A DNA stretch of 64,000 nt from an uncultured Planctomycetaceae bacterium (lineage in GTDB: Bacteria; Planctomycetota; Planctomycetia; Pirellulales; PALSA-1355). Location of the stretch: contig OY969698.1 in assembly GCA_963702015.1 (NCBI GenBank), positions 1,958,839-2,022,838 of the forward strand, in the 5' to 3' direction. Shown here piece after piece: positions 1 to 64,000 of this stretch. The translations under genes and the position numbers were made by a program. A model generated the notes under the pieces. That model had not been told where the DNA came from and did no database searches. It saw only the letters and a list, made by a program, of their open reading frames with translations. The first letter of the stretch is position 1; the number at the start of each line of letters is the position of its first letter.

Positions 1-161
1 CAAGGCCCGGGGGGGGTTGCTAGCGAAGGAGATGACCGAGCAGGCGGCAAACGCCGATTTGGCGGGAGGACGGGTACGGCGATAAAATGCCGGCGGCTTG
101 CCAGGCGCCGGCAGCGCCGAAGCACGCCGAGCCTGCGAACCTCCCGTGGCCACGCCATCCC

Positions 162-719
162 ATGCCACCGCCGCTATTCAGCATTGGCCATTCCACCCAT
201 CCGCTCGATCGGTTCGTGGCTTTGCTGAGCGGGCACGGCGTCGATGTGCTGGCCGACATCCGGCGTTTTCCCGGCTCGCGCAAGTTCCCACAATTCAACC
301 AGGACAACCTCAAACACGGCGTTACCGCGGCAAGCATCGAATATCGCTGGTTCGAGGCTCTCGGAGGGCGCCGCCCCAAGCAGCGAGACGGCCCGCCTGC
401 GAATCTCGGCCTGCGAAACGAAAGCTTTCGAAATTACGCCGACTACATGCGCACCGACGAGTTCCATGCCGGCATCGCGCATTTGCTCGAAATCGCCGAG
501 CGCAAACCGACGGCCCTGATGTGTTCGGAGGGGCTTTTCTGGCAATGCCATCGCCGGCTGGTCAGCGATTTTCTGCTCTCCCGAGCGATTACGGTTCAGC
601 ACATCATGCCGTCGGGCGAATTGCGGCCGCATACGCTGACCGAGGGCGCGAAGATCTGCGGCCTGGAAGTGACTTATCCGGCGCCAGGGTCAGAGCAAGC
701 CCGACTGCCGTTCGAGTAG
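162..719 (+). CDS. DUF488 family protein
   Basis: ORF 87..719 trimmed to the Met at 162. Carries the N-terminal FSIGHS motif and the C-terminal MCSEGLFWQCHRRLV motif typical of DUF488. Confidence 0.6.
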   Translation: MPPPLFSIGHSTHPLDRFVALLSGHGVDVLADIRRFPGSRKFPQFNQDNLKHGVTAASIEYRWFEALGGRRPKQRDGPPANLGLRNESFRNYADYMRTDEFHAGIAHLLEIAERKPTALMCSEGLFWQCHRRLVSDFLLSRAITVQHIMPSGELRPHTLTEGAKICGLEVTYPAPGSEQARLPFE

Positions 720-753
720 GGCGGTTGGCGATGAATTGCCGGAGCCGGCGCGG

Positions 754-1182
754 CTACGGCCGCACAACGCCGGTGCGTGCCGGCGGGTCGCTGGCAGGAA
801 ACGATTCTTCCGATGCTTCTTCGACGACGTCGAAGCGAGGGACGTGCGCCTTGGCCTTCGGCAGCAGCATCGTCACCAACAGCGACGAGCTTTCGATTGC
901 CCGCAAGGAGTGAGGCTCGGCCGCCGCGAGGAACAACATCTGCCCGGCCACAAGTTCACACGACTGACCGTAGGCCGCAAAGGCGACTCGCCCCTCCAGG
1001 CATTGGACGGTGATCTCACCTGGAGCCCGATGGGTCGGAATCTGCTTGCCGGCCGGCAACACGAGGTGAAGCAACTCCAGGTTCTCAGTCTTGCCCAAGG
1101 TTGCGGTCTTGGTCGTCGCCAGGCGGGCTCCGAGCGGTCGGCAATCAATGACGTCGCCAGGTTTGGCATGAGGGATCGACAT
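754..1182 (-). CDS. cupin domain protein
   Basis: ORF 754..1302 trimmed to the Met at 1182, which has a GGAGGA RBS 8 nt upstream. Two-motif cupin-like beta-barrel sequence (DVIDCRPLG ... EGRVAF). Confidence 0.55.
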   Translation of the reverse strand: MSIPHAKPGDVIDCRPLGARLATTKTATLGKTENLELLHLVLPAGKQIPTHRAPGEITVQCLEGRVAFAAYGQSCELVAGQMLFLAAAEPHSLRAIESSSLLVTMLLPKAKAHVPRFDVVEEASEESFPASDPPARTGVVRP

Positions 1183-1488
1183 GACAAGTCCTCCCGAGGT
1201 TGAAGCATCGTTGCGCGTCATAAGCGACCCAGAGCGGCCGCTCTGGGCTCGATTATAGCACGATGGGGGGACCGCCGATTGCGGTCCGCCGACACTACCC
1301 AACTCGTGGCTGGGTCAGACAAAACCGTGCGTCGCGGCGCGCTGGCGGTGCCCCGCGCATGCCCGGCGTTGATAGCAGCGCTGCTATGCTTGAGATAGTG
1401 GCAAAATGCGCGGTCGTCGTTTTGAGCGGCAATTCTGTCGATCTAATAGATATTGAAAGACGCCGGCACCAAAGAAGGACCAAATCCG

Positions 1489-1716
1489 ATGGGTATTTTG
1501 ACGCAACAACAGGGCACGAAGTACGTCATTTCTTCCGATTCCAGCGCGGCAGAGGCGCCAACCAAGCGCCGCCGCGGAAAACCATTCGCCACCTACGAAG
1601 TCTGGACCGGCGAAACGTGGTCGGCCGCCGGTGCCGACGCCACGATCTTCGAGTCGCTTGACGATGCCGATCGGTACGTCAAAGAGAACTATGCTCGTCT
1701 CAGCGGCAAACGCTGA
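1489..1716 (+). CDS. hypothetical small protein
   Basis: Small ORF. The ATG at 1489 is preceded by AAGGA; no recognisable domain. Confidence 0.25.
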   Translation: MGILTQQQGTKYVISSDSSAAEAPTKRRRGKPFATYEVWTGETWSAAGADATIFESLDDADRYVKENYARLSGKR

Positions 1717-1992
1717 GGAGCCGGCCCGTGGAGGATGCGTGTTGGCCCCGTCGCTGGGCTTGCCGCTCCACAAGCCTCGCGTTGAGCGAGGTCGCGTGAT
1801 GGGCGGCGGATGGTCGCGGGCGGTTTGGCCGACCGCAAAAAAACCATCTTCCGCGCCGCCGATCGGCTCCTTGCAACTGCCGACGCCGCCGATTTTCTTT
1901 CGGGGGGCGATTTTCCCCATGTAACGCAGTTGCCACTGGGGCGACTATAAAGGGTGTGACTTGGGAATCTAGCACGCCCGATCGACGCGTTC

Positions 1993-2505
1993 ATGAACGA
2001 TCTCTCGGCGGTCATCGCAGCGCATTCCGACGCGGTTTGGCGCACGGCTTATCGCCTGCTCAATCACCGCGACGATGCGCTCGATTGCTACCAGGAGACC
2101 TTTCTGGCCGCCCTGTACCTTTCCAGCAAAGGCGAAGTGCGGCATTGGCGGACGATGCTGGTCCGGATTGCCACCCGCAGGGCGATCGACCGGCTGAGAC
2201 AACGCTATCAAAGCGCCAAGGAATCCGCCGGGACTGAGGAATTGGCGCGCGGCAGATCGCCCGTCGAGGCTCCCGACGCCCGACTTCACAGTGAAGAACT
2301 GCGAGAGCAGGTTCGCCGGGCGCTCGGCGCGCTTCCTGCCGAACAGGGCGAAGTTTTTTGGCTGCGGCACATCGAACAATTGAGTGTCGGCGAGGTGGCG
2401 GAGTTGATGGACATCGAAACCGGCCACGTACGCGTCTTGGGGCATCGCGCGGCCGTCGCCTTGCGCAATCCTTGGGCCGTCGCTCGGGCCTACAGCCATT
2501 ACTGA
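1993..2505 (+). CDS. ECF (extracytoplasmic function) RNA polymerase sigma-70 factor
   Basis: 170 aa. Region 2 (YRLLNHRDDALDCYQETFL) and region 4 (LSVGEVAELMDIETGHVRVLGHRAAVALR) signatures are present, and it is followed directly by a membrane anti-sigma-like gene. Confidence 0.8.
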   Translation: MNDLSAVIAAHSDAVWRTAYRLLNHRDDALDCYQETFLAALYLSSKGEVRHWRTMLVRIATRRAIDRLRQRYQSAKESAGTEELARGRSPVEAPDARLHSEELREQVRRALGALPAEQGEVFWLRHIEQLSVGEVAELMDIETGHVRVLGHRAAVALRNPWAVARAYSHY

Positions 2506-2514
2506 AAAAATGCC

Positions 2515-4806
2515 ATGAGTACAGACAATTCCGAAGATCCGATCGCACAGGTTGTCAGTGCATTCGACCAAATGCGGGTGCCACCGGGACCGTCGATGCT
2601 CGAGACGATCGATTTGTTGCGCGAGCGGGTGCCGGCCGTGCTGGAAGCCGCCAGCCGATCCGAAATTGCGCCGGTCGACCAGAAGCGAAATGCTGGTCGC
2701 GGAAGCGCACTCGTGCGACGGCCATTGTCTCGATTAGCGCTGGCCGCGGCCGCCTGTCTGGCGATTGTCGTCGCGTGGTGGTTGATTCCGGGCGGGCAAC
2801 CGGCGGCCCAGGCCTTCCACATGTTTGCCGACGCGCTCGTCGATGCCAAAAGCGCGGAATTTCAGTTGGAGGTGGATATCCCTGGGCACGGAATTCAGAG
2901 GTTCCAAAGTTACTATCTTGCTCCGGGAAAAATGCGCAGTGAGATGACGGGAGTCGTCAGCATTGCGGACTTGAAGACCGGCAAGACCGTAAACCTGCTT
3001 CCCGAGCAGAAGACGGCGCTGGTCATCACCGTAAAAAATGTGCCCAGCGAACCCGGCAGACCACGCTTCGATGACTTTTTCGAGGAGCTGCGAGATTTAC
3101 TCTCGAAGCGCCGTGACACGCTGGACGAGGGGGTCAAGCAACTGGGCGAAAAGGAGATCGACGGCCGCCGCGCCATTGGTTTCCGCTGCGAATCGCCCGT
3201 GGCAACGGTGATCCTGTGGGGCGACCCAGCCACTGGGTTGCCGTTGCTGGTCGAGTCCGTATCGACTGGCATTCCGCACATCGAAGTCAAGCTGTCGCGT
3301 TTTTTTTTCAACGGGCATCTCGAACCGGCGTTGTTCGACACCACGCCGCCAGCCGACTACATAGTCCGGGAGTTCGATCTCGACTTTTCGAAACCGACCG
3401 AGACGGCGCTGATCGACGGGTTGCGCATGAGTGCCGATTTGAACGACGGAGTGTTCGCCGACAACCTGGACTCAGCCAACGACTATGCGCTCCTTCTTAA
3501 ATCGCCGAAGAACGCAATCGGCGACAAGCAGGACAAATTGCGGGACATGGCGCCCGAGCTGATGACGATCGGCCGCGGAATGACCTTTGCCGCCGAGCTT
3601 CCCGAGTCGGCCGACGCGCACTATGCCGGCAAGGGGGTCAAGCACGGCGAGCCGAATCGCCCGATCTTCTGGTACAAGCCCGAGGGTGCGAAGGCGTACC
3701 GTGTCATCTACGCCGACCTCTCGGTCAAAGAGGCGGAGAGTGCGCCCGCGGTCGTCACGGGGCCGTTATTGGCCGCCGGGCAGTCGACGTTTCAGGCGTT
3801 CAACATGTTTGCCGAGGCGATTGTCGATGCCAAGAGCGCCACGTTTGACATGGAGGCCAGCATCGCCGGACAGGGAAAGCAGGTGGGCAAAAGCTATTAT
3901 CTCGCTCCCGGCAAAATGCGGACCACGGCGAAGGGAATGGTCATGGTATTCGACACCAAGGCGGGAAAGATGGTGTTCCTCAGCGACAAGCAGAAAACGG
4001 CTGTCGTGACGAACATAAAAAACCGGCCCCACGAGCCCGGCAAACCACAAATGGACGACGTTTTCGAGCAGATGCGAGATTTGCTCTCCAAGAGCCGTGA
4101 CGCAAAAGAAGACGAGTTCAAGCAACTGGGTGAAAAGGAAATTGACGGCCGCCGCGCGATCGGTTTCAGCTACGCCACGGCCGCGCAATCGCTGACGCTG
4201 TGGGGCGATCCGACCACTGGGTTGCCGGTGCTGGTTGAGATGGTATTCAGCGGCAAACCACGTTCTGAAGTCACAATGTCGCACTTTGAGCTGAACGAGA
4301 AGCTCGATCCGGCGCTGTTCGACACCACGCCGCCTGCCCACTACAAGGTTCAGACCTTCGACTTCGACGCCTCGAAACCGACCGAGGCCACCCTGATCGA
4401 GGCGCTGCGCTTGGCCGCCGATGCGAACGACGGAGTGTTTATCAACAATCTGGACATGGCCGGCATGATGGCGGTCATGATCAAATACGCCGAAAAATCG
4501 GTCCGCGACAGAAAAGACAAATCGCAGGGTGTTCCACCCGAGGTGATGGACACGGCCATGACGATTGGCCGCGGGATCAGCTTTGCCCTGGAGGAACTGC
4601 CAGAAACGGCCGACGCGCATTACGCCGGCAAAGGGGTCAAGCTCGACGAATCCGATCGCCCGATCTTCTGGTACAAGCCCGAGGGCTCCAAGACCTACCG
4701 CGTGATCTATGCCGACCTCTCGGTCAAAGAGGCGGAAGCCGCGCCCGAAATCGCCGGAGCCATGCGATTGGAGAAGACCAGGCCGGCGGAGAAGGAAGAG
4801 AAGTAG
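2515..4806 (+). CDS. putative anti-sigma factor with one transmembrane helix and two tandem extracytoplasmic sensor modules
   Basis: 763 aa, 10 bp downstream of the ECF sigma. Short cytoplasmic N-terminus, then one transmembrane segment (LALAAAACLAIVVAWWL), then two ~330-aa modules that are about 50% identical to each other. Confidence 0.65.
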   Translation: MSTDNSEDPIAQVVSAFDQMRVPPGPSMLETIDLLRERVPAVLEAASRSEIAPVDQKRNAGRGSALVRRPLSRLALAAAACLAIVVAWWLIPGGQPAAQAFHMFADALVDAKSAEFQLEVDIPGHGIQRFQSYYLAPGKMRSEMTGVVSIADLKTGKTVNLLPEQKTALVITVKNVPSEPGRPRFDDFFEELRDLLSKRRDTLDEGVKQLGEKEIDGRRAIGFRCESPVATVILWGDPATGLPLLVESVSTGIPHIEVKLSRFFFNGHLEPALFDTTPPADYIVREFDLDFSKPTETALIDGLRMSADLNDGVFADNLDSANDYALLLKSPKNAIGDKQDKLRDMAPELMTIGRGMTFAAELPESADAHYAGKGVKHGEPNRPIFWYKPEGAKAYRVIYADLSVKEAESAPAVVTGPLLAAGQSTFQAFNMFAEAIVDAKSATFDMEASIAGQGKQVGKSYYLAPGKMRTTAKGMVMVFDTKAGKMVFLSDKQKTAVVTNIKNRPHEPGKPQMDDVFEQMRDLLSKSRDAKEDEFKQLGEKEIDGRRAIGFSYATAAQSLTLWGDPTTGLPVLVEMVFSGKPRSEVTMSHFELNEKLDPALFDTTPPAHYKVQTFDFDASKPTEATLIEALRLAADANDGVFINNLDMAGMMAVMIKYAEKSVRDRKDKSQGVPPEVMDTAMTIGRGISFALEELPETADAHYAGKGVKLDESDRPIFWYKPEGSKTYRVIYADLSVKEAEAAPEIAGAMRLEKTRPAEKEEK
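2812..4806 (+). repeat. intragenic tandem duplication: sensor module copy 1 (~2812..3789) and copy 2 (~3790..4806) of the anti-sigma gene
   Basis: Module 1 (FHMFADALVDAKSAEF ... YRVIYADLSVKEAESAP) aligns end to end with module 2 (FNMFAEAIVDAKSATF ... YRVIYADLSVKEAEAAP). Confidence 0.7.
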
Positions 4807-4907
4807 CCCAGACGCCAGACGTTTGTCGAGCGCCGGCGAACCCGCTACGGTGATTGCAGCGAGGCTGGCCGATCGATCGACAGGCCGATTCATTCGAGGG
4901 GCAGAAC

Positions 4908-6902
4908 ATGATGCCGGTAAGATCGCGTGCTTATCGAGTGGCAATCGTCATCATCGCACTCTGCGTGGCCTTTGCCGGCGAGACTGCCCTGGCCGACGAT
5001 CCGGTGAGCCAGGATGTTTGGCATGTCGTCTCGTCCGGTGACGTTCCCTTCCAGTCGATGCACACGACCCGTGAGTCGCGGGCGGATGGCACGAGGCGAA
5101 TCGTGGAGGACGTGCGGGCATTGATCGATCTATTCGGGCAACGACAAGAAATACGCCAGACGTTCGATTGTGTCGTCAGCGCGACGTTGGAACCGATCTC
5201 TTGCCGCTATGAGTCGCACGGACTGTCCGGCGAGGTGGCGGCGCTGGGCGAGGTTGAAGACAAAGAGTTTGTGATCACCTTCCGGCGCGGTGATTTCACG
5301 CTCAAGCGACGCATTCCGCTGGCGGACAAACCGATTCTGAGTCTGTGCCTTGCCGATGCGCTGGCCGCGCAAGACCAATTGACCGAGGCAAGCCAACTGG
5401 CGATTGTCGACAGCGATTCTTGGACGCCACGGCACGCGACTGCCCGGCGGTTGGCTGATGCTGATGGCCTGTCACGCTGGAGCGTCGTTTACGACGACGG
5501 CGTCGGCAACGGTGTCTGGTCGCTGTCGCCAGACGGCCCGTTCGATCGCGTGGACCTTTCGACGCCCAGTCGGCGGATTCGACGCGCCACTGCGGACGTG
5601 GCAAACGAACTGAAATACTGGACGCCGACGGACCGCGAAATGCTCGTGTTTCCGGCGTATCGTGATCTCCCTTTTCCCGAGCGATTGCGGTCGATCACCG
5701 TGCGGATGCGCTGGCGCGGTACGCCGATCGAACAACTCGATCTGGAAGATTCCCGCCAGCGGATTGTCAGCCAAACGCATGACCAGGATCGCCACGAGGT
5801 CATATTGCGGCTCGGGCAGCCGGCCGCAATTGATGCGGCGCCGCGGCTGCCGGTTACCGATGCCGCGTTAGCACCCTGCCTAGCCGAAGAGACGTTTATC
5901 TGCCCGAACGATCCGACGATTCGCTCTCAGGCGCGCAAGTGGACGACCGGCAGCGAGACGACGCTCGACACGATCGGCCGATTGAGCCAGGAGGTGTTCA
6001 GATACCTCGACGGAGGCGAGATGATCGCCGAAACGCTCTCCGGCCCGGAAGTGCTGGCCTGTCGCAAAGGGAAATGCTCGGAGTTCACCACGCTGTTGGC
6101 CTCGCTGGCCCGATCGGTCGGCGTGCCAACACGCGTGGCCCTCGGGATGCGGCTCGTCGCCGGTCGTTGGATGGGTCATATGTGGTGCGAAGCGTGGGTC
6201 GGGCGCTGGATACCTGTCGATGCGTCAACGAACGAAGTCGGCGGATCGCCGGCGCTGTTAAAACTGACGCATAGCGAAACGACGCTGGGAACGCAAAACG
6301 TCCGTTGGGCTTTGGCCGAAAGCCTCGAGCTGGAAATTATCGACGTCGAACGTGGCGCAGAGCCCGACCTGGCCATGACCACGGGCATCGTGCGGCAGAC
6401 CTATACCAATGCCGGCCACGCCTGCCGGATCACGGCGCCCGGCGCGGACTGGAAGCTCGAAGACAAATCAACGCCTGGTGTCGTACTGATTCAATTCAAG
6501 GCGCCCGGTGAATTCAAGGATGACGAGCCGCTGATTCATTTCGTGGCCTTCGGCCTGCCGACGCGGATTGATCCTGCAATCCTGGTGAACGTCCGCAAAG
6601 CCCGATTCGCTTCGCTGTACCAGGCCTTCGAGGTGCTCGTGGACGAGAAGCGGCCGATCGGCGCAATGAACGGCCGGCAATTCGTGTTTCGCCGCGACGA
6701 TTCGAAGAAGCCGGGCCGAAAGATCAAGACCACGGAATTCCTCTGGACAGGCGATCGCTCGGGCTATCTTCTTAATCTGATCGCCGCGGAGCCGACGCAC
6801 GACGCAGTGCTGGCGCAATTCGACGCCCTGCTTGCCAGCTTCGAGACGGTTGAGCCGGCGGCTAAGGGGTCGAATGAGAAGGCAAAACCGGCGGCGCCGT
6901 GA
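4908..6902 (+). CDS. transglutaminase-like domain protein (secreted)
   Basis: The Met at 4908 is preceded by GAGGGG. Signal peptide present. Transglutaminase core Cys...His...Asp: CRKGKCSEFTTLLASLARSVGVPTRVALG ... GHMWCEAW ... PVDAS. Confidence 0.7.
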   Translation: MMPVRSRAYRVAIVIIALCVAFAGETALADDPVSQDVWHVVSSGDVPFQSMHTTRESRADGTRRIVEDVRALIDLFGQRQEIRQTFDCVVSATLEPISCRYESHGLSGEVAALGEVEDKEFVITFRRGDFTLKRRIPLADKPILSLCLADALAAQDQLTEASQLAIVDSDSWTPRHATARRLADADGLSRWSVVYDDGVGNGVWSLSPDGPFDRVDLSTPSRRIRRATADVANELKYWTPTDREMLVFPAYRDLPFPERLRSITVRMRWRGTPIEQLDLEDSRQRIVSQTHDQDRHEVILRLGQPAAIDAAPRLPVTDAALAPCLAEETFICPNDPTIRSQARKWTTGSETTLDTIGRLSQEVFRYLDGGEMIAETLSGPEVLACRKGKCSEFTTLLASLARSVGVPTRVALGMRLVAGRWMGHMWCEAWVGRWIPVDASTNEVGGSPALLKLTHSETTLGTQNVRWALAESLELEIIDVERGAEPDLAMTTGIVRQTYTNAGHACRITAPGADWKLEDKSTPGVVLIQFKAPGEFKDDEPLIHFVAFGLPTRIDPAILVNVRKARFASLYQAFEVLVDEKRPIGAMNGRQFVFRRDDSKKPGRKIKTTEFLWTGDRSGYLLNLIAAEPTHDAVLAQFDALLASFETVEPAAKGSNEKAKPAAP

Positions 6903-6916
6903 TGTCTCGGGGCTGC

Positions 6917-7177
6917 TCAGCCGGCCTTTCGCACGAGCGATTCCTTTTCAAGTCGCGTCAGGCGCTTGATCGCCAGTTCACGCCGCAGGGCGAGGCTGCG
7001 GCTGTCTTGCGGCTCGTGATAGACCAGAACCACGGGGCGCCGACTGCGGGTGTAGCGCGACGCGGTGCCGGCGCTATGCTGCGAGCAGCGCCGGCTTAAA
7101 TCGTTGGTAATTCCGGTATAAAGCGAGCCGTCGACACATCGCAAGAGATAGACGAACCATAAGCTATCTTTTGGCAT
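6917..7177 (-). CDS. GIY-YIG nuclease family protein (UPF0213/YhbQ-like)
   Basis: 86 aa; WFVYLLRCVDGSLYTGITNDLSRRCSQH is a GIY-YIG signature. Confidence 0.7.
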   Translation of the reverse strand: MPKDSLWFVYLLRCVDGSLYTGITNDLSRRCSQHSAGTASRYTRSRRPVVLVYHEPQDSRSLALRRELAIKRLTRLEKESLVRKAG

Positions 7178-7249
7178 CGGCCCAATCCCTGTTTGGGGGT
7201 TGAAAAGGTCGGCGGAAACTCCATTCCATCAATCGGCAAGAATCGACCC

Positions 7250-8413
7250 ATGAAACCAACGAATCGAATCCTGATGGCGGCCGTACTTGGGTTTTGCACC
7301 CTGGCCTCGACGATTCCGGCAGTTGCCTGCACCGCCTTCCAGTTGCAGGCGCACGACGGAGCCTGGATCTATCTTCGCTCGATGGAATTCGGCTTTCCCT
7401 TCCATTCCGAGGTGCTCATCGTTCCCCGTGGAACCGAATTCACCGGCACGGCTGCCGGCCCGACGCCGGGTCTCAAGTGGCAGGCGAAATACGGCCTGGT
7501 GGGGGCCAACCAAGCCGTGGCCAAGAACCTGGTAGCCGATGGCATGAACGAGCGTGGGCTGGTCGTTGGCATGCTCCTCTTCCCGCGCTACGCCGGCTAT
7601 CCGGCGGCCGATCCGGCCAAGACCGACCGCACGCTGGGAAGCTGGGAAGTGGCCACCTACTTGCTTTCGACCTGCGCCACTTTGGAAGATGCCCGAGCCG
7701 CGTTGACCGACGGGAGCGTACTGGTCTCGAACGCCGAGTTCGCCCCGTTCAGCCAGGTGCTGCCGGTTCACTATTACATTGCCGACGCGAGCGGAGCGGT
7801 GCTGATCGCCGAATATGTCGGTGGCGATCTGCAGTTCCACGACGACCCGTTCGGCATTCTCACCAACTCGCCCGATTTCGTCTGGCAGCAAACCAATCTG
7901 CTGAACTTCGTCAATCTTTCGCCGGTCAACGTCCCCAACGCCGAGCTCGACGGCCGCAAGATCGAGGGTTTTGGGCAGGGGAGCAGGGCGCTCGGTTTGC
8001 CCGGCGATTTCACCCCGCCTTCACGCTTCGTGCGGGCTGCTCTCTTCTCGCACTGGGCGACACCGGGAGCGACCGCCGAAGAGACGGTGCTGGCCGGATT
8101 TCACGTGCTCAACACCTTTGATATTTTTGCGGGGGCGATCCGTGCCAATTCGGCGACTTTGCCTGCCAGCGGCGAAGCCTTTCTCAACTCCAAGACTCCT
8201 GAGATCGTGAACACCGACACAACCGAGTGGACCTTGGCGCACGATCGGACGAATCTCCGCACGTATGTGCGGACTTACGAAAGTCTGTCGATTCAAATGA
8301 TCGATCTGAATAAGATCGACTTTGCGCAGCCCGGCTTGCGGCAGATCGAGCTCGACAAGAAATTCGATCCGGCGGATCTCAGCTCGACGGCCAAACCGCT
8401 CTCGTCGCCCTAA
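7250..8413 (+). CDS. choloylglycine hydrolase / linear amide C-N hydrolase family (Ntn hydrolase), secreted
   Basis: Signal peptide ending ...AVAC, followed directly by the N-terminal nucleophile Cys (CTAFQL) typical of the Ntn-hydrolase CBAH family. Confidence 0.65.
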   Translation: MKPTNRILMAAVLGFCTLASTIPAVACTAFQLQAHDGAWIYLRSMEFGFPFHSEVLIVPRGTEFTGTAAGPTPGLKWQAKYGLVGANQAVAKNLVADGMNERGLVVGMLLFPRYAGYPAADPAKTDRTLGSWEVATYLLSTCATLEDARAALTDGSVLVSNAEFAPFSQVLPVHYYIADASGAVLIAEYVGGDLQFHDDPFGILTNSPDFVWQQTNLLNFVNLSPVNVPNAELDGRKIEGFGQGSRALGLPGDFTPPSRFVRAALFSHWATPGATAEETVLAGFHVLNTFDIFAGAIRANSATLPASGEAFLNSKTPEIVNTDTTEWTLAHDRTNLRTYVRTYESLSIQMIDLNKIDFAQPGLRQIELDKKFDPADLSSTAKPLSSP

Positions 8414-8462
8414 TGGGGTGAAAAACGCATCGCTCGGTCGCGCTCACCGTCACGCGCAACAG

Positions 8463-8503
8463 AAAAAGCCCGACGCGGAACTTGCTCCGCGGCGGGCTTT
8501 TTC
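8463..8503. terminator. rho-independent terminator, possibly bidirectional
   Basis: Stem GCCCGACGCGG / CCGCGGCGGGC, with an A-run 5' of it and a T-run 3' of it. It lies between the convergent genes ending at 8413 (+) and 8518 (-). Confidence 0.55.
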
Positions 8504-8517
8504 GTTGGCTGGCCGAA

Positions 8518-8727
8518 TCAGGCCAGAGGCCTGGATTGGGGCACGTCAACGATCGTCACGTTGGCAAACTCGTGGTTGAGGATCGTCTCGACAAAAGGCG
8601 TTCCAATCGGCAATTGTCCGGTGGGAATGTTGAGGGCTTGTCGCAAAAGCTGGGTCAGTTGGTTGCGGCCATCGTGATTGGCCAACATCGTCTTGAGCTC
8701 ATTCTCGCGTTGCGTTCGGTTCGTCAA
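8518..8727 (-). CDS. hypothetical small protein
   Basis: 69-aa ORF ending at the bidirectional terminator; no recognisable domain. Confidence 0.3.
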   Translation of the reverse strand: MTNRTQRENELKTMLANHDGRNQLTQLLRQALNIPTGQLPIGTPFVETILNHEFANVTIVDVPQSRPLA

Positions 8728-8908
8728 AGGAGGATCCTTTTCTAGCGTTGTGCTGCAATGTAATTTCTCTGTTGTTCAGTATAGGTGCCCCGCGCGACGA
8801 CCGATATGCGATTCGAAACCCCGCCGATCCGTCATCGCGCGACGAGCCCCCTCTGTAATCCACTGCCGCCGGGAGGTCAATCTCAATGTCCGGGCCAAGA
8901 CTGGCCGA

Positions 8909-9320
8909 TCACTCGTTTTGATCGGCGGACGACGAATTGCCGCCTTGGTTGGGCAAAGCAGGCCTGGCCGCCGAATCCGGATCGTCTGGCTTCTCGCTCT
9001 TTGCAGCAACGAGTGGCGGCGGCTCGGGGGGTAGCTTCTCGCGCTTGGCCTCTTCGGCCGCGGCCGCCGCTTTAATGATCTTGTCCAGGCATTCTTTCGC
9101 GGCCACGCGCAGTCGACGTGTTCTCGTCCCAGTCCTCGGGCTCCGATGGCGGACGTCCTCTGGCCTCGAACCGCCGCCGACGCTCCTGCCAATCGTCGCG
9201 CATTTCTTCCAAGGTCGCCAACGGCTCCGCGGTGCCATCCAAGCCTGCGAACCCGCGATAGTAGGCGATCTCTTGATCGATCTCTTTGATGGCCCGTTTG
9301 AACTGGTTGGCGAACGACAT
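8909..9320 (-). CDS. hypothetical acidic protein, apparent frameshift near 9100
   Basis: Two overlapping minus-strand ORFs (9072..9320 and 8909..9367) both read as plausible protein only when joined at ...DWDENTST/LRVAAKECLDKII..., which needs a 1-nt frame change. Confidence 0.3.
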
Positions 9321-9519
9321 CGAACATTTCTCTGGAGATTGGGGCGGCGGATCACCCGGTTAATCAAGCGCGTCGCAGTGGAACGGGTGGCGCCGCGACG
9401 GAGCGACTACAATGGCGGCAATCGTGCCGCGCCGAGTCGAAGCGAGAGCCCGCAACGGAATCATTTCGATCCGCTGCGCTTTTCAATCGACTTCACCCGC
9501 AGACTTAAAGGGCTGAGTA

Positions 9520-9729
9520 ATGCTTATCGCTGAGATTGTCGCGCAGGAACCCAATCATTACGTCGTGGTGCAATCGGGCATCAGCCTCGGCTCTGCCCTG
9601 GCGGCAATCTGTTCGTGGGATCGAAACCGCTCGATTCTTCTGGCCGCGATCGCCGGCGTGTTTTCCTGGTTTTACGTGATTTACTTTGCGATCACCCGGG
9701 AGCCGGCCAATCCCAAAACCGGCGGCTAG
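9520..9729 (+). CDS. small two-TM membrane protein, YqaE/Pmp3-like
   Basis: 69 aa with two hydrophobic helices; the second is SILLAAIAGVFSWFYVIYFAI. Confidence 0.4.
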   Translation: MLIAEIVAQEPNHYVVVQSGISLGSALAAICSWDRNRSILLAAIAGVFSWFYVIYFAITREPANPKTGG

Positions 9730-9766
9730 GCGGCGTGCGACGAACCGCGTCAAGCGGACCGCACGA

Positions 9767-10546
9767 TCAGACCTTCGGACGCCGAACCTTGTAGTTGCCT
9801 CGGCTCTCGTCGTACTCCAGCGAGACCAGTGCCTTGGCTTCGATGTCTTCCAACAGCTCCGAGAAGCTTCCGTAGCCGTAATAGCCTTCGTTGAAGCCGG
9901 GAAAGACGCGGCGAATGGCTTGTTTGAGCAGCGAGCCCCATAGCGGGTCGTAATCCTGCTCGACCGAATGGAACACTTCCAACACGCGGTCGAACGCTTC
10001 TTGCTTCTTTTCGTCCTTGGTTTTCGCTTCGGTCGGCTTGCCGTCACGGGCGGGTCCACGGGTTTGCGATTTTTTTGCCACCCGGATCAGATCGTCGTAA
10101 TAGAGAAACTCGTCGCAATTGGCGATCAGCAGGTCGGACGTGGAGCTTTTCACTCCACAGCCTAGCACGCGCTTGTTGTTCTCCTTCAGCTTGGAGACCA
10201 GCGGCGAAAAGTCGCTGTCTCCCGACAGCAGGGCAAAGACGTCGATGTGCTGCTTGGAATAGCAAAGGTCGAGAGCGTCGACCACCATGCGGATGTCGGC
10301 GCTGTTCTTGCCGCTCATTTTCGTCTGCGGAATGTCGATCAGTTCGATCCCTTGGACGTGAAATTCGCGAACGGCGTCCTGGTAATGGCTCCAGTCGCAA
10401 TAGGCACGCTTGTAGACGATGCGCCCTTTCTCCAACAGCCGCTTGAGGACCAACTGAATCTGGAATTGGCCCGCCTTCATGTGACGAACGCCAAGGGCCA
10501 GGTTCTCGAAATCGACAAATACGGCAATCAGTGGTTCTTCAGACAT
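9767..10546 (-). CDS. NYN domain (LabA-like) protein with C-terminal OST-HTH/LOTUS domain
   Basis: N-terminus IAVFVDFENL...YCDW...DVFALLSGDSDFSPLV (NYN/PIN-like); C-terminus with a LOTUS-like helix-turn-helix (DPLWGSLLKQAIRRVFPGFNEGYYGYGSFSELLEDI). Confidence 0.75.
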   Translation of the reverse strand: MSEEPLIAVFVDFENLALGVRHMKAGQFQIQLVLKRLLEKGRIVYKRAYCDWSHYQDAVREFHVQGIELIDIPQTKMSGKNSADIRMVVDALDLCYSKQHIDVFALLSGDSDFSPLVSKLKENNKRVLGCGVKSSTSDLLIANCDEFLYYDDLIRVAKKSQTRGPARDGKPTEAKTKDEKKQEAFDRVLEVFHSVEQDYDPLWGSLLKQAIRRVFPGFNEGYYGYGSFSELLEDIEAKALVSLEYDESRGNYKVRRPKV

Positions 10547-10651
10547 CCGTTCTTTCTCTCGAGTTCACGTCGGTTGGAATGGGTGGGGACTCGGGGGCTC
10601 GGCGGGGCCGGCCGCTGGGGCCGGAAAATCGCCGCCCGGCAAACCGAGGGG

Positions 10652-11803
10652 CTAACGAGGGCTCTTGCGCCGCGAACTGCGCCGCTTGTGGGCTTTCATC
10701 TCCGGCGATTCGACTTTCTTCGCCGGGGGCTTGGGCGAAGTGCTTGCCGGCAATTCGCCATAGCGGTCGGCAAACATCCGAGCTGCCAAGCCACGCATCT
10801 CGGGGGCCAGCGCATTATGGGCCACCTTGAACAATGCCGATACCGGAGCCGACAGCAGCTCCTTTTCGATCGCACCGCGATCCTGTTCGGCGAATTGCTC
10901 CGGCGTGATCGCCAGCAAATGATCGATCTGCCCACTCGCCGGGGGCATTGCAGCGGGTGGCTGAGGAACCCAAACCGGCGCTGGCGCAATCGGCACGACA
11001 GCCGGCTGCCTGGTTGCGGGGCGACTGGCCTCGGTCCGCTGAGGTGCCGCTGCCACTTTCGACGGCCGAGGTGAGGGAATTTCTTTCGACGTGCCGGGCG
11101 CCAGCCGCAACGGCGCAACTGCGCCCCTCCGCGGCGGCAGACGCCTTTCGCCGGGCGCGGGCGAGTCGGCAATCTCAGCTGCGGCGCCGCCCTGCGCTGG
11201 CGACGAATCAATGTTAGTCGATCCTTCTGCCAGTTCCGACGGGTCCCCCGACCGCGCGGTTTCCGCCAGAGCGGTCTCGGCCATTCGGCTGGGGAGCCGC
11301 AGGATCAACGTTCCGACTTCGCCGGTGTCGTGCTGCCGCCAGGTTCCGTAAAGCAGATCTTCGTGGTTCGACTTGTAGAGGGTCAGCTCGCAGGTGAAGC
11401 CCTGCGTCTTTTGTCCGTAGCCGTAACGCCCGCTGAAGTGGGTGCCATTGGTCGATTTGGCGATCAGGTGGCCCTGCTGTCCGTTGCGGCTCCAGTCGAG
11501 CGCGACGCGGTGGTCCGTGACGACGGCCTCGGTGAGCGTGATCGGCTGTTCGACGCCCGGCGAGTGGACCAGTCGCCCCTTGAGATTCGTGTTAATGAGA
11601 GCACCTAGCCTGTCTTGGATCTCGGTTACGTGGGGCCGTCGGGTCAAACAGTGTTGAAGCCGTGGAAACGCCGCCGCGGGTCGTCCCATTCTACCGCCCC
11701 CGACTTTCGACCGATAGAATTGCACCGCCGCGGCGAGGCGTGCCCCTTTGGCCCCCATGCGCCGCGGCTCGGGCGGAATCGGCCCCGCCCTGCTTGCGAC
11801 CAC
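10652..11803 (-). CDS. hypothetical protein with N-terminal globular domain, Pro/Ala-rich linker and basic C-terminal tail
   Basis: Long ORF. Start uncertain: Met candidates at 11803, 11758 and 11689. No recognised domain. Confidence 0.45.
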   Translation of the reverse strand: MVASRAGPIPPEPRRMGAKGARLAAAVQFYRSKVGGGRMGRPAAAFPRLQHCLTRRPHVTEIQDRLGALINTNLKGRLVHSPGVEQPITLTEAVVTDHRVALDWSRNGQQGHLIAKSTNGTHFSGRYGYGQKTQGFTCELTLYKSNHEDLLYGTWRQHDTGEVGTLILRLPSRMAETALAETARSGDPSELAEGSTNIDSSPAQGGAAAEIADSPAPGERRLPPRRGAVAPLRLAPGTSKEIPSPRPSKVAAAPQRTEASRPATRQPAVVPIAPAPVWVPQPPAAMPPASGQIDHLLAITPEQFAEQDRGAIEKELLSAPVSALFKVAHNALAPEMRGLAARMFADRYGELPASTSPKPPAKKVESPEMKAHKRRSSRRKSPR

Positions 11804-11816
11804 GGAAACAGCCCCA

Positions 11817-12145
11817 ATGGCCTATAGCCACGCCCTTGCCGACCGGGTGCGCCAGCGCTGCGGGAAACCCGCCAGACGACCGAGAAGAAGATGTTTGGCG
11901 GTATTGCCTTCTTGCTTTGCGGCAACATGCTGGTGGGCGTTTGGCAAAGCTTGCTGGTTGTGCGGATTGGAACGGCCCAAGCGGCCTGGGCTCTCAAACA
12001 GCCGCACGTCGGCCCCTTCGATGTGACCGGGCGGCCAATGAAGGGCTGGGTGATAGTTGACCCCGAGGGTCTGGAAAGCGACCGCGATTTGTCCGACTGG
12101 ATCGAGCGTGCCATCGAATTCGTGATCACGCTGCCGGCCAAGTAG
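11817..12145 (+). CDS. TfoX N-terminal domain protein, interrupted by a 1-nt frameshift near 11862-11873
   Basis: Frame 0 gives MAYSHALADRVRQRCGKPA. Frame +2 continues QTTEKKMFGGIAFLLCGNM...GRPMKGWVIVDPE...WIERAIEFV. Joined, this matches the TfoX_N consensus (...EKKMFGG). The break sits in a GGGAAACCC homopolymer context. Confidence 0.6.
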
Positions 12146-12181
12146 CGCGAATGCCGCTCGCGCAAAAACCGGCTTGGACAG

Positions 12182-14502
12182 TCATGCTGGGGATGCATCC
12201 CCGTCCAACACGAATCGCACTTTGCGTGTCAGGTCGGATGGTGAGAACGGCTTTTGAAGCAACGCGTGTGCTTCGTCTTTGACGCCATGCCGCAGAATGG
12301 CGTCGTCGGTGTAGCCGGTCATGTAGAGCACTTTCAAATGCGGATATCCGGCGCGCAAGCGATCGACCAGTTGGCGGCCACCCATCAGCGGCATCACGAC
12401 GTCGGTAACGACCAAATCTAGCGGGCCGGCATGGCGTGCGACTGCGGTGATCGCCTCTAGGCCATTGCTTGCGTCCAGCACCGTGTACCCTTGCTCCTCT
12501 AGATTGAGCCGAACGAGCTCCCTGACGCCATCTTCGTCCTCGACCAGCAGGATTGTCTCCGATCCACGTGTCTTGAGTTGACGAGTTTGCTCAAGTGGTG
12601 CTCGGGATGAAAACTCCGCAACGACGGGAAAGTAGAGTTTGATCGACGTGCCGACGCCCGGCTCGGAATCAACGTCGATGTAACCATCGCTCTGCTTGAC
12701 GATGCCGTGCACGACCGCCAAACCGAGACCGGTTCCCGCGCCCGCTTTCTTGGTCGTGAAGAATGGATCAAACATGCGCGACTTGATTTCCGGAGTAATG
12801 CCCGATCCGGCGTCGGCTACCACAATCATCGCATAACGGCCTGGTCTGCGGTCGGGAAACAGGCGACAGTCTTGCTCGCTCCACTCGATGTTCGAGGATT
12901 CGATCGTCAGTTTTCCGCCTCGAGGCATCGCGTCGCGGGCGTTGAGAACGAGATTGACGACGACTTGTTCGACCTGACCCGGATCGATCCTCACCGGCCA
13001 GATCGCCGGAAAGAGACGGCACCCCAGCTCAATGTCCTCCGTGACGAGCCTCAATAACATCCGGTGAACTTTGTTGATCACCTCGTTGAGATTCAAAACC
13101 ACGGGTTCCAGCAACTGCTTGCGACTGAAAGCCAGCAATTGCTGGGTCAGCATGGCGGCCCGCTCCGCCGCCAGATCAATGTCGTCAACCTTGCTCGCGT
13201 CGGAACTGGTCAGCGATTTGCTCGACTTGAGAGCTTCGCAGGTACAAATGATGACGGTCAGCAGATTATTGAAATCATGCGCCACTCCCCCCGCCAAATG
13301 CCCGACGCTTTCCATCTTTTGCGCCTGCTGGAGCTGCGCTTCCAACAAACTTCGCTGAGTCACATCCCGAGCCAGACAAAGGACGCCGGTGAACCTTCCC
13401 TCGTCGTCGAAGAGCGGGGTGTTGAACCACTCGCAGATGATCGTCCGTCGGTCCTTGGTCAGGTTTTCGTTTGTCGAATGGATGTCCATGTCGCCGGATC
13501 GGATCCGGCTGAGATTGTCTTTTGCCCGCAACCAAACCGCGGGAGGAACGAATTCTTCGAACGGGGGTCCGACGCCAAGCATTTCTTGCTTGCTGTAGCC
13601 GAACATGCGCTCGGCCGTCGGGTTCCAGTCGACAATGCGGTAATCGGCGTCGAGCAGGACGTAGGCCAGCGGCATTCTCTCGATGTGAAGTTGGTGCCGA
13701 GATAGGAGGGCATCCCGCTCGACTGCCAGCCGTCGCTTTTCGGTCACGTCTTCGATCATGCCAACCAAACGTTCGATCCGGCCTTGTTCTCGAACCGGAT
13801 TGCCCCGAATCCAAACCCACCGCACCGACCCGTCGGGCGCAAGACGCGACACTCTGTATCAATGTAGCCGGTCACAAACATGGCCGCGTTTTCACGGGCC
13901 ACCAAATCCTGATCCAGCGGATGAATGCCCTCCATGTAAGAATGGGGGTTGTCGAGGAGACTCTGACAAGAGCGGCCCCAGAGCTCGTCATATCCGGCGC
14001 TGACGTACAGGATCTTCGCTTCCTTCGCATCGATCATCCAAAGGACTTGAGGAACATGTGCCGTCAACTCTTGGACGCGCTGCTCGCTTTGTCGGAAAAG
14101 GTTCTTGAAGTGACTTCGCTCAATGGCATAGCGAATCGCCCGCTCCAACAATTCCGGCTGGAGTTCACCCTTCATCAGGTAGTCTTGAGCCCCTTCTTTA
14201 AGTGCTTGCAACGCCAATGTGATGTCGTCTTTGCCCGTCTGCACGATAATAGGAGGGCCGCAATTTCCGTCCCTCAGAGTCCGCAGAGCGTCCAAGCCCT
14301 CGCTGTCGGGCAAGCCCAAATCAAGCAGAACAACAGACATCGTCCGCTGAGCGAGGATCGCCAACGCTTCGGCCAGCGTCTCGACGTGGGTGATGCGGAA
14401 GCCGGGCGATTTGCTCAGCGCCCTCTGGACCGTGTAGGCATCGCTCGGATTGTCCTCAACCAAGAGGACATCGATCGGCGGCATCTCGTCCATGTCCACC
14501 AC
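12182..14502 (-). CDS. hybrid sensor histidine kinase/response regulator (REC-PAS-PAS-HisKA-HATPase-REC), paralog A, with a 1-nt frameshift near 13833
   Basis: ORFs 13756..14502 (REC+PAS) and 12182..13852 (PAS+HisKA H-box HDFNNLL+HATPase+REC) overlap, and both frames encode the same PAS motif: RVLRP(T)G / RLAPDGSVRWVWIRG. One C is missing in a C-run. Confidence 0.8.
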
Positions 14503-14699
14503 CTATCAACCGGCTCGATGATGTCGCAATTGGTCGAATCTCTCTAGGATCGAAAAACGTATCGCGCTCCGTTTCGACAAACGATCTTGGCGTCGAACCA
14601 CAAGAGAAGCCGATTGGTTCGTCAGTTCCGGCCCTTCCATGGCGGTCTAACGGCTGACCGAGAAAGCTCTCCTTCGAGGCGCGGCGCGGGCGATGGCCA

Positions 14700-14925
14700 C
14701 AGACGCTTTCTCGCAAATGGAGGGGGCCTTTCGAGAGGGCTTTGCCTTGAAAGCCAAATTCAGGCTATCGTGCTGAGCGCGCTGCCGCAAGTGTACGACA
14801 GTCGTGCGTTGGAGTTTCACGGTCCCACCCAATCGGGTGCCCGATGGGACTGTAAAGCGGCTACAGCCTGTCCGCATCGATCGAGCGTGCGATAGAATTC
14901 GTGGTAACGCTGCCGGTCAAAGAGG
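14700..14925 (+). pseudogene. degraded remnant of a second TfoX N-domain gene
   Basis: 14872..14921 (tccgcatcgatcgagcgtgcgatagaattcgtggtaacgctgccggtcaaag) is ~85% identical to the 3' end of the TfoX gene at 12096..12142. Upstream frames show weaker TfoX-like translation fragments broken by stops. Confidence 0.4.
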
Positions 14926-14982
14926 CAAATCGGCAGTGCCAGCCGGAGAACGGAACGAGAAAATGCCGCGGCGGTAAAACTT

Positions 14983-16324
14983 ATGCGACGACTGATAACA
15001 ACGTTGGTCTTGCTGGCGTACTGGGCGGTGGCATTGCCGCCACTGTTTGGCGATCCGCCACCGATCAACCGAGAAGAGCTGGCCAAAACGCTGGTCGGCC
15101 AAATGGCGGCGGGCGATTTCGAAAAGGCTGTCGAACCTTTCGACAAGACGATGAAGCAGGGGTTGACCGCCGCCAAACTGAGGCAAGCCTGGACCGCCAT
15201 CGTCGACCAGTACGGCTCACTGGCAAAAGCGACCGCTACCCGATCCGAAACCGTCAAGCAATTTCACGTGGTCTACGTGAGCTGCGAATTCGGGAGAGGC
15301 AAACTGCTGACGAAGGTCGTCTTCACGGCCGACGGCCAAGTCACGGGCCTGTTCTTTCAACCGTCGGGCGAGTACAAGCCGCCCCCCTACGTCAAGCCGA
15401 AGTCGTTTGAAGAAAGCGAGATCCACGTCGGGCAGGGATTGTTTGTTCTGCCTGGAACGCTGACGTTGCCCAGCGGGGAGGGGCCGTTTCCCGCCGTCGT
15501 CCTGGTTCATGGATCGGGGCCGCACGATCGAGACGAGACGATCGGGCCCAACAAGCCGTTTCGCGATCTGGCCCAGGGGCTGGCTTCGCAAGGCATCGCG
15601 GTGCTGCAGCTACGAGAAAAGGACCAAGGAGCATCCCGTCGCGGTTGCCTTGACGTGGAGTCGAATCACGGTGAAGGAAGAGACCGTCGATGATGCCGCG
15701 GCCGCCGTCAACGCGCTGACCGCCCAGGAGAAAATCGATGGCCGGCGCATTTTCGTGTTGGGCCACAGCCTGGGCGGATCGCTGCTGCCACGCATCGCGG
15801 CGGCCAGTCCTCGCATCGCCGGCTTCATCAGCTTCGCGGGCTCGACGCGCCCGCTGGAGGATCTGGTGCTCGAGCAGACGCGGTATTTGCTATCGCTCGA
15901 CGGCAAGCAGACCGACGCAGGGCAAAAAGCGATCGAAGAGCTCGAACGGCAACGGGCCGAGGTCAAGTCGCCCAAGTTGGCTGTCGATACGCCCGCGGAG
16001 AAACTGCCGCTGGGAGTTCCGGCGAGCTACTGGCTCGACCTACGCGGCTATGCTCCGGCCGAAGCCGCCAAGGCGATCAAGCAGCCGATGCTGATTCTGC
16101 AAGGAGAGCGTGATTATCAGGTGACAATGGACGATTTGCGACTTTGGCGGCAGGCGCTGGAGTCGCGTGAGAACGTGACGTTCATTACTTACCCGACTCT
16201 CAATCATTTGTTCATGGCGGGGGAAGGAAATAGCGTTCCCGCGGAGTATTTCAACGCGGGCAACGTGGCCGAAGAAGTGGTCGATGACATCGCCGGTTGG
16301 ATCAAGGGAATCAAAGCGCCGTGA
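14983..16324 (+). CDS. secreted alpha/beta hydrolase (DUF3887-like N-domain + S33/S9-type serine hydrolase, GHSLGG nucleophile elbow), with a frameshift near 15610
   Basis: ORF 14983..15693 (signal peptide, ...GIAVLQ) and ORF 15509..16324 (...YEKRTKEHPVAVAL...VLGHSLGGS...) join only through a 1-nt frame change. Confidence 0.7.
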
Positions 16325-16402
16325 CTTCGCCTGGGGCGGCCACCGGGATTGCCGCCAAGCCGCCCGCTTCCAACGCCCGGACCGGCAAGCCTTATCTTGA
16401 GT

Positions 16403-19130
16403 TCACGCGGAACTCGTCTGGCAGGCGTCGGCGTCGAGGACGACTCGCACTTTCTTTGCCAAGTCTGACGGTGAAAAGGGCTTTTGCAGAAACGCATGCG
16501 TTTCGACGTCGATCCCTTTCCGCAACATTGCATCGTCGGCGTAGCCGGTCACATAGAGTACTTTCAGATCGGGATAGCGGGGCAGCAGCTGATCGACTAG
16601 TTGGCGCCCGCCCATGACGGGCATCACCACGTCGGTAATGATCAAGTGGAGTGGGCCATCATAGCCGTTGACTACCTCAACGGCTTCTTGCCCGTTGCTG
16701 GCATCCAGCACCGTGTATCCTTGCCGTTCCAAATTACGGCGGACAAGTCCGCACTCCGTCCTCGTCCTCGACGAGCAGAATGGTTTCCGATCCACGCGTC
16801 GTCGGCTGTTGATCGTTTTCGCGCGGCGACTGCAATACCCGTTCCTTTACGGCGGGGAAATAGAGCTTGATCGATGTGCCGACTCCCGGCTCGGAATCGA
16901 CGTCGATCGAGCCCTCGCTCTGCGTGACGATGCCGTGGACGACGGCCAAACCCAGACCGGTTCCTTTGCCGGTTTCCTTGGTGGTGAAGAAAGGATCGAA
17001 CATGCGCGACTGGACGTCCGGAGTCATGCCGGAGCCGGTATCGGCTACGACGATCCTGACGTAACGGCCCGGCCTGCGATCGGGGAATAGCCGGCAGTCT
17101 TGCTCGGTCCAAGTGACGTTCGAGGTTTCGATGGTCACTTTGCCGCCGTGGGGCATTGCGTCACGGGCATTGACGACCAGGTTGACGAAGACCTGCTCGA
17201 TCTGCCCCGGATCGAGCTTGACCGGCCAGATCGATGGAAACAGATGACAACGCAGTTCGATGTCTTCGTTGATGAGCCTCAACAACATCTTGTGAATGTT
17301 TTCGATGACTTCGTTGAGATTCAGAACCATTGGTTCCAGCAATTGCTTGCGACTGAACGCGAGCAGTTGCCGGGTGAGGGTGGCGGCCCGCCGTACGGCC
17401 TGGTCGATGTCGTGAACGGCATTCGCATCCGATTCGTTCAGCGATTCGTTCGACTGAAGTGAATCGCAAGCGCAGATGATGATCGTAAGCAAGTTGTTGA
17501 AATCATGCGCCACGCCACCCGCCAAATGTCCGACGCTTTCCATCTTCTGCGCGTGCTGCAATTGTGTTTCCAACAACTTTCGTGCCGTTACGTCCTGGGC
17601 CAGGCACAGCATGCCGGTAAAGTTTCTGCTATCGTCGAAAAGCGGGGTATTGAACCACTCGCAGGTAATCGTCCGCCCATCCTTGGTCAGGTTTTCGTTG
17701 GTCCAATGGGAGTCCATATCACCCGATCGGATCGCACTGAGCACCTCTTCTCCTTGTGGCCAGACCGCAGGAGGTACGAATTTCTCGAACGGGGGTCCGT
17801 GGCCGAGCATTTCTTCCTTGCTGTAGCCGAAGATCGACTGGGCGGCTGGATTCCAATCGACAATTTGGAAATTGGCGTCGAACAGAAGATAGGCCAGCGG
17901 CATCCGCTCGATATGGAGTTGGAGCCGAGACAAGAGCGTATCGCGTTCCGCCGCGAGACGTCGCTTCTCGGTGACGTCGACCCCGGTCGAGAACAGGAAC
18001 AGGATCTGCCCAGTTTCATCCCGGATTGGCATCATGATGAAGTCGGTGACCCTTTGGCTGCCGTCGGCGACGAAAAATGGCAATTCCGCCCGGTAAATCT
18101 GACCGGCCGCCGCTACGGCCGTGGCTTCCTTGATTCGCTCGATCAGTTCCGCCGACTTATTCCACCAAGGGCACTCCCAAAACAACTTTCCGACGACCTG
18201 ATCCCGGGTGTAACCACAGATCTCGAGTGCCAGTCGGTTCGGTTCGATGAGGGCGCCATCCAACGTCATGATGCCGGCAAAGAGCGGCCCCTGCTCGAAG
18301 AAAGCCCGAAATTTTGCGTTCGCCATCGACGTTTCGGTCAGCAGCACTCGTTCGCGCTCCTCGGACCTTCGCCGTTCGGTCAAATCCTGGGTGATTCCGA
18401 GATGCGAGACCGAGCCGTCGAGCTTGGGCAGTGGAGCCGCCACGCATTCCACGCTGCGACGAGTTCCCTTCAGTCCAATGATGTCGAACGCCAAGGTGCC
18501 ATTTTGCCGCTGAAGGACGCCATCGTGAAAAGCCTGATACTCGTCCCGAAATTCCGGGGCGATCAGACGGAAGAAGCTCTGGCCGATGATATCCTCCGGC
18601 CTGTCGGCTTCGACCAGGCGTAGCCCTGCGGCGTTCATCTCCAGCACCGTTCCATCGGGCGCAAGCAGCTTGATACACTGCGGGGTCGTATTGATGATGG
18701 CCCTCAGTTGCTGCTCGCTCTCCCGGAGCGCTTTGGCCGAGCGGTCTCTCTCGATCACATGGCGAATAGTCCGGCGAAGGTTGCCACCTTGGAGTTCACT
18801 CTTGACGAGATATTCCTGCGCTCCCCCTTGGGCCGAATGGACGGCCAACTCGTCGTCGTCGCTGGCGGTCAACACGATCACCGGAACGCCTGGGACAAGG
18901 GCGCGGAGCTTGCCGAGCATCGCCAGGCTTTGCGAATTGGGCAGCTCCAGAGCCAGCAGAACAACTGAGATTTCTCTCTCGGAGAGGATCGTCAGCGCGT
19001 CTCCCAGGTGTTGGACATGGGTGACACGAAAGAGGGGTGATGCGCTGAGCAGCTTCTGAGGCAATAAGGCGTCAGTCGCGTTGTCCTCGATTAAGAGAAC
19101 TTGAATAAGTGGCGTCTCATCCATATCCAC
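16403..19130 (-). CDS. hybrid sensor histidine kinase/response regulator (REC-PAS x3-HisKA-HATPase-REC), paralog B, with a frameshift near 16755
   Basis: The 798-aa ORF 16734..19130 and the 130-aa REC ORF 16403..16795 overlap. The joined sequence ...LLVEDEDGVR(E)LVRRNLERQGYTVLDASNG matches paralog A. The HisKA-HATPase-REC part is ~75% identical to paralog A. Confidence 0.8.
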
Positions 19131-19597
19131 CGCCTCTTGCCCTCATTTTTCAGCAGCGCGAAGTGCGCTCAATATATGAAGTATTTCCTTCTATTCACAC
19201 CCGCGAACCGCTTTGCCGGTCAAGAATCTCCTTCACATTCGGCCGCGCGTAAACATGCCATGAAGCCTGCGCACGCAACCAGCCCGGCGGAACGCCACCG
19301 GGGTCAAAAAGCATGACCGCCGACGGCCGCAGGGGTACAATGATCGTGAAAATGGCGGGCGTGGTTCCGCTCGGTATTAGCAAGGATTCAAGCGCCGGAC
19401 AGGCAGTGCGGCCGAACAGCCGCTGAAAAAACGCGATTCCAACCGCAAAGCTTTGATGCGGTTATGCTTGGCGTTATCATGCCAGTCGCTGGCCAACGGG
19501 GTGTCCGACCTTGGCACGATGCTTACTTTATTTGCCGACGCCGTGATCCGTGGGTCAAGACCGCTGCCGCGTCCGTCCCCCCCCAACGAGTTCTCTG

Positions 19598-20986
19598 ATG
19601 TCTGCCGCCGCCAACAAAGCTGACCCAACGACTGCTTCCAGCACTTCCCCGGCCAGCCTCGAGCGGGTGCAACAGAACCTTGCTGCCCTGGGCGTGAAAT
19701 TCGTCCTGGCCCAGTTCGTCGATATCCATGGTGTGGCCAAGACCAAGAGTGTGCCACTAGCGCATCTGGCCGACGTGGTGACCGGCGGCGGAGCGGGCTT
19801 CGCCGGTTTCGCGGTCTGGGGTCTGGCCATGCAGCCGCACGATCCCGACTTCATGGCCCGCGGCGACCTGTCGACGGTCACGCTCCTTCCGTGGCAGCCC
19901 GGCTACGCCCGAATCGTTTGCGTGGGCCACGTCCAGAATCGCCCTTACCGGTTCGACACCCGCTGGATCTTGATGCAGCAGTTGGAACGATTGAAAGCGT
20001 TGGGGCTGACCTGCTTCACTGGGCTCGAGCCCGAGTTCATGCTGTTGCGCCGGACCGACGACGGACGGATCGTGCCGGCCGATGCGACCGACAACCTCGA
20101 TAAACCGTGCTACGACTACAAAGGCTTGTCGCGAAGCCGCCACGTGCTCGATGCTCTGGCCGAGGCGCTGATGGCCGTGGGGATCGACGTCTATCAGATC
20201 GACCACGAGGACGCGAACGGGCAATTCGAAATCAATTACGACTATTCCGACGCGCTGACGTCGGCCGATCGGATGATCCTGGTGCGGATGGCGGCGAGCG
20301 AAATCGCGGCCCGGCACGGAGTGATCTGCTCGTTCATGCCCAAGCCGCTGGCGAATCGTACCGGCAGCGGCATGCACATGCATATTTCACTGGGTGGCGC
20401 CGAGGGAAATCGCTTCGCGGGCAGTGACGATCCGCGCGGCCTCGGCCTTTCGGCCATGGCCTATCAGTTTCTGGCCGGATTGCTCGCGCACGCGCCGGCG
20501 CTATCGGCGCTGTGTGCCCCGACCGTCAATTCGTATAAGCGGCTGGTGGTCGGCCGATCGCTGTCTGGGGCGACTTGGGCGCCGGCCTACATCTCCTATG
20601 GCGACAACAATCGTTCGTCGATGGTCCGCATCGCGCCCGGTCGCGTCGAGCTGCGCGTGGCCGACTCGGGCTGCAATCCCTATCTGGCGACCGCCGCGGC
20701 GATTGCCGCCGGCATGGACGGTATCGAGCGCCGGCTCGACCCCGGCGCGCCACAGAACTTCAATCACTATGACCGCACGCCCGAGGAACTGTCGGCCGCG
20801 GGGATTGGCGTGCTTCCCCAGTCGCTGCACGAAGCGATCGAAGCGCTCGAGTCCGACGGACTGTTCGCCCAGCAGCTTGGGCATGATTTCATCGCCGAAT
20901 TCTGTCGCCTCAAGCGGATGGAATGGACCGAATATCAGCGGCATGTTTCCGATTGGGAAGTCCGGCAATATCTCGAGTTCTTTTAA
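19598..20986 (+). CDS. glutamine synthetase family protein, gamma-glutamylmethylamide synthetase (GmaS)/GlnT-like
   Basis: 463 aa from the Met at 19598. GS beta-grasp plus catalytic domain (HMHISL..., GCNPYLA). First gene of a tight operon with GATase-2, GXGXG and FMN-GltS-like genes. Confidence 0.75.
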
Positions 20987-21010
20987 ATTTGCGCGGAGCG
21001 ACGCGAAACG

Positions 21011-21904
21011 ATGTGCGGCATTGTGGGACTTTTGATCAAGCGACCCGAGCAGCGTCACCTGCTGGGCGAGTGGATTGCGCCGATGCTCGTGTGCATGGGC
21101 GCGCGTGGCCCCGACTCGGCTGGGCTGGCCACGTTCACGCCTCCGACGGGCGACTCATTTCGCTTGAGCTTGTTCGCCCACGACGAAGAATTTTCCTGGA
21201 ATGCTTTGGCCGACAAGCTCACCAAAGCCGGATTCGCGATTCACGTCCACCAGGCGCGCGGGCGGCACGCCGTCTTCGGTGCGCACGCCCGACACGCCGA
21301 TTTGAAAAACTGGCTGTCGACCCACGCCCCGCCGGTTCACATTCTCTCGGCCGGGCATTCCATCGAAGTTTACAAAGACGAAGGAACGCCAGCCGAGCTC
21401 AGCGAGCGTTACCAATTCGCGAAATTGACCGGCAGCCATGCCGTGGGGCACACGCGCATGGCCACCGAATCGGCCGTCTCGCCCTTGCACGCTCATCCCT
21501 TTACGGCGGGTTCCGATTTCTGTCTGGTCCATAACGGCTCGCTCTCGAATCATCACAGTTTGCGGCGGATGCTCGAGCGTCGGGGAGTTCTTTTCGAGAC
21601 CGACAACGATACGGAGGCCGCCTGTCGCTTTCTGGAATGGCGGATGCGCGAGGGTGACGATCTGGAGACGGCGCTCGAACAGGCGTTTGTCGAACTCGAC
21701 GGTTTTTACACGCTGCTGATGGCGACGGCCGACAAGCTGGTGCTGGCGCGCGACGCCTTTGCCTGCAAGCCCGCCGTGGTGGCCGAAACCGATGACTATG
21801 TGGCCATCTCGTCGGAGTTTCGCGGACTTGCCGGGTTGCCTGGCGTCCGTCACGCTCGACTCTTCGAGCCGATGCCGCAGGAGATTTATTCATGGAGCGT
21901 CTGA
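21011..21904 (+). CDS. class II glutamine amidotransferase (MgsA/GlxB-like)
   Basis: N-terminal MCGIVG nucleophile motif; 297 aa. Confidence 0.8.
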   Translation: MCGIVGLLIKRPEQRHLLGEWIAPMLVCMGARGPDSAGLATFTPPTGDSFRLSLFAHDEEFSWNALADKLTKAGFAIHVHQARGRHAVFGAHARHADLKNWLSTHAPPVHILSAGHSIEVYKDEGTPAELSERYQFAKLTGSHAVGHTRMATESAVSPLHAHPFTAGSDFCLVHNGSLSNHHSLRRMLERRGVLFETDNDTEAACRFLEWRMREGDDLETALEQAFVELDGFYTLLMATADKLVLARDAFACKPAVVAETDDYVAISSEFRGLAGLPGVRHARLFEPMPQEIYSWSV

Positions 21905-22620
21905 TCCCCGCACCCTCGGAGACTTCTCATGCCCGGCCGCTCGAGTTGGACGTCATCCGGCTGGGCGTGCGTGGCGTCAATCGCGCTTTGCATCGCCCGC
22001 TGGCCGAGATCGGCAGTCGCGAGTTGCGCATTCTGAACGCCTGCGGCGAACATAATCTGGCCGTGGGACTGACCCAGCCGATCGATGTCCACATCGAAGG
22101 CCACGCCGGTTACTACATCGGCGGCATGAATCAGCTCGCCTCGATCACCGTGCACGGCAACGTCGGTTGGGGAGTCGGCGAGAACGCGATGTCGGGCATG
22201 ATCCGCGTGAAGGGATGCGCGTCGGAAGGGGTTGGGGCCTCGGCCCACGGCGGGCTCGTCGTGGTCGAAGGCGACACCTCCAGCCGCTGCGGCATCTCAC
22301 TGAAAGGTGCCGATATCGTAATCGGCGGGAGCGTGGGACACGCCTCGGCCTTTATGGCGCAAGCCGGCCGTCTGATCATCTGCGGCGATGCCGGCCACGG
22401 ACTGGGCGACTCGCTGTACGAGGCGGTGATTTACGTGCGCGGCGAAATCAAGAGCTTGGGCGCCGACGCCCGCGAAGAGCCGCTGGGTGAATCCGACATC
22501 GCAGCATTGACCGAGCTTTTGGCTCGGGCGCAGTTCGACGCCCGTCCGCGCGATTTTCGCCGCGTCGCCTCCGCGCGCTCGCTTTATCATTGGAACAGCG
22601 ACCATCGGCAGGAGTATTGA
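21892..22620 (+). CDS. GXGXG-motif protein (MgsB/GlxC-like; glutamate synthase alpha C-terminal-domain family)
   Basis: Repeated glycine-rich beta-helix motifs (VHGNVGWGVGENAMSGMIRVKG..., IGGSVGHASAF...); start overlaps the upstream gene. Confidence 0.8.
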   Translation: MERLIPAPSETSHARPLELDVIRLGVRGVNRALHRPLAEIGSRELRILNACGEHNLAVGLTQPIDVHIEGHAGYYIGGMNQLASITVHGNVGWGVGENAMSGMIRVKGCASEGVGASAHGGLVVVEGDTSSRCGISLKGADIVIGGSVGHASAFMAQAGRLIICGDAGHGLGDSLYEAVIYVRGEIKSLGADAREEPLGESDIAALTELLARAQFDARPRDFRRVASARSLYHWNSDHRQEY

Positions 22621-22624
22621 CGAC

Positions 22625-23995
22625 ATGCCGCTCGAACAAGAGCCTCTCTCGCCGGCACAGGCCGCGGCGCTGGAAGAAAGCGCCACATTCAATCGCGGCA
22701 CGATCTCTTATGTGCATCAGGCCGCCGAGCGTGGTTTGTACGATATCCGCGGACTGGGAGCCAAAAGACGCGTCCCCTCGTTCGACGACCTGGTCTTTCT
22801 GACCGCGTCGGCTTCGCGCTATCCGCTCGAGGGATATCGCGAAAGTTGCGTTACCGAAACGATTTTGGGCGCCCGATGCGCCGAGCGGCCGGTGCGACTG
22901 GCCGTGCCGATCACGATCGCAGGCATGAGCTTCGGCGCGCTGTCGGCCAACGCCAAGGAAGCGATCGGCCGAGCTGCAACGGCGCTCGGCACGTCGACCA
23001 CGACAGGCGACGGCGGCATGACGCCCGAGGAACGCCGCTCGAGCAAAACCCTGGTCTATCAGTGCCTGCCATCCCGTTATGGATTCAATCCCGACGACTT
23101 ACGGCAGGCCGACGCGATCGAAATCGTGATCGGGCAGGGGGCCAAGCCAGGGGGCGGAGGCATGCTGCTGGGTCAAAAAATCAGCCCACGCGTGGCCGAG
23201 ATGCGCACGCTTCCCGAAGGGATCGACCAGCGCAGCGCCTGCCGCCATCCCGATTGGACCGGGCCCGACGACTTGAAGATCAAGATCGAAGAGTTGCGCG
23301 AGATCACCGATTGGAAAGTGCCGGTCTACGTCAAGATGGGAGCCACTCGCGTGCGCGACGACGTGAAGCTGGCCGTTAAGGCTGGAGCCGACGTGGTCGT
23401 GATCGACGGCATGCAAGGAGGGACCGCCGCGACGCAACAGGTGTTTATCGAACATGCCGGCATTCCCACGCTGCCGGCGGTGCGGCTGGCGGTCGAAGCG
23501 CTCGAAGAATTGAACGTGGTTGGTGAGGTGCAATTGATCGTGTCGGGTGGCATTCGCACGGGCGCCGACGTGGCCAAGGCGCTGGCCTTGGGCGCCGACG
23601 CGGTAGCGATCGGACAAGGCGTGCTGTTTGCGCTCGGTTGCAATCGACCCACCTGGCGAGAGGGGGATCGCGAGCTCGACGCCACGGCCGACTATGCCCG
23701 GCTTGGAGCCGCGCCGGGCTGCTGCCATCACTGTCACACCGGCCTTTGTCCCGTCGGCATTACGACGCAAACGCCGGCGCTCGAGCGCCGTCTCACGCCC
23801 GAGCAGGGGGCGCGCTGGCTGGAAAACTACTTGCGGGTGCTGACCATGGAACTGACCACGCTGGCCCGGGCCTGCGGCAAATCGAATGTGCATCACCTGG
23901 AACGCGAAGACCTGGTTGCCTTGACGGTCGAAGCCGCCGCCATGGCGAAGCTACCGTTGGCCGGCACCGATTGGATTCCTGGCGTGACACCCTAA
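22625..23995 (+). CDS. FMN-dependent glutamate synthase-family protein (MgsC/GlxD-like)
   Basis: Glutamate-synthase central FMN-domain signatures (VIGQGAKPGGGGMLLG, VVIDGMQGGTAATQ, IVSGGIRTGADVAKALALGADAV); 456 aa. Confidence 0.8.
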   Translation: MPLEQEPLSPAQAAALEESATFNRGTISYVHQAAERGLYDIRGLGAKRRVPSFDDLVFLTASASRYPLEGYRESCVTETILGARCAERPVRLAVPITIAGMSFGALSANAKEAIGRAATALGTSTTTGDGGMTPEERRSSKTLVYQCLPSRYGFNPDDLRQADAIEIVIGQGAKPGGGGMLLGQKISPRVAEMRTLPEGIDQRSACRHPDWTGPDDLKIKIEELREITDWKVPVYVKMGATRVRDDVKLAVKAGADVVVIDGMQGGTAATQQVFIEHAGIPTLPAVRLAVEALEELNVVGEVQLIVSGGIRTGADVAKALALGADAVAIGQGVLFALGCNRPTWREGDRELDATADYARLGAAPGCCHHCHTGLCPVGITTQTPALERRLTPEQGARWLENYLRVLTMELTTLARACGKSNVHHLEREDLVALTVEAAAMAKLPLAGTDWIPGVTP

Positions 23996-24005
23996 AGCAG
24001 GCGCG

Positions 24006-25136
24006 ATGGAAAAACCGTTCGACGTGATCGTGATCGGCGTTGGCACGATGGGGGCAGCCGCCTGCTATCATCTGGCCCGGCGCGGAGTGCGCGTGCTGGG
24101 ACTCGAAAAATTCGACGTGCCGCACAACCACGGTTCTGGACACGGCTTTTCGCGTATGATCCGCCTCGCCTATCACGAACATTCCGATTATGTGCCGCTG
24201 CTGCGGCGGGCGTACCAGCTTTGGTACGAAGCGGAACACACCAGCGGCCAGAAACTGCTCTACGTCACCGGTGGGCTGTATGCCGGCGCGGCGACCAGCG
24301 AGCGGTTGGCCCGCACTCGGCTGGCGGCCGAGCGATTTGACCTGCCCTTTGAGCATCTCGATCTTTCAGAGATTCGGCATCGGTTTCCACAGTTCCATTT
24401 GCCCGACGACTTTGCGGCCATTTACGAGCCCGAGGCTGGCTTCGTCAAGCCGGAGTTGGCGATTGCCACGCACGTGCGGCTGGCGCTGCTGGCCGGCGCC
24501 GAGATTCACACGCAGGAGTCGGTCAGCCATTGGCAGGCCGACCAGCACGGCGCGAGCGTCGTAACCCCTCGGGCGTCCTATCATGCCGATCGGCTCGTCT
24601 TCGTCGGCGGCGCGTGGAGTGGCAAGCTGCTGAGTGACTTGGGCGTGCAGCTCAACGTCACGCGGCAAACTGCTGGCTGGACGTGGCCGCGCCGGCCCGA
24701 ACTGTTCGAGTTGGGCCGTTTTCCGGTCTGGTCGATCGCCCAGGCCGACGGCTCGAGCAATTACGGCTTTCCGATGTTGCCCGACAATCCAGGGTTCAAG
24801 ACCGGGCATCATTGGCGTTCGCAACCGATCGATCCCGACACGGTCGAGCGCGGCGTTTTGCCCGGCGATGAGGAAGATTTTCGCTACCCGATCGAGCGGT
24901 TCATCCCCGATGCCGCAGGGCCCACGTTGGCGGTGCGGACCTGTCTTTACACGAATTCGCCGGATGCAAACTTCATCATCGATCACCATCCGCGACATCC
25001 GCGCGTCACACTGGCCTGCGGTTTCAGCGGCCACGGCTTCAAGTTCATGCCGGTGATCGGCGAAATCTTGAGTCAACTGGCAATGGGCGAGCAGTCCGCG
25101 CTGCCGATCGAATTTTTGAGCCTGAAGCGGTTCTGA
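24006..25136 (+). CDS. monomeric sarcosine oxidase / N-methyl-L-tryptophan oxidase-like FAD-dependent oxidase
   Basis: N-terminal FAD Rossmann VIVIGVGTMGAAACYHLA; ~376 aa, the size of MSOX/MTOX. Last gene of the operon. Confidence 0.7.
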   Translation: MEKPFDVIVIGVGTMGAAACYHLARRGVRVLGLEKFDVPHNHGSGHGFSRMIRLAYHEHSDYVPLLRRAYQLWYEAEHTSGQKLLYVTGGLYAGAATSERLARTRLAAERFDLPFEHLDLSEIRHRFPQFHLPDDFAAIYEPEAGFVKPELAIATHVRLALLAGAEIHTQESVSHWQADQHGASVVTPRASYHADRLVFVGGAWSGKLLSDLGVQLNVTRQTAGWTWPRRPELFELGRFPVWSIAQADGSSNYGFPMLPDNPGFKTGHHWRSQPIDPDTVERGVLPGDEEDFRYPIERFIPDAAGPTLAVRTCLYTNSPDANFIIDHHPRHPRVTLACGFSGHGFKFMPVIGEILSQLAMGEQSALPIEFLSLKRF

Positions 25137-25230
25137 GCGGTGCCTGCGAGAACCGACTGCGGCGATCGCAGGCGCGGCGCCCCGTTTCGGCCGCCACTTT
25201 TCGGGGCCCTACACCGTACGACGGCTCGGC

Positions 25231-26685
25231 TCACGCCAAAATCGGCGTGACGACTTTCCCCTCGACGTCGGTCAGTCGAAAGTCGCGGCCCTGGAAGCGG
25301 AAGGTCAGACGGGTGTGATCGATGCCCAGACAATGCAAGATCGTGGCATTGAGATCGTGGATGTGAACCGGCTGATCGACGATGTTGTAACTGAAATCAT
25401 CCGTCACGCCATGGACGAATCCCGGCTTGATGCCGCCACCGGCCAGCCACATGCTGAAGCAACGGCCATGGTGGTCGCGTCCGTAGTCGTCTTGCAGCCC
25501 GCCCTGCCCATAAACGGTGCGGCCGAATTCCCCTCCCCAGACAATCAGCGTGTCGTCGAGCAGTCCGCGCTGTTTGAGATCAGTGATCAGCGCGGCCTGC
25601 GGTTGATCGACGTCGCGGCATTGCAGCGGAATGTTGCTGGGCAGCGTGCCGTGATTGTCCCAACCGCGGTGATAGAGCTGGATGAATCGCACCCCACGCT
25701 CGACCAGCCTCCGAGCCAGCAGGCAATTGGCGGCGAACGTGCCGGGCCGGCTCACGTCGGGCCCATACAGATCGAGCACGGCGGGGGATTCGTGGGAAAA
25801 ATCGATCAGCTCGGGAACCGACGTCTGCATGCGATAAGCCAACTCGAACTGCGCGATCCGGGTGACGATTTCAGGATCGCCGGTCTCGTCGAACTGTCGC
25901 TGGTTCAATTGCGCCAGCCGATCGAGCATCTGCCGCCGCAAGCCGCGATCGATGCCCGCGGGATCGGACAGATAGAGCACGGCGTCGCCGCCGCTGCGGA
26001 GTTTGACTCCCTGATGGTTGGAGGGCAAAAAGCCGCTGCCCCAGAGTCGCTCCAATAATCCCTGGTTGCTATCCTTGCCGGATCCTTGCGAGATCATGAC
26101 CACGAACGTCGGCAGGTCGGCGTTGGTGCTGCCCAAGCCGTAGGATAGCCAGGCACCCAGCGAGGGGCGGCCGGGCTGTTGCGAGCCGGTCTGGATGAAC
26201 GTGATCGCCGGATCGTGATTGATGGCCTCGGTGTGCATCGACCGCACCAGGCACATGTCATCGACCACTTTGGCCGTGTGGGGCAAAAGCTCGCTCACGC
26301 TCATGCCGCATTGGCCGTGCTGGGCGAATTTGAATTTCGACCCGATCAGCGGAAAGCTCTTCTGACCCGAGGTCATGCCGGTCAACCGCTGGCCCATGCG
26401 GATCGACTCGGGCAACTCGCTGCCATGTTTTTCGCGAACGAGCGGCTTGTCGTCGAACATCTCGAGCTGCGAAGGGCCGCCCGATTGGAACAGATAGATC
26501 ACCCGTTTGGCCTTGGGCGCAAAGTGCGGCAACGCCGCCGGACCGCCGGAAGTCGCGGTCGTTTCGGCCGTCGCCTGATCGCCCAGCAACGAAGCCAGCG
26601 CCGCAGCGCCCAGGCCAGTGGCCGTGCTACCGAGAAAATGCCGCCGCGTGAGCAGCCGGCTGAATTCAATCCGTGGATCCATCAC
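25231..26685 (-). CDS. DUF1501 domain protein (sulfatase-like, Tat signal)
   Basis: Twin-arginine leader [11 protein letters not shown]. Paired downstream of a DUF1549/DUF1553 gene, as is usual in Planctomycetota. Confidence 0.8.
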
Positions 26686-26697
26686 GCACCTTTTTGG

Positions 26698-29600
26698 CTA
26701 TTCCTTGGTGATCGTTTCGTCCAGGTTCAAAATCACGCTGCCGACCACCGTCCAAGCGGCCAACTCGGCCGGATCGAGCGACGGATCGACGGCCGACGCT
26801 CCGACATGCAGCAGCTCCTGGGCCTGCGCCGGCGCTGCGCGAAAACGCTCCGTCGTCTCGGCCAACAGCGGCAACAACGCCTCGCTGTCGCCGGCACGGG
26901 CCGGCCGGGCTGCCGCCAGGAGAAACGCAAAGTCGAGCCGGCTGGCCGGCGTCTCGCCCCCGGCGGTCAGCACTCGTTCGGCGAGCTTGCGCGCGGCTTC
27001 GACATAGGTCGGATCGTTCATCAACACCAGCGACTGCAGCGGAGTGTTGGTGCGGGCACGGCGGATCAAACAGGTTTCGCGATCGGGCGCGTCGAAAGTC
27101 GCCAGGCTTGGCGGCGGGCAGGTACGCTTCCAAAAAGTGTAGAAGCTGCGCCGGTAAAGATTCGCACCGGTCTCCTTCTTATAAACGGCGCTGTGTTCGA
27201 CCGAAACATCTTGCCACAAGCCGTCGGGTTGATAGGGATAGACGCTGGGACCGCCGATCTCCCAGGCCAACAGCCCACTGATTGCCAAGGCATTGTCGCG
27301 GACCATTTCAGCCGGCAGGCGAAACCGTGCACCGCGCGCCAGCAGTAAATTTTTGGGATCGTGCTCGCGGGCGGTGGCGCTGGCGCTGGACGACTGTCGA
27401 TAGGTCGCCGACATCACGATCAATTTCTGCAAAGCGCGGTAATCCCAACCGCCGCTGACAAACTCGCGCGAGAGCCAATCGAGCAGTTCGGGGTGGGTCG
27501 GCCACGCGCCCTGCGAACCAAAATCTTCGACCGTTTCGACGATCCCATTGCCGAAATACATCTGCCAGCAGCGATTCACGGCCACCCGGGCCGTTAGCGG
27601 ATGAGCGGGATCGGTCAACCAGCGGGCCACGCCCAGCCGGTTCGCCGGCGCACCGACCGGCAACGGCGGCAGCACAGCCGGCAGGTGCGGGGCAACAGGC
27701 TCGCCCGGCTGATCGTATTGTCCTCGCTTGAGCAGAAAGGCCTGCCGGGGGGGCGACATCTCTTGCATCACCATGGTGGCCGGCGGCGGCGCCGCCAGCG
27801 CCATCTTCAATCGCTTCAAGTCGTCGGCAATCGCGCGGTGCGGAGCGTCGAACTTCGCCAGATAATACTGCCGCACGTGCTCCTGCTGCTCGGCGGTTTG
27901 TTCGGCCGCCGGTTGGACGATGATCTGACGCACGTCAGCCAAGGCCTGTTCGGCGGCGAGTTGCTTCACGCCATCGGCATTCAAAGCGGTCGAATAAAAC
28001 GCCAGATCGGCGATGCGGCCGATGAACGGTTCCGTGGTCGTGCGGCGGCCAATTCGCAATGGTTGATCGGTCGCGATCGAGCCTTGCAGCTTGTCGTTGA
28101 CCGTTTCGACGGCCACCGACGTGCCGTCGACGAAAAACGTAAAGCCCGACGCGTGGCCGGAGCCGTTGTAACTGACCACGACATGATGCCAAGCGCCGAG
28201 TGTGACGGGAGTCGCTATCACCTTCAGGCCATCCTCGGGCCAACGATGAATCAGATGCATGGCTGGCCGGCCCTGCTCGACGATCAAATCGAAGCCGCGA
28301 TAACCGTCGGCCTGATCCATTTTGGACGTGACCGTGCTTGCCTCGAGCGAGGTGGGATAGATCCAGACGCTGATCGAAAATGGCTGCGCTCCATCTAACG
28401 ACACCGCGTCGCCCAATTCGACGTAGGTCTGGCCGTCGAATTCCAGTGCTTTGCTCCAACGTTTTTCGCCCCACCGCGCTGTCCCAACGACCGGCGCGCT
28501 GCGGCCGGGCTGCACGCGGTCGCTGATCATCTCGCCCGCTCCCTCATCCAGCGGAAAGCTGGCAACGGGCCGGACAGCGGGCTCGGGCAGAGGCGCCGCG
28601 CGGGTGGCGTCTTCCCACGCTTTCAGCGGCTCGGCAATCGCCTGCTCGCGCTCCAGGCGACGCTCTTCCAGATCGGCAATCTGCCGCGAAAGCCGCTCGC
28701 GTAACAGCGCATCCAACGGCGACGCCGCCTGGACCACCGGGGTCGCGGCCGCATTCTGGTTGTAGTTCAGCGGCCCCTCGGGCACGTTGTTGAAGAACGA
28801 AAAGAAACCGTAATACTCGCGCTGCGTCAGCGGATCGAACTTGTGATCGTGACAACGGGCACACTGCATCGACAAACCCAGAAACACGGTGGCAGTGGTA
28901 TGGACGCGATCGGCGACATATTCGACGCGATACTCTTCCGGGATGATTCCCCCTTCCGACGTAATGACGTGATTTCGTCCAAAGGCGGTCGCCAATTGCT
29001 GCTCGGGCGTAGCCCCCTCCAACAGATCGCCCGCCAGTTGTTCGGTGATGAACTGGTCGTAAGGCATGCCGATGTTGAAGGCGTTGATCACCCAATCGCG
29101 CCAGGCCCATTGGGTGCGCTCGCCATCGTTGTTGTAGCCATGCGTGTCGGCGTAGCGAGCCAGGTCGAGCCAGCTCATCGCCATCCGTTCGGCATAGCGC
29201 GGCGAGGCCAACAGCCGGTCGACCACTTTTTCATAGGCGTCCGCGGAAGTATCGCTTAAAAAAGCGTTGAGCTCGGCGGGCGTGGGTGGGAGCCCGGTCA
29301 GATCGAGCGTCACACGGCGCAGCAGCACGTGGCGATCGGCCTCGGGCGACGGCGCAAGCCCTTCAGCTTCCAGCCGGGCCAGAACAAAGTGGTCGATGCT
29401 GTTGCGGGGCCAGTCGGCCTGCTTGACCTGCGGCAAAGGCTGATCCTTGGGCGGCACAAATGCCCAATGCGGATGATACTCAGCCCCTTCGTCGATCCAT
29501 TGCCGCAAAAGCTGCTTGTCGCGTTCGGAGAGTGATTTGTTGCCGTCGGGCGGCGGCATGACCATATCGGCATCGGTCGACAGAATGCGCCGCACCAGCT

Positions 29601-29850
29601 CGCTCTCTTCGCTCTTGCCGGGCACGATTGCGACATTGCCCGACTCTAAGGCCGCGAGCGCCACCTCGCGCACGTCGAACCGCAGGCCAGCTTGACGCGT
29701 TTCGGCGTCTGGCCCATGACAGCGAAAGCAGACGTTCGACAGAATCGGGCGAATGTACCGCCCATAGTCGATTTGTGCCGGTAGTCCCGGTTCGGCCGCT
29801 TGGGCAGACGCGGCGGAGACGAGCAGAATGATCGCCAGGCGAATCAGCAC
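26698..29850 (-). CDS. PSCyt1/PSCyt2(DUF1549)/PSD1(DUF1553) protein with an internal LamG-like domain
   Basis: 1050 aa. Signal peptide; N-terminal planctomycete cytochrome-c-like region (CFRCHGPD); long DUF1549/DUF1553 architecture. GTG start at 29850 with GGAG 7 nt upstream. Confidence 0.8.
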
Positions 29851-29851
29851 G

Positions 29852-29962
29852 GCGGACTCCGGATTTGATCAGGCGGGAAGTTCGGGGGTTTTTCGTATCT
29901 CCCAGTATGTCGCCAGCGGACTGGGTCTTGCAATGGTTGGGAGGGAAATGAACCTGTCAAAA
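29852..29962. repeat. direct repeat copy 1 (~111 bp), immediately 5' of the PSCyt gene start
   Basis: gcggactccggatttgatcaggcgggaagttcgggggtttttcgtatctcccagtatgtcgccagcgg...ttgcaatggttgggagggaaatgaacctgtcaaa is ~85% identical to 30785..30892. Confidence 0.8.
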
Positions 29963-30120
29963 TGGGACCTCAGGCAGCCGAGCTAACCCGCATCGATCAA
30001 AGAGCCGCAAGGTGTGTCGTGGCACCTGATGCGATTGTTGCATGCTCCCACAAACGGAGTCAGATCGGTGTCTAAATCAACGAGCCAGACCCGCTTTGAG
30101 AGTTCGCCAAAACGCTCCTC

Positions 30121-30744
30121 TCATTTCGCAGGGTGAACGTTGGTTACCGATACTTGAAAGTACAGGTTTTGGCACCAATCGTCGTGAAGCAACCGGCGAA
30201 TATATTGCCGGAGTCCCTCGTCGGGTGTGATCACGTCACATTTGCTGGACTGGTATTCCAGCAAGATGATCGGCATTTCCTGGCTCATTTCCTGGAGCAC
30301 CGATTCGTTGTTGGACTGCCTGGCGGCATCAGGCCAGACCTGATAGGCAACCGTGACAGGTTTGCCCGCCATTTTGTCATGGTTGAAAAGCAGTCCGAGT
30401 TGATCGGGTCGCCGTCGCTCGTCGCCTTCGACGAGGCCCAGCAACCAATCACAACAATAGGAGCGACACGTTCTAGGCCGCGAGTCGTAGATCGCACAGC
30501 TTCCGCAGTTATGTGGACAAGGCTGATAAGTGGCCTTGTTCAATTCGGCGACTCCCATGACCGTGCAGCAAGCAGTGCAGTCTCCGCATACTCGGTCCGC
30601 GACTCCATGGCGGGCTTGAGTCGCGGCGTTGATCTTGTCAGCATGGGCCGCGACTTCGGCATCGGACAAATTGGATTCCCTGTCACCCCGGCTGCATAAT
30701 TCCGGGGTCTTTGGGCCCGCGTCGATCGATAGGTTTTTGCTCAT
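30121..30744 (-). CDS. YkgJ/UPF0153 family cysteine-rich (zinc/iron-chelating) domain protein
   Basis: Clustered CxxCxxCC motif (CGDCTACC), plus further CPHNCGSCAIYDSRPRTCRSYCCDW. Confidence 0.6.
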   Translation of the reverse strand: MSKNLSIDAGPKTPELCSRGDRESNLSDAEVAAHADKINAATQARHGVADRVCGDCTACCTVMGVAELNKATYQPCPHNCGSCAIYDSRPRTCRSYCCDWLLGLVEGDERRRPDQLGLLFNHDKMAGKPVTVAYQVWPDAARQSNNESVLQEMSQEMPIILLEYQSSKCDVITPDEGLRQYIRRLLHDDWCQNLYFQVSVTNVHPAK

Positions 30745-30784
30745 TCTGATTTCACCCCCTCTCTTTAACTCAGCGACCGAACAG

Positions 30785-30892
30785 CGGACTCCAGTTTGAT
30801 CAGGCGGGAAGTTCGGGGGTTTTTAGTATCTCCTAGTATGTCGCCAGCCGGCCAGGGCTTGCAATGGTCGAGTGGGAAACGATCCTGTCAAA
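30785..30892. repeat. direct repeat copy 2 (~108 bp), upstream of the YkgJ gene
   Basis: Same element as 29852..29962; here it sits ~50 nt further from the start codon. Confidence 0.8.
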
Positions 30893-31076
30893 TCAAGACC
30901 GCAGTGGGGGCCGCCGACATACTGCCAGCCTGGAAAGCAACGAGCGATCTCGCGAGGTTGCTTCTCGCGGGCAACCCCTTACTTTTTCTCTTCGTCTCCC
31001 GCCGGCGAACTGGGCGGGCGATGCGTGGGAACCGGGACGCCCAGTTTTTCGGCGACCAGCAGAGACATCAGAGTGC

Positions 31077-32924
31077 CTAACATACCCGCCTGCGCCCGTC
31101 GCCGCCAAGCATCGTTTCCGGCACCAGCGGCTGTTGGCTATGAGCGAGGGACTCGGCAACGAGCGAGATGGCGTACAACTTCGAGTCGCCGAAGGATTCG
31201 ACTTTCTGCGACAGGACTTTCGCTTCCGCCGCGCCGACGGAATTCACGCTTTCGGCTTTCCCGCGTCCTTCCAGCGCAATACTTTCGCTTTCAGCCCTGG
31301 CTGTCACAACCCTCCGCTCGGCGTCCTTGCGAGCTTTGGCGAGATCGGCCTCGGCCTGGTTGGAAGTAATTTCAATCTTGATCTTCGATTGGGTCAATTG
31401 TTCTTGCATCGTCGCCGTCGCCATGGCGTTGTTCAAATCCTTGCGTTTGTCGGCGGCCTGCTCCTGCTTGCTGTACGTTTCGATTTGCTCGAGCGACAAT
31501 TGGCGCAGGCGTAATTGCTCGAGCAGGTTTTCGATTTTGCCGTCATCGCTCTTGGATTCCGGTTTGCCGATCAACACGTCAACGCACTCGATGTCGAACT
31601 GCTCGAACTTGGCCTTCAGCTCCGTGCGCGCCTGGGCTTGAATTTCGTCGCGACTGTGCACTAGCTCCAACATGGTCTTTTTGTGAGCCACGTCACGGAA
31701 ATAGGCACTCAGCATCGGGTCGATGGTCTGGGTAATCAGCTTCTTCACATCTCCGAAACGCTGAATCACGTTGGGAGCCTTCTCGTAGTCGATATGCACG
31801 ACCACGCTGAGGGGCAAAATCGGCTCGTAGGCGTCCTTCGTAATCAGGTCGATCGACGTCAACGATTCGTCGAATTTGTGCCCCTCGCTCTTGCCCGTAA
31901 CCCAGTGCAACACGAAGTTGGTCGTCGGCACCCGAATAATCTGTCCGGCGTAGGTATTGAAGGGGTATTTGCCCGGGCCCAAGGTCGTTTCCCAGACGCC
32001 ACGTTCTCCGCGATGTACCCGCTCACCGTGCCGGAATTTAACGCCCGAGATGTCGCTTCCTTGTTTTCCGTAGTAGCTCACCACCACGCCGACCTCGCCG
32101 ATGGTCACCACTTCCTTGGGGATCAACTCGATCGTGGCAAACCAATGGTTCAGAAAATAAGTGCCGTCCAAAAGTGGGGCGTATTGCTTGCCTCGGCGGC
32201 CACCGGCTGCCAGGAACGCTTCGATATCCTGATAGTTGTTGTGATAATGCTCGTCAGTCGCCGACGTTCCCACTGGCGGGGCAATGATTTCGCCTGGTTC
32301 CAACGACGGGCCATCCTGCGTGGTCACAATACCGATACTATCGACCCGATGCGCGGCCGAACTGCCGACGATGACCGGATCGAACCCATCAACCGACGCC
32401 AGATGTTCCTGCCATTCGGCCAACGCCCGATCCCGATCGATCGAATAGACGCCATCCTCGGCGATCACATTGAATGCCGCCAGATTGATGGCATAAACAC
32501 CTTCTCGCAGAATCGCTCGCTGGCGACCTTTTTGCCCATGCGCAAGAAACGCTTGAACATCCTGGAAATGGTTGCAGTCGACAACCCTGCCCAACGTTTG
32601 ACTCGGGCCCAACGCTTCGCCGGCACGGGCAAAGACGTAGCCCAGTTTTCCCTGTTTGATCGTGATTAGCGGCCGTTTATGAACGGAATATTGCCATCGC
32701 CACAGTCCAAAATGCAATCCGCCGCGCAGCACAAGCGGTTGAAAACCGGCTTCACCGTTCAAGGCGACGATGGCACCTTCACCCAACGATCCTGCCGCCG
32801 ACCACAGTTTTTCAACGATCCCCACTTTGTCGTTGGGGATATACCGGGTCACGAACCATGTGAGGAAAACAATGACGACGGCAGCGACCAAGGTCAGGGC
32901 CGTCAGAGTGATAAACGTGTGCAA
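31077..32924 (-). CDS. SPFH/band-7 flotillin family protein (YqiK-like)
   Basis: 615 aa. N-terminal TM helix, SPFH domain, then a long Ala/Glu/Lys-rich coiled coil (EQLRLRQLSLEQIETYSKQEQAADKRKD...). Confidence 0.8.
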   Translation of the reverse strand: MHTFITLTALTLVAAVVIVFLTWFVTRYIPNDKVGIVEKLWSAAGSLGEGAIVALNGEAGFQPLVLRGGLHFGLWRWQYSVHKRPLITIKQGKLGYVFARAGEALGPSQTLGRVVDCNHFQDVQAFLAHGQKGRQRAILREGVYAINLAAFNVIAEDGVYSIDRDRALAEWQEHLASVDGFDPVIVGSSAAHRVDSIGIVTTQDGPSLEPGEIIAPPVGTSATDEHYHNNYQDIEAFLAAGGRRGKQYAPLLDGTYFLNHWFATIELIPKEVVTIGEVGVVVSYYGKQGSDISGVKFRHGERVHRGERGVWETTLGPGKYPFNTYAGQIIRVPTTNFVLHWVTGKSEGHKFDESLTSIDLITKDAYEPILPLSVVVHIDYEKAPNVIQRFGDVKKLITQTIDPMLSAYFRDVAHKKTMLELVHSRDEIQAQARTELKAKFEQFDIECVDVLIGKPESKSDDGKIENLLEQLRLRQLSLEQIETYSKQEQAADKRKDLNNAMATATMQEQLTQSKIKIEITSNQAEADLAKARKDAERRVVTARAESESIALEGRGKAESVNSVGAAEAKVLSQKVESFGDSKLYAISLVAESLAHSQQPLVPETMLGGDGRRRVC

Positions 32925-33324
32925 AGGATTGCCCCTCTGGAAAAGAACTCTCGTGCCTTGGCGGCACTCGACGCGATCGACTCACGGTTGTGCTGCGTTG
33001 GGCCGAGTCAGACGAATGAGCGGATGGTTGTTGACCCGGGGTGGGCGCCAAACTGCCAAGGAGAAATCGCCGCCCGTGCCGCCCGATGAGAGCAGGGTGG
33101 TCATTGCCTGGGGGTAAACTCGCCTGGCGAGCGTCGCCCCCAGCGCTGTGAGAAGTGTTTGGCTTTCTCCTTTGTGGAAGATCCGCGGCGAGACGGGATT
33201 GATTCTAGGGCACTGGAAACCGGGTGGTCAAGAAATCCTTCGCGGCAATTGAAAAAACTACGGCTGCGGAAAGGCCGTGCGATGCCCCACGGGGGCCGCA
33301 GCCGTCGGCGTGCGCCAAAGCGGA

Positions 33325-34095
33325 TTATTTTCCAGCCGCCTGCACGGACTTCCAGGCAATGGCCTGAAGGCGTTGGGCCTCGCCGTTGGTCAAGCCGCCA
33401 ATTCGTCCAGGAAGTCCTTCGGGAGTCTTGCCGAAGATGGTTGCGTAAAAGACGCACGCCGCCAAATAAGTGCCGGTCGCGCTGGGATGCTTGTGATCCG
33501 TGTCGTGCAGGATCAACTTCGGGTCGCTTCGCAAGGCCGTTTGCCAGGCGTTTCCGACAGGGGCTAGTCGAGCGTTCGATTCCCTCGATAGCCCTTCATA
33601 CGCTCTGCTGATCGCCGTCTGTTGTTCGGGTTTGTTCTGCAAGGCCCAAGTCTCATACAGGATCGTCGTGGCCCGCTGCTTCTTGATCTCGGCAGCGAAC
33701 TTCTTGCCGTACTCGAACATCGCATCACGTCGCAAAAGCGGTGCTTCGCTCTGGTCTTGAAGCACCACGAAATCCCAGTGACCCGACTGAATTCTTGAGA
33801 CTGCCTTGCGATCCTGCCAGTGTTTTTCAAGCGTATAGCCACCGGGCGTCTCGCTTTCGCAGTGCAGGGGTCGCTGCCGGCCAGCCTCGGCGAGTTCCGC
33901 CAGCATCCTTGGCAGGTCGTAGTAGTAGGTGAAGCTATTGCCAATAAACAGAATTCGGATTTCAGGCTTCGGTTCCGTTGCTCTGGAATGAACGACGAAC
34001 GGGGCAAGCAAAACAACAAAGGCCAGCGCACCGACCCCCAGCCGCAGTGCGGCGGCGACAAGCCGAGACATTAGGTTAAAGGAACGGAATGGCAT
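33325..34095 (-). CDS. SGNH/GDSL-type hydrolase (DUF4886-like), secreted
   Basis: Trimmed to the Met at 34095 (GGGAG RBS). Signal anchor, then IRILFIGNSFTYYYDLP (SGNH block I). Confidence 0.55.
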   Translation of the reverse strand: MPFRSFNLMSRLVAAALRLGVGALAFVVLLAPFVVHSRATEPKPEIRILFIGNSFTYYYDLPRMLAELAEAGRQRPLHCESETPGGYTLEKHWQDRKAVSRIQSGHWDFVVLQDQSEAPLLRRDAMFEYGKKFAAEIKKQRATTILYETWALQNKPEQQTAISRAYEGLSRESNARLAPVGNAWQTALRSDPKLILHDTDHKHPSATGTYLAACVFYATIFGKTPEGLPGRIGGLTNGEAQRLQAIAWKSVQAAGK

Positions 34096-34356
34096 GTGGT
34101 TCTCTTGCTCCCGCCCGAGTTCATCAAATTGGGTGCCGAGCAAGTATAGGTTTTCGCGGCGGGCCGAGAGGGGCGGACCGTCCGGTTTAGGTCGCCTCAC
34201 TTTGCTTTGATTGCGGTGGATCTCCGTGGCAAGGGCAGAAAATAACTGCCAACGGTGGTGGTTCGCCTACTCCCAATCGCTCGGCCCGGCATCTAAGATC
34301 GTTGCTGATGATAGCGGCCATCTAACTGCGCCATCCACTCCGAGGACGAACCAAAA

Positions 34357-35400
34357 ATGATTCGAGTCGGCATCGCGGGCATCGGCTTCATGGGCATGAT
34401 CCATTACCTGGCCTGGCAACGGGTCAAGGGTGCTCGGGTGACGGCCATCGCGTCGCGCGACAAAAGGAAACTGGCCGGCGATTGGCGCTCGATCAAAGGC
34501 AATTTCGGACCCGCCGGCGAGCAAATGGATTTGAAGGGTATCCGTACCCACAGCGAGCTGGATCAACTCATCGCCGATCCGGCGATCGATCTGGTCGATG
34601 TTTGCCTGCCTCCGCATCGGCACGCCGAGGTGACGATCGCGGCACTGGCGGCCGGCAAACACGTATTGTGTGAAAAACCGATCGCGCTCGATTCGCGGTC
34701 GGCGGTCAAGATGGTGCGGGCGGCCGAAAAGGCACAGCGCCAATTGCTCGTCGCCCACGTGTTGCCGTTCATGGGGGAGTTCGCCACGGCCTATAAACTT
34801 GCCAGCGGCGGCAAATATGGCCGGCTTTTGGGCGGCCATTTCAAACGCCTGGTGGCCGAGCCGAAGTGGATGCCCGATTTTTTCGATCCGGCCCGCGTCG
34901 GCGGACCGATGATCGACCTGCACATTCACGACGCCCATTTCATTCGGCTACTCTGCGGCATGCCGCGGGCCGTATTCACGACGGGCCGCTTGCGTGGCGC
35001 GGTGGCCGAGCTGTTCACGTCGCAATTTCTGTTCGACGACGCCCGACTGGCTGTCACCGCCACGAGCGGAGTGATCGGCCAGCAGGGGCGATCGTTCACG
35101 CACGGTTTCGAGATCCACCTGGAGCGGGCGACGCTGGCTTACGACTTTGCTGTCGTCGGCGACCAGCCGCGGGTGAACATCCCGCTGACGGCGTTCACGA
35201 CCGATGGCAAGGTCGCTGAGCCAGCGGTCGGATCGTCCGACCCGCTCGATGCTTTCGCGGCCGAATTGGCCGAAACGGTCCGTTCGATCCGCACCGGCCG
35301 GGTTTCGGCGCTGCTTTCGGGCGACCTGGCGCGCAACGCGCTGCTGCTGTGCGAGCGGCAAACCGCGTCGCTGGCGGCTGGCCGGCTGGTGAAAATCTGA
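34357..35400 (+). CDS. Gfo/Idh/MocA family oxidoreductase
   Basis: N-terminal NAD(P) Rossmann IRVGIAGIGFMGMIHY; EKP motif (VLCEKPIA). Confidence 0.8.
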   Translation: MIRVGIAGIGFMGMIHYLAWQRVKGARVTAIASRDKRKLAGDWRSIKGNFGPAGEQMDLKGIRTHSELDQLIADPAIDLVDVCLPPHRHAEVTIAALAAGKHVLCEKPIALDSRSAVKMVRAAEKAQRQLLVAHVLPFMGEFATAYKLASGGKYGRLLGGHFKRLVAEPKWMPDFFDPARVGGPMIDLHIHDAHFIRLLCGMPRAVFTTGRLRGAVAELFTSQFLFDDARLAVTATSGVIGQQGRSFTHGFEIHLERATLAYDFAVVGDQPRVNIPLTAFTTDGKVAEPAVGSSDPLDAFAAELAETVRSIRTGRVSALLSGDLARNALLLCERQTASLAAGRLVKI

Positions 35401-35627
35401 ACCGGTTGGCGAAACTGGATGGGTGATGCCGGCGGTAGCAACGGGTGCTGTAGCGGCCCGCCGTCGCGCTTCCGCATGGTGCTAACTGTCTCAGTCGCTG
35501 CGCGGGGAATGTTCGTTGAGGTTTATTTTTCTGGCGCCAGCGTCATGCGCCGCAGGTTTTCATCAAGCTGCGCCCCTGGTAGCGGTTGCGCCGGGGTCGG
35601 CCCAAAAAACCGGCGCGCGCAGGATTT

Positions 35628-35656
35628 TTGACCACGGGCAAATCGTGGCCTATATT
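35628..35656 (+). promoter_or_regulatory. near-consensus sigma-70-type promoter (TTGACC-N17-TATATT)
   Basis: ttgacc(35628-33) acgggcaaatcgtggcc tatatt(35651-56), ~110 nt upstream of the S41 peptidase start. Confidence 0.45.
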
Positions 35657-35764
35657 GAACGAGGCCCCCGGTTGCATGCCCGCTCCGCGCGCTCCTGCCC
35701 ACCGAGACCGACCCTGCTTTGACCGAGAGACTTTTCCCGCCCTCCAGGTGAGAAGATCTGTCCT

Positions 35765-37455
35765 ATGCGACAAGAGTCGACCGTGCTGCTTCGGACGTTT
35801 TGCACCGCCACCTGTGTTTGGGCTTTGGCCGCCAGTGCTTTGGAAGCGCAGCAGCGCGACCAGGGCGTGGCCGCCTCCGCTACGGCGGCCGACGAGGGCC
35901 AAATCGACAGCGTCGTGCGACGCGGTCAAAAGCTCGAAAACGAGCATCGCTGGGGCGAAGCCGTCACGCTCTACGAAGAAGCGCTGCGCAAAATCCCGCC
36001 GACCGCAGCCTGGCCACCCGGCACGAGCTGGCCAAGATTCATTACGATCTCGGCCGCCGCTACCACGATGCCAGTTTCCTGCGTTCGCTCGGCACCCTCG
36101 ATCAACGCGACGCGCTGACCCTGTATGGCGAAGTCCTCTCGAAAATCCAATCGCATTACGTGGCCGAGCCCGACTGGGCCGCATTGGTCCGCCGCGGCAC
36201 CGCCGGCCTGGAAGTGGCGCTGGGCGAAGCGACCTTTGCCCGGCAGGCCGGGTTGGGCGCCGGCAGGCCCGAAATCGACGCCTTTCGCCAGCGGCTTGTG
36301 CAGCAGATGCAAAGCCAGGCGATCGGCACCCGGCAACAGGCGATCGACGCGGTGACATTGGCCGTCAGCTTGGCGCGACAGCAATTGCGCCTGCAGCCGA
36401 CCGCCGTCATTTTGGAATATGCTTGCGGGGCCACCGGCAGCCTTGATGAGTATTCGGCCTTTCTGACCGCCGATCAACTGAACGACGTCTATTCGCAAAT
36501 CGAAGGCAACTTTGTCGGATTGGGCATCGAACTGAAAGCCCAGGACGGTGCCCTGCTGATTGTGAAAGTCATCACCGGCAGCCCGGCCGAACGTGCCGGG
36601 CTGAGGGCTCAGGACCGCATCGTCGCGGTCGGCAGCCGCACGACGACCGATCTTTCGACCGATCAGGCAGCCGACTTGCTGCAAGGGGCCGAAGGGACGG
36701 TGGTCGAGTTGACCATCCAAAGTCCTAATTCGGCGGCTCGCAAACTGGCCGTCCGCCGGCAGCACGTCGAGGTTCCGAGCATCGACGACGTCAAAATCGC
36801 CGACCGCGAAAACGGCATCGGCTACTTGAAGCTGACCTGCTTTCAAAAGACGACCAGCCGCGATCTCGACGCCGCTCTGTGGCGGCTGAATCGCGAGGGG
36901 ATGCGCAGCCTGATCATGGACTTGCGCGGCAACCCGGGCGGATTGCTCACCTCGTCGGTCGAAGTGGCCGACAAGTTCGTGGATGAGGGAGTGATCGTTT
37001 CCACCCGTGGACGAAGCTCGCTGGAAGACTACAACTACACGGCCCACAAGGCCGGTACCTGGGCCAAAGAGCACCTGCCACTGGTCGTGTTGATCGACGG
37101 CGACAGCGCCAGCGCCAGCGAGATTTTCGCCGGTGCGATCCGCGATCATCGTCGAGGCACGATCGTCGGCCAGCGGAGCTATGGCAAGGGTTCGGTCCAG
37201 GGAATCTTTCCTTTGACCGCAGCCGGAGCGGGAGTGCGACTGACGACGGCCAAGTTCTATTCGCCCAGTGGCGCCGCGATCAGCAAGGTAGGGGTTTCGC
37301 CCGACATCGAAGTTCGTCGCGTCGCCAAAGCGACCGACGACGCTCCCAGCGCCGGCGCCGACCAGGACGACGTCCTGTCGGCCGCCCTCACCCACCTGCG
37401 CACCGCTGGCCGTGGCCCGACTGCCTCAGGCATTCCCCGGTTGTTGTCGAAGTAA
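35765..37455 (+). CDS. S41 family C-terminal processing peptidase (PDZ + S41), with a frameshift near 36000
   Basis: ORF 35765..36118 (signal peptide + ...EEALRKIP) and ORF 35800..37455 (...ADRSLATRHELAKIHY..., PDZ, DLRGNPGG..., SASASE) join if one C is added to a CCC run. Confidence 0.7.
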
Positions 37456-37585
37456 CCGGCCGCCGGCCGATCCGCACGACCCTGCCGGCATCGCATCGTG
37501 TCTCGCTGGTTTGCCTTGCCGCCTGCCGACCGTCACACTCGATCGCTATTCCGCCGGAATTGGCAGCCGCCGTATACTGCCGCCG

Positions 37586-38080
37586 ATGAGCAGCATCCGC
37601 GTGGCCTCACTGACTGTCCGAAAACCGCCTCGGAGGAGGGGACAGTCCCATTTTGCTCCGAGGACTGCGCAAAATCGGGACAGTCCCCGGCGATTCTCGG
37701 ATAGGCTCTCTGCCGCAATCCTCGCCGCGACGGTCGTTTCCACCGTTTTCGGTTGCGCTCTTTTCGAGCCAGCCGGGTCGATGCCCTATCGGGGCGAGCC
37801 GGCCGAGCTTTGTAACGTCCCGGGGCGCAAAGCCTTGGCCGACCGGATCGCCGCTCGCGGCGGGCTGCTCGTTCCGCAGGAGAACGACTGGGACAACAGC
37901 GTCGACGCGGCCACCAAAGAGAAGATGGGCCCGCCGCTGGCCAGTGTCGTCCTGCCGCAAGACCGGTTCAGCGCCCAGGACGTCGCCGAGGCGCAGGTCC
38001 GTTTCCCCGAGGCTCAGGTCAGCTCGCCGCTCACGCTCGACGAGTACCACGAGGCCGGTCAAACCGAAGACGACGACTGA
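37586..38080 (+). CDS. putative lipoprotein (acidic C-terminus)
   Basis: Lipobox-like AATVVSTVFGC after a long basic N-region. Start codon uncertain; the ORF contains the palindrome at 37638..37688. Confidence 0.3.
   Translation: MSSIRVASLTVRKPPRRRGQSHFAPRTAQNRDSPRRFSDRLSAAILAATVVSTVFGCALFEPAGSMPYRGEPAELCNVPGRKALADRIAARGGLLVPQENDWDNSVDAATKEKMGPPLASVVLPQDRFSAQDVAEAQVRFPEAQVSSPLTLDEYHEAGQTEDDD
37638..37688. repeat. near-perfect inverted repeat: 19-nt arms with a 12-nt spacer; each arm embeds the palindromic 11-mer GGGACAGTCCC
   Basis: ggggacagtcccattttgc-tccgaggactgc-gcaaaatcgggacagtcccc, directly after a GGAGGAGG stretch. Confidence 0.5.
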
Positions 38081-38168
38081 CGGCTTCGATTCTCACGTCG
38101 GCGATCTTCACGGCGCTGCGGCACCGCACTGGCCGGCTGCCGGACTCACAAAAAATTTGATTCCTGGA

Positions 38169-38215
38169 TTGACACTCCCGGCGCCTGTGCTACGATGACT
38201 CGATGTACGTCGTAC
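38169..38215 (+). promoter_or_regulatory. candidate promoter (TTGACA-N16-TACGAT) plus dyad GTACGTCGTAC upstream of the BlaI-family repressor gene
   Basis: ttgaca 38169-74, tacgat 38191-96, dyad 38205-15, located between the -10 and the RBS. Confidence 0.4.
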
Positions 38216-38241
38216 TGACGTAGAAAGGAAACTCACCGCCG

Positions 38242-38643
38242 ATGCACAAGAATTCGAAACCGATTCCCGTCCTGGGTCAGTTGCAGAGCGAGGTCCTCGA
38301 GCTGGTTTGGCAGCGAGGCGAGGCGACCGTGGCCGACGTGCTCAAGCATCTCGGCAAGAATCGCACGATGATCTACACCACCGTGCTGGTGGCGATGCAA
38401 AAGTTGGAGAAGAAGGGCTGGCTGACTCATCGCGTGGAAGGCCGGGCCTATGTCTATCGGCCGGCTCGTTCGCGGGCCAGTGCCCAGGCCGGCGTGTTGA
38501 GCGAAATGCTCGACGCGGTTTTTGGCGGCGATCCCAAACTGCTGGTGACCCAACTACTCGACGCCCGGCCTTGGACGCCCGACGAGTTGGCCGGATTGCG
38601 GCATTTGATCGAGGCCCGCCGGAAGGAGAAACGCCATGCGTGA
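38242..38643 (+). CDS. BlaI/MecI/CopY family transcriptional repressor
   Basis: 133 aa. Winged-helix N-terminus (SEVLELVWQRGEATVADVLKHL...TTVLVAMQKLEKKGWL); stop overlaps the start of the M56 gene by 8 nt. Confidence 0.8.
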   Translation: MHKNSKPIPVLGQLQSEVLELVWQRGEATVADVLKHLGKNRTMIYTTVLVAMQKLEKKGWLTHRVEGRAYVYRPARSRASAQAGVLSEMLDAVFGGDPKLLVTQLLDARPWTPDELAGLRHLIEARRKEKRHA

Positions 38644-40711
38644 CTTGTGGAACCTGCTGCCCGCATCAGGATGGGAGCGCCTGGCGGTCGACGCCGTCTG
38701 GCAGAGCACCGGGATTGCTGCTGTCGCGCTCGTCGCCGCGTGGCTCGTGCGCCGGCGGCCGGCACTGCGGGCGGCGATTCTTCTGTCGGCGGCGGCCCTT
38801 TCGCTCGCCGTTCCGCTGTTGTCGACCGCCGTTCGGTGGAGCGGCGGTGGATTGCTCTCGCCGCCGGATCGCGGCGGCAATTGGACCTTATTGGTCGACC
38901 GTGCGGTTCGTGTGGCCGATCGGCCGGGCGCGACCTTCATGATACCTGCCGACGCCATCACCGAGACGCGAATCGACGCTGGTCCTGCAAAGGCAAAGCC
39001 GATTACGGCCGGTTGGGCATTTCGTTCCTGGCCTTGGTTGGCCGGCTGCTGGCTCGTGGCGTCGGGGTTTCTGACCCTACGCCTTTTGCGTGGGGTCGTT
39101 GCCGTGCGGCGCTGGATCAAGATGGCCACGCCCTGCCACGACCGAAAAATCGAGTCGGCACTTGCCCGGGCCGCCGAGGCGATTGGAGCGCGTCGGCCGG
39201 AATTGCTCTGGAGCCCGGCGTTCGACTCGCCGGCGCTGGTCGTGCTGGGTCGAGCCCGGCTGCTGCTGCCGGCCGAGATGCCGGCGGACGTCGATTGGTT
39301 CGCGATTTTTTGTCACGAGCTTGCACATCGTGCCCGACGGGACGACCTGAGCCGATTGGTGGTCGAGCTGGCGATGATCACGTTGCCGTGGCAGCCGCTG
39401 TTGTGGGTCGTGCGGCGACGGTTTCGAGCGGCCTGCGAAGAGGCGTGCGACGACTGGGCCGTGGCCGCCGGTGCCGATCCGGTCGAGTTCGCCTCGCTGC
39501 TGGTGGCGTTGGTCCCCGAGCGTCGCCCGGCGTTTGCATTGGGCATGGCCGAGAGTGCGTCGGCTACTCGACATCGCATCCTGCGGCTCTTGGCGATGCA
39601 GGGAGCGGTGCATCCGCGGTTGGGGATGCTGCTCGGTGCGGCGGGCTGCGTTGCGGCCGTCGCCCTGGCGATTACGTTGGCCCTGTTGCAATTCAATTCG
39701 CGGGCGCGGCTGAGCGATCCGATTGGGCGGGAGAGGGATTGGGCTCCCGACCGGGCCCCAGGCACGCCCCGCGGTACCGCGGCGGATGCCAAAGCGATCC
39801 CGGCCACCGAGGGCAATCGCCCGGCCGGGCCTCCGTGGGGCCTTACGCCGCTGCCAACGGCCGTCGCGCGGGCGGCCGGCGCGCTGCCGAAGAACGCCGG
39901 TCGGCCGGCGCCTTATGTCATCGAGCCGCCGGACATTCTGCTGATCGACGCCGTGAAGTTGGTCCCCAAATCTCCTTATCACATCGAACCGCTCGACGTG
40001 CTCAAGGTCCTGGTGGCGAATCCCCTCATCGAACAACCAATCAGCGGGCCATACCCCGTCGATACCGAGGGAGCAATCGATCTTGGACCGGCCTATGGCA
40101 AAGTGTTGGTCGCAGGCCAAACGGTCGACGAAGCTCGTAAGACCGTGGAAACCCATCTGAAGACTGTGCTCCCAGATCCACAGGTTTCCCTCAGTTTGAG
40201 CCAAACCGATGGCCAGCAGCAGATTGCCGGCGAACACCTGGTCGGACCCGACGGCACGGTCAACGTTGGAACCTATGGCACGGTCTACGTGGCCGGTCTG
40301 ACGATTGCCGAGGCGAAAGCGGCCGTCGAAGCTCAATTGTCGAACTACCTGGAACAACCACGAGTGTCGGTCGACGTCTTTAGCTACAACAGCAAGGTCT
40401 ATTACGTCATCACACGCGGGGCCGGCGGTGACACGATCGTCCGCGTGCCGATCACGGGCAACGAAACGGTTCTCGATGCCCTGGCACAACAGCCCGGCGG
40501 AATCATTCCCAACCCGAACGATTGCTGGGTCTGGGTAGCTCGTTCGGCGAGCCGGCCGGCAACGGCCGAGCCGCAGCGCGGCGGCGAAGGGCGAACCTTC
40601 CACGGAGCGGGACGTCTTCGCCACTGCGGACGGCGTGGTCGACGAAGTGATGGTCGACCACGGCGATTGGGTCAGACAAGGCCAGGTGCTTGTCCGGTTG
40701 CACAATCCTGA
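38636..40711 (+). CDS. BlaR1-like M56 family membrane metallopeptidase fused to polysaccharide-export (Wza-like SLBB) domains; C-terminal boundary uncertain
   Basis: TM segments plus HExxH (FCHELAHRARRDD). C-terminal part has Poly_export/SLBB-like repeats (YVIEPPDILLIDAVKLVPK..., GTVNVGTYGTVYVAGLTIAEAKAAVEAQL). The last ~55 codons read as out-of-frame junk. Confidence 0.6.
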   Translation: MRDLWNLLPASGWERLAVDAVWQSTGIAAVALVAAWLVRRRPALRAAILLSAAALSLAVPLLSTAVRWSGGGLLSPPDRGGNWTLLVDRAVRVADRPGATFMIPADAITETRIDAGPAKAKPITAGWAFRSWPWLAGCWLVASGFLTLRLLRGVVAVRRWIKMATPCHDRKIESALARAAEAIGARRPELLWSPAFDSPALVVLGRARLLLPAEMPADVDWFAIFCHELAHRARRDDLSRLVVELAMITLPWQPLLWVVRRRFRAACEEACDDWAVAAGADPVEFASLLVALVPERRPAFALGMAESASATRHRILRLLAMQGAVHPRLGMLLGAAGCVAAVALAITLALLQFNSRARLSDPIGRERDWAPDRAPGTPRGTAADAKAIPATEGNRPAGPPWGLTPLPTAVARAAGALPKNAGRPAPYVIEPPDILLIDAVKLVPKSPYHIEPLDVLKVLVANPLIEQPISGPYPVDTEGAIDLGPAYGKVLVAGQTVDEARKTVETHLKTVLPDPQVSLSLSQTDGQQQIAGEHLVGPDGTVNVGTYGTVYVAGLTIAEAKAAVEAQLSNYLEQPRVSVDVFSYNSKVYYVITRGAGGDTIVRVPITGNETVLDALAQQPGGIIPNPNDCWVWVARSASRPATAEPQRGGEGRTFHGAGRLRHCGRRGRRSDGRPRRLGQTRPGACPVAQS

Positions 40712-41135
40712 ACTCCAGGCGAGCGCCATCGATTTGCAAGGCAAGTTGTCGTCCACACAAAAGAAAATGAACGATCTTCGTGCCGCGCTCGATCAACCAA
40801 GCGGCGACGACGAGCAGCGAAGCCACAATGAAGCGGAACTTGCCGAGCAGCAAAAGCTTGAAATCAGCTACAAGGAGCAGCTCAAACTGCTGCAGAAAAA
40901 AATCGAGCAACTCGCCGTCACCAGTCCGATCGACGGCCAGATCGAAACCTGGCATCCGAGCGAGCTGTTGCTCCACCGTCCCGTGAGACAGGGCCAAGTC
41001 CTGATGAGTATTGCCGCGTCGGAACTCGTGCTGCCGGTCGATTGGAAACGTGTCGTCGAAGGGACCGACACGATGAGCAACTGGCGGATTCAGCCCGGCG
41101 ACCGGATTTTCGTCTGCCAGAAGCCAAGGCGCTAG
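40635..41135 (+). CDS. HlyD/membrane-fusion-like (biotin-lipoyl + coiled-coil) domain protein, possibly the frameshifted C-terminus of the upstream gene
   Basis: Frame opens at 40539; ...ERDVFATADGVVDEVMVDHGDWVRQGQVLVRLHNPELQASAIDLQGKL... then a coiled coil and ...SPIDGQIETW...RQGQVLMSI. Confidence 0.35.
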   Translation: MVDEVMVDHGDWVRQGQVLVRLHNPELQASAIDLQGKLSSTQKKMNDLRAALDQPSGDDEQRSHNEAELAEQQKLEISYKEQLKLLQKKIEQLAVTSPIDGQIETWHPSELLLHRPVRQGQVLMSIAASELVLPVDWKRVVEGTDTMSNWRIQPGDRIFVCQKPRR

Positions 41136-41167
41136 ACGCCCGCCGGGCGCCTTGAGCTAACTGCCGC

Positions 41168-42010
41168 TCATTGGGCCTGACCATGCAATTTGCCGGCGAC
41201 GGCGGTCTCGAATTTCGACCAACCGGAAGCCAAGAACCGATCGAACGAGAATCGCAACCGCTCGGGATGGCGGTGGATCGACGCGTTCGCCCGCTCGATC
41301 ATGTGGGGCTCGCGTCGCACAAGCTCGTCGGCGATCGTCGGCCGCAGCGCTTCGCCCAGCTCGCGCGACACGTCGCGGCCCAACTTGCCGATCCGATTCA
41401 ATTCCAGGTCGATCAGTTCGAGCTGGATTGCCGTTACCTGGGGATCGAGGACCACGTCGTCGACCAGGTGCCCCGGCTCGCGGCGAATGGCCACCTGGCA
41501 CTCGATGCGTGCTTTGACCGTGGCATCGGCATCGGTGCTGACGTCGAACAACCGAACGCCTTTCTTCCACCGCTCGAACTGCCCGGTGCCGCTCACTTTC
41601 GCCTGGACCAGCAGCGAAAAGGCGACGCCGTCGGCGGTTGTGCGGATTTGCTCAACCCGGGTCTGCAAGTTTTCGGCCGGCTCGACCAGCGTCGTCACGA
41701 AGCGTTGCCACAGGCCATCGTTCACTTCTTTAGTGGTCTTCTCCAGCCGGGGATCAAACCATTTGCCGCGCACCTTCACTTCTTTGCGCTCGGTTTGCTG
41801 ACCCCAGTGGTGCTGGCTCTGGTACTCGCTCTTGAGGCCGTCGAGAATCTCCTGGCGAACCAGTTCCTGAAACGAGTCGAGGTCGAGAATCTGCTGGGCG
41901 ATCGCCTGCTGCATGGCCTCGTCGCGAGGCCAAAGCACGACCAGCCCACCCACGGCCATGACGGCGATCGCAAACAAGCAAACCATCGCGGATAGCAGGC
42001 GACGAATCAT
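41168..42010 (-). CDS. hypothetical membrane-anchored protein
   Basis: Met at 42010 followed by a signal anchor (MIRRLLSAMVCLFAIAVMAVGGLVVLW); no recognised domain. The antisense ORF 41171..41995 was rejected. Confidence 0.5.
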   Translation of the reverse strand: MIRRLLSAMVCLFAIAVMAVGGLVVLWPRDEAMQQAIAQQILDLDSFQELVRQEILDGLKSEYQSQHHWGQQTERKEVKVRGKWFDPRLEKTTKEVNDGLWQRFVTTLVEPAENLQTRVEQIRTTADGVAFSLLVQAKVSGTGQFERWKKGVRLFDVSTDADATVKARIECQVAIRREPGHLVDDVVLDPQVTAIQLELIDLELNRIGKLGRDVSRELGEALRPTIADELVRREPHMIERANASIHRHPERLRFSFDRFLASGWSKFETAVAGKLHGQAQ

Positions 42011-42331
42011 CTTTGGGCAAACTCCTGATCGACCGGGTGCCGGGGGGGCCGGAGTATAAGGTTGCCATCCGTCCCCTGGGGAGATCGATCGGACAGGCCG
42101 GCCAGGGAAAGCCTGAGGAGGCGAGCCACGTCGCCGGGCGGATCGAGCGATCCCGCAGCCTGGGAGATATAGCCAAGCGAGGCAAGGCACCGAGTCGCAT
42201 ATTGCGACTTGGCCCCCCGGGATCGCGATGGTCCGGCTACGCACGACCCGATACGATTCCCTTCGTCAATCTTCCGCCGGCGGGGCGGCGAGATCGAAAG
42301 GGGTGGGGGAGATCGTGGGAAGCGAGATCGC

Positions 42332-44718
42332 ATGTTCGTTCACGTCGGACAGTGGATCGCCCGTCACTGGCCGTGGGTGATTGGGGCGTGGTTGATGCTG
42401 GCCGTGGCGCTGCACGTGGTGGCGCCGCGCTGGGACCAGATCACCCACGACGGCGATCTTGCCTACCTGCCCGAGCGCATGCCCAGCGTTCAAGGCGAAA
42501 AGCTTCTGCGGGCCGCCTTCCCCAATCAGTTGTCCAAAAGCACCGTGGCAATCGTGTTGGAGCGATCCGGCGGAGCGCTGGAGCCTGAGGACTTGGCGCT
42601 GGTCGACCGACTGGCCGACGAGTGTGAGTCGCTCGCCAAGACGCTGCCGATTGTCAACGTTTACACGCACAGAGCGAAATCGTGGGGGACAAGCTGACCA
42701 GCCGCGCCGGTCCCGATGGGCAGGCCACGATTGTTTTGGTGCAACTGTCGAACGAGTTCATGGCGGTCGACAATATCCGCGTGCTCGACCAGGTACTGGC
42801 ACTGGTGAAAGCGACGGAGCAGGCAAATGATTTTCCGGCCGGTTTGCGGCTCGGGGTGACCGGCTCGGCCGCTTTGGGCGGCGACATGCTCCGCAGTGCG
42901 TCGGAGAGCATCAAGAACACCGAGCTGACGACGATCGGTTTGGTCGTTCTGATCCTGCTGTTGGTCTATCGGGCACCGCTCCTGGCCTTGATTCCACTGC
43001 TCACCATCGGGGTATCGCTGGTCGTGGCGATCGACCTGCTCGCGCTGTTGACGCAGCTGAATCGGCTGGACGGATTTTCTTGGTGGCATTTTAAAGTCTT
43101 TTCGACGACGAAGATCTTCATCGTCGTGATCCTGTTTGGCGCCGGGACCGATTTTTGCCTGTTCCTGATCTCCCGTTTTCGCGAGGAACTGGAGCGTGGC
43201 CGCTCGAGCGCCCGAGCGCTGGTCGACGCGGTCGGTTGGGTCGGTCACGCGGTGGTCGGCAGCGCGATGACGACCATCGTCGGCCTGGGGATGATGTACT
43301 TCGCCGATTTCGGCAAATATCGCAACAGCGGGCCGGCCATCGCCATCTCGTTGATCGTCGCCCTGGCGGCCTGCATCACGCTGGCTCCAGCACTGGTCCG
43401 TGCCGGTGGCAACAAGGTGTTCTGGCCCGGCGGCGTTCGGGTCCGCCAGGCCGGTTCCGCGGGAGAACTTGCGCACAAGCCATCGTTCTGGGATCGTTTT
43501 TGGGATTGGGCCAGCCGGGTGATCGTCACCTATCCGGGCTGGATTCTCGTCGTCAGCGTGCTCATCTTGCTGCCGCCGGCCTATGAAGGAACGTCGGTCC
43601 CGGTGACTTACGATTTGCTGAACGAACTACAAGCCGACCGCGCGAGCGTGGTGGGAACGAAGATGGCGCTGCGCCACTTTACGGCGGGCGAAATGACCCC
43701 GTTGACGATTCTGGCCGTCGAAGAAAACGGCCAGTTCAACGACCCCGAGGGGGAAAAGCACATCGCCGAGTTGACCAAAACCCTTTATCAGATCGAGGGA
43801 GTGGCGAGCGTCCGCAGCATCACCGAGCCGTTGGGGGATAAGCCCGGCTATTTCCAACCGTTCCGGGCCGAGGGGCTGAAGAAGCTGGCGGCGCGCAAGC
43901 ACAAGGTGACACAGGCGACCTATTTGACCCAAGTTCCGGAGCTGGTGGGAAAGGTCGCTCGCTTCGACGTGGTGTTGAAGTACGAGCCGTTTTCGCCGCA
44001 GGCGGTGCAGGCGTTGAACCGCATTGATTATTTGCTGACTACGCTCGGCGCGGACCGCGAATCGAGCTGGCACGGTGCGCGCTTCGATTTCGTCGGGGCC
44101 ACCGTGGGCGTTCGCGACCTGGAACGAGTCACCGAAAGCGACCAGCGGCTGATCCAGCGGCTGACGGTGCTGGCTGTATTGGGCGTGTTGATCCTGATTC
44201 TGCGCCGGCCGGTGGTTTGTCTCTATCTGATCGTGTCGGTGTTGTTCAGCTACTACGTCACGATCGGCACCACCGAATGGGTCTTCCGCCATCTTTACGC
44301 CGGCTCGTACCAAGGATTGGATTGGAAGGTGCCGATCTTTTTGTTCGTGATCCTGATCGCGGTCGGCGAGGACTACAACATCTATCTGGTCACCCGGGTG
44401 AACGAGGAACAACGGCGGCACGGCCCACTGGTGGGCCTGCGCTTGGCGATCGCCTCGACCGGGGGAATCATCACCAGTTGCGGTGCGATCATGGCCGGGA
44501 CGTTCGTGTCGATGCTCAGCGGCACGTTGCGGGGAATGCTGGAGCTCGGTTTTGCCCTCTCACTCGGGGTAATGCTCGATACGTGCATCGTGCGCCCGAT
44601 CCTGGTTCCCGCCTTTCTGGCGGTGCTCGACCGTCGCACGGCGCTCCACTCGGCGGGCAAGGGCGGCCCGCTCGAGTCGCCTCCCGCCGACCAGCCTTGG
44701 GCGGCCGCTCCGCGGTAG
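42332..44718 (+). CDS. MMPL family (RND superfamily) transporter, with a 1-nt frameshift near 42676
   Basis: N-terminal ORF (MFVHVGQWIARHWPWVIGAWLMLAV...LPIVNVYTHRA) and ORF 42682..44718 join as ...HRA/EIVGDKLTSRAGPDG... if one G is added. Twelve-TM MMPL architecture. Confidence 0.75.
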
Positions 44719-44997
44719 TTTTCCACGCCGGGCCCGCAGTCCGAGGGACTACCTGGCGGCTGGCCAACAGGGTAAATTGATCGGGCGATTCTGATCTGTC
44801 GCGATGCTTCGGCATGCATACGGAGAAGAGCGACTTGCCTACGCGGTAGGCGATCGTCGGGCGAGTCGTGCGACAAACGGCGGCAAGGGCAATGCTCGCC
44901 GGTTCTTCTCAGCGGGGAGGACGGCGCGTCCTAAACCGCGATTAGAAAACATCTTCTCGAACGTTTGAATCGTTGCGCAATTGATTCGCTAACAAAG

Positions 44998-45015
44998 AGG
45001 CATGTAATTTGCTTA
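44998..45015 (+). promoter_or_regulatory. candidate sigma-54-type -24/-12 element (GG-N10-GC, aGGCATgtaatTTGCt) upstream of glnN
   Basis: GG at 44999-45000 and TTGC with GC at 45011-12. The palindromic TTGCGCAA core lies ~30 nt upstream at ~44972. Confidence 0.25.
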
Positions 45016-45095
45016 AGTAGACGTCCCCCCCGCAGCAATCGCGGCAGGCGCGGGACCATCCCCCGATCCTTCTTTTTGTCACAGGAGTCAGGACC

Positions 45096-47270
45096 TTGAA
45101 TAGCGCACGTGAGGCGGCAATCGCGGCAGTAACTAACTACAAAGCAACAGGACCGGGGCTTAATTTCAAGGAGACTCCCGCCAGCGAGATCTTCGCGGCC
45201 AACGTCTTCACCGACGGCGTCATGAAGGATCGGCTGCCGAAATCGGTTTACAAGGCGCTGCAAAAGACGATCAAAACCGCCGACAAACTCGATCCGACCG
45301 TGGCCGACGCCGTCGCCCTGGCGATGAAGGACTGGGCGATTGAAAAGGGGGCCACCCACTACGCCCACGTCTTCTACCCTTTGACCGGCATCACCGCTGA
45401 AAAGCACGACAGTTTTTTGTCACCCACCGGCGACGGTCACGCGTTGGCCGAATTCGGCGGAAAAGAGCTGATTCAGGGCGAGCCCGACGCTTCGAGCTTC
45501 CCGTCGGGCGGCATCCGCGCGACGTTTGAGGCCCGTGGCTACACGGCTTGGGACCCGACCAGCCCCGCCTACATTCTGGAAAACCCGAACGGCACGACGC
45601 TTTGCATTCCGACGGCCTTTGTTTCTTGGACGGGCGAAGCGCTCGACAAGAAGACCCCGGTCCTTCGCTCGATGCAGGCCCTGAACGAACAAGCCCAGAA
45701 AGTCTTGAAGTTGTTCGGCCATGAATGCCCCCACGTATTTGCCTCGGCCGGCCCCGAGCAGGAATACTTCCTGATCGACCGCAACTTCTACTTCTCGCGG
45801 CTGGACTTGGTGACCTGCGGCCGCACGCTCTACGGAGCCAAGCCGCCGAAGGGACAGGAATTCGAAGACCATTATTTCGGTGCCATCCCCGAGCGCGTGT
45901 TGGCCTGTATGCTCGAAGTCGAGCGCGAACTGTTCAAGCTGGGCGTTCCGGCCAAAACCCGCCACAACGAGGTGGCCCCGGCCCAGTACGAATTGGCCCC
46001 GCTCTACGAAAACGCCAACGTGGCCACCGACCACCAGCAGACGATCATGCAGACCCTGACCCGGGTAGCTCAGAAGTATGGCATGGCCTGCTTGATGCAC
46101 GAAAAGCCTTTTGCCGGCGTCAACGGATCGGGCAAGCACGTCAACTGGTCGATGGGTGGTCCCGGTGTGGGCAACCTGCTCGATCCCGGTGAAAACCCGG
46201 AGCAGAACGCCCAGTTCCTGGTCTTCTGCGCCGCGGTTATTCGGGCGGTCCACTTGCACGCCGACCTGCTGCGGGCATCGGTTGCCCACGCGGGCAACGA
46301 CCACCGGTTGGGAGCCAACGAAGCCCCGCCGGCGATTATCTCGGTCTACCTGGGCGACCAGCTTTCCGACATCTTCGAAGCGGTCGAAAAGGGAGGTGGG
46401 GGCAACGCCAAGCACGGCAGCACGATGACCATCGGGGTCGACACGCTGCCGCCATTGCCGAAGCATGCCACGGATCGCAATCGGACCAGTCCGTTTGCTT
46501 TCACCGGCAACCGCTTCGAGTTCCGCGCGGTCGGATCGGCCCAGTCGATTGCCGGTCCGCTGGTGGTGCTGAACACGATTGTCGCCGAAAGCGTCGATCA
46601 TATTGCCAGCGAACTACAGAAAGCCTCGGGCGGCGATCCGAAGAAACTTGCCGCTGCCGTTCAAAAAGTAGTGGGCGAGACTTGGAAGGCTCACAAGGCC
46701 GTGTGCTTCAATGGCGACGGCTACTCGGCCGAGTGGCATGCCGAAGCTGAAAAGCGGGGTCTGCCGAACTTGAAGAGCACGATCAATGCTCTGCCTGCGT
46801 TGATTTCCGAGAAGAACCTAAAGTTGTTCGCGAAATACAATGTCCTTTCCGAACGCGAAATGCACAGCCGCTATGAGATCTACGTCGAGCGGTACGTGAA
46901 GGACGTCAACATGGAAAGCCTGACCGCGCTGACCATGGCCAAGACCGAAATCCTGCCGGCCGCTCTGAAGTATCAAGGCAAGCTGGCAGCGATCGCCGCG
47001 GACCTCAAGTCGCTCGGCAAGACTCCGCACACCGGATCGCTCGATAAGCTCACCGACCTGATTGGCGACCTGGAAGGCAAGATCGGCAAACTCGAAGCGG
47101 CGATCGACCACCACGCAACCGGCGATCTGTTGGCCCACGCCAAGCACTCCTATAGCGAGGTGTTGCCGGCGATGAAGGCGGTCCGCGACGTCGCCGATAA
47201 GCTGGAATCGATCATTTCCGACGAGTGCTGGCCTTTGCCGACGTACGCGGAAATGTTGTTTATCAAGTAG
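45096..47270 (+). CDS. glnN: glutamine synthetase type III
   Basis: 724 aa with GSIII-specific length and motifs. TTG start with AGGAG RBS. Confidence 0.85.
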
Positions 47271-47348
47271 TCATGTGGCACGGTCGCGGTAGGGGCCGAA
47301 TTTCGGCCGCCGAAACCCTGTAAGGGTGCCAAAACCCGCGATTTTTAA

Positions 47349-47393
47349 GCCATCCCCACCAGGCCTCAAGCCCGGTGGGGGTGGCTTTTTTTA
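47349..47393 (+). terminator. rho-independent terminator downstream of glnN
   Basis: 12-bp stem GCCATCCCCACC/GGTGGGGGTGGC (one mismatch) followed by TTTTTTT. Confidence 0.6.
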
Positions 47394-47572
47394 TTGGCCT
47401 CCGCTCGCCGTGGCCCTGATTGCAACGCCGTCCGGAAAGCCTATCATGGCGGGGTTCCCCCTTGCTCGCCGGAGGCGGTCGATGCACCGCTCGGTCGCCG
47501 CCGAATGTCGAGCGCATGAGCGGCGGATTCACGTCCCAGCGGTGCCTTCCGTTTTTTCGAGGAGCTTGCGTT

Positions 47573-49009
47573 ATGCTTGGCGAATCAGGCAAAAAAGTGA
47601 CTCCGAAAGAAGTCCTGGCACTGTGTCGCGAAAAGGAAGTCAAATCGGTCGACCTCCGCTTCATGGACTTTCCCGGCCTGTGGCAGCACTTCACCATCCC
47701 GGTCGGCAAGTTGGTCGAGGACGTCTTTGAAGACGGCCTCGGATTCGACGGATCGAGCATCCGCGGCTGGCAGGCGATCAACGAGAGCGACATGCTCGTC
47801 GTTCCCCAGCCTGAGACCGCCTTCATCGATCCCTTCACCGCCATTCCCACGCTGGTGATGATCTGCAACATCCAGGACCCGATCACTCGCGAGGACTATT
47901 CGCGCGATCCGCGCAATGTCGCCCGCAAGGCAGTCAACTATCTCAAGAGCACCGGCATCGCCGACACCTGCTCGGTCGGTCCGGAAGCCGAATTCTTCAT
48001 CTTCGACGACGTCCGCTTCGATCAGAACGCCCACGAGGGCTACTATCACATCGACAGCATCGAAGGCGAATGGAACCGCGGCCGCAAGGAGAACCCGAAC
48101 CTCGCCAACAAGATTCGCTACAAGGAGGGCTATTTCCCCGTTCCGCCCGCCGACCAGATGATGAACATCCGCAACGAGATGATGCAGACCATGATCGAGT
48201 GCGGACTGGACGTCGAAGCCCAGCACCACGAAGTCGCCACCGCCGGCCAGAGCGAAATCGACCTCCGCTTCGACGAGCTGGTCCGCATGGCCGACAAAAT
48301 GATGATCTATAAATACATCATCAAAAACGTCGCCACCAAGTACAACAAAACCGTCACCTTCATGCCCAAGCCGCTCTACGGCGACAATGGATCGGGAATG
48401 CACACCCACATGTCGCTATGGAAGGGGGGCTCGCCGCTGTTTGCGGGATCGGGCTATGCGGGCCTGAGCGACATGGCCATGTACGCCATCGGTGGACTGC
48501 TGCGGCACGCACCGGCCATTCTGGCTTTCAGCAATCCGACGACCAACAGCTACAAGCGGCTGGTGCCGGGCTACGAGGCGCCGGTCAACCTGGCCTATTC
48601 GCAGCGGAACCGGTCGGCCAGTTGCCGTATTCCGATGTACAGCCCCAGCCCCAAGGCCAAGCGGGTCGAGTTCCGCTGTCCCGATCCGAGCTGCAATCCC
48701 TACCTGGCGTTCTCAGCCATGCTGATGGCGATCATCGATGGCGTTCAGAACAAGCTCAGCCCGGGCGAGCCGCTGGATAAGGACATCTATGACCTGGCGC
48801 CGGAAGAGCTGGCCGAAGTGCCCAAGACCCCCGGCTCGTTGGACGAAGCCTTGGCGGCTCTGCGCAGCGATCACGAATTCTTGCTGCGTGGCGACGTCTT
48901 CACGCAAGACGTGGTCGACACCTGGATCTGGTACAAGACGGAAAAAGAAGTCGACGCGATGCGGCTGCGGCCCCATCCCTACGAATTTTGCTTGTACTAC
49001 GACATTTAA
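47573..49009 (+). CDS. glnA: glutamine synthetase type I
   Basis: Met at 47573 with GAGGAG RBS; canonical GSI sequence ([13 protein letters not shown]..., [24 protein letters not shown]). Confidence 0.85.
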
Positions 49010-49030
49010 GCTTTCGGGCCAAACGCACGA

Positions 49031-49083
49031 GCCGGCGTGGCGGCACGACTCGATTGAGTCGCGGCCGCGCGCCGGTTTTTTTA
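49031..49083 (+). terminator. GC-rich hairpin plus T-run downstream of glnA, overlapping the stop of the convergent gene
   Basis: ccggcgtggcggcacgactcgattgagtcgcggccgcgcgccgg ttttttt. Confidence 0.4.
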
Positions 49084-49653
49084 TGCGCCGTGGTCGGGCT
49101 GGTAGCAGAGCAAGACGTTCCCGTTGCCGAAAGTGCGCGTGGCGGTCAGCTTCAGGCTGAGCTTGGTTTTGATGCCCTCGAACATCGTTCTGCCCGCGCC
49201 AAGGACAACGGGATTCACCACGAGCTGGAATTCATCGATCAATCCCGCTTCGGCCAATGGTGCGACGATGCTGCCGCTGCCCAAAATCGCCATGCCGGGC
49301 CCGGGCTCTTGTTTCAACCGGCGAATTTCCGCCGCCAAGTCGCCCTGGACGAGCCGGGTATTATTCCATGATGCCTTGTCGAGCGTTTTCGAAAAGACGA
49401 TCTTCGGCGATCGATTGATCCGCTCAGCCACAATCGGATCGTTTTGGGCCGCATGCGGCGTCGGCCAGTAGCTGGCCATCAGCTCATAGGTGATCCGGCC
49501 GAACAAGAGCGTTCCGCCGGAACCGGCATTCTCGGCGACAAAGGCATTCCACTCGGCGTCGCTGGTATCCTTGTGGGCCCAACGGATGTCGCCGCCGGCA
49601 CCGGCAAAGTAACCATCGAGCGTTACCTGATTGAAAACGATCAATTTCCGCAT
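49081..49653 (-). CDS. dihydrofolate reductase family protein (RibD C-terminal domain-like)
   Basis: 190 aa; MRKLIVFNQVTLDGYF... and ...LGSGSIV...LIDEFQLVVNPVVLG are typical of the RibD_C/DHFR-like family. Confidence 0.65.
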   Translation of the reverse strand: MRKLIVFNQVTLDGYFAGAGGDIRWAHKDTSDAEWNAFVAENAGSGGTLLFGRITYELMASYWPTPHAAQNDPIVAERINRSPKIVFSKTLDKASWNNTRLVQGDLAAEIRRLKQEPGPGMAILGSGSIVAPLAEAGLIDEFQLVVNPVVLGAGRTMFEGIKTKLSLKLTATRTFGNGNVLLCYQPDHGA

Positions 49654-49897
49654 GCTTCCTCCATGCTTTTTTGTCGCGGGCGATGACGAACTTTCGATTC
49701 ATCGAGCACTCTATTGGAATAAGGTACAACGGCGATTGAACTGCCGGTATAGCGCCAGGACCGCGGGCTCGGCGGGGTAGGCGTGCAAGCACAGCCAGAG
49801 ACGATATGGGAAGTCCCAACTGACACCATTTTTGAGGTTGCGCCGGGGGCGGGCGGGGCGTCTATAACCGTGGGGGCCCACCGAGGGAAAACAAGCT

Positions 49898-50431
49898 TTG
49901 AAACCAGGCACAACCGAAGTTCTGGCGTTGCTCCACGAGCATGGCGGGCGGTTGTACGCACTGCTGGTACGACTGACCCTACGCGGGGACGTGGCCGACG
50001 ATCTGCTGCAAGATTTGTTCTGCAAGCTGGTCCAGAATCGACGCTTTGCCGCGGCTGGCGATCCACTGGCTTATGCCAGCCGGGTGGCCATGAATCTGGC
50101 CTTCGACCACCAGCGGCGCCAGCGCCGATCCAGATGCGGCGCGCTGCACGCCGAAGCATTGGCGACCCTGCCCACCTCGCCAATCGGCGACGTGGTGCGG
50201 CGCGAAGAGCTCGAAAGGGTGCTCGATGCGATCGGGCGATTGCCGGCCAATTCGCGGGAAATCATCGTGCTGCGGTACCTTGAGCAACAAGAGTTCGAAG
50301 CGATTGGGCGGGCGCTGGGGAAAACGGCGCACCAGGCCCGGGCGCTATGCCACAAGGCGATGACGCGGCTGCGCCGGCTGCTGGGCGAAAACGAACCGGA
50401 TGACCTCATGAGGAAAAGGTCCGAAGAATGA
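49898..50431 (+). CDS. ECF RNA polymerase sigma-70 factor (second copy)
   Basis: Region 2 DLLQDLFCKL and region 4 SREIIVLRYLEQQEFEAIGRALGKTAHQARALCHKAMTRLR. Confidence 0.8.
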   Translation: MKPGTTEVLALLHEHGGRLYALLVRLTLRGDVADDLLQDLFCKLVQNRRFAAAGDPLAYASRVAMNLAFDHQRRQRRSRCGALHAEALATLPTSPIGDVVRREELERVLDAIGRLPANSREIIVLRYLEQQEFEAIGRALGKTAHQARALCHKAMTRLRRLLGENEPDDLMRKRSEE

Positions 50432-51390
50432 ACCACCACGACAAATCGCGCTTGCTGCTCGACGATTTGGACACATTGGCCCGCTTGCCGATCGACGGAG
50501 TCGCTAGCCGCCGCGCGGTTGAGCGTGCACACGCGGCGGCCGCGGCGCTGGCCCGCGCGCGGCGCACCAAGCCTATGGTCTTGCTCTGCCGGGTAACGTT
50601 GGCAGGCGCGGCGCTGGCGGTCGTGGGCTTGGTCAGCGTTTGGTTCACCCCCTCGCGGGGGACCGATGGGGTCGCCTTTGCCCAGATGCAGCGCGGTGTG
50701 TCACGGGCCAAAACGGCGCAATATGTGCTAAGCAGAACGGTCAGGCTGAAAGACGGAAAGCGCGTCCGGGTCATCTCGCAAGAAAAACGCAAGGTGAGGA
50801 TCCTCGGCGCCCACCAGATGCGCGAAGAAGTCGAGGTCATCCAACCGGGCAGACTAGGGCCGAAGCGCGACAGCTGGATCTATATCCAAAACATGCTGAC
50901 TGGCAAGACGATTTCGCTCGACCCCGATACGAAACAGTACGACGCTTCCAATCTCGTGCTGGGGATCGATCCCGAGAACAGCGAAGTGCACGAGCAACAG
51001 ATCAAAGTAGCGCCGGAGGTCGACTTCTACCGTAAGATCCGCGAAGCGCCGGGCGAGAAGGCGAAGAAATTGCCCGACCGTATGATCGGCGGCCAAGTGG
51101 CGGCCGGGTTCCAGATCGTCGAGCGCGATGAGCGTCCGGCGGGGACCAACACTTGGACCGGGACGTATTGGATCGACCCGCAGACGAAGTTGCCGTTGCG
51201 GATCGAGTTTTCGCGGCGCAGCACCGATCCGACCATGGCCGACAGCGATTCGACGTTGACCGATTTTGTCTTCGACGCCCCGCTCGGGGAGGCGCTCTTC
51301 AGCACCGATCCACCGCCCGGATATCACGAAATCGTGCCGCAGCATCCAGCCGAAAAGCCCGAGAACGAGCCTGCGGAGGAGGCGAAATAG
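50428..51390 (+). CDS. putative anti-sigma factor (single TM, one sensor module homologous to those of 2515..4806)
   Basis: Start overlaps the sigma stop (ATGA). TM helix VLLCRVTLAGAALAVVGLV. C-domain aligns with the tandem modules (TGKTISL / TGKTVNL; YWIDPQTKLPL / LWGDPATGLPL; EALFSTDPPPGY / PALFDTTPPADY). Confidence 0.65.
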   Translation: MNHHDKSRLLLDDLDTLARLPIDGVASRRAVERAHAAAAALARARRTKPMVLLCRVTLAGAALAVVGLVSVWFTPSRGTDGVAFAQMQRGVSRAKTAQYVLSRTVRLKDGKRVRVISQEKRKVRILGAHQMREEVEVIQPGRLGPKRDSWIYIQNMLTGKTISLDPDTKQYDASNLVLGIDPENSEVHEQQIKVAPEVDFYRKIREAPGEKAKKLPDRMIGGQVAAGFQIVERDERPAGTNTWTGTYWIDPQTKLPLRIEFSRRSTDPTMADSDSTLTDFVFDAPLGEALFSTDPPPGYHEIVPQHPAEKPENEPAEEAK

Positions 51391-51435
51391 CGGAGCGACG
51401 GTCGGCGGTCCCGGTGCCGCGGAAACCCGCTCGGC

Positions 51436-52221
51436 CTACTGCGCCGGCTTCGACTCGACGCCGAAGGGATCTTGAATCACCGCAGCGTCGTCTTTGGGTT
51501 CTTTGGCCATCTTCGCCGATTTGGCCGCCCGAGCCGGCTTTTTCGCGGCGACCAGCGGTTTGGACAGCGTGATCGTCAACTCTTCGGCGAAGGCCTGGCC
51601 CGGCTTGCCGGCAGCCGGCTTGTTGGCGGGATTGTACCAACCGGTGAGCTTCACTCCGTCGCCCTCATGGACAAGGCTAAAGTCGTCCGACGAAAGTTTC
51701 ACCTCGGCGTCTTCGGCAAGCACTCCAAAGATTTTCTTGTTGCCGGCGACGAGCGCGATATCGTGTTCCTTGAGACTGGTGATTTTTGCGCGGATCTCGT
51801 AAGGGCCCGGCGCGGGCTTGGCGACCGGTTTGGCCGTCGGGCTTTTGTCGCCGACGCTGAACAGACCCAAGGCATTCTTGCCTTGTGGCGTGAAGATTTC
51901 GAGTTCCTTGATTTCTTCCTGCAAAGTTCCCTTCTTGTCGATCTCGCCTTCGAAGCGGACGGTCAACCCGTGACGCAGATATCCCGGTTCGGCGGTGCCG
52001 GCAATTTCGATCTTGGTTTGCTCCGGCTTGATTTCGACAAGCCACACGTCCTCGGAGTCTGCAACCTTAACTCGCAGGACTTGATCGGAGACGACGGCGT
52101 CGAGCGTGCCGCTGGCAGTGAGCGCTTCGGCTCCTGGTGGAGTGGCGTTTTGCGCCGCGGCGCGGGGAAGAGTCGCGGCCAAGAGGCCGACGATCGCGAT
52201 GAGTAAGGAGAACGAGCGCAT
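51436..52221 (-). CDS. hypothetical secreted protein
   Basis: Trimmed to the Met before the signal peptide (MRSFSLLIAIVGLLAATLPRAAA); no recognised domain. Confidence 0.5.
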   Translation of the reverse strand: MRSFSLLIAIVGLLAATLPRAAAQNATPPGAEALTASGTLDAVVSDQVLRVKVADSEDVWLVEIKPEQTKIEIAGTAEPGYLRHGLTVRFEGEIDKKGTLQEEIKELEIFTPQGKNALGLFSVGDKSPTAKPVAKPAPGPYEIRAKITSLKEHDIALVAGNKKIFGVLAEDAEVKLSSDDFSLVHEGDGVKLTGWYNPANKPAAGKPGQAFAEELTITLSKPLVAAKKPARAAKSAKMAKEPKDDAAVIQDPFGVESKPAQ

Positions 52222-52638
52222 AAAAGTCCGCCGCTGCTTCAATGATCCGGTGGTTCGACGCGCGAAGTGCTGCCAGGGCCGTTTCAACTACGTTTCAGAA
52301 TACTGCCCTGGCTGGTCGTTTGCCAGACGGGGCGGGGCCGGCTGGCGGCAGAAAGTGGTCACCCCGATCGATCGAAATCGGGGGCGTTGCGGCATGCATT
52401 TTGCCAATACCGGCCTGGGCGACGGGCGCTTCGGGGCCTTTGGCGCCTTTGCTTCCGGCGGGCGTCCGTTTACGTTGATTGGGAACGAGAACTGGGTGTG
52501 GCCGCCAGCCGTAGGCGGCCGGCCGGTGACCGCTGGCGGGTGAGCCCGCCCAGGCAGTGGCATCGGCTGGCGGGCCGTGCCATGGGCCGCCCAAACCGGC
52601 GGCCGCGGCGAATCCTTCAACAACCCGGCGAACGCGAA

Positions 52639-53873
52639 ATGTTGTGGACCGATTATTTACTGTCGTCGATTGCCGCCGCCGGGCCCAAGGATACTGATTT
52701 GCCCTTGGCCAAAGATGCGCGCGAAGTGGCCGAGGCGATCAGCCGCGACGAAACCAAATTGCCGGGCGGCTTGCGGTGGCTGGCCGAATATTCGGTCGCC
52801 GGGAACGAAGTCTGGCGGTTCCTGCTAATGGCCGGGACTGTGCTGGTGATGCTGCTGGTGGGCGCGGGCGCGGATCGGGCTCGAACGGGCCGCTCGCCGC
52901 CTCGACGCGCGGCGGCGCGATCTGTTGGCCGCGATGTGCCGTGGCGCTGGCGCAGGCCACCGGTTTCTTCTTCTTGGTTGTCGGCCTGCGCGTCGGCATC
53001 AACTTTCTGATTCTCAGCGATCGCGTGGCAAACTACACCAGTCTGCTTGGCAGCGTGCTGGTGACGCTGGCGGTCGGCTATGCCGGCTACTGCCTGGTGT
53101 CGGTGGTCGATCATTGGCTGCGCAGAGTCTCGGCCGGTTCCAGCCGGCTCGACGAAATGCTGGTGCCGATGATGTCGACCAGCTTGCGGCTGGCCGTCGC
53201 GATTTTCGTGCTGGTGGAAGTCGCCGCCATTTTCAATCGCCCCATCACGCCGTTGATCGCCGGCTTGGGCGTGGGCGGTTTGGCGATCGGGCTGGCGGCG
53301 CAAGACACGATCAAGAACTTCTTCGGCTCGCTGATGCTCTTTAGCGACCGGCCGTTCGATCTGGGCGACGAAATCAAAGTCGACACGATCGGCGGAACGG
53401 TCGAGTCGGTCGGCTTTCGGTCGACTCGCCTGCGGACGGCCGAAGGCTTTCTGGTGGCCATTTCCAACGGCGAGCTGGCAGGCAAGACGATCGTCAACGT
53501 CAGCAAGCGGCCGAGCCTGTTCCGGCAGTTCAATCTGCCGCTGAGCTACGATCTGCCGCCGGAAAAGCTGGAGCGGGCCGCGGCGATCGTGGCCGAACTG
53601 CTGCGCGACCACGAGGGCTCACGCGCGGCGAATCCGCCTCGCGTGTTCGTCAGCGATTTTACGCCCAGCGCCGTGAACTTGATGATCTCCTATTGGTACT
53701 ATCCTGCCGACCAGTGGCGCTTTCTGGCCTTCAACCAGCGCACGAATCTGGAAATCCTCCGCCGCTTTGCCGCCGAAGAAATTCGTCTGGCCTACCCGAC
53801 CCAAGCGATCCGCCTGCTGCCGGAGGCAACCGCCGAACCGACGCCCGACGCGCCACCGCCCGAGCAGGCGTAA
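52639..53873 (+). CDS. mechanosensitive ion channel family protein (MscS-like), with a frameshift in the 52870-52960 region
   Basis: N-terminal part MLWTDYLLSS...WRFLLMAGTVLVMLLVGAGADRA is in the frame of ORF 52267..53010. The TM and beta-domain part (LVVGLRVGINFLILSDR...FGSLMLFSDRPFDLGDEIKVDTIGGTVESVGFRSTRLRT) is in the frame of ORF 52776..53873. Confidence 0.65.
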
Positions 53874-54001
53874 AGCGGCGGCGCGGCCGGCGGGAAAAGT
53901 CGGTAGAGCTGCACTTTGATTCCACCGGCCGAGCATGAAACGTGAGCCGACCTCTCTTCTCGCCCGGGTAGCGGACCAGTTTGAATCAACCGGTCCGGAG
54001 A

Positions 54002-54250
54002 TTAGGTCGTGGCCGGCGACTGTTTGTCAGCGGCCCATGGGTAAAACCCACGCTCTCCGGGGTAAGCGAATGCGATTAACCATTTTGCCCCCCGCACGAG
54101 CCAAAGGCCGAGAAGCAACAGAGTCACTGCAAGGATCAGGCTGCCGTTGCCAGGCATCGAGACGGCGACCAAGAATGCCCAGCCGGAAACGAGCACCACT
54201 AAAACGCCAATCGTCCGCACTGCAACGCCGAAGAGTTGGGCTGGGGTCAT
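54002..54250 (-). CDS. small two-TM membrane protein (hypothetical)
   Basis: 82 aa from the Met at 54250, with a perfect AAGGAG RBS 9 nt upstream; two hydrophobic helices. Confidence 0.45.
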   Translation of the reverse strand: MTPAQLFGVAVRTIGVLVVLVSGWAFLVAVSMPGNGSLILAVTLLLLGLWLVRGAKWLIAFAYPGERGFYPWAADKQSPATT

Positions 54251-54424
54251 CGCAATTGTCTCCTTGATCCGGAAGGCTGTTTCGTGCTGGGTGAAATCAT
54301 AGCCGAGCGGGTGGGGACGTGCATCGCATCCGAAAAGGTCGCTCCTGGTGGCATCACGACCGCGCCCCAGGTATGCTGACAGGGCGATCCCGCGGATCCT
54401 GCCACCGGCCCCGAGAGTCTTACG

Positions 54425-55462
<1,038 letters not shown>

Positions 55463-55558
55463 GTCCCGGAGCGTCCGGGTCCTTCGCGCCGTGCGGCTAC
55501 CGGCGGCTTCATCGTGAGCGCACGCATCCCCAAGCAACAATCTTGGGAGCCGAGCGCG

Positions 55559-56124
55559 TTACAGCGGCCGACGGGGAAGTGCGCGAGGGTAGGGGGGGTC
55601 TTCGCGCTGGGGAATCGGACCTGGAAAATCCTCGGCCCAGTTGTTGCGGTCGGTCTCCGAGGCGTAATAGCGCAGCCAGATCTGCGGATCGTCGCCCATG
55701 TTGTGCAATCCCAGTGCAGATAATTGCCTTCGGATTCGATCTTCTTTTCCAACGACGGCAGGATGTCGCGATAGATCAAGGTATACAATTCGCGATCCGA
55801 AAGATGATCGGTGAAGTCGAGCACGATCCGCTGATCGAACAGTTTTTGGATTGTTTCCCAAAGCCGCGTGTGCAAACTCCAGCCGTCGAGCGTGTCGGGA
55901 TGGGGCAACACAAGCTCCGGCGCGAACCATTTCGAGATCGGCAGCACCGGCGCGCGCTCCCACGCGAGCATCGATGCCAAGAATTCGTTCTCCACCGGCG
56001 TGGGCAATTCTTGCACGTTGACGCTGCGAACGGCTTCGTCCAAGTAGGGCTCCATTTCGTCGCGCAATTGCGCATTGCGCAACAAGTGCTCGACTTCTTC
56101 AGGTCGGGGGTGACGATCGTTCAT
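55559..56124 (-). CDS. hypothetical protein, apparent frameshift near 55700
   Basis: MNDRHPRPEEVEHLL...EGNYLHWDC is in one frame; ...NMGDDPQIWLRYYASETDRNNWAEDFPGPIPQREDPPYPRALPRRPL continues in another and ends at 55559. Confidence 0.3.
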
Positions 56125-56395
56125 CGAAACAATCCTTCCGCTTGTGGCTGGCGCGTCGAGCAAATTGATTTGCAAGATCGCGCACGTCCTCGGTTGCACA
56201 TTTGGCAAGCCACTCCTGACTGCCCGTCCCGCGAGCCGCCGTTGCCCGCCGACAGCCACTCGGCCAGATGCGAACAATTAGCGCCCCAGCTTTTGACTCT
56301 ACCAACAACCAGCGGTGGGTCAAGTATAATCACCGCTGACCGCCCCGTGTGCGCGACGTCGGTCGCCACCGCTTGAAATCCCCATCGTTACCACC

Positions 56396-59380
56396 ATGAA
56401 TGTCACCGCCCGACAATCGGCACATCCGCTAAAGTCACTTGCCGCGCGCATTTCTGGCGAAGTTCACAGCGATGCGTACTACCGGGCACTTTACAGCACC
56501 GATGCCAGCATCTATCAGATCAGGCCGCTGGCAGTCGTCGTCCCACGATCGAAGGCCGATGTCGCGGCAACGATCGCCTGGGCCGCCGAGCATCGCTGGC
56601 CGATCATTCCGCGCGGCGGCGGCACCAGTTTGTCGGGCCAGTCGATCGGCGCGGGAATCGTGATCGACTTCAGCAAGTACATGAATCGCATTCTGGAAAT
56701 CGATGTCGAGCGGCAAACCGCGCGCATCGAGCCCGGCGTGATCCTCGATCAACTCAACACGGCCGCCGCCAAACATCGATTGCAGTTTGCGCCCGACGTC
56801 GCCACCAGCAGCCGCGCCAATCTGGGGGGCATGATCGGCAACAACTCGGCCGGTTCGCGCTCGGTCTGGCATGGCAAAACCGTCGACCACGTGATCGAAC
56901 TTTCCGCCGTGCTGGCCGATGGCACGGCGGCCGTGCTGGGCCCCGAAACGGCCAGCCAGTGGGCCGCCGCTGCCGAGCGAGGCGACGGCTGGGGCCGCGC
57001 GCGCCGCGAGGTCGAGCTGATCGTCGGCCGCGAGCGCGAGGAGATTCTGGCGCGCTATCCGCGCGTGCTGCGGCGCGTCAGCGGCTACAACCTCGACGAG
57101 TTCGTACCCGAGTGCGCACAGCGCATGACGCCACCGCGAATGGTAGCGGTCGTTCGCGAGCGCGAGCGGCAGCGTTATCCCGACGCGGCGTTCAACCTGG
57201 CCAAATTGCTGGTCGGAGCCGAGGGGACGTTGGCCACGCTGACCGAGGCGCTGGTCCATTTGATTCCGCTACCCGCGGTGCGCGGACTGGTGGTGTTGCA
57301 CTTTTCTTCGCTGGCCGCCGCGGTGGCGGCGATCGATCCGGTGCTGGCGTGCGATCCGTCGGCCGCCGAGCTGTTGGACGGCGAGATCGTGCGGCTGGCC
57401 GAAAAGAGCCTGGAATATCGCCACTATCTCGACTTCGTGGTCGGCCGGCCCGAGTCGCTGGTGCTGGTCGAGTTCAGCGGCGACACGCAGGAAGAAATTT
57501 GCGCCAAAGCCGACGACCTGTCGCGCCGCCTGCAGGGCCTGCCGGGCTTGGAGCACGTGCTGCCGGCACTCGAGCCGGCGATTTACGCGCACGTTTGGGC
57601 CTGCCGCAAGGCGGCACTGCCGCTGTTGCAAGGCATCGAGTCGGCGCGCAAGCCGGTGGCCTTTGTCGAAGACACGGCGGTCGACCCGCACCGGCTGAGC
57701 GAGTTCATCGCCCGCTTCGGCCAGATCCTGGCGGCCAACGAAACGTCGGGGGCATACTATGGCCATGCCTCGGTAGGCTGCGTCCACATTCGTCCGCTGT
57801 TGAACCTGTCGGCACGCGACGACCTGGCTCGGCTGGAGCGCATTTCGCATGAAGTTTGCGAGCTGGTGCTCGAGTTCGGCGGCTCGATGAGCGGCGAGCA
57901 CGGCGACGGGCTGGCGCGCAGCTATTTAAACGAGACGTTGTTCGGGCCAAGGCTGTACGAGGCCTTTCGAGAGCTGAAGCGAGCGTTCGATCCGGGCAAC
58001 CTGATGAATCCCGGCAAGATCGTCGATGGTCCCAGTCCGATCGAGAATTTGCGATTGGGCGCGAACTATAAAACCCTGCCACTGGCGACGACGTTTGATT
58101 TCAGCCGCGAAGGTTCACTGGCCAAGGCGGCCGAGTTGTGCAACGGCGCCGGCGTCTGTCGCAAGCTGCAGAGTGGCACGATGTGCCCTTCGTTCATGGT
58201 GACGCGCGACGAAGAACACAGCACGCGCGGCCGCGCCAATGCTTTGCGGCTGGCCTTGTCGGGCGCATTGCCGGCCGAGGAATTGACCGGGCCCCGCTTG
58301 TTCGCCACCTACGATCTTTGCCTGGGCTGCAAGGGCTGCAAGGCCGAATGTCCGTCGAACGTCGACGTGGCCAAACTGAAGATGGAATTCCTGTCGCACT
58401 ATTTCGCCCGGCATGGCACGCCGCGGAGCGTGCGGCTGATGGCCGACGCCGCACGGCTGAACCGCTGGGGCTCGGCCTTGGCGCCGCTGTCGAATTGGCT
58501 TGCCGGCTTGCCCGCCACCGGCTGGCTGGCCGAGCGGCTGTTGGGCGTCGACCGCCGCCGACCGCTGCCCCGTTTCGAGCACAACCATTTCAAGCGCTGG
58601 TTTCGGGCTCGGCCGCGGCCCGAGAGGCGGCCTACCCGCGGCCAGATTGTGCTCGTCGATGATTGCCTGACCAGTTTCTGCGAGCCGGCGGTCAATCGCT
58701 CGGCGGTCGAGCTGCTGGAGGCGGTCGGCTATGAAGTCCAGTTGGCGGGGCTGGGTTGCTGCGGTCGCACCTGGGCGTCGAAGGGGCTTTTGGACGTTGC
58801 CCAGCGGCTGGCACGCGAGAACATCGCGCGGCTCCTTCCTTTCGCGGTACGTGGCGTGCCGATTGTCGTCGCCGAGCCGAGCTGCCTGGCGATGCTGGTC
58901 GACGATTACCTCGACCTGGTGCCGGGAGACGCAGCCCGGCTGGTCGCGGCCCACACCGCGGCGGTCGACACCCAACTGGCTGGGCTCGCGGCGGGCCTCA
59001 GGCTTGCGCCAGCTCGCGCGCCGATCCTGGTTCATGGTCATTGCCACCAGAAGGCGATCGTGGGGATGCAAGGGACGCAGGACGCCCTGGCGCTGATTCC
59101 CGATTCACGCGTCACCGTGGTCGACTCGGGCTGTTGCGGCATGGCCGGATCATTCGGTTACGAGCACTACGATCTGAGCATGGCGATCGGCGAGCGCGTA
59201 CTCTTTCCGGCCGTTCGTCAGCACTCCGGGACGGTCGTCGCTCCTGGATTCTCCTGCCGCCACCAGATCGAGCACGGTGCCAAGCGCTTGGCAATCCACC
59301 CCGTCGAGCTGCTGCACGCGCAGTGGAACGCCTCCGAAAAGGCGCCGGGAACGTTGGGTCCCGGCAGCTTGGAAAAATAG
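56396..59380 (+). CDS. FAD-binding oxidase (GlcD-like) fused to 4Fe-4S dicluster and CCG domains (GlcF/LutA-like); glycolate/D-lactate/D-2-hydroxyacid dehydrogenase family
   Basis: 994 aa. FAD_binding_4 N-terminus (PRGGGTSLSGQS), FAD-linked oxidase C-domain, CxxCxxCxxxCP (CLGCKGCKAECPS), and two CCG-type cysteine motifs (GLGCCGR, SGCCGMAG). Confidence 0.8.
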   Translation: MNVTARQSAHPLKSLAARISGEVHSDAYYRALYSTDASIYQIRPLAVVVPRSKADVAATIAWAAEHRWPIIPRGGGTSLSGQSIGAGIVIDFSKYMNRILEIDVERQTARIEPGVILDQLNTAAAKHRLQFAPDVATSSRANLGGMIGNNSAGSRSVWHGKTVDHVIELSAVLADGTAAVLGPETASQWAAAAERGDGWGRARREVELIVGREREEILARYPRVLRRVSGYNLDEFVPECAQRMTPPRMVAVVRERERQRYPDAAFNLAKLLVGAEGTLATLTEALVHLIPLPAVRGLVVLHFSSLAAAVAAIDPVLACDPSAAELLDGEIVRLAEKSLEYRHYLDFVVGRPESLVLVEFSGDTQEEICAKADDLSRRLQGLPGLEHVLPALEPAIYAHVWACRKAALPLLQGIESARKPVAFVEDTAVDPHRLSEFIARFGQILAANETSGAYYGHASVGCVHIRPLLNLSARDDLARLERISHEVCELVLEFGGSMSGEHGDGLARSYLNETLFGPRLYEAFRELKRAFDPGNLMNPGKIVDGPSPIENLRLGANYKTLPLATTFDFSREGSLAKAAELCNGAGVCRKLQSGTMCPSFMVTRDEEHSTRGRANALRLALSGALPAEELTGPRLFATYDLCLGCKGCKAECPSNVDVAKLKMEFLSHYFARHGTPRSVRLMADAARLNRWGSALAPLSNWLAGLPATGWLAERLLGVDRRRPLPRFEHNHFKRWFRARPRPERRPTRGQIVLVDDCLTSFCEPAVNRSAVELLEAVGYEVQLAGLGCCGRTWASKGLLDVAQRLARENIARLLPFAVRGVPIVVAEPSCLAMLVDDYLDLVPGDAARLVAAHTAAVDTQLAGLAAGLRLAPARAPILVHGHCHQKAIVGMQGTQDALALIPDSRVTVVDSGCCGMAGSFGYEHYDLSMAIGERVLFPAVRQHSGTVVAPGFSCRHQIEHGAKRLAIHPVELLHAQWNASEKAPGTLGPGSLEK

Positions 59381-59584
59381 GAAGGCTATTCACGTTATAG
59401 CGGTTCTTCTGTGACCGCTTCGATCTTTGGAGCCTGCCGGTGGTTCCGTCGATGATGGTAGTGCGGGTTGTTCAGATGCCTGCAAAATGAAACGTCTCGC
59501 GATCCTTCGGTCTTTCCAATCCGGACCGAGAAAAATTTCCGCCCGAATATCCCACCAAGTTAGTTCCTGCCCGTGAGTGTGAAT

Positions 59585-59619
59585 CGGGCCTGTTTCCTCA
59601 ACAGGCCCGATTTTTTTTT
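59585..59619 (+). terminator. rho-independent terminator
   Basis: Perfect 9-bp stem GGGCCTGTT/AACAGGCCC, 5-nt loop, then nine T residues. Confidence 0.6.
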
Positions 59620-59875
59620 GTCCAGCAAGCAAAACGCGCTGGGGGCATCTCTCGGCCTCGAGGCGCGGTCAGCCGATGACGCGGCGCCGTGAGTCCGGCG
59701 GCGAGAAAGATCAGCGCGGCGCGACGGCAGCGCAATGCTGGCGGCGCAGTGCCGCCGACGAATGCTCGAATCGCCAGCGCAGTATGACCGGCGAAGCGCG
59801 CACGGCCACCATGCGATCGGTCGCCGAAGAGCGCGCGAGCTGCGTGGCCAGTTGCCCCTTAAACGCGGAGCAGGC

Positions 59876-60145
59876 CTACGTGGCAGGCTTGGCGGACGGT
59901 TCGCGCAGTTGGTCGAGCGAACGGCCGAGCCGTTTGCGCTCGCTGCGGGCTTCCGCCCGGGGAGCGATCGCGTGTTGATGTTCGACGGCCGCGGCGGTCT
60001 GCTGGCGCAATGCAGCCAGGAAATGCGGGTTCATCTCTTTGCCATCGGCCGGAACACCCAATTGTTCGATGGCGTCAGAAAAGCCCAACAACACGGTACG
60101 CCGCACGCTTTCGCGCAGCCACTGGAAGAAACCGGCATTGTTCAT
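59876..60145 (-). CDS. hypothetical small protein
   Basis: 89-aa ORF (MNNAGFFQWLRESVRRTVLLGFSDAIEQLGVPADGKEMNPHFLAALRQ...); no recognised domain. C-terminus may be affected by another indel. Confidence 0.25.
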   Translation of the reverse strand: MNNAGFFQWLRESVRRTVLLGFSDAIEQLGVPADGKEMNPHFLAALRQQTAAAVEHQHAIAPRAEARSERKRLGRSLDQLREPSAKPAT

Positions 60146-60441
60146 CGTGTCACCCTCGAAATCTTTGTGCGCTTCAAGTCGATGCCACTGGCCTTGCCGG
60201 CCGAGCGGAGCGAGCCTGCTGCCTGATGCCTTTCACGCGGCAAAACCCAGGAGGCCGCAAATAGTACCGAGCCCGAGCGGGATGCAGAAGAGCGATTGAT
60301 CGACGCAATCGATGGCCGCTCAGCAAGAGCGGTCATCCCAAGTCTTATCGGCATTTCGGCGGCCGAAGAGCGACTCTCACGCCGGCAGATCTTCCATGGA
60401 GCATGCCCGCGCTAGCATTGCTTGCGCCGGCTGGTGCAATC

Positions 60442-61110
60442 CTAGGGAGTCCGCAGACGGACGAGTTTGGGCGTGGGGATTTTGGTTCCGAAGATCGTCC
60501 CGTGCCGCCGTTGAAGCTGGGCGAAGTCGTCGTCGAAGAAGGCGTGCAGATCGCCTGGCGGCTCAAGCGCCAGCCACTTCTCGGCCAGTGCGTGCATCTG
60601 GCGGTCATAGGAATTCTGAGAGTGGGTATGCGCGTAGCAGCGACCAGGGTGGCGACGCAGATCGCCGTCGAACTGCGGGCTGATGTGCCACAGTTCATGG
60701 ATCACGGTGGCCAGCTTTTCGCGCGGCGGCAGGTTCATGAACCGGGGGAGATAAAAGCTGAGCAAATAGAGCATCTCGCGCCCTTGCTCGTCGTGGACGC
60801 GCTGAATCGCCCAAGTGCGGCCGCGACGTTGAGTCGTCAGCGCGCCCGACTGAAAACGCAGCGGAGTCAGGCTGGCCCACAGGCCGTGACGAACCGGCTT
60901 GCGGGCCTGACAGAAGCGAATGCCGACGCGGCTCAGATCGATATGATCCAACTCCGGCAGGCGAGCCACAATGTCGTCGGCCAAACGGCGAATGTGCAAC
61001 GTGAAATCGAAGCCTGCGCCCGCAGGCAAACGCCGCGACGTTGCGCTGGAAGATCGTGTTGCCACGACAGAAGGCATCCGTGCATATCGAAACAGCCAGG
61101 CCAAGTTCAC
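60442..61110 (-). CDS. HExxH-motif putative zinc metallopeptidase (DUF45/SprT-like; family uncertain)
   Basis: KLATVIHELWHISPQFDGDLRRHPGRCYAHTHS contains HExxH plus downstream conserved Cys/His; start codon uncertain. Confidence 0.4.
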   Translation of the reverse strand: MNLAWLFRYARMPSVVATRSSSATSRRLPAGAGFDFTLHIRRLADDIVARLPELDHIDLSRVGIRFCQARKPVRHGLWASLTPLRFQSGALTTQRRGRTWAIQRVHDEQGREMLYLLSFYLPRFMNLPPREKLATVIHELWHISPQFDGDLRRHPGRCYAHTHSQNSYDRQMHALAEKWLALEPPGDLHAFFDDDFAQLQRRHGTIFGTKIPTPKLVRLRTP

Positions 61111-61139
61111 CGCTCGCCGTTCGAGACAGTTTCGCCGGC

Positions 61140-61721
61140 CTACTTACTTGCGGCCGGCGCCGCTTCGAAGGCAGGCCGCGGCGCGCGCTGAGTAACGCGG
61201 TCGCGAACGCCGACGAATTCCAGAATTGCCCGGGTGCCGTTGTCGCCCAATCGAGGCTTGGCCAGCCGCAGCACGCGGGTGTATCCGCCCGGCCGACCGA
61301 TGAAGCGGGGCGCGACATCGGCGAACAAGATTCGCACGGCCTGTTTATCGCCCAGCATGACCAGCGCCCGGCGACGGGCGTCGACCAGGGGAGCGACGGC
61401 CTGAGCCCAGCTTGACCATTGGTCGCTGGCGCGCCATTTTTTCCAGGCGTCGGTATTGCGCTGGGCGGTGGTGGCGAATTTTTCGGCGCCACGTGCCTCT
61501 TCAAGAGCCCGGCAGGCGAGCGTGATGGCCTTTTCGACGACGGGGCGGACTTCCTTGGCCTTTTCGAGCGTGGTGATGATCCGCCCTTTGACCTTGGGCC
61601 GGTTTTCCTCGTGCTCGGCGTCGCGTTCCGTCAGGAACAGGGCGGTGGCCAGACTGCGCAACAGAGCGCGCTGGTGGCTAGGGCAACGGCCCAGCTTACG
61701 TCCTTTTCGTCGATGTCGCAT
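61140..61721 (-). CDS. rplQ: 50S ribosomal protein L17 (C-terminally extended)
   Basis: MRHRRKGRKLGRCPSHQRALLRSLATALF is the L17 N-terminal signature; 193 aa, versus ~120-130 typical. Confidence 0.85.
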   Translation of the reverse strand: MRHRRKGRKLGRCPSHQRALLRSLATALFLTERDAEHEENRPKVKGRIITTLEKAKEVRPVVEKAITLACRALEEARGAEKFATTAQRNTDAWKKWRASDQWSSWAQAVAPLVDARRRALVMLGDKQAVRILFADVAPRFIGRPGGYTRVLRLAKPRLGDNGTRAILEFVGVRDRVTQRAPRPAFEAAPAASK

Positions 61722-61780
61722 GGCTTGGACTTTCGAGAAGCTGCAGTTTCGTGAGATTCACAACGCGCCGCGTGGGGCGA

Positions 61781-62770
61781 TCAGACCGCTGCCGAGGCTG
61801 GCACCCGCATGCCCAAGCGGAGGCCCATCTCGCTGAGCTTCTCTTGGATTTCGTGCAGGGTGGTTTCGCCGAAGTTGCGAACTTCGAGCAGTTGATCTTC
61901 ATTGCGGCGGACCAAATCGCGCACGGAATGGATATTCTCCGATTCCAGGCAGTTGGTTGCGCGGACCGACAACTTGAGCTCGCCCAGCGTCATGTTGAGC
62001 TTTTGTTCCAGCGCCGCATCGGTGCTGCCGGACACGCCGCGGCCGGCGGCGTGAACCCGTGCGCCCAGCTCGGTGTATTGCACGAACGGATTCAAGTGCT
62101 TGCGGAGGATCTTGGCCGATTCGACAAGCGCCAACTCCGGATGGATCGAACCGTTGGTCCAAATCTCCAGCGTCAGACGGTCGTAGTTGGTCTTCTGGCC
62201 GACGCGGGTTTCTTCGATCTCGTAACGCACGCGAACGACCGGGCTGTAGACCGCGTCGACCGGAATGATGCCGATCTCCTGCACGTTCGGGCTGTGCTCG
62301 GTCGCCGGGACATAGCCGCGGCCGTTCTCGATGACCATCTCCATCACAAACGGCACATCGTCGGTCAAAGTGGCGATGACGTGTGGCTTGTTGATCACCT
62401 CGACCGAATCGTCGGTCTGGATGTCGGCGCCGGTGATGACGCCTTTCTGATGCTTTTCAATGCGGATCACCCGCGTCGAATCGCTATGATTCTTCACGAC
62501 CAACGATTTGACGTTGAGCACCACGTCGGTCATGTCCTCGACCACGCCGGGCAGAGTCGTGAACTCGTGCTGCGCACCGTGAACCTTGATTTGCGTCACC
62601 GAGCTTCCCTCGAGGCTCGACAGCAAAATGCGGCGGAGTCCGTTGCCGATCGTGACGCCGAAGCCACGCTCGAACGGCTCGGCCACAAACTTGCCGTATG
62701 TGCCGGTGAGGGTCTTGTGATCGCAAGTGACGAGACTAGGAAGCTCCAGCCCGCGCCATCGAATATGCAT
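61781..62770 (-). CDS. rpoA: DNA-directed RNA polymerase subunit alpha
   Basis: From the Met at 62770: [28 protein letters not shown]...; C-terminal domain ...[21 protein letters not shown]... Confidence 0.9.
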
Positions 62771-62825
62771 TCTTGCCTCCGTTGCCCCCGCGCGACCGCT
62801 CAAGCGGCGGTCGCCAGGGCGCACA

Positions 62826-63452
62826 CTACTGGGAACAAAGTTCGATAATCAGTTGAGTTTGCACCGGGATCGAGATGTCCTCGGCCTCCGGGTTACGCAA
62901 TACGCGCCCTTCGGGAATCGGGCCTTCGGCCACGCCGAGAAAGTCGGGAACCGTCCGGCGATGTTCGGCCAAATTGGACTGCACCAGCTGCAGGCTCTTG
63001 GCTCGGTTTTTCACGCGGATCAGGTCGCCCGGCTTGACGATGTAGCTGGGAATGTTCAGGTGATGGCCGTTGACGGTGATGTGACCATGCGTGACCAATT
63101 GCCGGGCCTGGGCACGGCTCAGGCCAAAGCCGAGCCGGTGCACGACGTTGTCCAGCCGCCGCTCCAGCAGGCTCATCAACGTGCTGCCGGTGTTTCCCTT
63201 GCTGCGGGCAGCACGCTGGAAATAGCCGCGGAACTGTCGCTCCAACACGCCGTAATAATGCTTTACCTTCTGCTTCTCGCGCAAGTGAAGACCGTAGTCG
63301 GTCTGCTTGTTGCGGCGATACTGGTGCATGCCAGGCGCCGAATCGCGACGTTCGATCGCGCATTTCGGCGTATCGCAGCGCGTCCCCTTCAGGAACAGCT
63401 TCAGTCCGTCGCGCCGGCAGAGGCGGCAGACGGGTCCGATGGTCCGAGCCAT
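62826..63452 (-). CDS. rpsD: 30S ribosomal protein S4
   Basis: [26 protein letters not shown]... zinc-ribbon S4 N-terminus and S4 domain; 208 aa. Confidence 0.9.
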
Positions 63453-63560
63453 GTTTCTCTCAAACTTCTAGTGAACCGAAGAACTGTGTCAAAAAAAATC
63501 GCTAGGTTTCGAAAATGACCGGCCGGTCGTCGCCTGGACGACCCGCAAGCGGCGAGCGTG

Positions 63561-63941
63561 CTACACGCGACGCTTTTTCGGCGGACGGCAGCCGTTGTGC
63601 GGCAGCGGCGTCACATCCTCGATGCTCTTGATCGTCATGCCGGCGGCCTGCAGGGCGGTGATCGCACTTTCGCGACCGCTGCCGGGGCCCTTGACGCGAA
63701 CCTCCAGCTCCTTGACGCCATACTTGGCGGCCTTTTCGGCGGCCTGTTGGGCAGCCATCTGACCGGCGAACGGCGTGCTCTTGCGGCTACCCTTGAATCC
63801 GGTGGTGCCGGCGCTGGCCCAACACAGGGCGTCTCCCTTGGTATCGGTAATCGTGACGCTGGTGTTGTTGAACGTCGCCTTGATGTGGGCGATGCCCACC
63901 GTCACATTTCGCCGCGTCTTGCGTCGCTTGCTCTTGGCCAC
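63561..63941 (-). CDS. rpsK: 30S ribosomal protein S11
   Basis: ...[44 protein letters not shown]...; 126 aa. Confidence 0.9.
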
Positions 63942-64000
63942 GGAAACCTCTGTTTAAATGTCGTTGTAAAATTTGGTGTGCGGCGAATGATTCAGCCGCG

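Follow-up and report, generated by a model that had tools for sequence, protein, structure and literature searches.

A LolA-like domain module present twice in a probable anti-sigma factor encoded next to an ECF sigma gene of a planctomycete

Two ECF sigma genes and their partners

The 64-kb window, by which we mean the whole stretch of DNA that was analyzed, carries two genes for ECF sigma factors, sigA and sigB, each followed by a gene for a single-pass membrane protein, antiA and antiB, respectively (Table 1). Both sigma factors are small proteins that contain sigma regions 2 and 4 and lack regions 1.1 and 3, the composition of an ECF factor. In sigA, Pfam detects Sigma70_r2 at residues 8 to 71 (E 9.6e-10) and Sigma70_r4_2 at residues 104 to 154 (E 8.3e-11), and TIGR02937 matches with 83 bits (cut-off, 42.9). 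An earlier note had called this reading frame an ECF sigma gene, and all three profiles agree. Only 9 nt separate the sigA stop codon from the antiA start codon; the sigB stop and the antiB start overlap by 4 nt.

Table 1. Features of the two sigma loci (positions in the window).
Feature	Position	Strand	Remarks
Predicted autoregulatory ECF-type promoter, TGTAAC-N16-CGACTA	1920..1947	+	46 nt before the sigA start codon
sigA, ECF (group 4) sigma-70 family factor, 170 aa	1993..2505	+	Pfam and NCBIfam matches
antiA, 763-aa single-pass membrane protein, probable anti-sigma factor	2515..4806	+	domain order NCNC
antiA cytoplasmic N-terminal segment, aa 1-72	2515..2730	+	presumed sigma-binding; conserved in ~430-aa subfamily alignment
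antiA sole transmembrane helix, aa ~73-93	2731..2793	+	Kyte-Doolittle
Signal-peptidase-like A-x-A motif, A98-Q99-A100/F101	2806..2817	+	candidate cleavage site (at the slash)
N1, LolA-like domain, module 1, aa 99-285	2809..3369	+	AlphaFold2, Foldseek
C1, small α/β domain, module 1, aa 286-413	3370..3753	+	
N2, LolA-like domain, module 2, aa 427-613	3793..4353	+	HMM i-Evalue 3.2e-82
C2, small α/β domain, module 2, aa 614-746	4354..4752	+	HMM i-Evalue 8.8e-54
Secreted transglutaminase-like putative cysteine protease	4854..6902	+	PF01841; likelier start is the ATG at 4908
sigB, second ECF sigma factor, 177 aa	49898..50431	+	Pfam, NCBIfam
antiB, 320-aa single-pass protein, one LolA-like N domain (aa ~83-300)	50428..51390	+	

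Upstream of sigA lies a conserved promoter-like site, which is newly described here. At L002, a related metagenome locus, the orthologous sigma gene is preceded by an identical -35 box, spacing, and -10 box, and in relatives, TGTAAC-N12-CGCGCATTGA stands at a constant distance from the sigma gene. Within the whole window, a site of the TGTAAC-N16-CGACTA type occurs a single time, at sigA, and it is predicted from its sequence to be sigA's own promoter. A scan of positions 1500 to 7400 found no sigma-70 promoters; terminator-like sites there were fewer than in shuffled sequence. That scan was uninformative.

The second locus had been described as a paralogous pair whose membrane protein carries a single copy of the antiA sensor module. 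The ECF sigma factor and its single-pass partner are real, but the partner has only an N domain (see below). antiB, whose one membrane segment spans residues 48 to 76, aligns with an antiA module over just the first ~190 residues (27% identity, E 2e-13), which correspond to the N domain. The HMM of that domain matches antiB with E 2e-20, and the C-domain HMM finds no match in it. Consequently, the full module does not occur three times in 64 kb, as had been claimed: the window contains three N domains and two C domains. antiB falls in a small family of N-only proteins of 307 to 337 residues.

The antiA protein

A Kyte-Doolittle scan of antiA reveals one hydrophobic segment (residues 69 to 95), and the protein probably has about 70 residues in the cytoplasm and about 670 in the periplasm. 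Within the latter portion, residues 99 to 413 and 427 to 746 are 60% identical over 320 residues (E 2e-137) and 72% identical at the DNA level. The tandem duplication reported earlier for this protein is therefore real and far beyond chance, although the identity of about 50% given for it was too low. The sequence blocks TGKT, WxDPxTxLPL, and ALFxTxPPxxY, said to be shared, are indeed found in all three copies, with the one exception that module 2 has AGKM for TGKT. Both antiA modules keep all 18 of the 18 family-invariant residues, and thus, neither appears to have decayed.

The module had been treated as a single unit with a possible LolA/RseB-like fold. Instead, each antiA module is composed of two domains, a LolA/RseB-like N domain packed against an α/β C domain of about 125 residues, and the proposed fold holds for the first of these. 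The AlphaFold2 model of N1 (pLDDT 88.3) contains 11 strands plus helices, and a Foldseek comparison of the N domain with the PDB returns LolA (2w7q, E 4e-9), RseB (2v42, E 6.5e-7), and MucB (6in9, E 1e-5); the top 27 matches are LolA or RseB without exception. The TM-score with LolA reaches 0.64 on the target at a sequence identity of approximately 12-15%. On this model, the N domain belongs to the LolA-like fold superfamily, an unclosed antiparallel β-barrel with a helical plug. Sequence profiles barely register the relationship: a Pfam scan gives neither a LolA nor a MucB_RseB match in antiA, and PF09865 (DUF2092) scores 20.4 bits, below its cut-off of 21.2, over a part of module 2 only (residues 533 to 609).

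The second half of the module has no confident fold. C1 and C2 are 63% identical to each other, but the domain has no Pfam match, no curated profile exists for it, and Foldseek against the PDB yields nothing under E 1.8. A type IV pilin-like fold was considered. The domain has neither a hydrophobic N-terminal helix nor a prepilin motif, and it was not filed as a pilin.

Directly behind the membrane helix of antiA, 5 residues past a Pro-Gly-Gly break, stands a near-invariant A-x-A/F motif, the second feature newly described here. Among 91 sequences, A(-3) is present in 84, A(-1) in 89, and F(+1) in 89; the variant AFA is seen in antiB and in longer relatives of the layout NCCCC, and the corresponding motif of module 2 is FQA in all three proteins of the layout NCNC. 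In the AlphaFold2 model of N1, the A-x-A is also where helix 1 of the LolA-like domain begins. The first helix of mature LolA likewise starts directly after an A-x-A site, and the motif of antiA may survive from an ancestral signal peptide instead of being a working cleavage site.

A large planctomycete family

antiA belongs to a family of about 1,276 clusters at 50% identity, whose gene copies in reference genomes are almost all planctomycetal; the closest named relatives of antiA are from the Pirellulales (Planctomycetia). In most members, a single N domain precedes between 1 and 5 C domains, and the observed layouts are N, NC, NCC to NCCCCC, NC plus DUF1559, and, rarely, NCNC. The NCNC layout was seen only in antiA, P0002 (locus L001), P0003 (locus L002), and possibly the fragment P0296. 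Thus, the previous suggestion that a duplicated sensor is unusual is apt for the whole module, but repetition of part of the sensor, the C domain, is common. The family offers a clean case of sensor-domain shuffling, and the double module by itself is an architectural curiosity. A literature search found no description of LolA-like or DUF2092/DUF4367 anti-sigma factors or of this planctomycete family. The system is of a known kind, and antiA represents a rare layout within a large, unstudied family of planctomycete proteins.

The origin of the NCNC layout was considered in light of these relatives. L001 and L002, both related metagenome loci, have the NCNC gene among the same neighbors, in the order sigma, NCNC, GIY-YIG, CBAH. 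The three NCNC proteins also have a homologous junction between their modules, consisting of LLAA or LLVA followed by (S/T)FQAF. In a neighbor-joining tree of modules with 200 bootstrap replicates, the first modules of L001 and L002 pair with 100% support, their second modules with 88%, and module 1 of antiA with the single-module protein P0004 with 98%; deep nodes uniting all first or all second modules are weak (31-40%). An independent duplication in each lineage was rejected because of the shared junction and the pairing of first with first and second with second modules of L001 and L002. The duplication is conserved in relatives, a check that the earlier note had called for, although both L001 and L002 carry frameshifts, so that the NCNC gene may not be intact outside the window.

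The modules lie adjacent to one another, in frame and in the same order, as would be expected if they had arisen by a recent tandem duplication within the gene or by an assembly artefact, with no functional meaning. Such an origin is already contradicted by the data and is exceedingly improbable. The modules differ too much, given the identities above; each is closer to another protein than to its neighbor, module 1 to P0004 (69%) and module 2 to P0006 (67%), and a grouping of the two window modules was not recovered in any of the 200 replicates (0%). Furthermore, every family-invariant residue is kept in both modules, and the same layout, junction, and synteny recur in L001 and L002, which at 44-55% identity do not come from the window's organism. 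These sequence comparisons indicate that NCNC is an old, rare variant in a family that otherwise varies the number of its C domains.

Is antiA an anti-sigma factor?

The genomic context of the family strongly favors a partnership with sigma. Other genomes supplied 82 loci with 100 family genes, of which 91 lie directly 3' of an ECF sigma gene on the same strand; of the other nine, six are at contig edges and three have no upstream sigma gene, so that the linkage holds for 91 of 94 testable genes. In addition, a canonical zf-HC2 anti-sigma domain occupies residues 8 to 42 (E 9e-8) of the NCCCC relatives, which are longer and share the extracytoplasmic domains; the HxxxCxxC motif is present in them. 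The juxtamembrane and membrane region of the antiA subfamily aligns with that of these relatives at an hhalign probability of 94%.

The N-terminus of antiA itself gives a different picture. Its first 98 residues match no anti-sigma profile in Pfam, in NCBIfam, or in a profile search of PDB sequences, where nothing falls below E 1. The absence of an N-terminal anti-sigma domain on a profile search had been named beforehand as an observation that would speak against a sigma/anti-sigma module, and the outcome is not clean: the best match, NF052375 ('antisigma'), reaches 15 bits, where 100 are required, and covers the membrane region (residues 36 to 91 of the 98-residue segment; 36 to 112 in a scan of the whole protein). 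None of 24 subfamily N-termini has a Pfam match, and scans of individual members against Pfam and NCBIfam give sub-threshold noise only (DotU, FxsA, CU044_5270). The HxxxCxxC zinc motif is absent from residues 1 to 72 of antiA, and the hhalign alignment of antiA-type with zf-HC2-type N-termini is confined to the membrane region. Given these three results, sigma binding by antiA is deduced from context.

One could instead suppose that antiA is no regulator, but a membrane-anchored LolA-like envelope protein that carries or chaperones lipoproteins or lipids, encoded by the first gene of the regulon and co-transcribed with sigma. Source annotations name family members 'outer membrane lipoprotein-sorting protein' or 'LolA', the fold of the N domain is somewhat closer to LolA than to RseB by Foldseek, and the antiA N-terminus matches no anti-sigma profile. 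Yet a carrier does not account for the near-universal position of family genes directly 3' of a sigma gene, where stop and start codons often overlap, for the conservation of the ~70-residue cytoplasmic segment, or for the zf-HC2 N-terminus on relatives with the same periplasmic domains. Moreover, tandem arrays of sigma and partner genes (L019, L057) are typical of paralogous signaling pairs, not of housekeeping carriers. We regard the carrier as quite improbable. The proposal of a sigma/anti-sigma module stands on its context, if not on the antiA N-terminus. That antiA acts as an anti-sigma factor is likely, and the fuller reading, in which antiA, with its LolA-like sensor, is the anti-sigma partner of sigA, is favored with somewhat less assurance.

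The transglutaminase-like neighbor

The gene downstream of antiA encodes a secreted transglutaminase-like protein, as had been stated. Transglut_core (PF01841) matches residues 360 to 457 (E 2.2e-15; 57.3 bits, with a cut-off of 23), the predicted triad Cys408, His442, and Asp456 lies within the motifs GKC, GH, and PVD, and the N-terminus contains a signal-like hydrophobic segment. It had also been proposed that this gene belongs to the sigA regulon, and the protein might be a true partner of sigA and antiA, either as an effector or as an enzyme that generates the signal. It would be secreted to the compartment of the sensor modules, its gene lies on the same strand 47-101 nt 3' of antiA, and there is no terminator-like hairpin on the + strand of the gap. 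Comparative evidence speaks against a partnership. The gene is missing at the syntenic loci L001, L002, and L083, where unrelated or opposite-strand genes follow the anti-sigma gene, and tblastn finds no match to it in the 82 family loci. Its homologs in three other genomes (50-56% identity; L086-L088) have no sigma/anti-sigma neighbor, and no TGTAAC-N16-CGAC site was found upstream of the gene itself. A partnership is thus unlikely, and membership in the regulon has no comparative support. The gene is a lineage-specific neighbor, and the most that could link it to sigA is read-through from the sigA promoter. An 'inserted island' finds no compositional support, since the gene shows no GC anomaly in the composition profile.

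Known systems and a possible mechanism

Pairs of ECF sigma and anti-sigma factors constitute the main route of envelope sensing in many bacteria; their signals are known for a minority of pairs, least of all in the Planctomycetota. The LolA/RseB-like half-barrel typically binds acyl chains or lipids. Among the most similar systems are RseA/RseB-sigma-E of E. coli and MucA/MucB-AlgU of Pseudomonas, in which, as is probable here, a single-pass anti-sigma factor controls an ECF sigma factor and a LolA-like periplasmic domain, in antiA recognized by the Foldseek fold match, takes part in sensing. RseB and MucB, both LolA-like, sense lipids and shield an anti-sigma factor; lipid/LPS signals act through them (PMC7400510). 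In those systems the LolA-like domain is a separate protein, whereas in antiA it is fused right behind the membrane helix, so that the planctomycete family would join an RseB-like lipid-sensor fold straight onto an anti-sigma factor. Unlike RseA, antiA has no RseA-like periplasmic tail, and its N-terminus matches neither RseA_N nor zf-HC2. Unlike RseB and MucB, it follows the LolA-like domain with a different small domain, and has this unit twice.

A second likeness is to RsiV/sigma-V and RsiP/sigma-P of Bacillus. These anti-sigma factors also span the membrane once, have an A-x-A site immediately beyond it, and bear an extracytoplasmic ligand-binding domain that could gate access to the site. 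Site-1 cleavage is the work of signal peptidase both in RsiV (PMC4183432, PMC6066255) and in RsiP (PMC8844934). Their sensor domains are unrelated to those of antiA: RsiV binds lysozyme, and RsiP senses beta-lactams via penicillin-binding proteins. In addition, the host of antiA is a diderm planctomycete, and the site in antiA is a candidate cleavage site only. LolA, the periplasmic lipoprotein carrier, shares the fold of the N domain, but antiA differs from it in being membrane-anchored, in having a conserved cytoplasmic extension, and in being paired with an ECF sigma gene. By its N and C domains, its membrane/juxtamembrane motif, and its sigma linkage, antiA is a member of the NC/NCCCC planctomycete family.

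A mechanism can be drawn, tentatively, from these likenesses. sigA and antiA would be co-transcribed, and the ~70 cytoplasmic residues of antiA would presumably keep the sigma factor inactive. Binding of a hydrophobic envelope molecule by the LolA-like domain(s) would alter the exposure of the membrane-proximal region; antiA would then be cut outside the membrane and afterward within it, and the freed sigA would switch on its own promoter, TGTAAC-N16-CGACTA. We give this proteolytic scheme rather less than an even chance. The first cut might be made by signal peptidase, as it is in RsiV and RsiP, given the near-invariant A-x-A/F that follows the membrane helix and the Pro-Gly break; this step is put forward with more reserve than the scheme as a whole.

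A broader and improbable idea is that the family comprises anti-sigma factors derived from a LolA-like periplasmic carrier, in which the uncleaved signal peptide became the anchor and the retained A-x-A would allow signal peptidase to serve as a ligand-gated first protease. If this were true, systems of the sigA/antiA type would signal faults in the traffic of lipoproteins or lipids across the unusual envelope of planctomycetes, and the two-module form might read, through one sigma factor, two different ligands or one ligand at two depths of the periplasm. The predicted promoter, the candidate cleavage motif, and the two paralogous sensor modules provide experimental handles on the system.

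The sigA/antiA locus

SigA is an ECF sigma factor coupled to a single-pass partner. It contains sigma-70 regions 2 and 4 and scores 83 bits against TIGR02937, the ECF superfamily model (cut-off 42.9). Its partner, the 763-aa antiA, has one membrane-spanning segment (residues ~73 to 93) and no second one in a hydropathy scan; this places about 70 residues in the cytoplasm and about 670 beyond the membrane. This pairing and the second one, sigB with the single-pass antiB, had both been read from the sequence alone in an earlier note and are borne out here.

Features of the sigma/partner loci and their surroundings (window positions)
Feature	Position	Strand	Remarks
DUF488 gene	87-719	+	
cupin gene	754-1302	-	
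promoter-like site	1920-1947		TGTAAC-N16-CGACTA, upstream of sigA
sigA, ECF-type sigma	1993-2505	+	170 aa
antiA	2515-4806	+	ORF opens nine nt past sigA stop codon
arginine-rich motif of antiA	~2692-2730		aa ~60-72
A-x-A motif of antiA	2806-2817		AQA/F, aa 98-101
transglutaminase-like gene	4854-6902	+	Transglut_core PF01841, E 2.2e-15, aa 360-457
GIY-YIG domain gene (small)	6917-7177	-	
choloylglycine-hydrolase-family (CBAH) gene	7193-8413	+	back to back with GIY-YIG gene
NYN/OST-HTH gene	9767-10546	-	also conserved in L001 and L083
glutamine synthetase gene	47420-49009	+	
RibD_C-type reductase gene	49081-49653	-	
sigB, second ECF sigma	49898-50431		stop overlaps antiB start by 4 nt
antiB	50428-51390		320 aa
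A-F-A motif of antiB	~50680-50695		VAFAQ
283-aa ORF	51436-52287	-	no Pfam match
MscS-type mechanosensitive channel gene	52776-53873	+	

A repeat of two domains

BLASTP of antiA residues 1-425 against residues 426-763 pairs 99-413 with 427-746 in an alignment of 320 columns and 60% identity (E 2e-137; the modules are 72% identical at the DNA level). This upholds the internal tandem duplication claimed earlier, at an identity higher than the "about 50%" first estimated. All 18 residues that are invariant in the family are present in both modules. The repeat unit consists of two domains, N and C, giving antiA the layout NCNC. HMMs built for the module halves find N three times in the window and C twice, both times inside antiA, so that the claim of three modules in 64 kb is only half right, holding for N and not for C. 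The alignment of antiB with the antiA module is limited to the first ~190 residues (27% identity, E 2e-13).

An AlphaFold2 model of module 1, made with 91 aligned sequences (mean pLDDT 88.3, pTM 0.78), was compared with the PDB by Foldseek. It matched LolA of many species (best 2w7q, E 4e-9), RseB (2v42, E 6.5e-7), and MucB (6in9, E 1e-5), all on the N half; a match to Pfam DUF2092 just under threshold (20.4 bits, cut-off 21.2) agrees with these. In the predicted structure, then, the N domain has a LolA-like fold. The C half, modelled alone (pLDDT 82), is predicted to form three to four helices and then a three-stranded sheet, and has no Foldseek match below E 1.8. The proposal of a LolA/RseB-like module thus survives for the N half and not for the C half.

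The family and its linkage to sigma genes

A search of 5.8 billion proteins gave 248 matches, named at source "outer membrane lipoprotein-sorting protein" or "LolA". Among the best 120 of the 248, 91 are NC (about 430 aa), 15 NCCCC, 9 NCCC, and two NCNC; the single NCN entry, P0003, is truncated and was taken as the third NCNC. In some members a DUF1559 domain is added. A C-domain profile matched 1,276 of 1.84 billion cluster representatives at E ≤ 0.001. Among the matches listed, C is preceded by N in 70 of 72 full-length proteins (one to five C copies), and the list also includes a single NNC protein and a single probable NCNC fragment.

The sigma linkage extends across the family. In 80 loci from a one-genome-per-species scan, Planctomycetota MAGs nearly throughout, together with the metagenome loci L001 and L002, an ECF-type sigma gene lies just upstream on the same strand of 91 of 100 N-domain genes; six are too close to a contig end for judging, and three have no sigma gene. 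The family to which antiA belongs, as a rare architectural variant, is large, uncharacterised, and almost wholly planctomycetal; its members are probable anti-sigma factors to which a LolA-like sensor is fused, and the literature searched contained no account of them.

Anti-sigma role and a possible mechanism

In the NCCCC relatives, residues 8-42 form a zf-HC2 domain that includes the HxxxCxxC motif. In the antiA subfamily the cytoplasmic segment is shorter, HxxxCxxC is absent, and no anti-sigma profile is matched in Pfam, NCBIfam, or a profile search of PDB sequences. The check that the earlier note had set for its own reading, a profile match to a sigma-binding domain at this N-terminus, therefore formally came out negative. 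Gene context argues strongly for an anti-sigma role and, with the relatives, makes it quite likely that antiA is an anti-sigma factor.

When antiA-subfamily and zf-HC2-type N-termini are compared profile to profile, the alignment is confined to the juxtamembrane and membrane region (hhalign probability 94%). An arginine-rich juxtamembrane motif, kept before the membrane helix in antiA and its homologues, is the only N-terminal part common to the NC and NCCCC subfamilies; it reads GREIMRRPxPRL in the former and WRWIMRSPVSR in the latter.

The cytoplasmic segment of antiA would bind the sigma factor and, as the analogy of RseB and MucB suggests (PMC7400510), the LolA-like domains would take up a hydrophobic envelope ligand; ligand binding would then lead to stepwise proteolysis and sigma release. 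RsiV and RsiP are first cleaved by signal peptidase (PMC4183432, PMC6066255, PMC8844934), and this enzyme would be a candidate for the initial cut in antiA. Conserved across the family, immediately beyond the membrane helix and a Pro-Gly break, is an A-x-A/F motif (A at -3 in 84/91, A at -1 in 89/91, F at +1 in 89/91) that resembles a signal-peptidase site. It is near-invariant in all three subfamilies, reading AQA/F, AFA/D, and AFA/Q; A-F-A stands in the same place in the NCCCC relatives and in antiB, and module 2 starts with a degenerate F-Q-A in all three NCNC proteins. The motif is also where helix 1 of the LolA-like domain begins, and so may be only a relic. The C domain may act as a spacer or an interaction module.

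Origin of the double module

The duplication is conserved in relatives: L001 (55% identity) and L002 (44%) have the NCNC layout and the gene order of the window, namely sigma, NCNC, opposite-strand GIY-YIG, and choloylglycine-hydrolase-family genes. In the related region L083, too, the last two keep synteny with the sigma/partner pair. Frameshifts break the NCNC genes, at ~1016-1020 in L001 and in several places from 3689 to 7950 in L002, and may be sequencing or assembly errors or mark real pseudogenes.

Module 1 of antiA is 69% identical to P0004, a single-module protein encoded beside the same GIY-YIG and hydrolase genes in L083, and module 2 is 67% identical to the relative P0006, against only 60% between the two modules themselves. 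In 200 bootstrap replicates, module 1 grouped with P0004 in 98%, the first modules of L001 and L002 in 100%, and their second modules in 88%; the two antiA modules were paired 0 times. Deeper nodes are weak (31-40%). The three NCNC proteins share a junction, …ADLSVK(E/D)A…LLAA/LLVA…(S/T)FQAF…, in which LLAA looks like the remnant of a membrane-helix end. The double module presumably arose once, long ago, either through an internal duplication whose start lay within the membrane helix or because two neighbouring paralogous partner genes fused. Fusion would entail loss of the intervening sigma gene. Two or three successive sigma/NC-partner pairs occur in other planctomycete genomes (L019, L046, L057, and L058), and a fused NCNC gene could stem from such arrays by deletion. 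If the weakly supported grouping of module 1 copies holds, module 2 was later lost in the P0004 lineage.

Promoter-like site and neighbouring genes

Sigma genes of the family are preceded by a conserved promoter-like site; the copy ahead of sigA is probably an autoregulatory ECF promoter. In L002, also of the NCNC clade, identical boxes with identical spacing stand at ~5040-5070, ahead of the orthologous sigma gene, and TGTAAC-N12-CGCGCATTGA occurs at a constant distance from the sigma gene in about two dozen related loci; the motif was noted ahead of the sigma genes in L003-L020. GTAAC is present in 30 of 89 upstream regions (expected 7%). In many relatives the motif ends ~10 nt before the start codon, and so would give very short mRNA leaders or none. 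The window holds one copy of the N16 site, and none was found upstream of the transglutaminase-like gene or sigB.

The earlier note had read the gene downstream of antiA as encoding a secreted transglutaminase-like protein and as a plausible member of the sigma regulon. The first part of this holds: Cys408, His442, and Asp456 accompany the core domain, and a signal-peptide-like N-terminus opens at ATG 4908, the more likely start codon. The gene lies on the same strand, 47-101 nt downstream of antiA, with no terminator-like hairpin on the + strand of the gap, and the two may be co-transcribed. Nothing comparative supports a functional link. The gene is absent from the syntenic loci L001, L002, and L083, tblastn finds no match across 82 family loci, and in three other genomes, where its homologues are 50-56% identical, neither a sigma nor an anti-sigma gene adjoins them. 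Its GC content is unremarkable.

The DUF488, cupin, glutamine synthetase, reductase, and channel genes that flank the two pairs are ordinary. The 283-aa ORF, which converges on antiB, has an N-terminus that resembles a signal sequence and ends in a tail rich in lysine and alanine.

Follow-up and report, generated by a model that had tools for sequence, protein, structure and literature searches.

As a source of nitrogen and carbon, methylamine is widespread; organisms that consume it are tracked in the environment by the marker gene gmaS, and pathway calls usually demand mgdABCD. Canonical N-methylglutamate (NMG) clusters are arranged as mgdABCD-gmaS-mgsABC in Methyloversatilis universalis FAM5 and as gltB123-gmaS-soxBDAG in Methylocella silvestris (PMC8292978, PMC3160333). 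In Pseudomonas sp. C5pp, gmaS-mgsABC-amt and purU-folD-mgdABCD are located 37.7 kb apart (PMC8292978). GmaS of Rhodovulum (RhGmaS) has Ala48' in place of Asp50' and Trp300 in place of the flap Glu, and its catalytic Asp, Glu and Arg have been defined (PMC7948447). The substrate pocket residues of MSOX are Phe100, Met245 and Tyr254 (PMC12582975). MTOX (SolA) of E. coli oxidises N-methyl-L-amino acids with side chains, and is encoded by a stand-alone gene, solA, that has no gmaS or mgs neighbours.

The window, i.e., the whole 64 kb stretch of DNA that was analyzed, contains gmaS and mgsABC followed directly by a gene for a single-subunit oxidase:

19512..19526, + strand: predicted sigma-54-type -24/-12 promoter-like site, TGGCAC-GATGC-TTAC, 72 nt 5' of the gmaS ATG
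19598..20986, + strand: gmaS, gamma-glutamylmethylamide synthetase (glutamate--methylamine ligase), 462 aa; another start is possible at GTG 19550
21011..21904, + strand: mgsA, class-II glutamine-amidotransferase-like subunit of N-methylglutamate synthase, 297 aa, N-terminus MCGIVG
21892..22620, + strand: mgsB, GXGXG-motif subunit, 242 aa, overlapping mgsA by 13 nt
22625..23995, + strand: mgsC, FMN-binding glutamate-synthase-domain subunit, 456 aa
24006..25136, + strand: monomeric MSOX/MTOX-family FAD amine oxidase, candidate N-methyl-L-glutamate oxidase, 376 aa, starting 10 nt past mgsC

The first-pass annotation had described five packed, co-directional genes at 19598-25136, and the ORF coordinates confirm its intergenic gaps of 24, -13, 4 and 10 nt; its domain calls were also borne out (Gln-synt_C/TIGR03105; GATase_6/7; GXGXG; Glu_synthase FMN; DAO/NF008425). 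A five-gene block of this kind is present in seven further loci from other genomes or metagenomes with unlike flanks, and the arrangement is thus not due to chance. When the window was compared with L088, its closest relative in the comparison, DNA collinearity ended precisely at the oxidase stop codon. We infer that the five genes form one co-transcribed operon. Our reading, to which we assign a probability of roughly 60%, is that this operon serves methylamine use via a variant NMG pathway and is probably sigma-54-dependent and nitrogen-regulated.

The window shares with the canonical NMG cluster the gmaS-mgsA-mgsB-mgsC order, the GmaS signature residues and an orthologue identity of 46-84%, and the first two steps are presumably the same. 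GmaS would convert methylamine, glutamate and ATP to gamma-glutamylmethylamide, and MgsABC would then move the methylamine moiety onto glutamate, yielding N-methyl-L-glutamate and NH3, the latter being the nitrogen gain. The last step differs, since the canonical cluster has a SoxB/D/A/G-like MgdABCD, which passes electrons on to an acceptor and transfers the C1 unit to folate, whereas the window has a single 376-aa MSOX/MTOX-type oxidase after mgsC. This covalently flavinylated enzyme would use O2 to convert N-methylglutamate to glutamate, free formaldehyde and H2O2. Such a route would be compact, needing neither folate nor an electron-transfer partner, and would fit scavenging of methylamine for nitrogen more than growth on methylamine. 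Pseudomonas sp. C5pp likewise has gmaS-mgsABC without adjacent mgd and uses methylamine as a nitrogen source (a use that is proposed for the window); it differs in that it keeps mgdABCD and has no MSOX-type oxidase attached to its operon. Our literature search on N-methylglutamate oxidase, on gmaS/mgsABC with monomeric sarcosine oxidase or solA, and on Planctomycetes/Phycisphaerae returned no description of this arrangement.

The gmaS product scored 624 bits against TIGR03105 (cut-off 470) and 335 bits against the Gln-synt_C domain profile. Its best solved relative is PDB 9qur, 'Glutamate--methylamine ligase' (633 bits), in comparison to 333 bits for RhGmaS 7cql and at most 241 bits for true glutamine synthetases (GS). 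Thirteen of the 14 functional residues of RhGmaS are identical in the window protein, the sole exception being W189, which is replaced by Y. A69 corresponds to RhGmaS Ala48' in the column of the ammonium-binding Asp50' of GS, and W327 to Trp300, which replaces the catalytic Glu of the GS Glu-flap, while the catalytic Asp177, Glu186 and Arg312 are kept as D202, E211 and R339. The window's own GSI retains Asp at the former column (D110 in 'GFDGSS'). True GSIII and GSI genes are located in the same window, 20 kb from gmaS, and the gmaS copy is therefore not the housekeeping GS. With an identity of 63-72% to GmaS of canonical methylamine clusters, the protein is, as judged from sequence, a bona fide GmaS and not an ammonium-assimilating GS; the 9qur score, the profile score and both GmaS-specific replacements agree with the GmaS-like assignment made in the first-pass annotation.

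The split glutamate-synthase-like trio directly 3' of gmaS, proposed earlier to be MgsABC, is orthologous to MgsABC of the canonical clusters, with which its subunits share 55-84% identity, and domains, MCGIVG N-terminus, gene order and identity all agree. MgsA matches GATase_6 and GATase_7, has the N-terminal Cys in its translation, and is 46-76% identical to the gene at the same position in 100+ gmaS-mgsABC loci. MgsB matches PF01493 (GXGXG), with a conserved position and 49-82% identity. MgsC matches PF01645 (Glu_synthase) with 323 bits and is 67-84% identical across loci of many phyla, including canonical mgdABCD-gmaS-mgsABC clusters. The gmaS-mgsA-mgsB-mgsC order is kept, together with high identity, in >100 loci of many phyla.

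By profile, PDB and active-site comparisons, the fifth protein is a member of the MSOX/MTOX family; it is neither a glycine oxidase nor a D-amino-acid oxidase. It scored 428 bits against NF008425 (cut-off 257), which denotes HMM membership only, and 281 bits against TIGR01377, under the cut-off of 480. Among solved structures, thermostable SOX 7exs gave 281 bits, Bacillus sp. MSOX/SoxB 1el5 gave 260 bits and MTOX 2uzz gave 205 bits; with E=1e-82 against solved homologues, the fold is not in doubt. All of the MSOX residues H45, R49, R52, Y55, Y254, K265, H269, C315, Y317 and K348 are kept, numbered in the window protein C313, K265, H269, Y315, R53, Y56 and K346 for part of this set, and they include the covalent-FAD Cys (8-alpha-S-cysteinyl), the catalytic set Lys265/His269/Tyr317, of which Lys265 activates O2, and the clamp for the carboxylate, Arg52/Tyr55/Lys348. 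The predicted active site is thus intact. In common with MSOX (260-281 bits for 1el5 and 7exs), the window oxidase has a full-length alignment, the catalytic set and the carboxylate clamp. Unlike MSOX, it falls below the TIGR01377 cut-off, belongs to a separate clade, and is changed at two of the three pocket residues, F100R and M245S, so that the window pocket reads R100/S243/Y253. MSOX position 245 is a known MSOX/MTOX specificity switch. As for MTOX/SolA, the window oxidase passes the NF008425 cut-off and is small and polar at the Met245/Thr239 specificity position, and the chemistry of MTOX is that proposed for the window oxidase; in contrast, the score against 2uzz is the lowest of the three structures and the window oxidase lies outside the E. 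coli branch. Its genomic context is made of methylamine genes, not of creatinine or sarcosine genes, and N-methylglutamate would be its putative substrate.

In the oxidase tree, the planctomycete/soil family stands apart from SolA, MSOX and 7exs (bootstrap 99). The window oxidase and that of L001 group with a support of 100, and so does the L090 subfamily, but the two groups were joined in 0 of 100 replicates; monophyly of the mgsC-linked oxidases is therefore unsupported. Pocket changes also differ between the linked groups, being R100/S245 in one and V100/I245/N252 in the other. Oxidase homologues at 54-62% identity occur in unrelated contexts, e.g., behind an SSF transporter, and so do two proteins of the linked subfamily itself, whose identity to the L090 oxidase is 72% and 82%. 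A candidate signature for linked oxidases (V147, polar 252, non-His 324, non-Asp 359) was suggestive only. None of the other proteins in the initial set of 120 homologues had both non-His324 and non-Asp359; once the set had been enlarged, 3 of 153 other family members showed the combination. Roughly one in three members of the L090 subfamily keep His324, and M245/I252, which resembles MSOX, is present in one subfamily member that is unlinked.

To place this arrangement among its relatives, we compared 173 fetched loci, in which mgd genes were identified as the soxB/D/A/G family. A soxBDAG-like mgdABCD adjoins gmaS-mgsABC in 62 of them, the oxidase directly follows mgsC without mgd in eight (the window and L175 included), and no locus has both the oxidase and mgdABCD beside gmaS-mgsABC. 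Searches with MgdA-D of L058 and L011 (tblastn, E<=1e-8) gave no match in the 64 kb window, nor did they around the other oxidase-type loci out to +/-10 kb. A neighbor-joining tree of concatenated GmaS+MgsA+MgsC placed the oxidase-type loci and two truncated contigs in one clade (bootstrap 81/100), nested among mgd-type loci and with an mgd-type sister group, so that gain of the oxidase and loss of adjacent mgd coincide on one branch. All eight clade members with downstream sequence have the oxidase 3' of mgsC, and their flanks otherwise differ; seven further GmaS/oxidase pairs sit on contigs of identical size. In at least 11 of the fetched loci the flanks are ample and neither the oxidase nor mgd is adjacent, and a shared downstream gene, which we looked for in gmaS-mgsABC loci without mgd and oxidase, was not found. 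Because of these loci and the split arrangement in Pseudomonas sp. C5pp, absence of adjacent mgd is not proof of absence; mgdABCD could be encoded at a distant site, and its absence from the rest of the genome is presumed here.

The mutually exclusive neighbours, together with confinement of the oxidase type to one clade, uphold the first-pass proposal of a single-subunit oxidase in place of adjacent mgdABCD, and the sequence evidence suggests that, in a Phycisphaerae lineage, a single-subunit oxidase has displaced the NMG dehydrogenase. The window is assigned to the planctomycetes by planctomycete-specific domains and by what its nearest homologues are named. Clustering of the first protein with GlnA/GlnT and kinship of the fifth with glycine or D-amino-acid oxidases, which had been named as speaking against the proposal, were not what we found. 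We give even odds to the more specific claim that the oxidase is a true N-methyl-L-glutamate oxidase which displaced the four-subunit NMG dehydrogenase in a Phycisphaerae clade (Tepidisphaeraceae/Phycisphaeraceae-like planctomycetes), making the block a five-gene, O2-dependent and folate-independent methylamine-nitrogen operon.

Among the alternatives, a canonical gmaS-mgsABC whose N-methylglutamate is oxidised by a distant MgdABCD, with the adjacent oxidase riding along as a general N-methyl-amino-acid/sarcosine oxidase, is the one that most needs to be weighed, although we consider it unlikely. Relatives of the oxidase are common, mostly unlinked and often located beside solute transporters, the linked oxidases are not monophyletic, and separation of gmaS-mgsABC from mgdABCD is documented and also occurs among the fetched loci. 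A passenger gene is harder to reconcile with the presence of the oxidase in 8/8 informative clade members and 0/62 mgd-type loci, with the lack of any locus carrying both, with the 10 nt between mgsC and the oxidase, and with the end of L088 collinearity exactly at the oxidase stop where flanks differ. Another primary amine, such as ethylamine or a short alkylamine, could instead be gamma-glutamylated, transferred to N-alkylglutamate and oxidatively dealkylated to the matching aldehyde. In vitro, ethylamine, propylamine and hydroxylamine are also substrates of GmaS enzymes (PMC7948447), the oxidase pocket is unlike that of sarcosine-specific MSOX, and some related loci have an APC-family permease and an M20 dipeptidase, with eutBC near one. 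This substrate seems improbable given the identity of GmaS (63-72%) and MgsC (67-84%) to canonical methylamine clusters, the retention of all RhGmaS methylamine-site residues except W189Y, and the lack of any pointer to another amine within the window.

An ammonium-assimilation module, composed of a GlnT-type glutamine synthetase and a split glutamate synthase with an unrelated oxidase, would agree with NCBIfam, in which the gmaS product is called 'type III glutamate--ammonia ligase', and with homology of the trio to GltB domains. We nevertheless rejected it, and regard it as very improbable, based on the GmaS signature residues (Asp50' and the flap Glu are both replaced, as in GmaS), the separately encoded housekeeping GSI and GSIII, and the occurrence of the orthologous block beside mgdABCD in most genomes. 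Methylamine use through the variant NMG pathway stays our preferred reading.

If an MSOX-type oxidase closes the cycle, the pathway would be called incomplete in error in mgd-less genomes such as those of this soil/freshwater planctomycete clade, and methyl carbon would be released as free formaldehyde with H2O2 in place of methylene-folate and conserved electrons. To our knowledge, planctomycete C1-transfer genes have had no obvious substrate source so far; with the proposed route, free formaldehyde would be generated inside planctomycete cells. Part of a large and uncharacterised oxidase family would gain a new enzyme activity, some members of the very large 'N-methyl-L-tryptophan oxidase' family, which has been annotation-only so far, would gain a first testable function, and a compact five-gene module would become available for engineering N-methylglutamate turnover.

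Regarding regulation, the sigma-54-type site upstream of gmaS presumably functions as a promoter, with an imperfect -12 element (TTAC in place of TTGC). The pattern TGGCACN5TTRC has a single match in the 64 kb window, where 0.19 is expected, and at least one match was found in 18 of 100 shuffles. Similar GG-N10-GC sites are present 5' of gmaS in L001, L088, L008, L090 and L091. A divergent sigma-54 enhancer-binding protein is encoded at the upstream position in eight related loci and is missing beside the window operon. The sigma-54-type sites and the sigma-54 activator in relatives fit nitrogen control of the gmaS operon. The first-pass annotation had instead named a divergent PAS-rich hybrid histidine kinase at 16403..19130 as candidate regulator. 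This interval is 2728 nt long, which is not a multiple of 3, and is therefore not one ORF; it consists of a kinase ORF (16734-19130) and a receiver-domain ORF in another frame (16403-16795), which together are a frameshifted hybrid kinase. As a conserved regulator the kinase was rejected, since it is frameshifted, shares 73% identity with a paralogue at a distance of 3 kb, and lies within ~7.4 kb that are inserted in comparison with the nearest relative; relatives have the sigma-54 activator there instead.

The first-pass annotation had described five co-directional genes with gaps of 24, -13, 4 and 10 nt, with which the ORF coordinates agree exactly. Its domain reading, of a GS-like protein followed by an amidotransferase, a GXGXG protein, an FMN-domain protein and a flavoenzyme, was upheld by profile searches:

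19598-20986, co-directional: gene 1, Gln-synt_C protein, above the TIGR03105 cut-off
21011-21904, co-directional: gene 2, class-II amidotransferase, translated N-terminus MCGIVG
21892-22620, co-directional: gene 3, GXGXG protein
22625-23995, co-directional: gene 4, FMN glutamate-synthase-domain protein
24006-25136, co-directional: gene 5, DAO-family flavoprotein

When gene 1 was compared with solved structures, the top score was obtained for PDB 9qur, deposited as a glutamate--methylamine ligase (633 bits), followed by the Rhodovulum GmaS 7cql (333 bits), with true glutamine synthetases at 241 bits or less. In the Rhodovulum structure (RhGmaS), the ammonium-binding Asp50' of GS is replaced by Ala48' and the Glu-flap Glu by Trp300, and Asp177, Glu186 and Arg312 are conserved catalytic residues (PMC7948447). 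Once a 20-residue tag offset was corrected, 14 of 14 named RhGmaS residues agreed with the PDB sequence, and the window GmaS was identical at 13 of them, including A69, W327, D202, E211 and R339, the sole change being W189 to Y. The 9qur score and both GmaS-specific replacements bear out the earlier call of a GmaS-like enzyme. The window's own GSI (47420-49009, + strand) retains the Asp in 'GFDGSS' at the Asp50' position and adjoins a GSIII gene (45096-47270, + strand; GSIII_N and Gln-synt_C-ter); therefore, the gene at 19598 is not the housekeeping enzyme. With this pair, located ~20 kb downstream of gmaS, three GS-superfamily genes lie within 64 kb. Genes 1-4 are very probably gmaS-mgsABC, and steps 1 and 2 (GmaS and the N-methylglutamate synthase MgsABC) would be canonical N-methylglutamate (NMG)-pathway chemistry.

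In the canonical NMG pathway the last step is carried out by the four-subunit dehydrogenase MgdABCD, whereas the window operon encodes a predicted single-subunit oxidase instead; at step 3, this monomeric enzyme would stand in place of the EC 1.5.99.5-type MgdABCD. Judging from sequence, we put the probability that the window oxidase acts in N-methylglutamate oxidation at about 0.6. A full-text literature search found no description of gmaS-mgsABC combined with a monomeric oxidase, nor of an 'N-methylglutamate oxidase'. As a prediction, the proposed role is cleanly testable and would affect how the pathway is annotated, though it involves no new principle.

Scans of genomes and metagenomes (80 loci each) both recovered the order gmaS-mgsA-mgsB-mgsC, in Proteobacteria, Acidobacteriota, Verrucomicrobiota, Cyanobacteria, Spirochaetia, Actinobacteria and Planctomycetia. 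The names carried by the nearest homologues of the window proteins point to Phycisphaerae (Tepidisphaeraceae, Phycisphaeraceae and Humisphaera among them). Identity to the window GmaS was 62-70% in genome loci and lower, 41-69%, in some metagenome loci; across loci, MgsA was 46-76% and MgsC 67-84% identical. Four genes precede the block in most loci and come after it in some 'delta-proteobacterial' MAGs. Three belong to the SoxB, SoxD and SoxA families (NCBIfam), and the fourth, a putative SoxG/MgdD with no NCBIfam match, was assigned by its conserved position; together they are the predicted NMG dehydrogenase MgdABCD. These mgd genes adjoined gmaS-mgsABC in 62 loci, and an oxidase resembling monomeric sarcosine oxidase (MSOX), 49-83% identical to that of the window, lay directly 3' of mgsC without adjacent mgd in seven loci (eight with locus L175); none of the loci counted had both. 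In at least 11 loci, despite ample flanking sequence, neither was present, and no downstream gene was common to them. Separation of gmaS-mgsABC from mgdABCD has been reported in some genomes (PMC8292978). Eight Burkholderiales loci (L029, L032, L038, L053, L054, L071, L074 and L086) contain gmaS-mgsABC without canonical mgdA/C at >40% identity; upstream they have further conserved small genes and a gene of the DAO family whose product matches the window oxidase at just 25-27% identity, and they may represent yet another last-step variant.

In a neighbor-joining (NJ) tree of concatenated GmaS, MgsA and MgsC (110 loci; bootstraps from a 46-taxon subset), all oxidase-type loci fell into one clade (81/100). 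The only other members were L094, with the oxidase cut at the contig end, and L009, where the contig stops 139 nt past mgsC. The sister group is mgd-type and includes Pirellulales, Acidobacteriota, Verrucomicrobiota and others, and the oxidase was present 10-150 nt downstream of mgsC in all eight clade members with sequence past mgsC. Therefore, the loss of adjacent mgdABCD and the gain of the oxidase fall on one branch, a textbook signature of non-orthologous displacement. At the DNA level, collinearity between the window and its closest relative, L088, begins inside gmaS and breaks off precisely at the stop codon of the oxidase gene, with different genes on both flanks.

The oxidase of locus L090, used as a query, defined a sharply bounded subfamily (71-100% identity, ~48 clusters, some named Tepidisphaeraceae), and the source contigs of seven members were equal in size to those of earlier GmaS matches. 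Homologs of the window oxidase at 57-62% identity (P0005, P0008, P0098, P0114) had unrelated contexts, and two L090-subfamily oxidases were unlinked to the block, one (L174) downstream of a PE-PGRS_C-like gene and the other (L176, 82% identical to the L090 oxidase) 43 nt after a sodium:solute symporter (SSF) gene. Unlinked family members often adjoin SSF genes (L176 7541-11161, L002, L007). Window-type and L090-type oxidases were united in 0/100 bootstraps of the oxidase tree; the oxidase is either fast-evolving, or was swapped for a paralog, or was recruited more than once.

Gene 5 scores above the cut-off of the NCBIfam model for N-methyl-L-tryptophan oxidase (428 against 257 bits) and below that of the model for monomeric sarcosine oxidase (281 against 480 bits). 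Its product carries a GxGxxG motif near the N-terminus and lacks a signal peptide. In the oxidase tree, the planctomycete/soil family stands apart from MSOX, SOX 7exs and E. coli SolA (bootstrap 99). Alignment to Bacillus MSOX, with numbering verified at 14 known positions, revealed that His45, Arg49, Arg52, Tyr55, Tyr254, His269, Tyr317 and Lys348 are retained, as are Lys265 of the O2 site and Cys315, the covalent FAD attachment. The substrate pocket is formed by Phe100, Met245 and Tyr254, and the Met245/Thr239 position acts as a switch between specificity for sarcosine and for N-methyltryptophan (PMC12582975). In the window oxidase the three pocket positions hold Arg, Ser and Tyr, which suggests a larger, more basic pocket, as might suit a substrate with an acidic side chain. 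The L090-subfamily pocket differs (Val/Ile/Tyr plus Asn252), and the MSOX-like M245/I252 of the L176 enzyme hints at sarcosine-like specificity after departure from the methylamine cluster.

Upstream of gmaS, a sigma-54-type site (TGGCAC-N5-TTAC, 19512-19526) is the sole such match in the window (0.19 expected by chance), and comparable sites precede gmaS in L001, L088, L008, L090 and L091. A divergent sigma-54 enhancer-binding protein gene lies upstream of gmaS in L001, L088, L008, L090, L091/L092, L094, L175 and L009; searching with the L090 protein (relatives 59-81% identical) found none of this type in the window. In place of the activator gene (window 12182-19598 vs L088 7875-9963) is a ~7.4 kb segment:

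12182-13852, - strand: PAS hybrid histidine kinase
13756-14502: receiver protein
14983-15693: DUF3887 protein
15509-16324: alpha/beta hydrolase
16403-19130, - strand: PAS hybrid histidine kinase adjoining gmaS, interrupted by a frameshift at 16734-16795

The two kinases are 73% identical over 439 aa. In the gmaS-adjoining one, ORF 16734-19130 closes with the first part of the C-terminal receiver domain, which runs on in another frame in ORF 16403-16795; the break reflects a sequencing error or else a true frameshift, in which case the gene is a pseudogene. This kinase had been proposed as a candidate regulator, which we do not retain: it is frameshifted and lies in a segment that the closest relative lacks, in the place where relatives have the sigma-54 activator, and is thus a lineage-specific neighbor, not a conserved regulator.

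Loci of the L090-type subclade have an M20 dipeptidase-like gene (PRK09104/PRK08201; L090 15715-17133, L091 15906-17330, L175 11149-12565) that shares 4 nt with the end of the oxidase gene and is therefore probably co-translated with it; the window has none. Upstream of gmaS in this subclade, an APC-family amino-acid/amine permease, which may be an amine importer, adjoins the sigma-54 activator (L090 6762-8321, L091 6727-8262, L175 1974-3506, L009 927-2462), and in L090 eutBC (ethanolamine ammonia-lyase) lies just past it.

Convergent to the window oxidase is a pair typical of planctomycetes (25231-29850, - strand), a DUF1501 protein and a 1050-aa PSCyt1/PSCyt2/Laminin_G_3/PSD1 protein, which is not kept beside the oxidase in relatives. 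The PSCyt1, PSCyt2, PSD1 and DUF1501 domains identify the host as a planctomycete. ARAGORN called a tRNA-Ser(GGA) at 39155-39241 (+ strand) inside ORF 38636-40711 (BlaR1 M56 peptidase and Poly_export domains), likely a false positive; in the Rfam search of the whole window, no RNA family reached its gathering score. At 56396-59380 (+ strand), a 994-aa fusion of an FAD-linked oxidase (FAD_binding_4 and FAD-oxidase_C) with 4Fe-4S dicluster and CCG domains resembles a GlcD/GlpC-like fusion.
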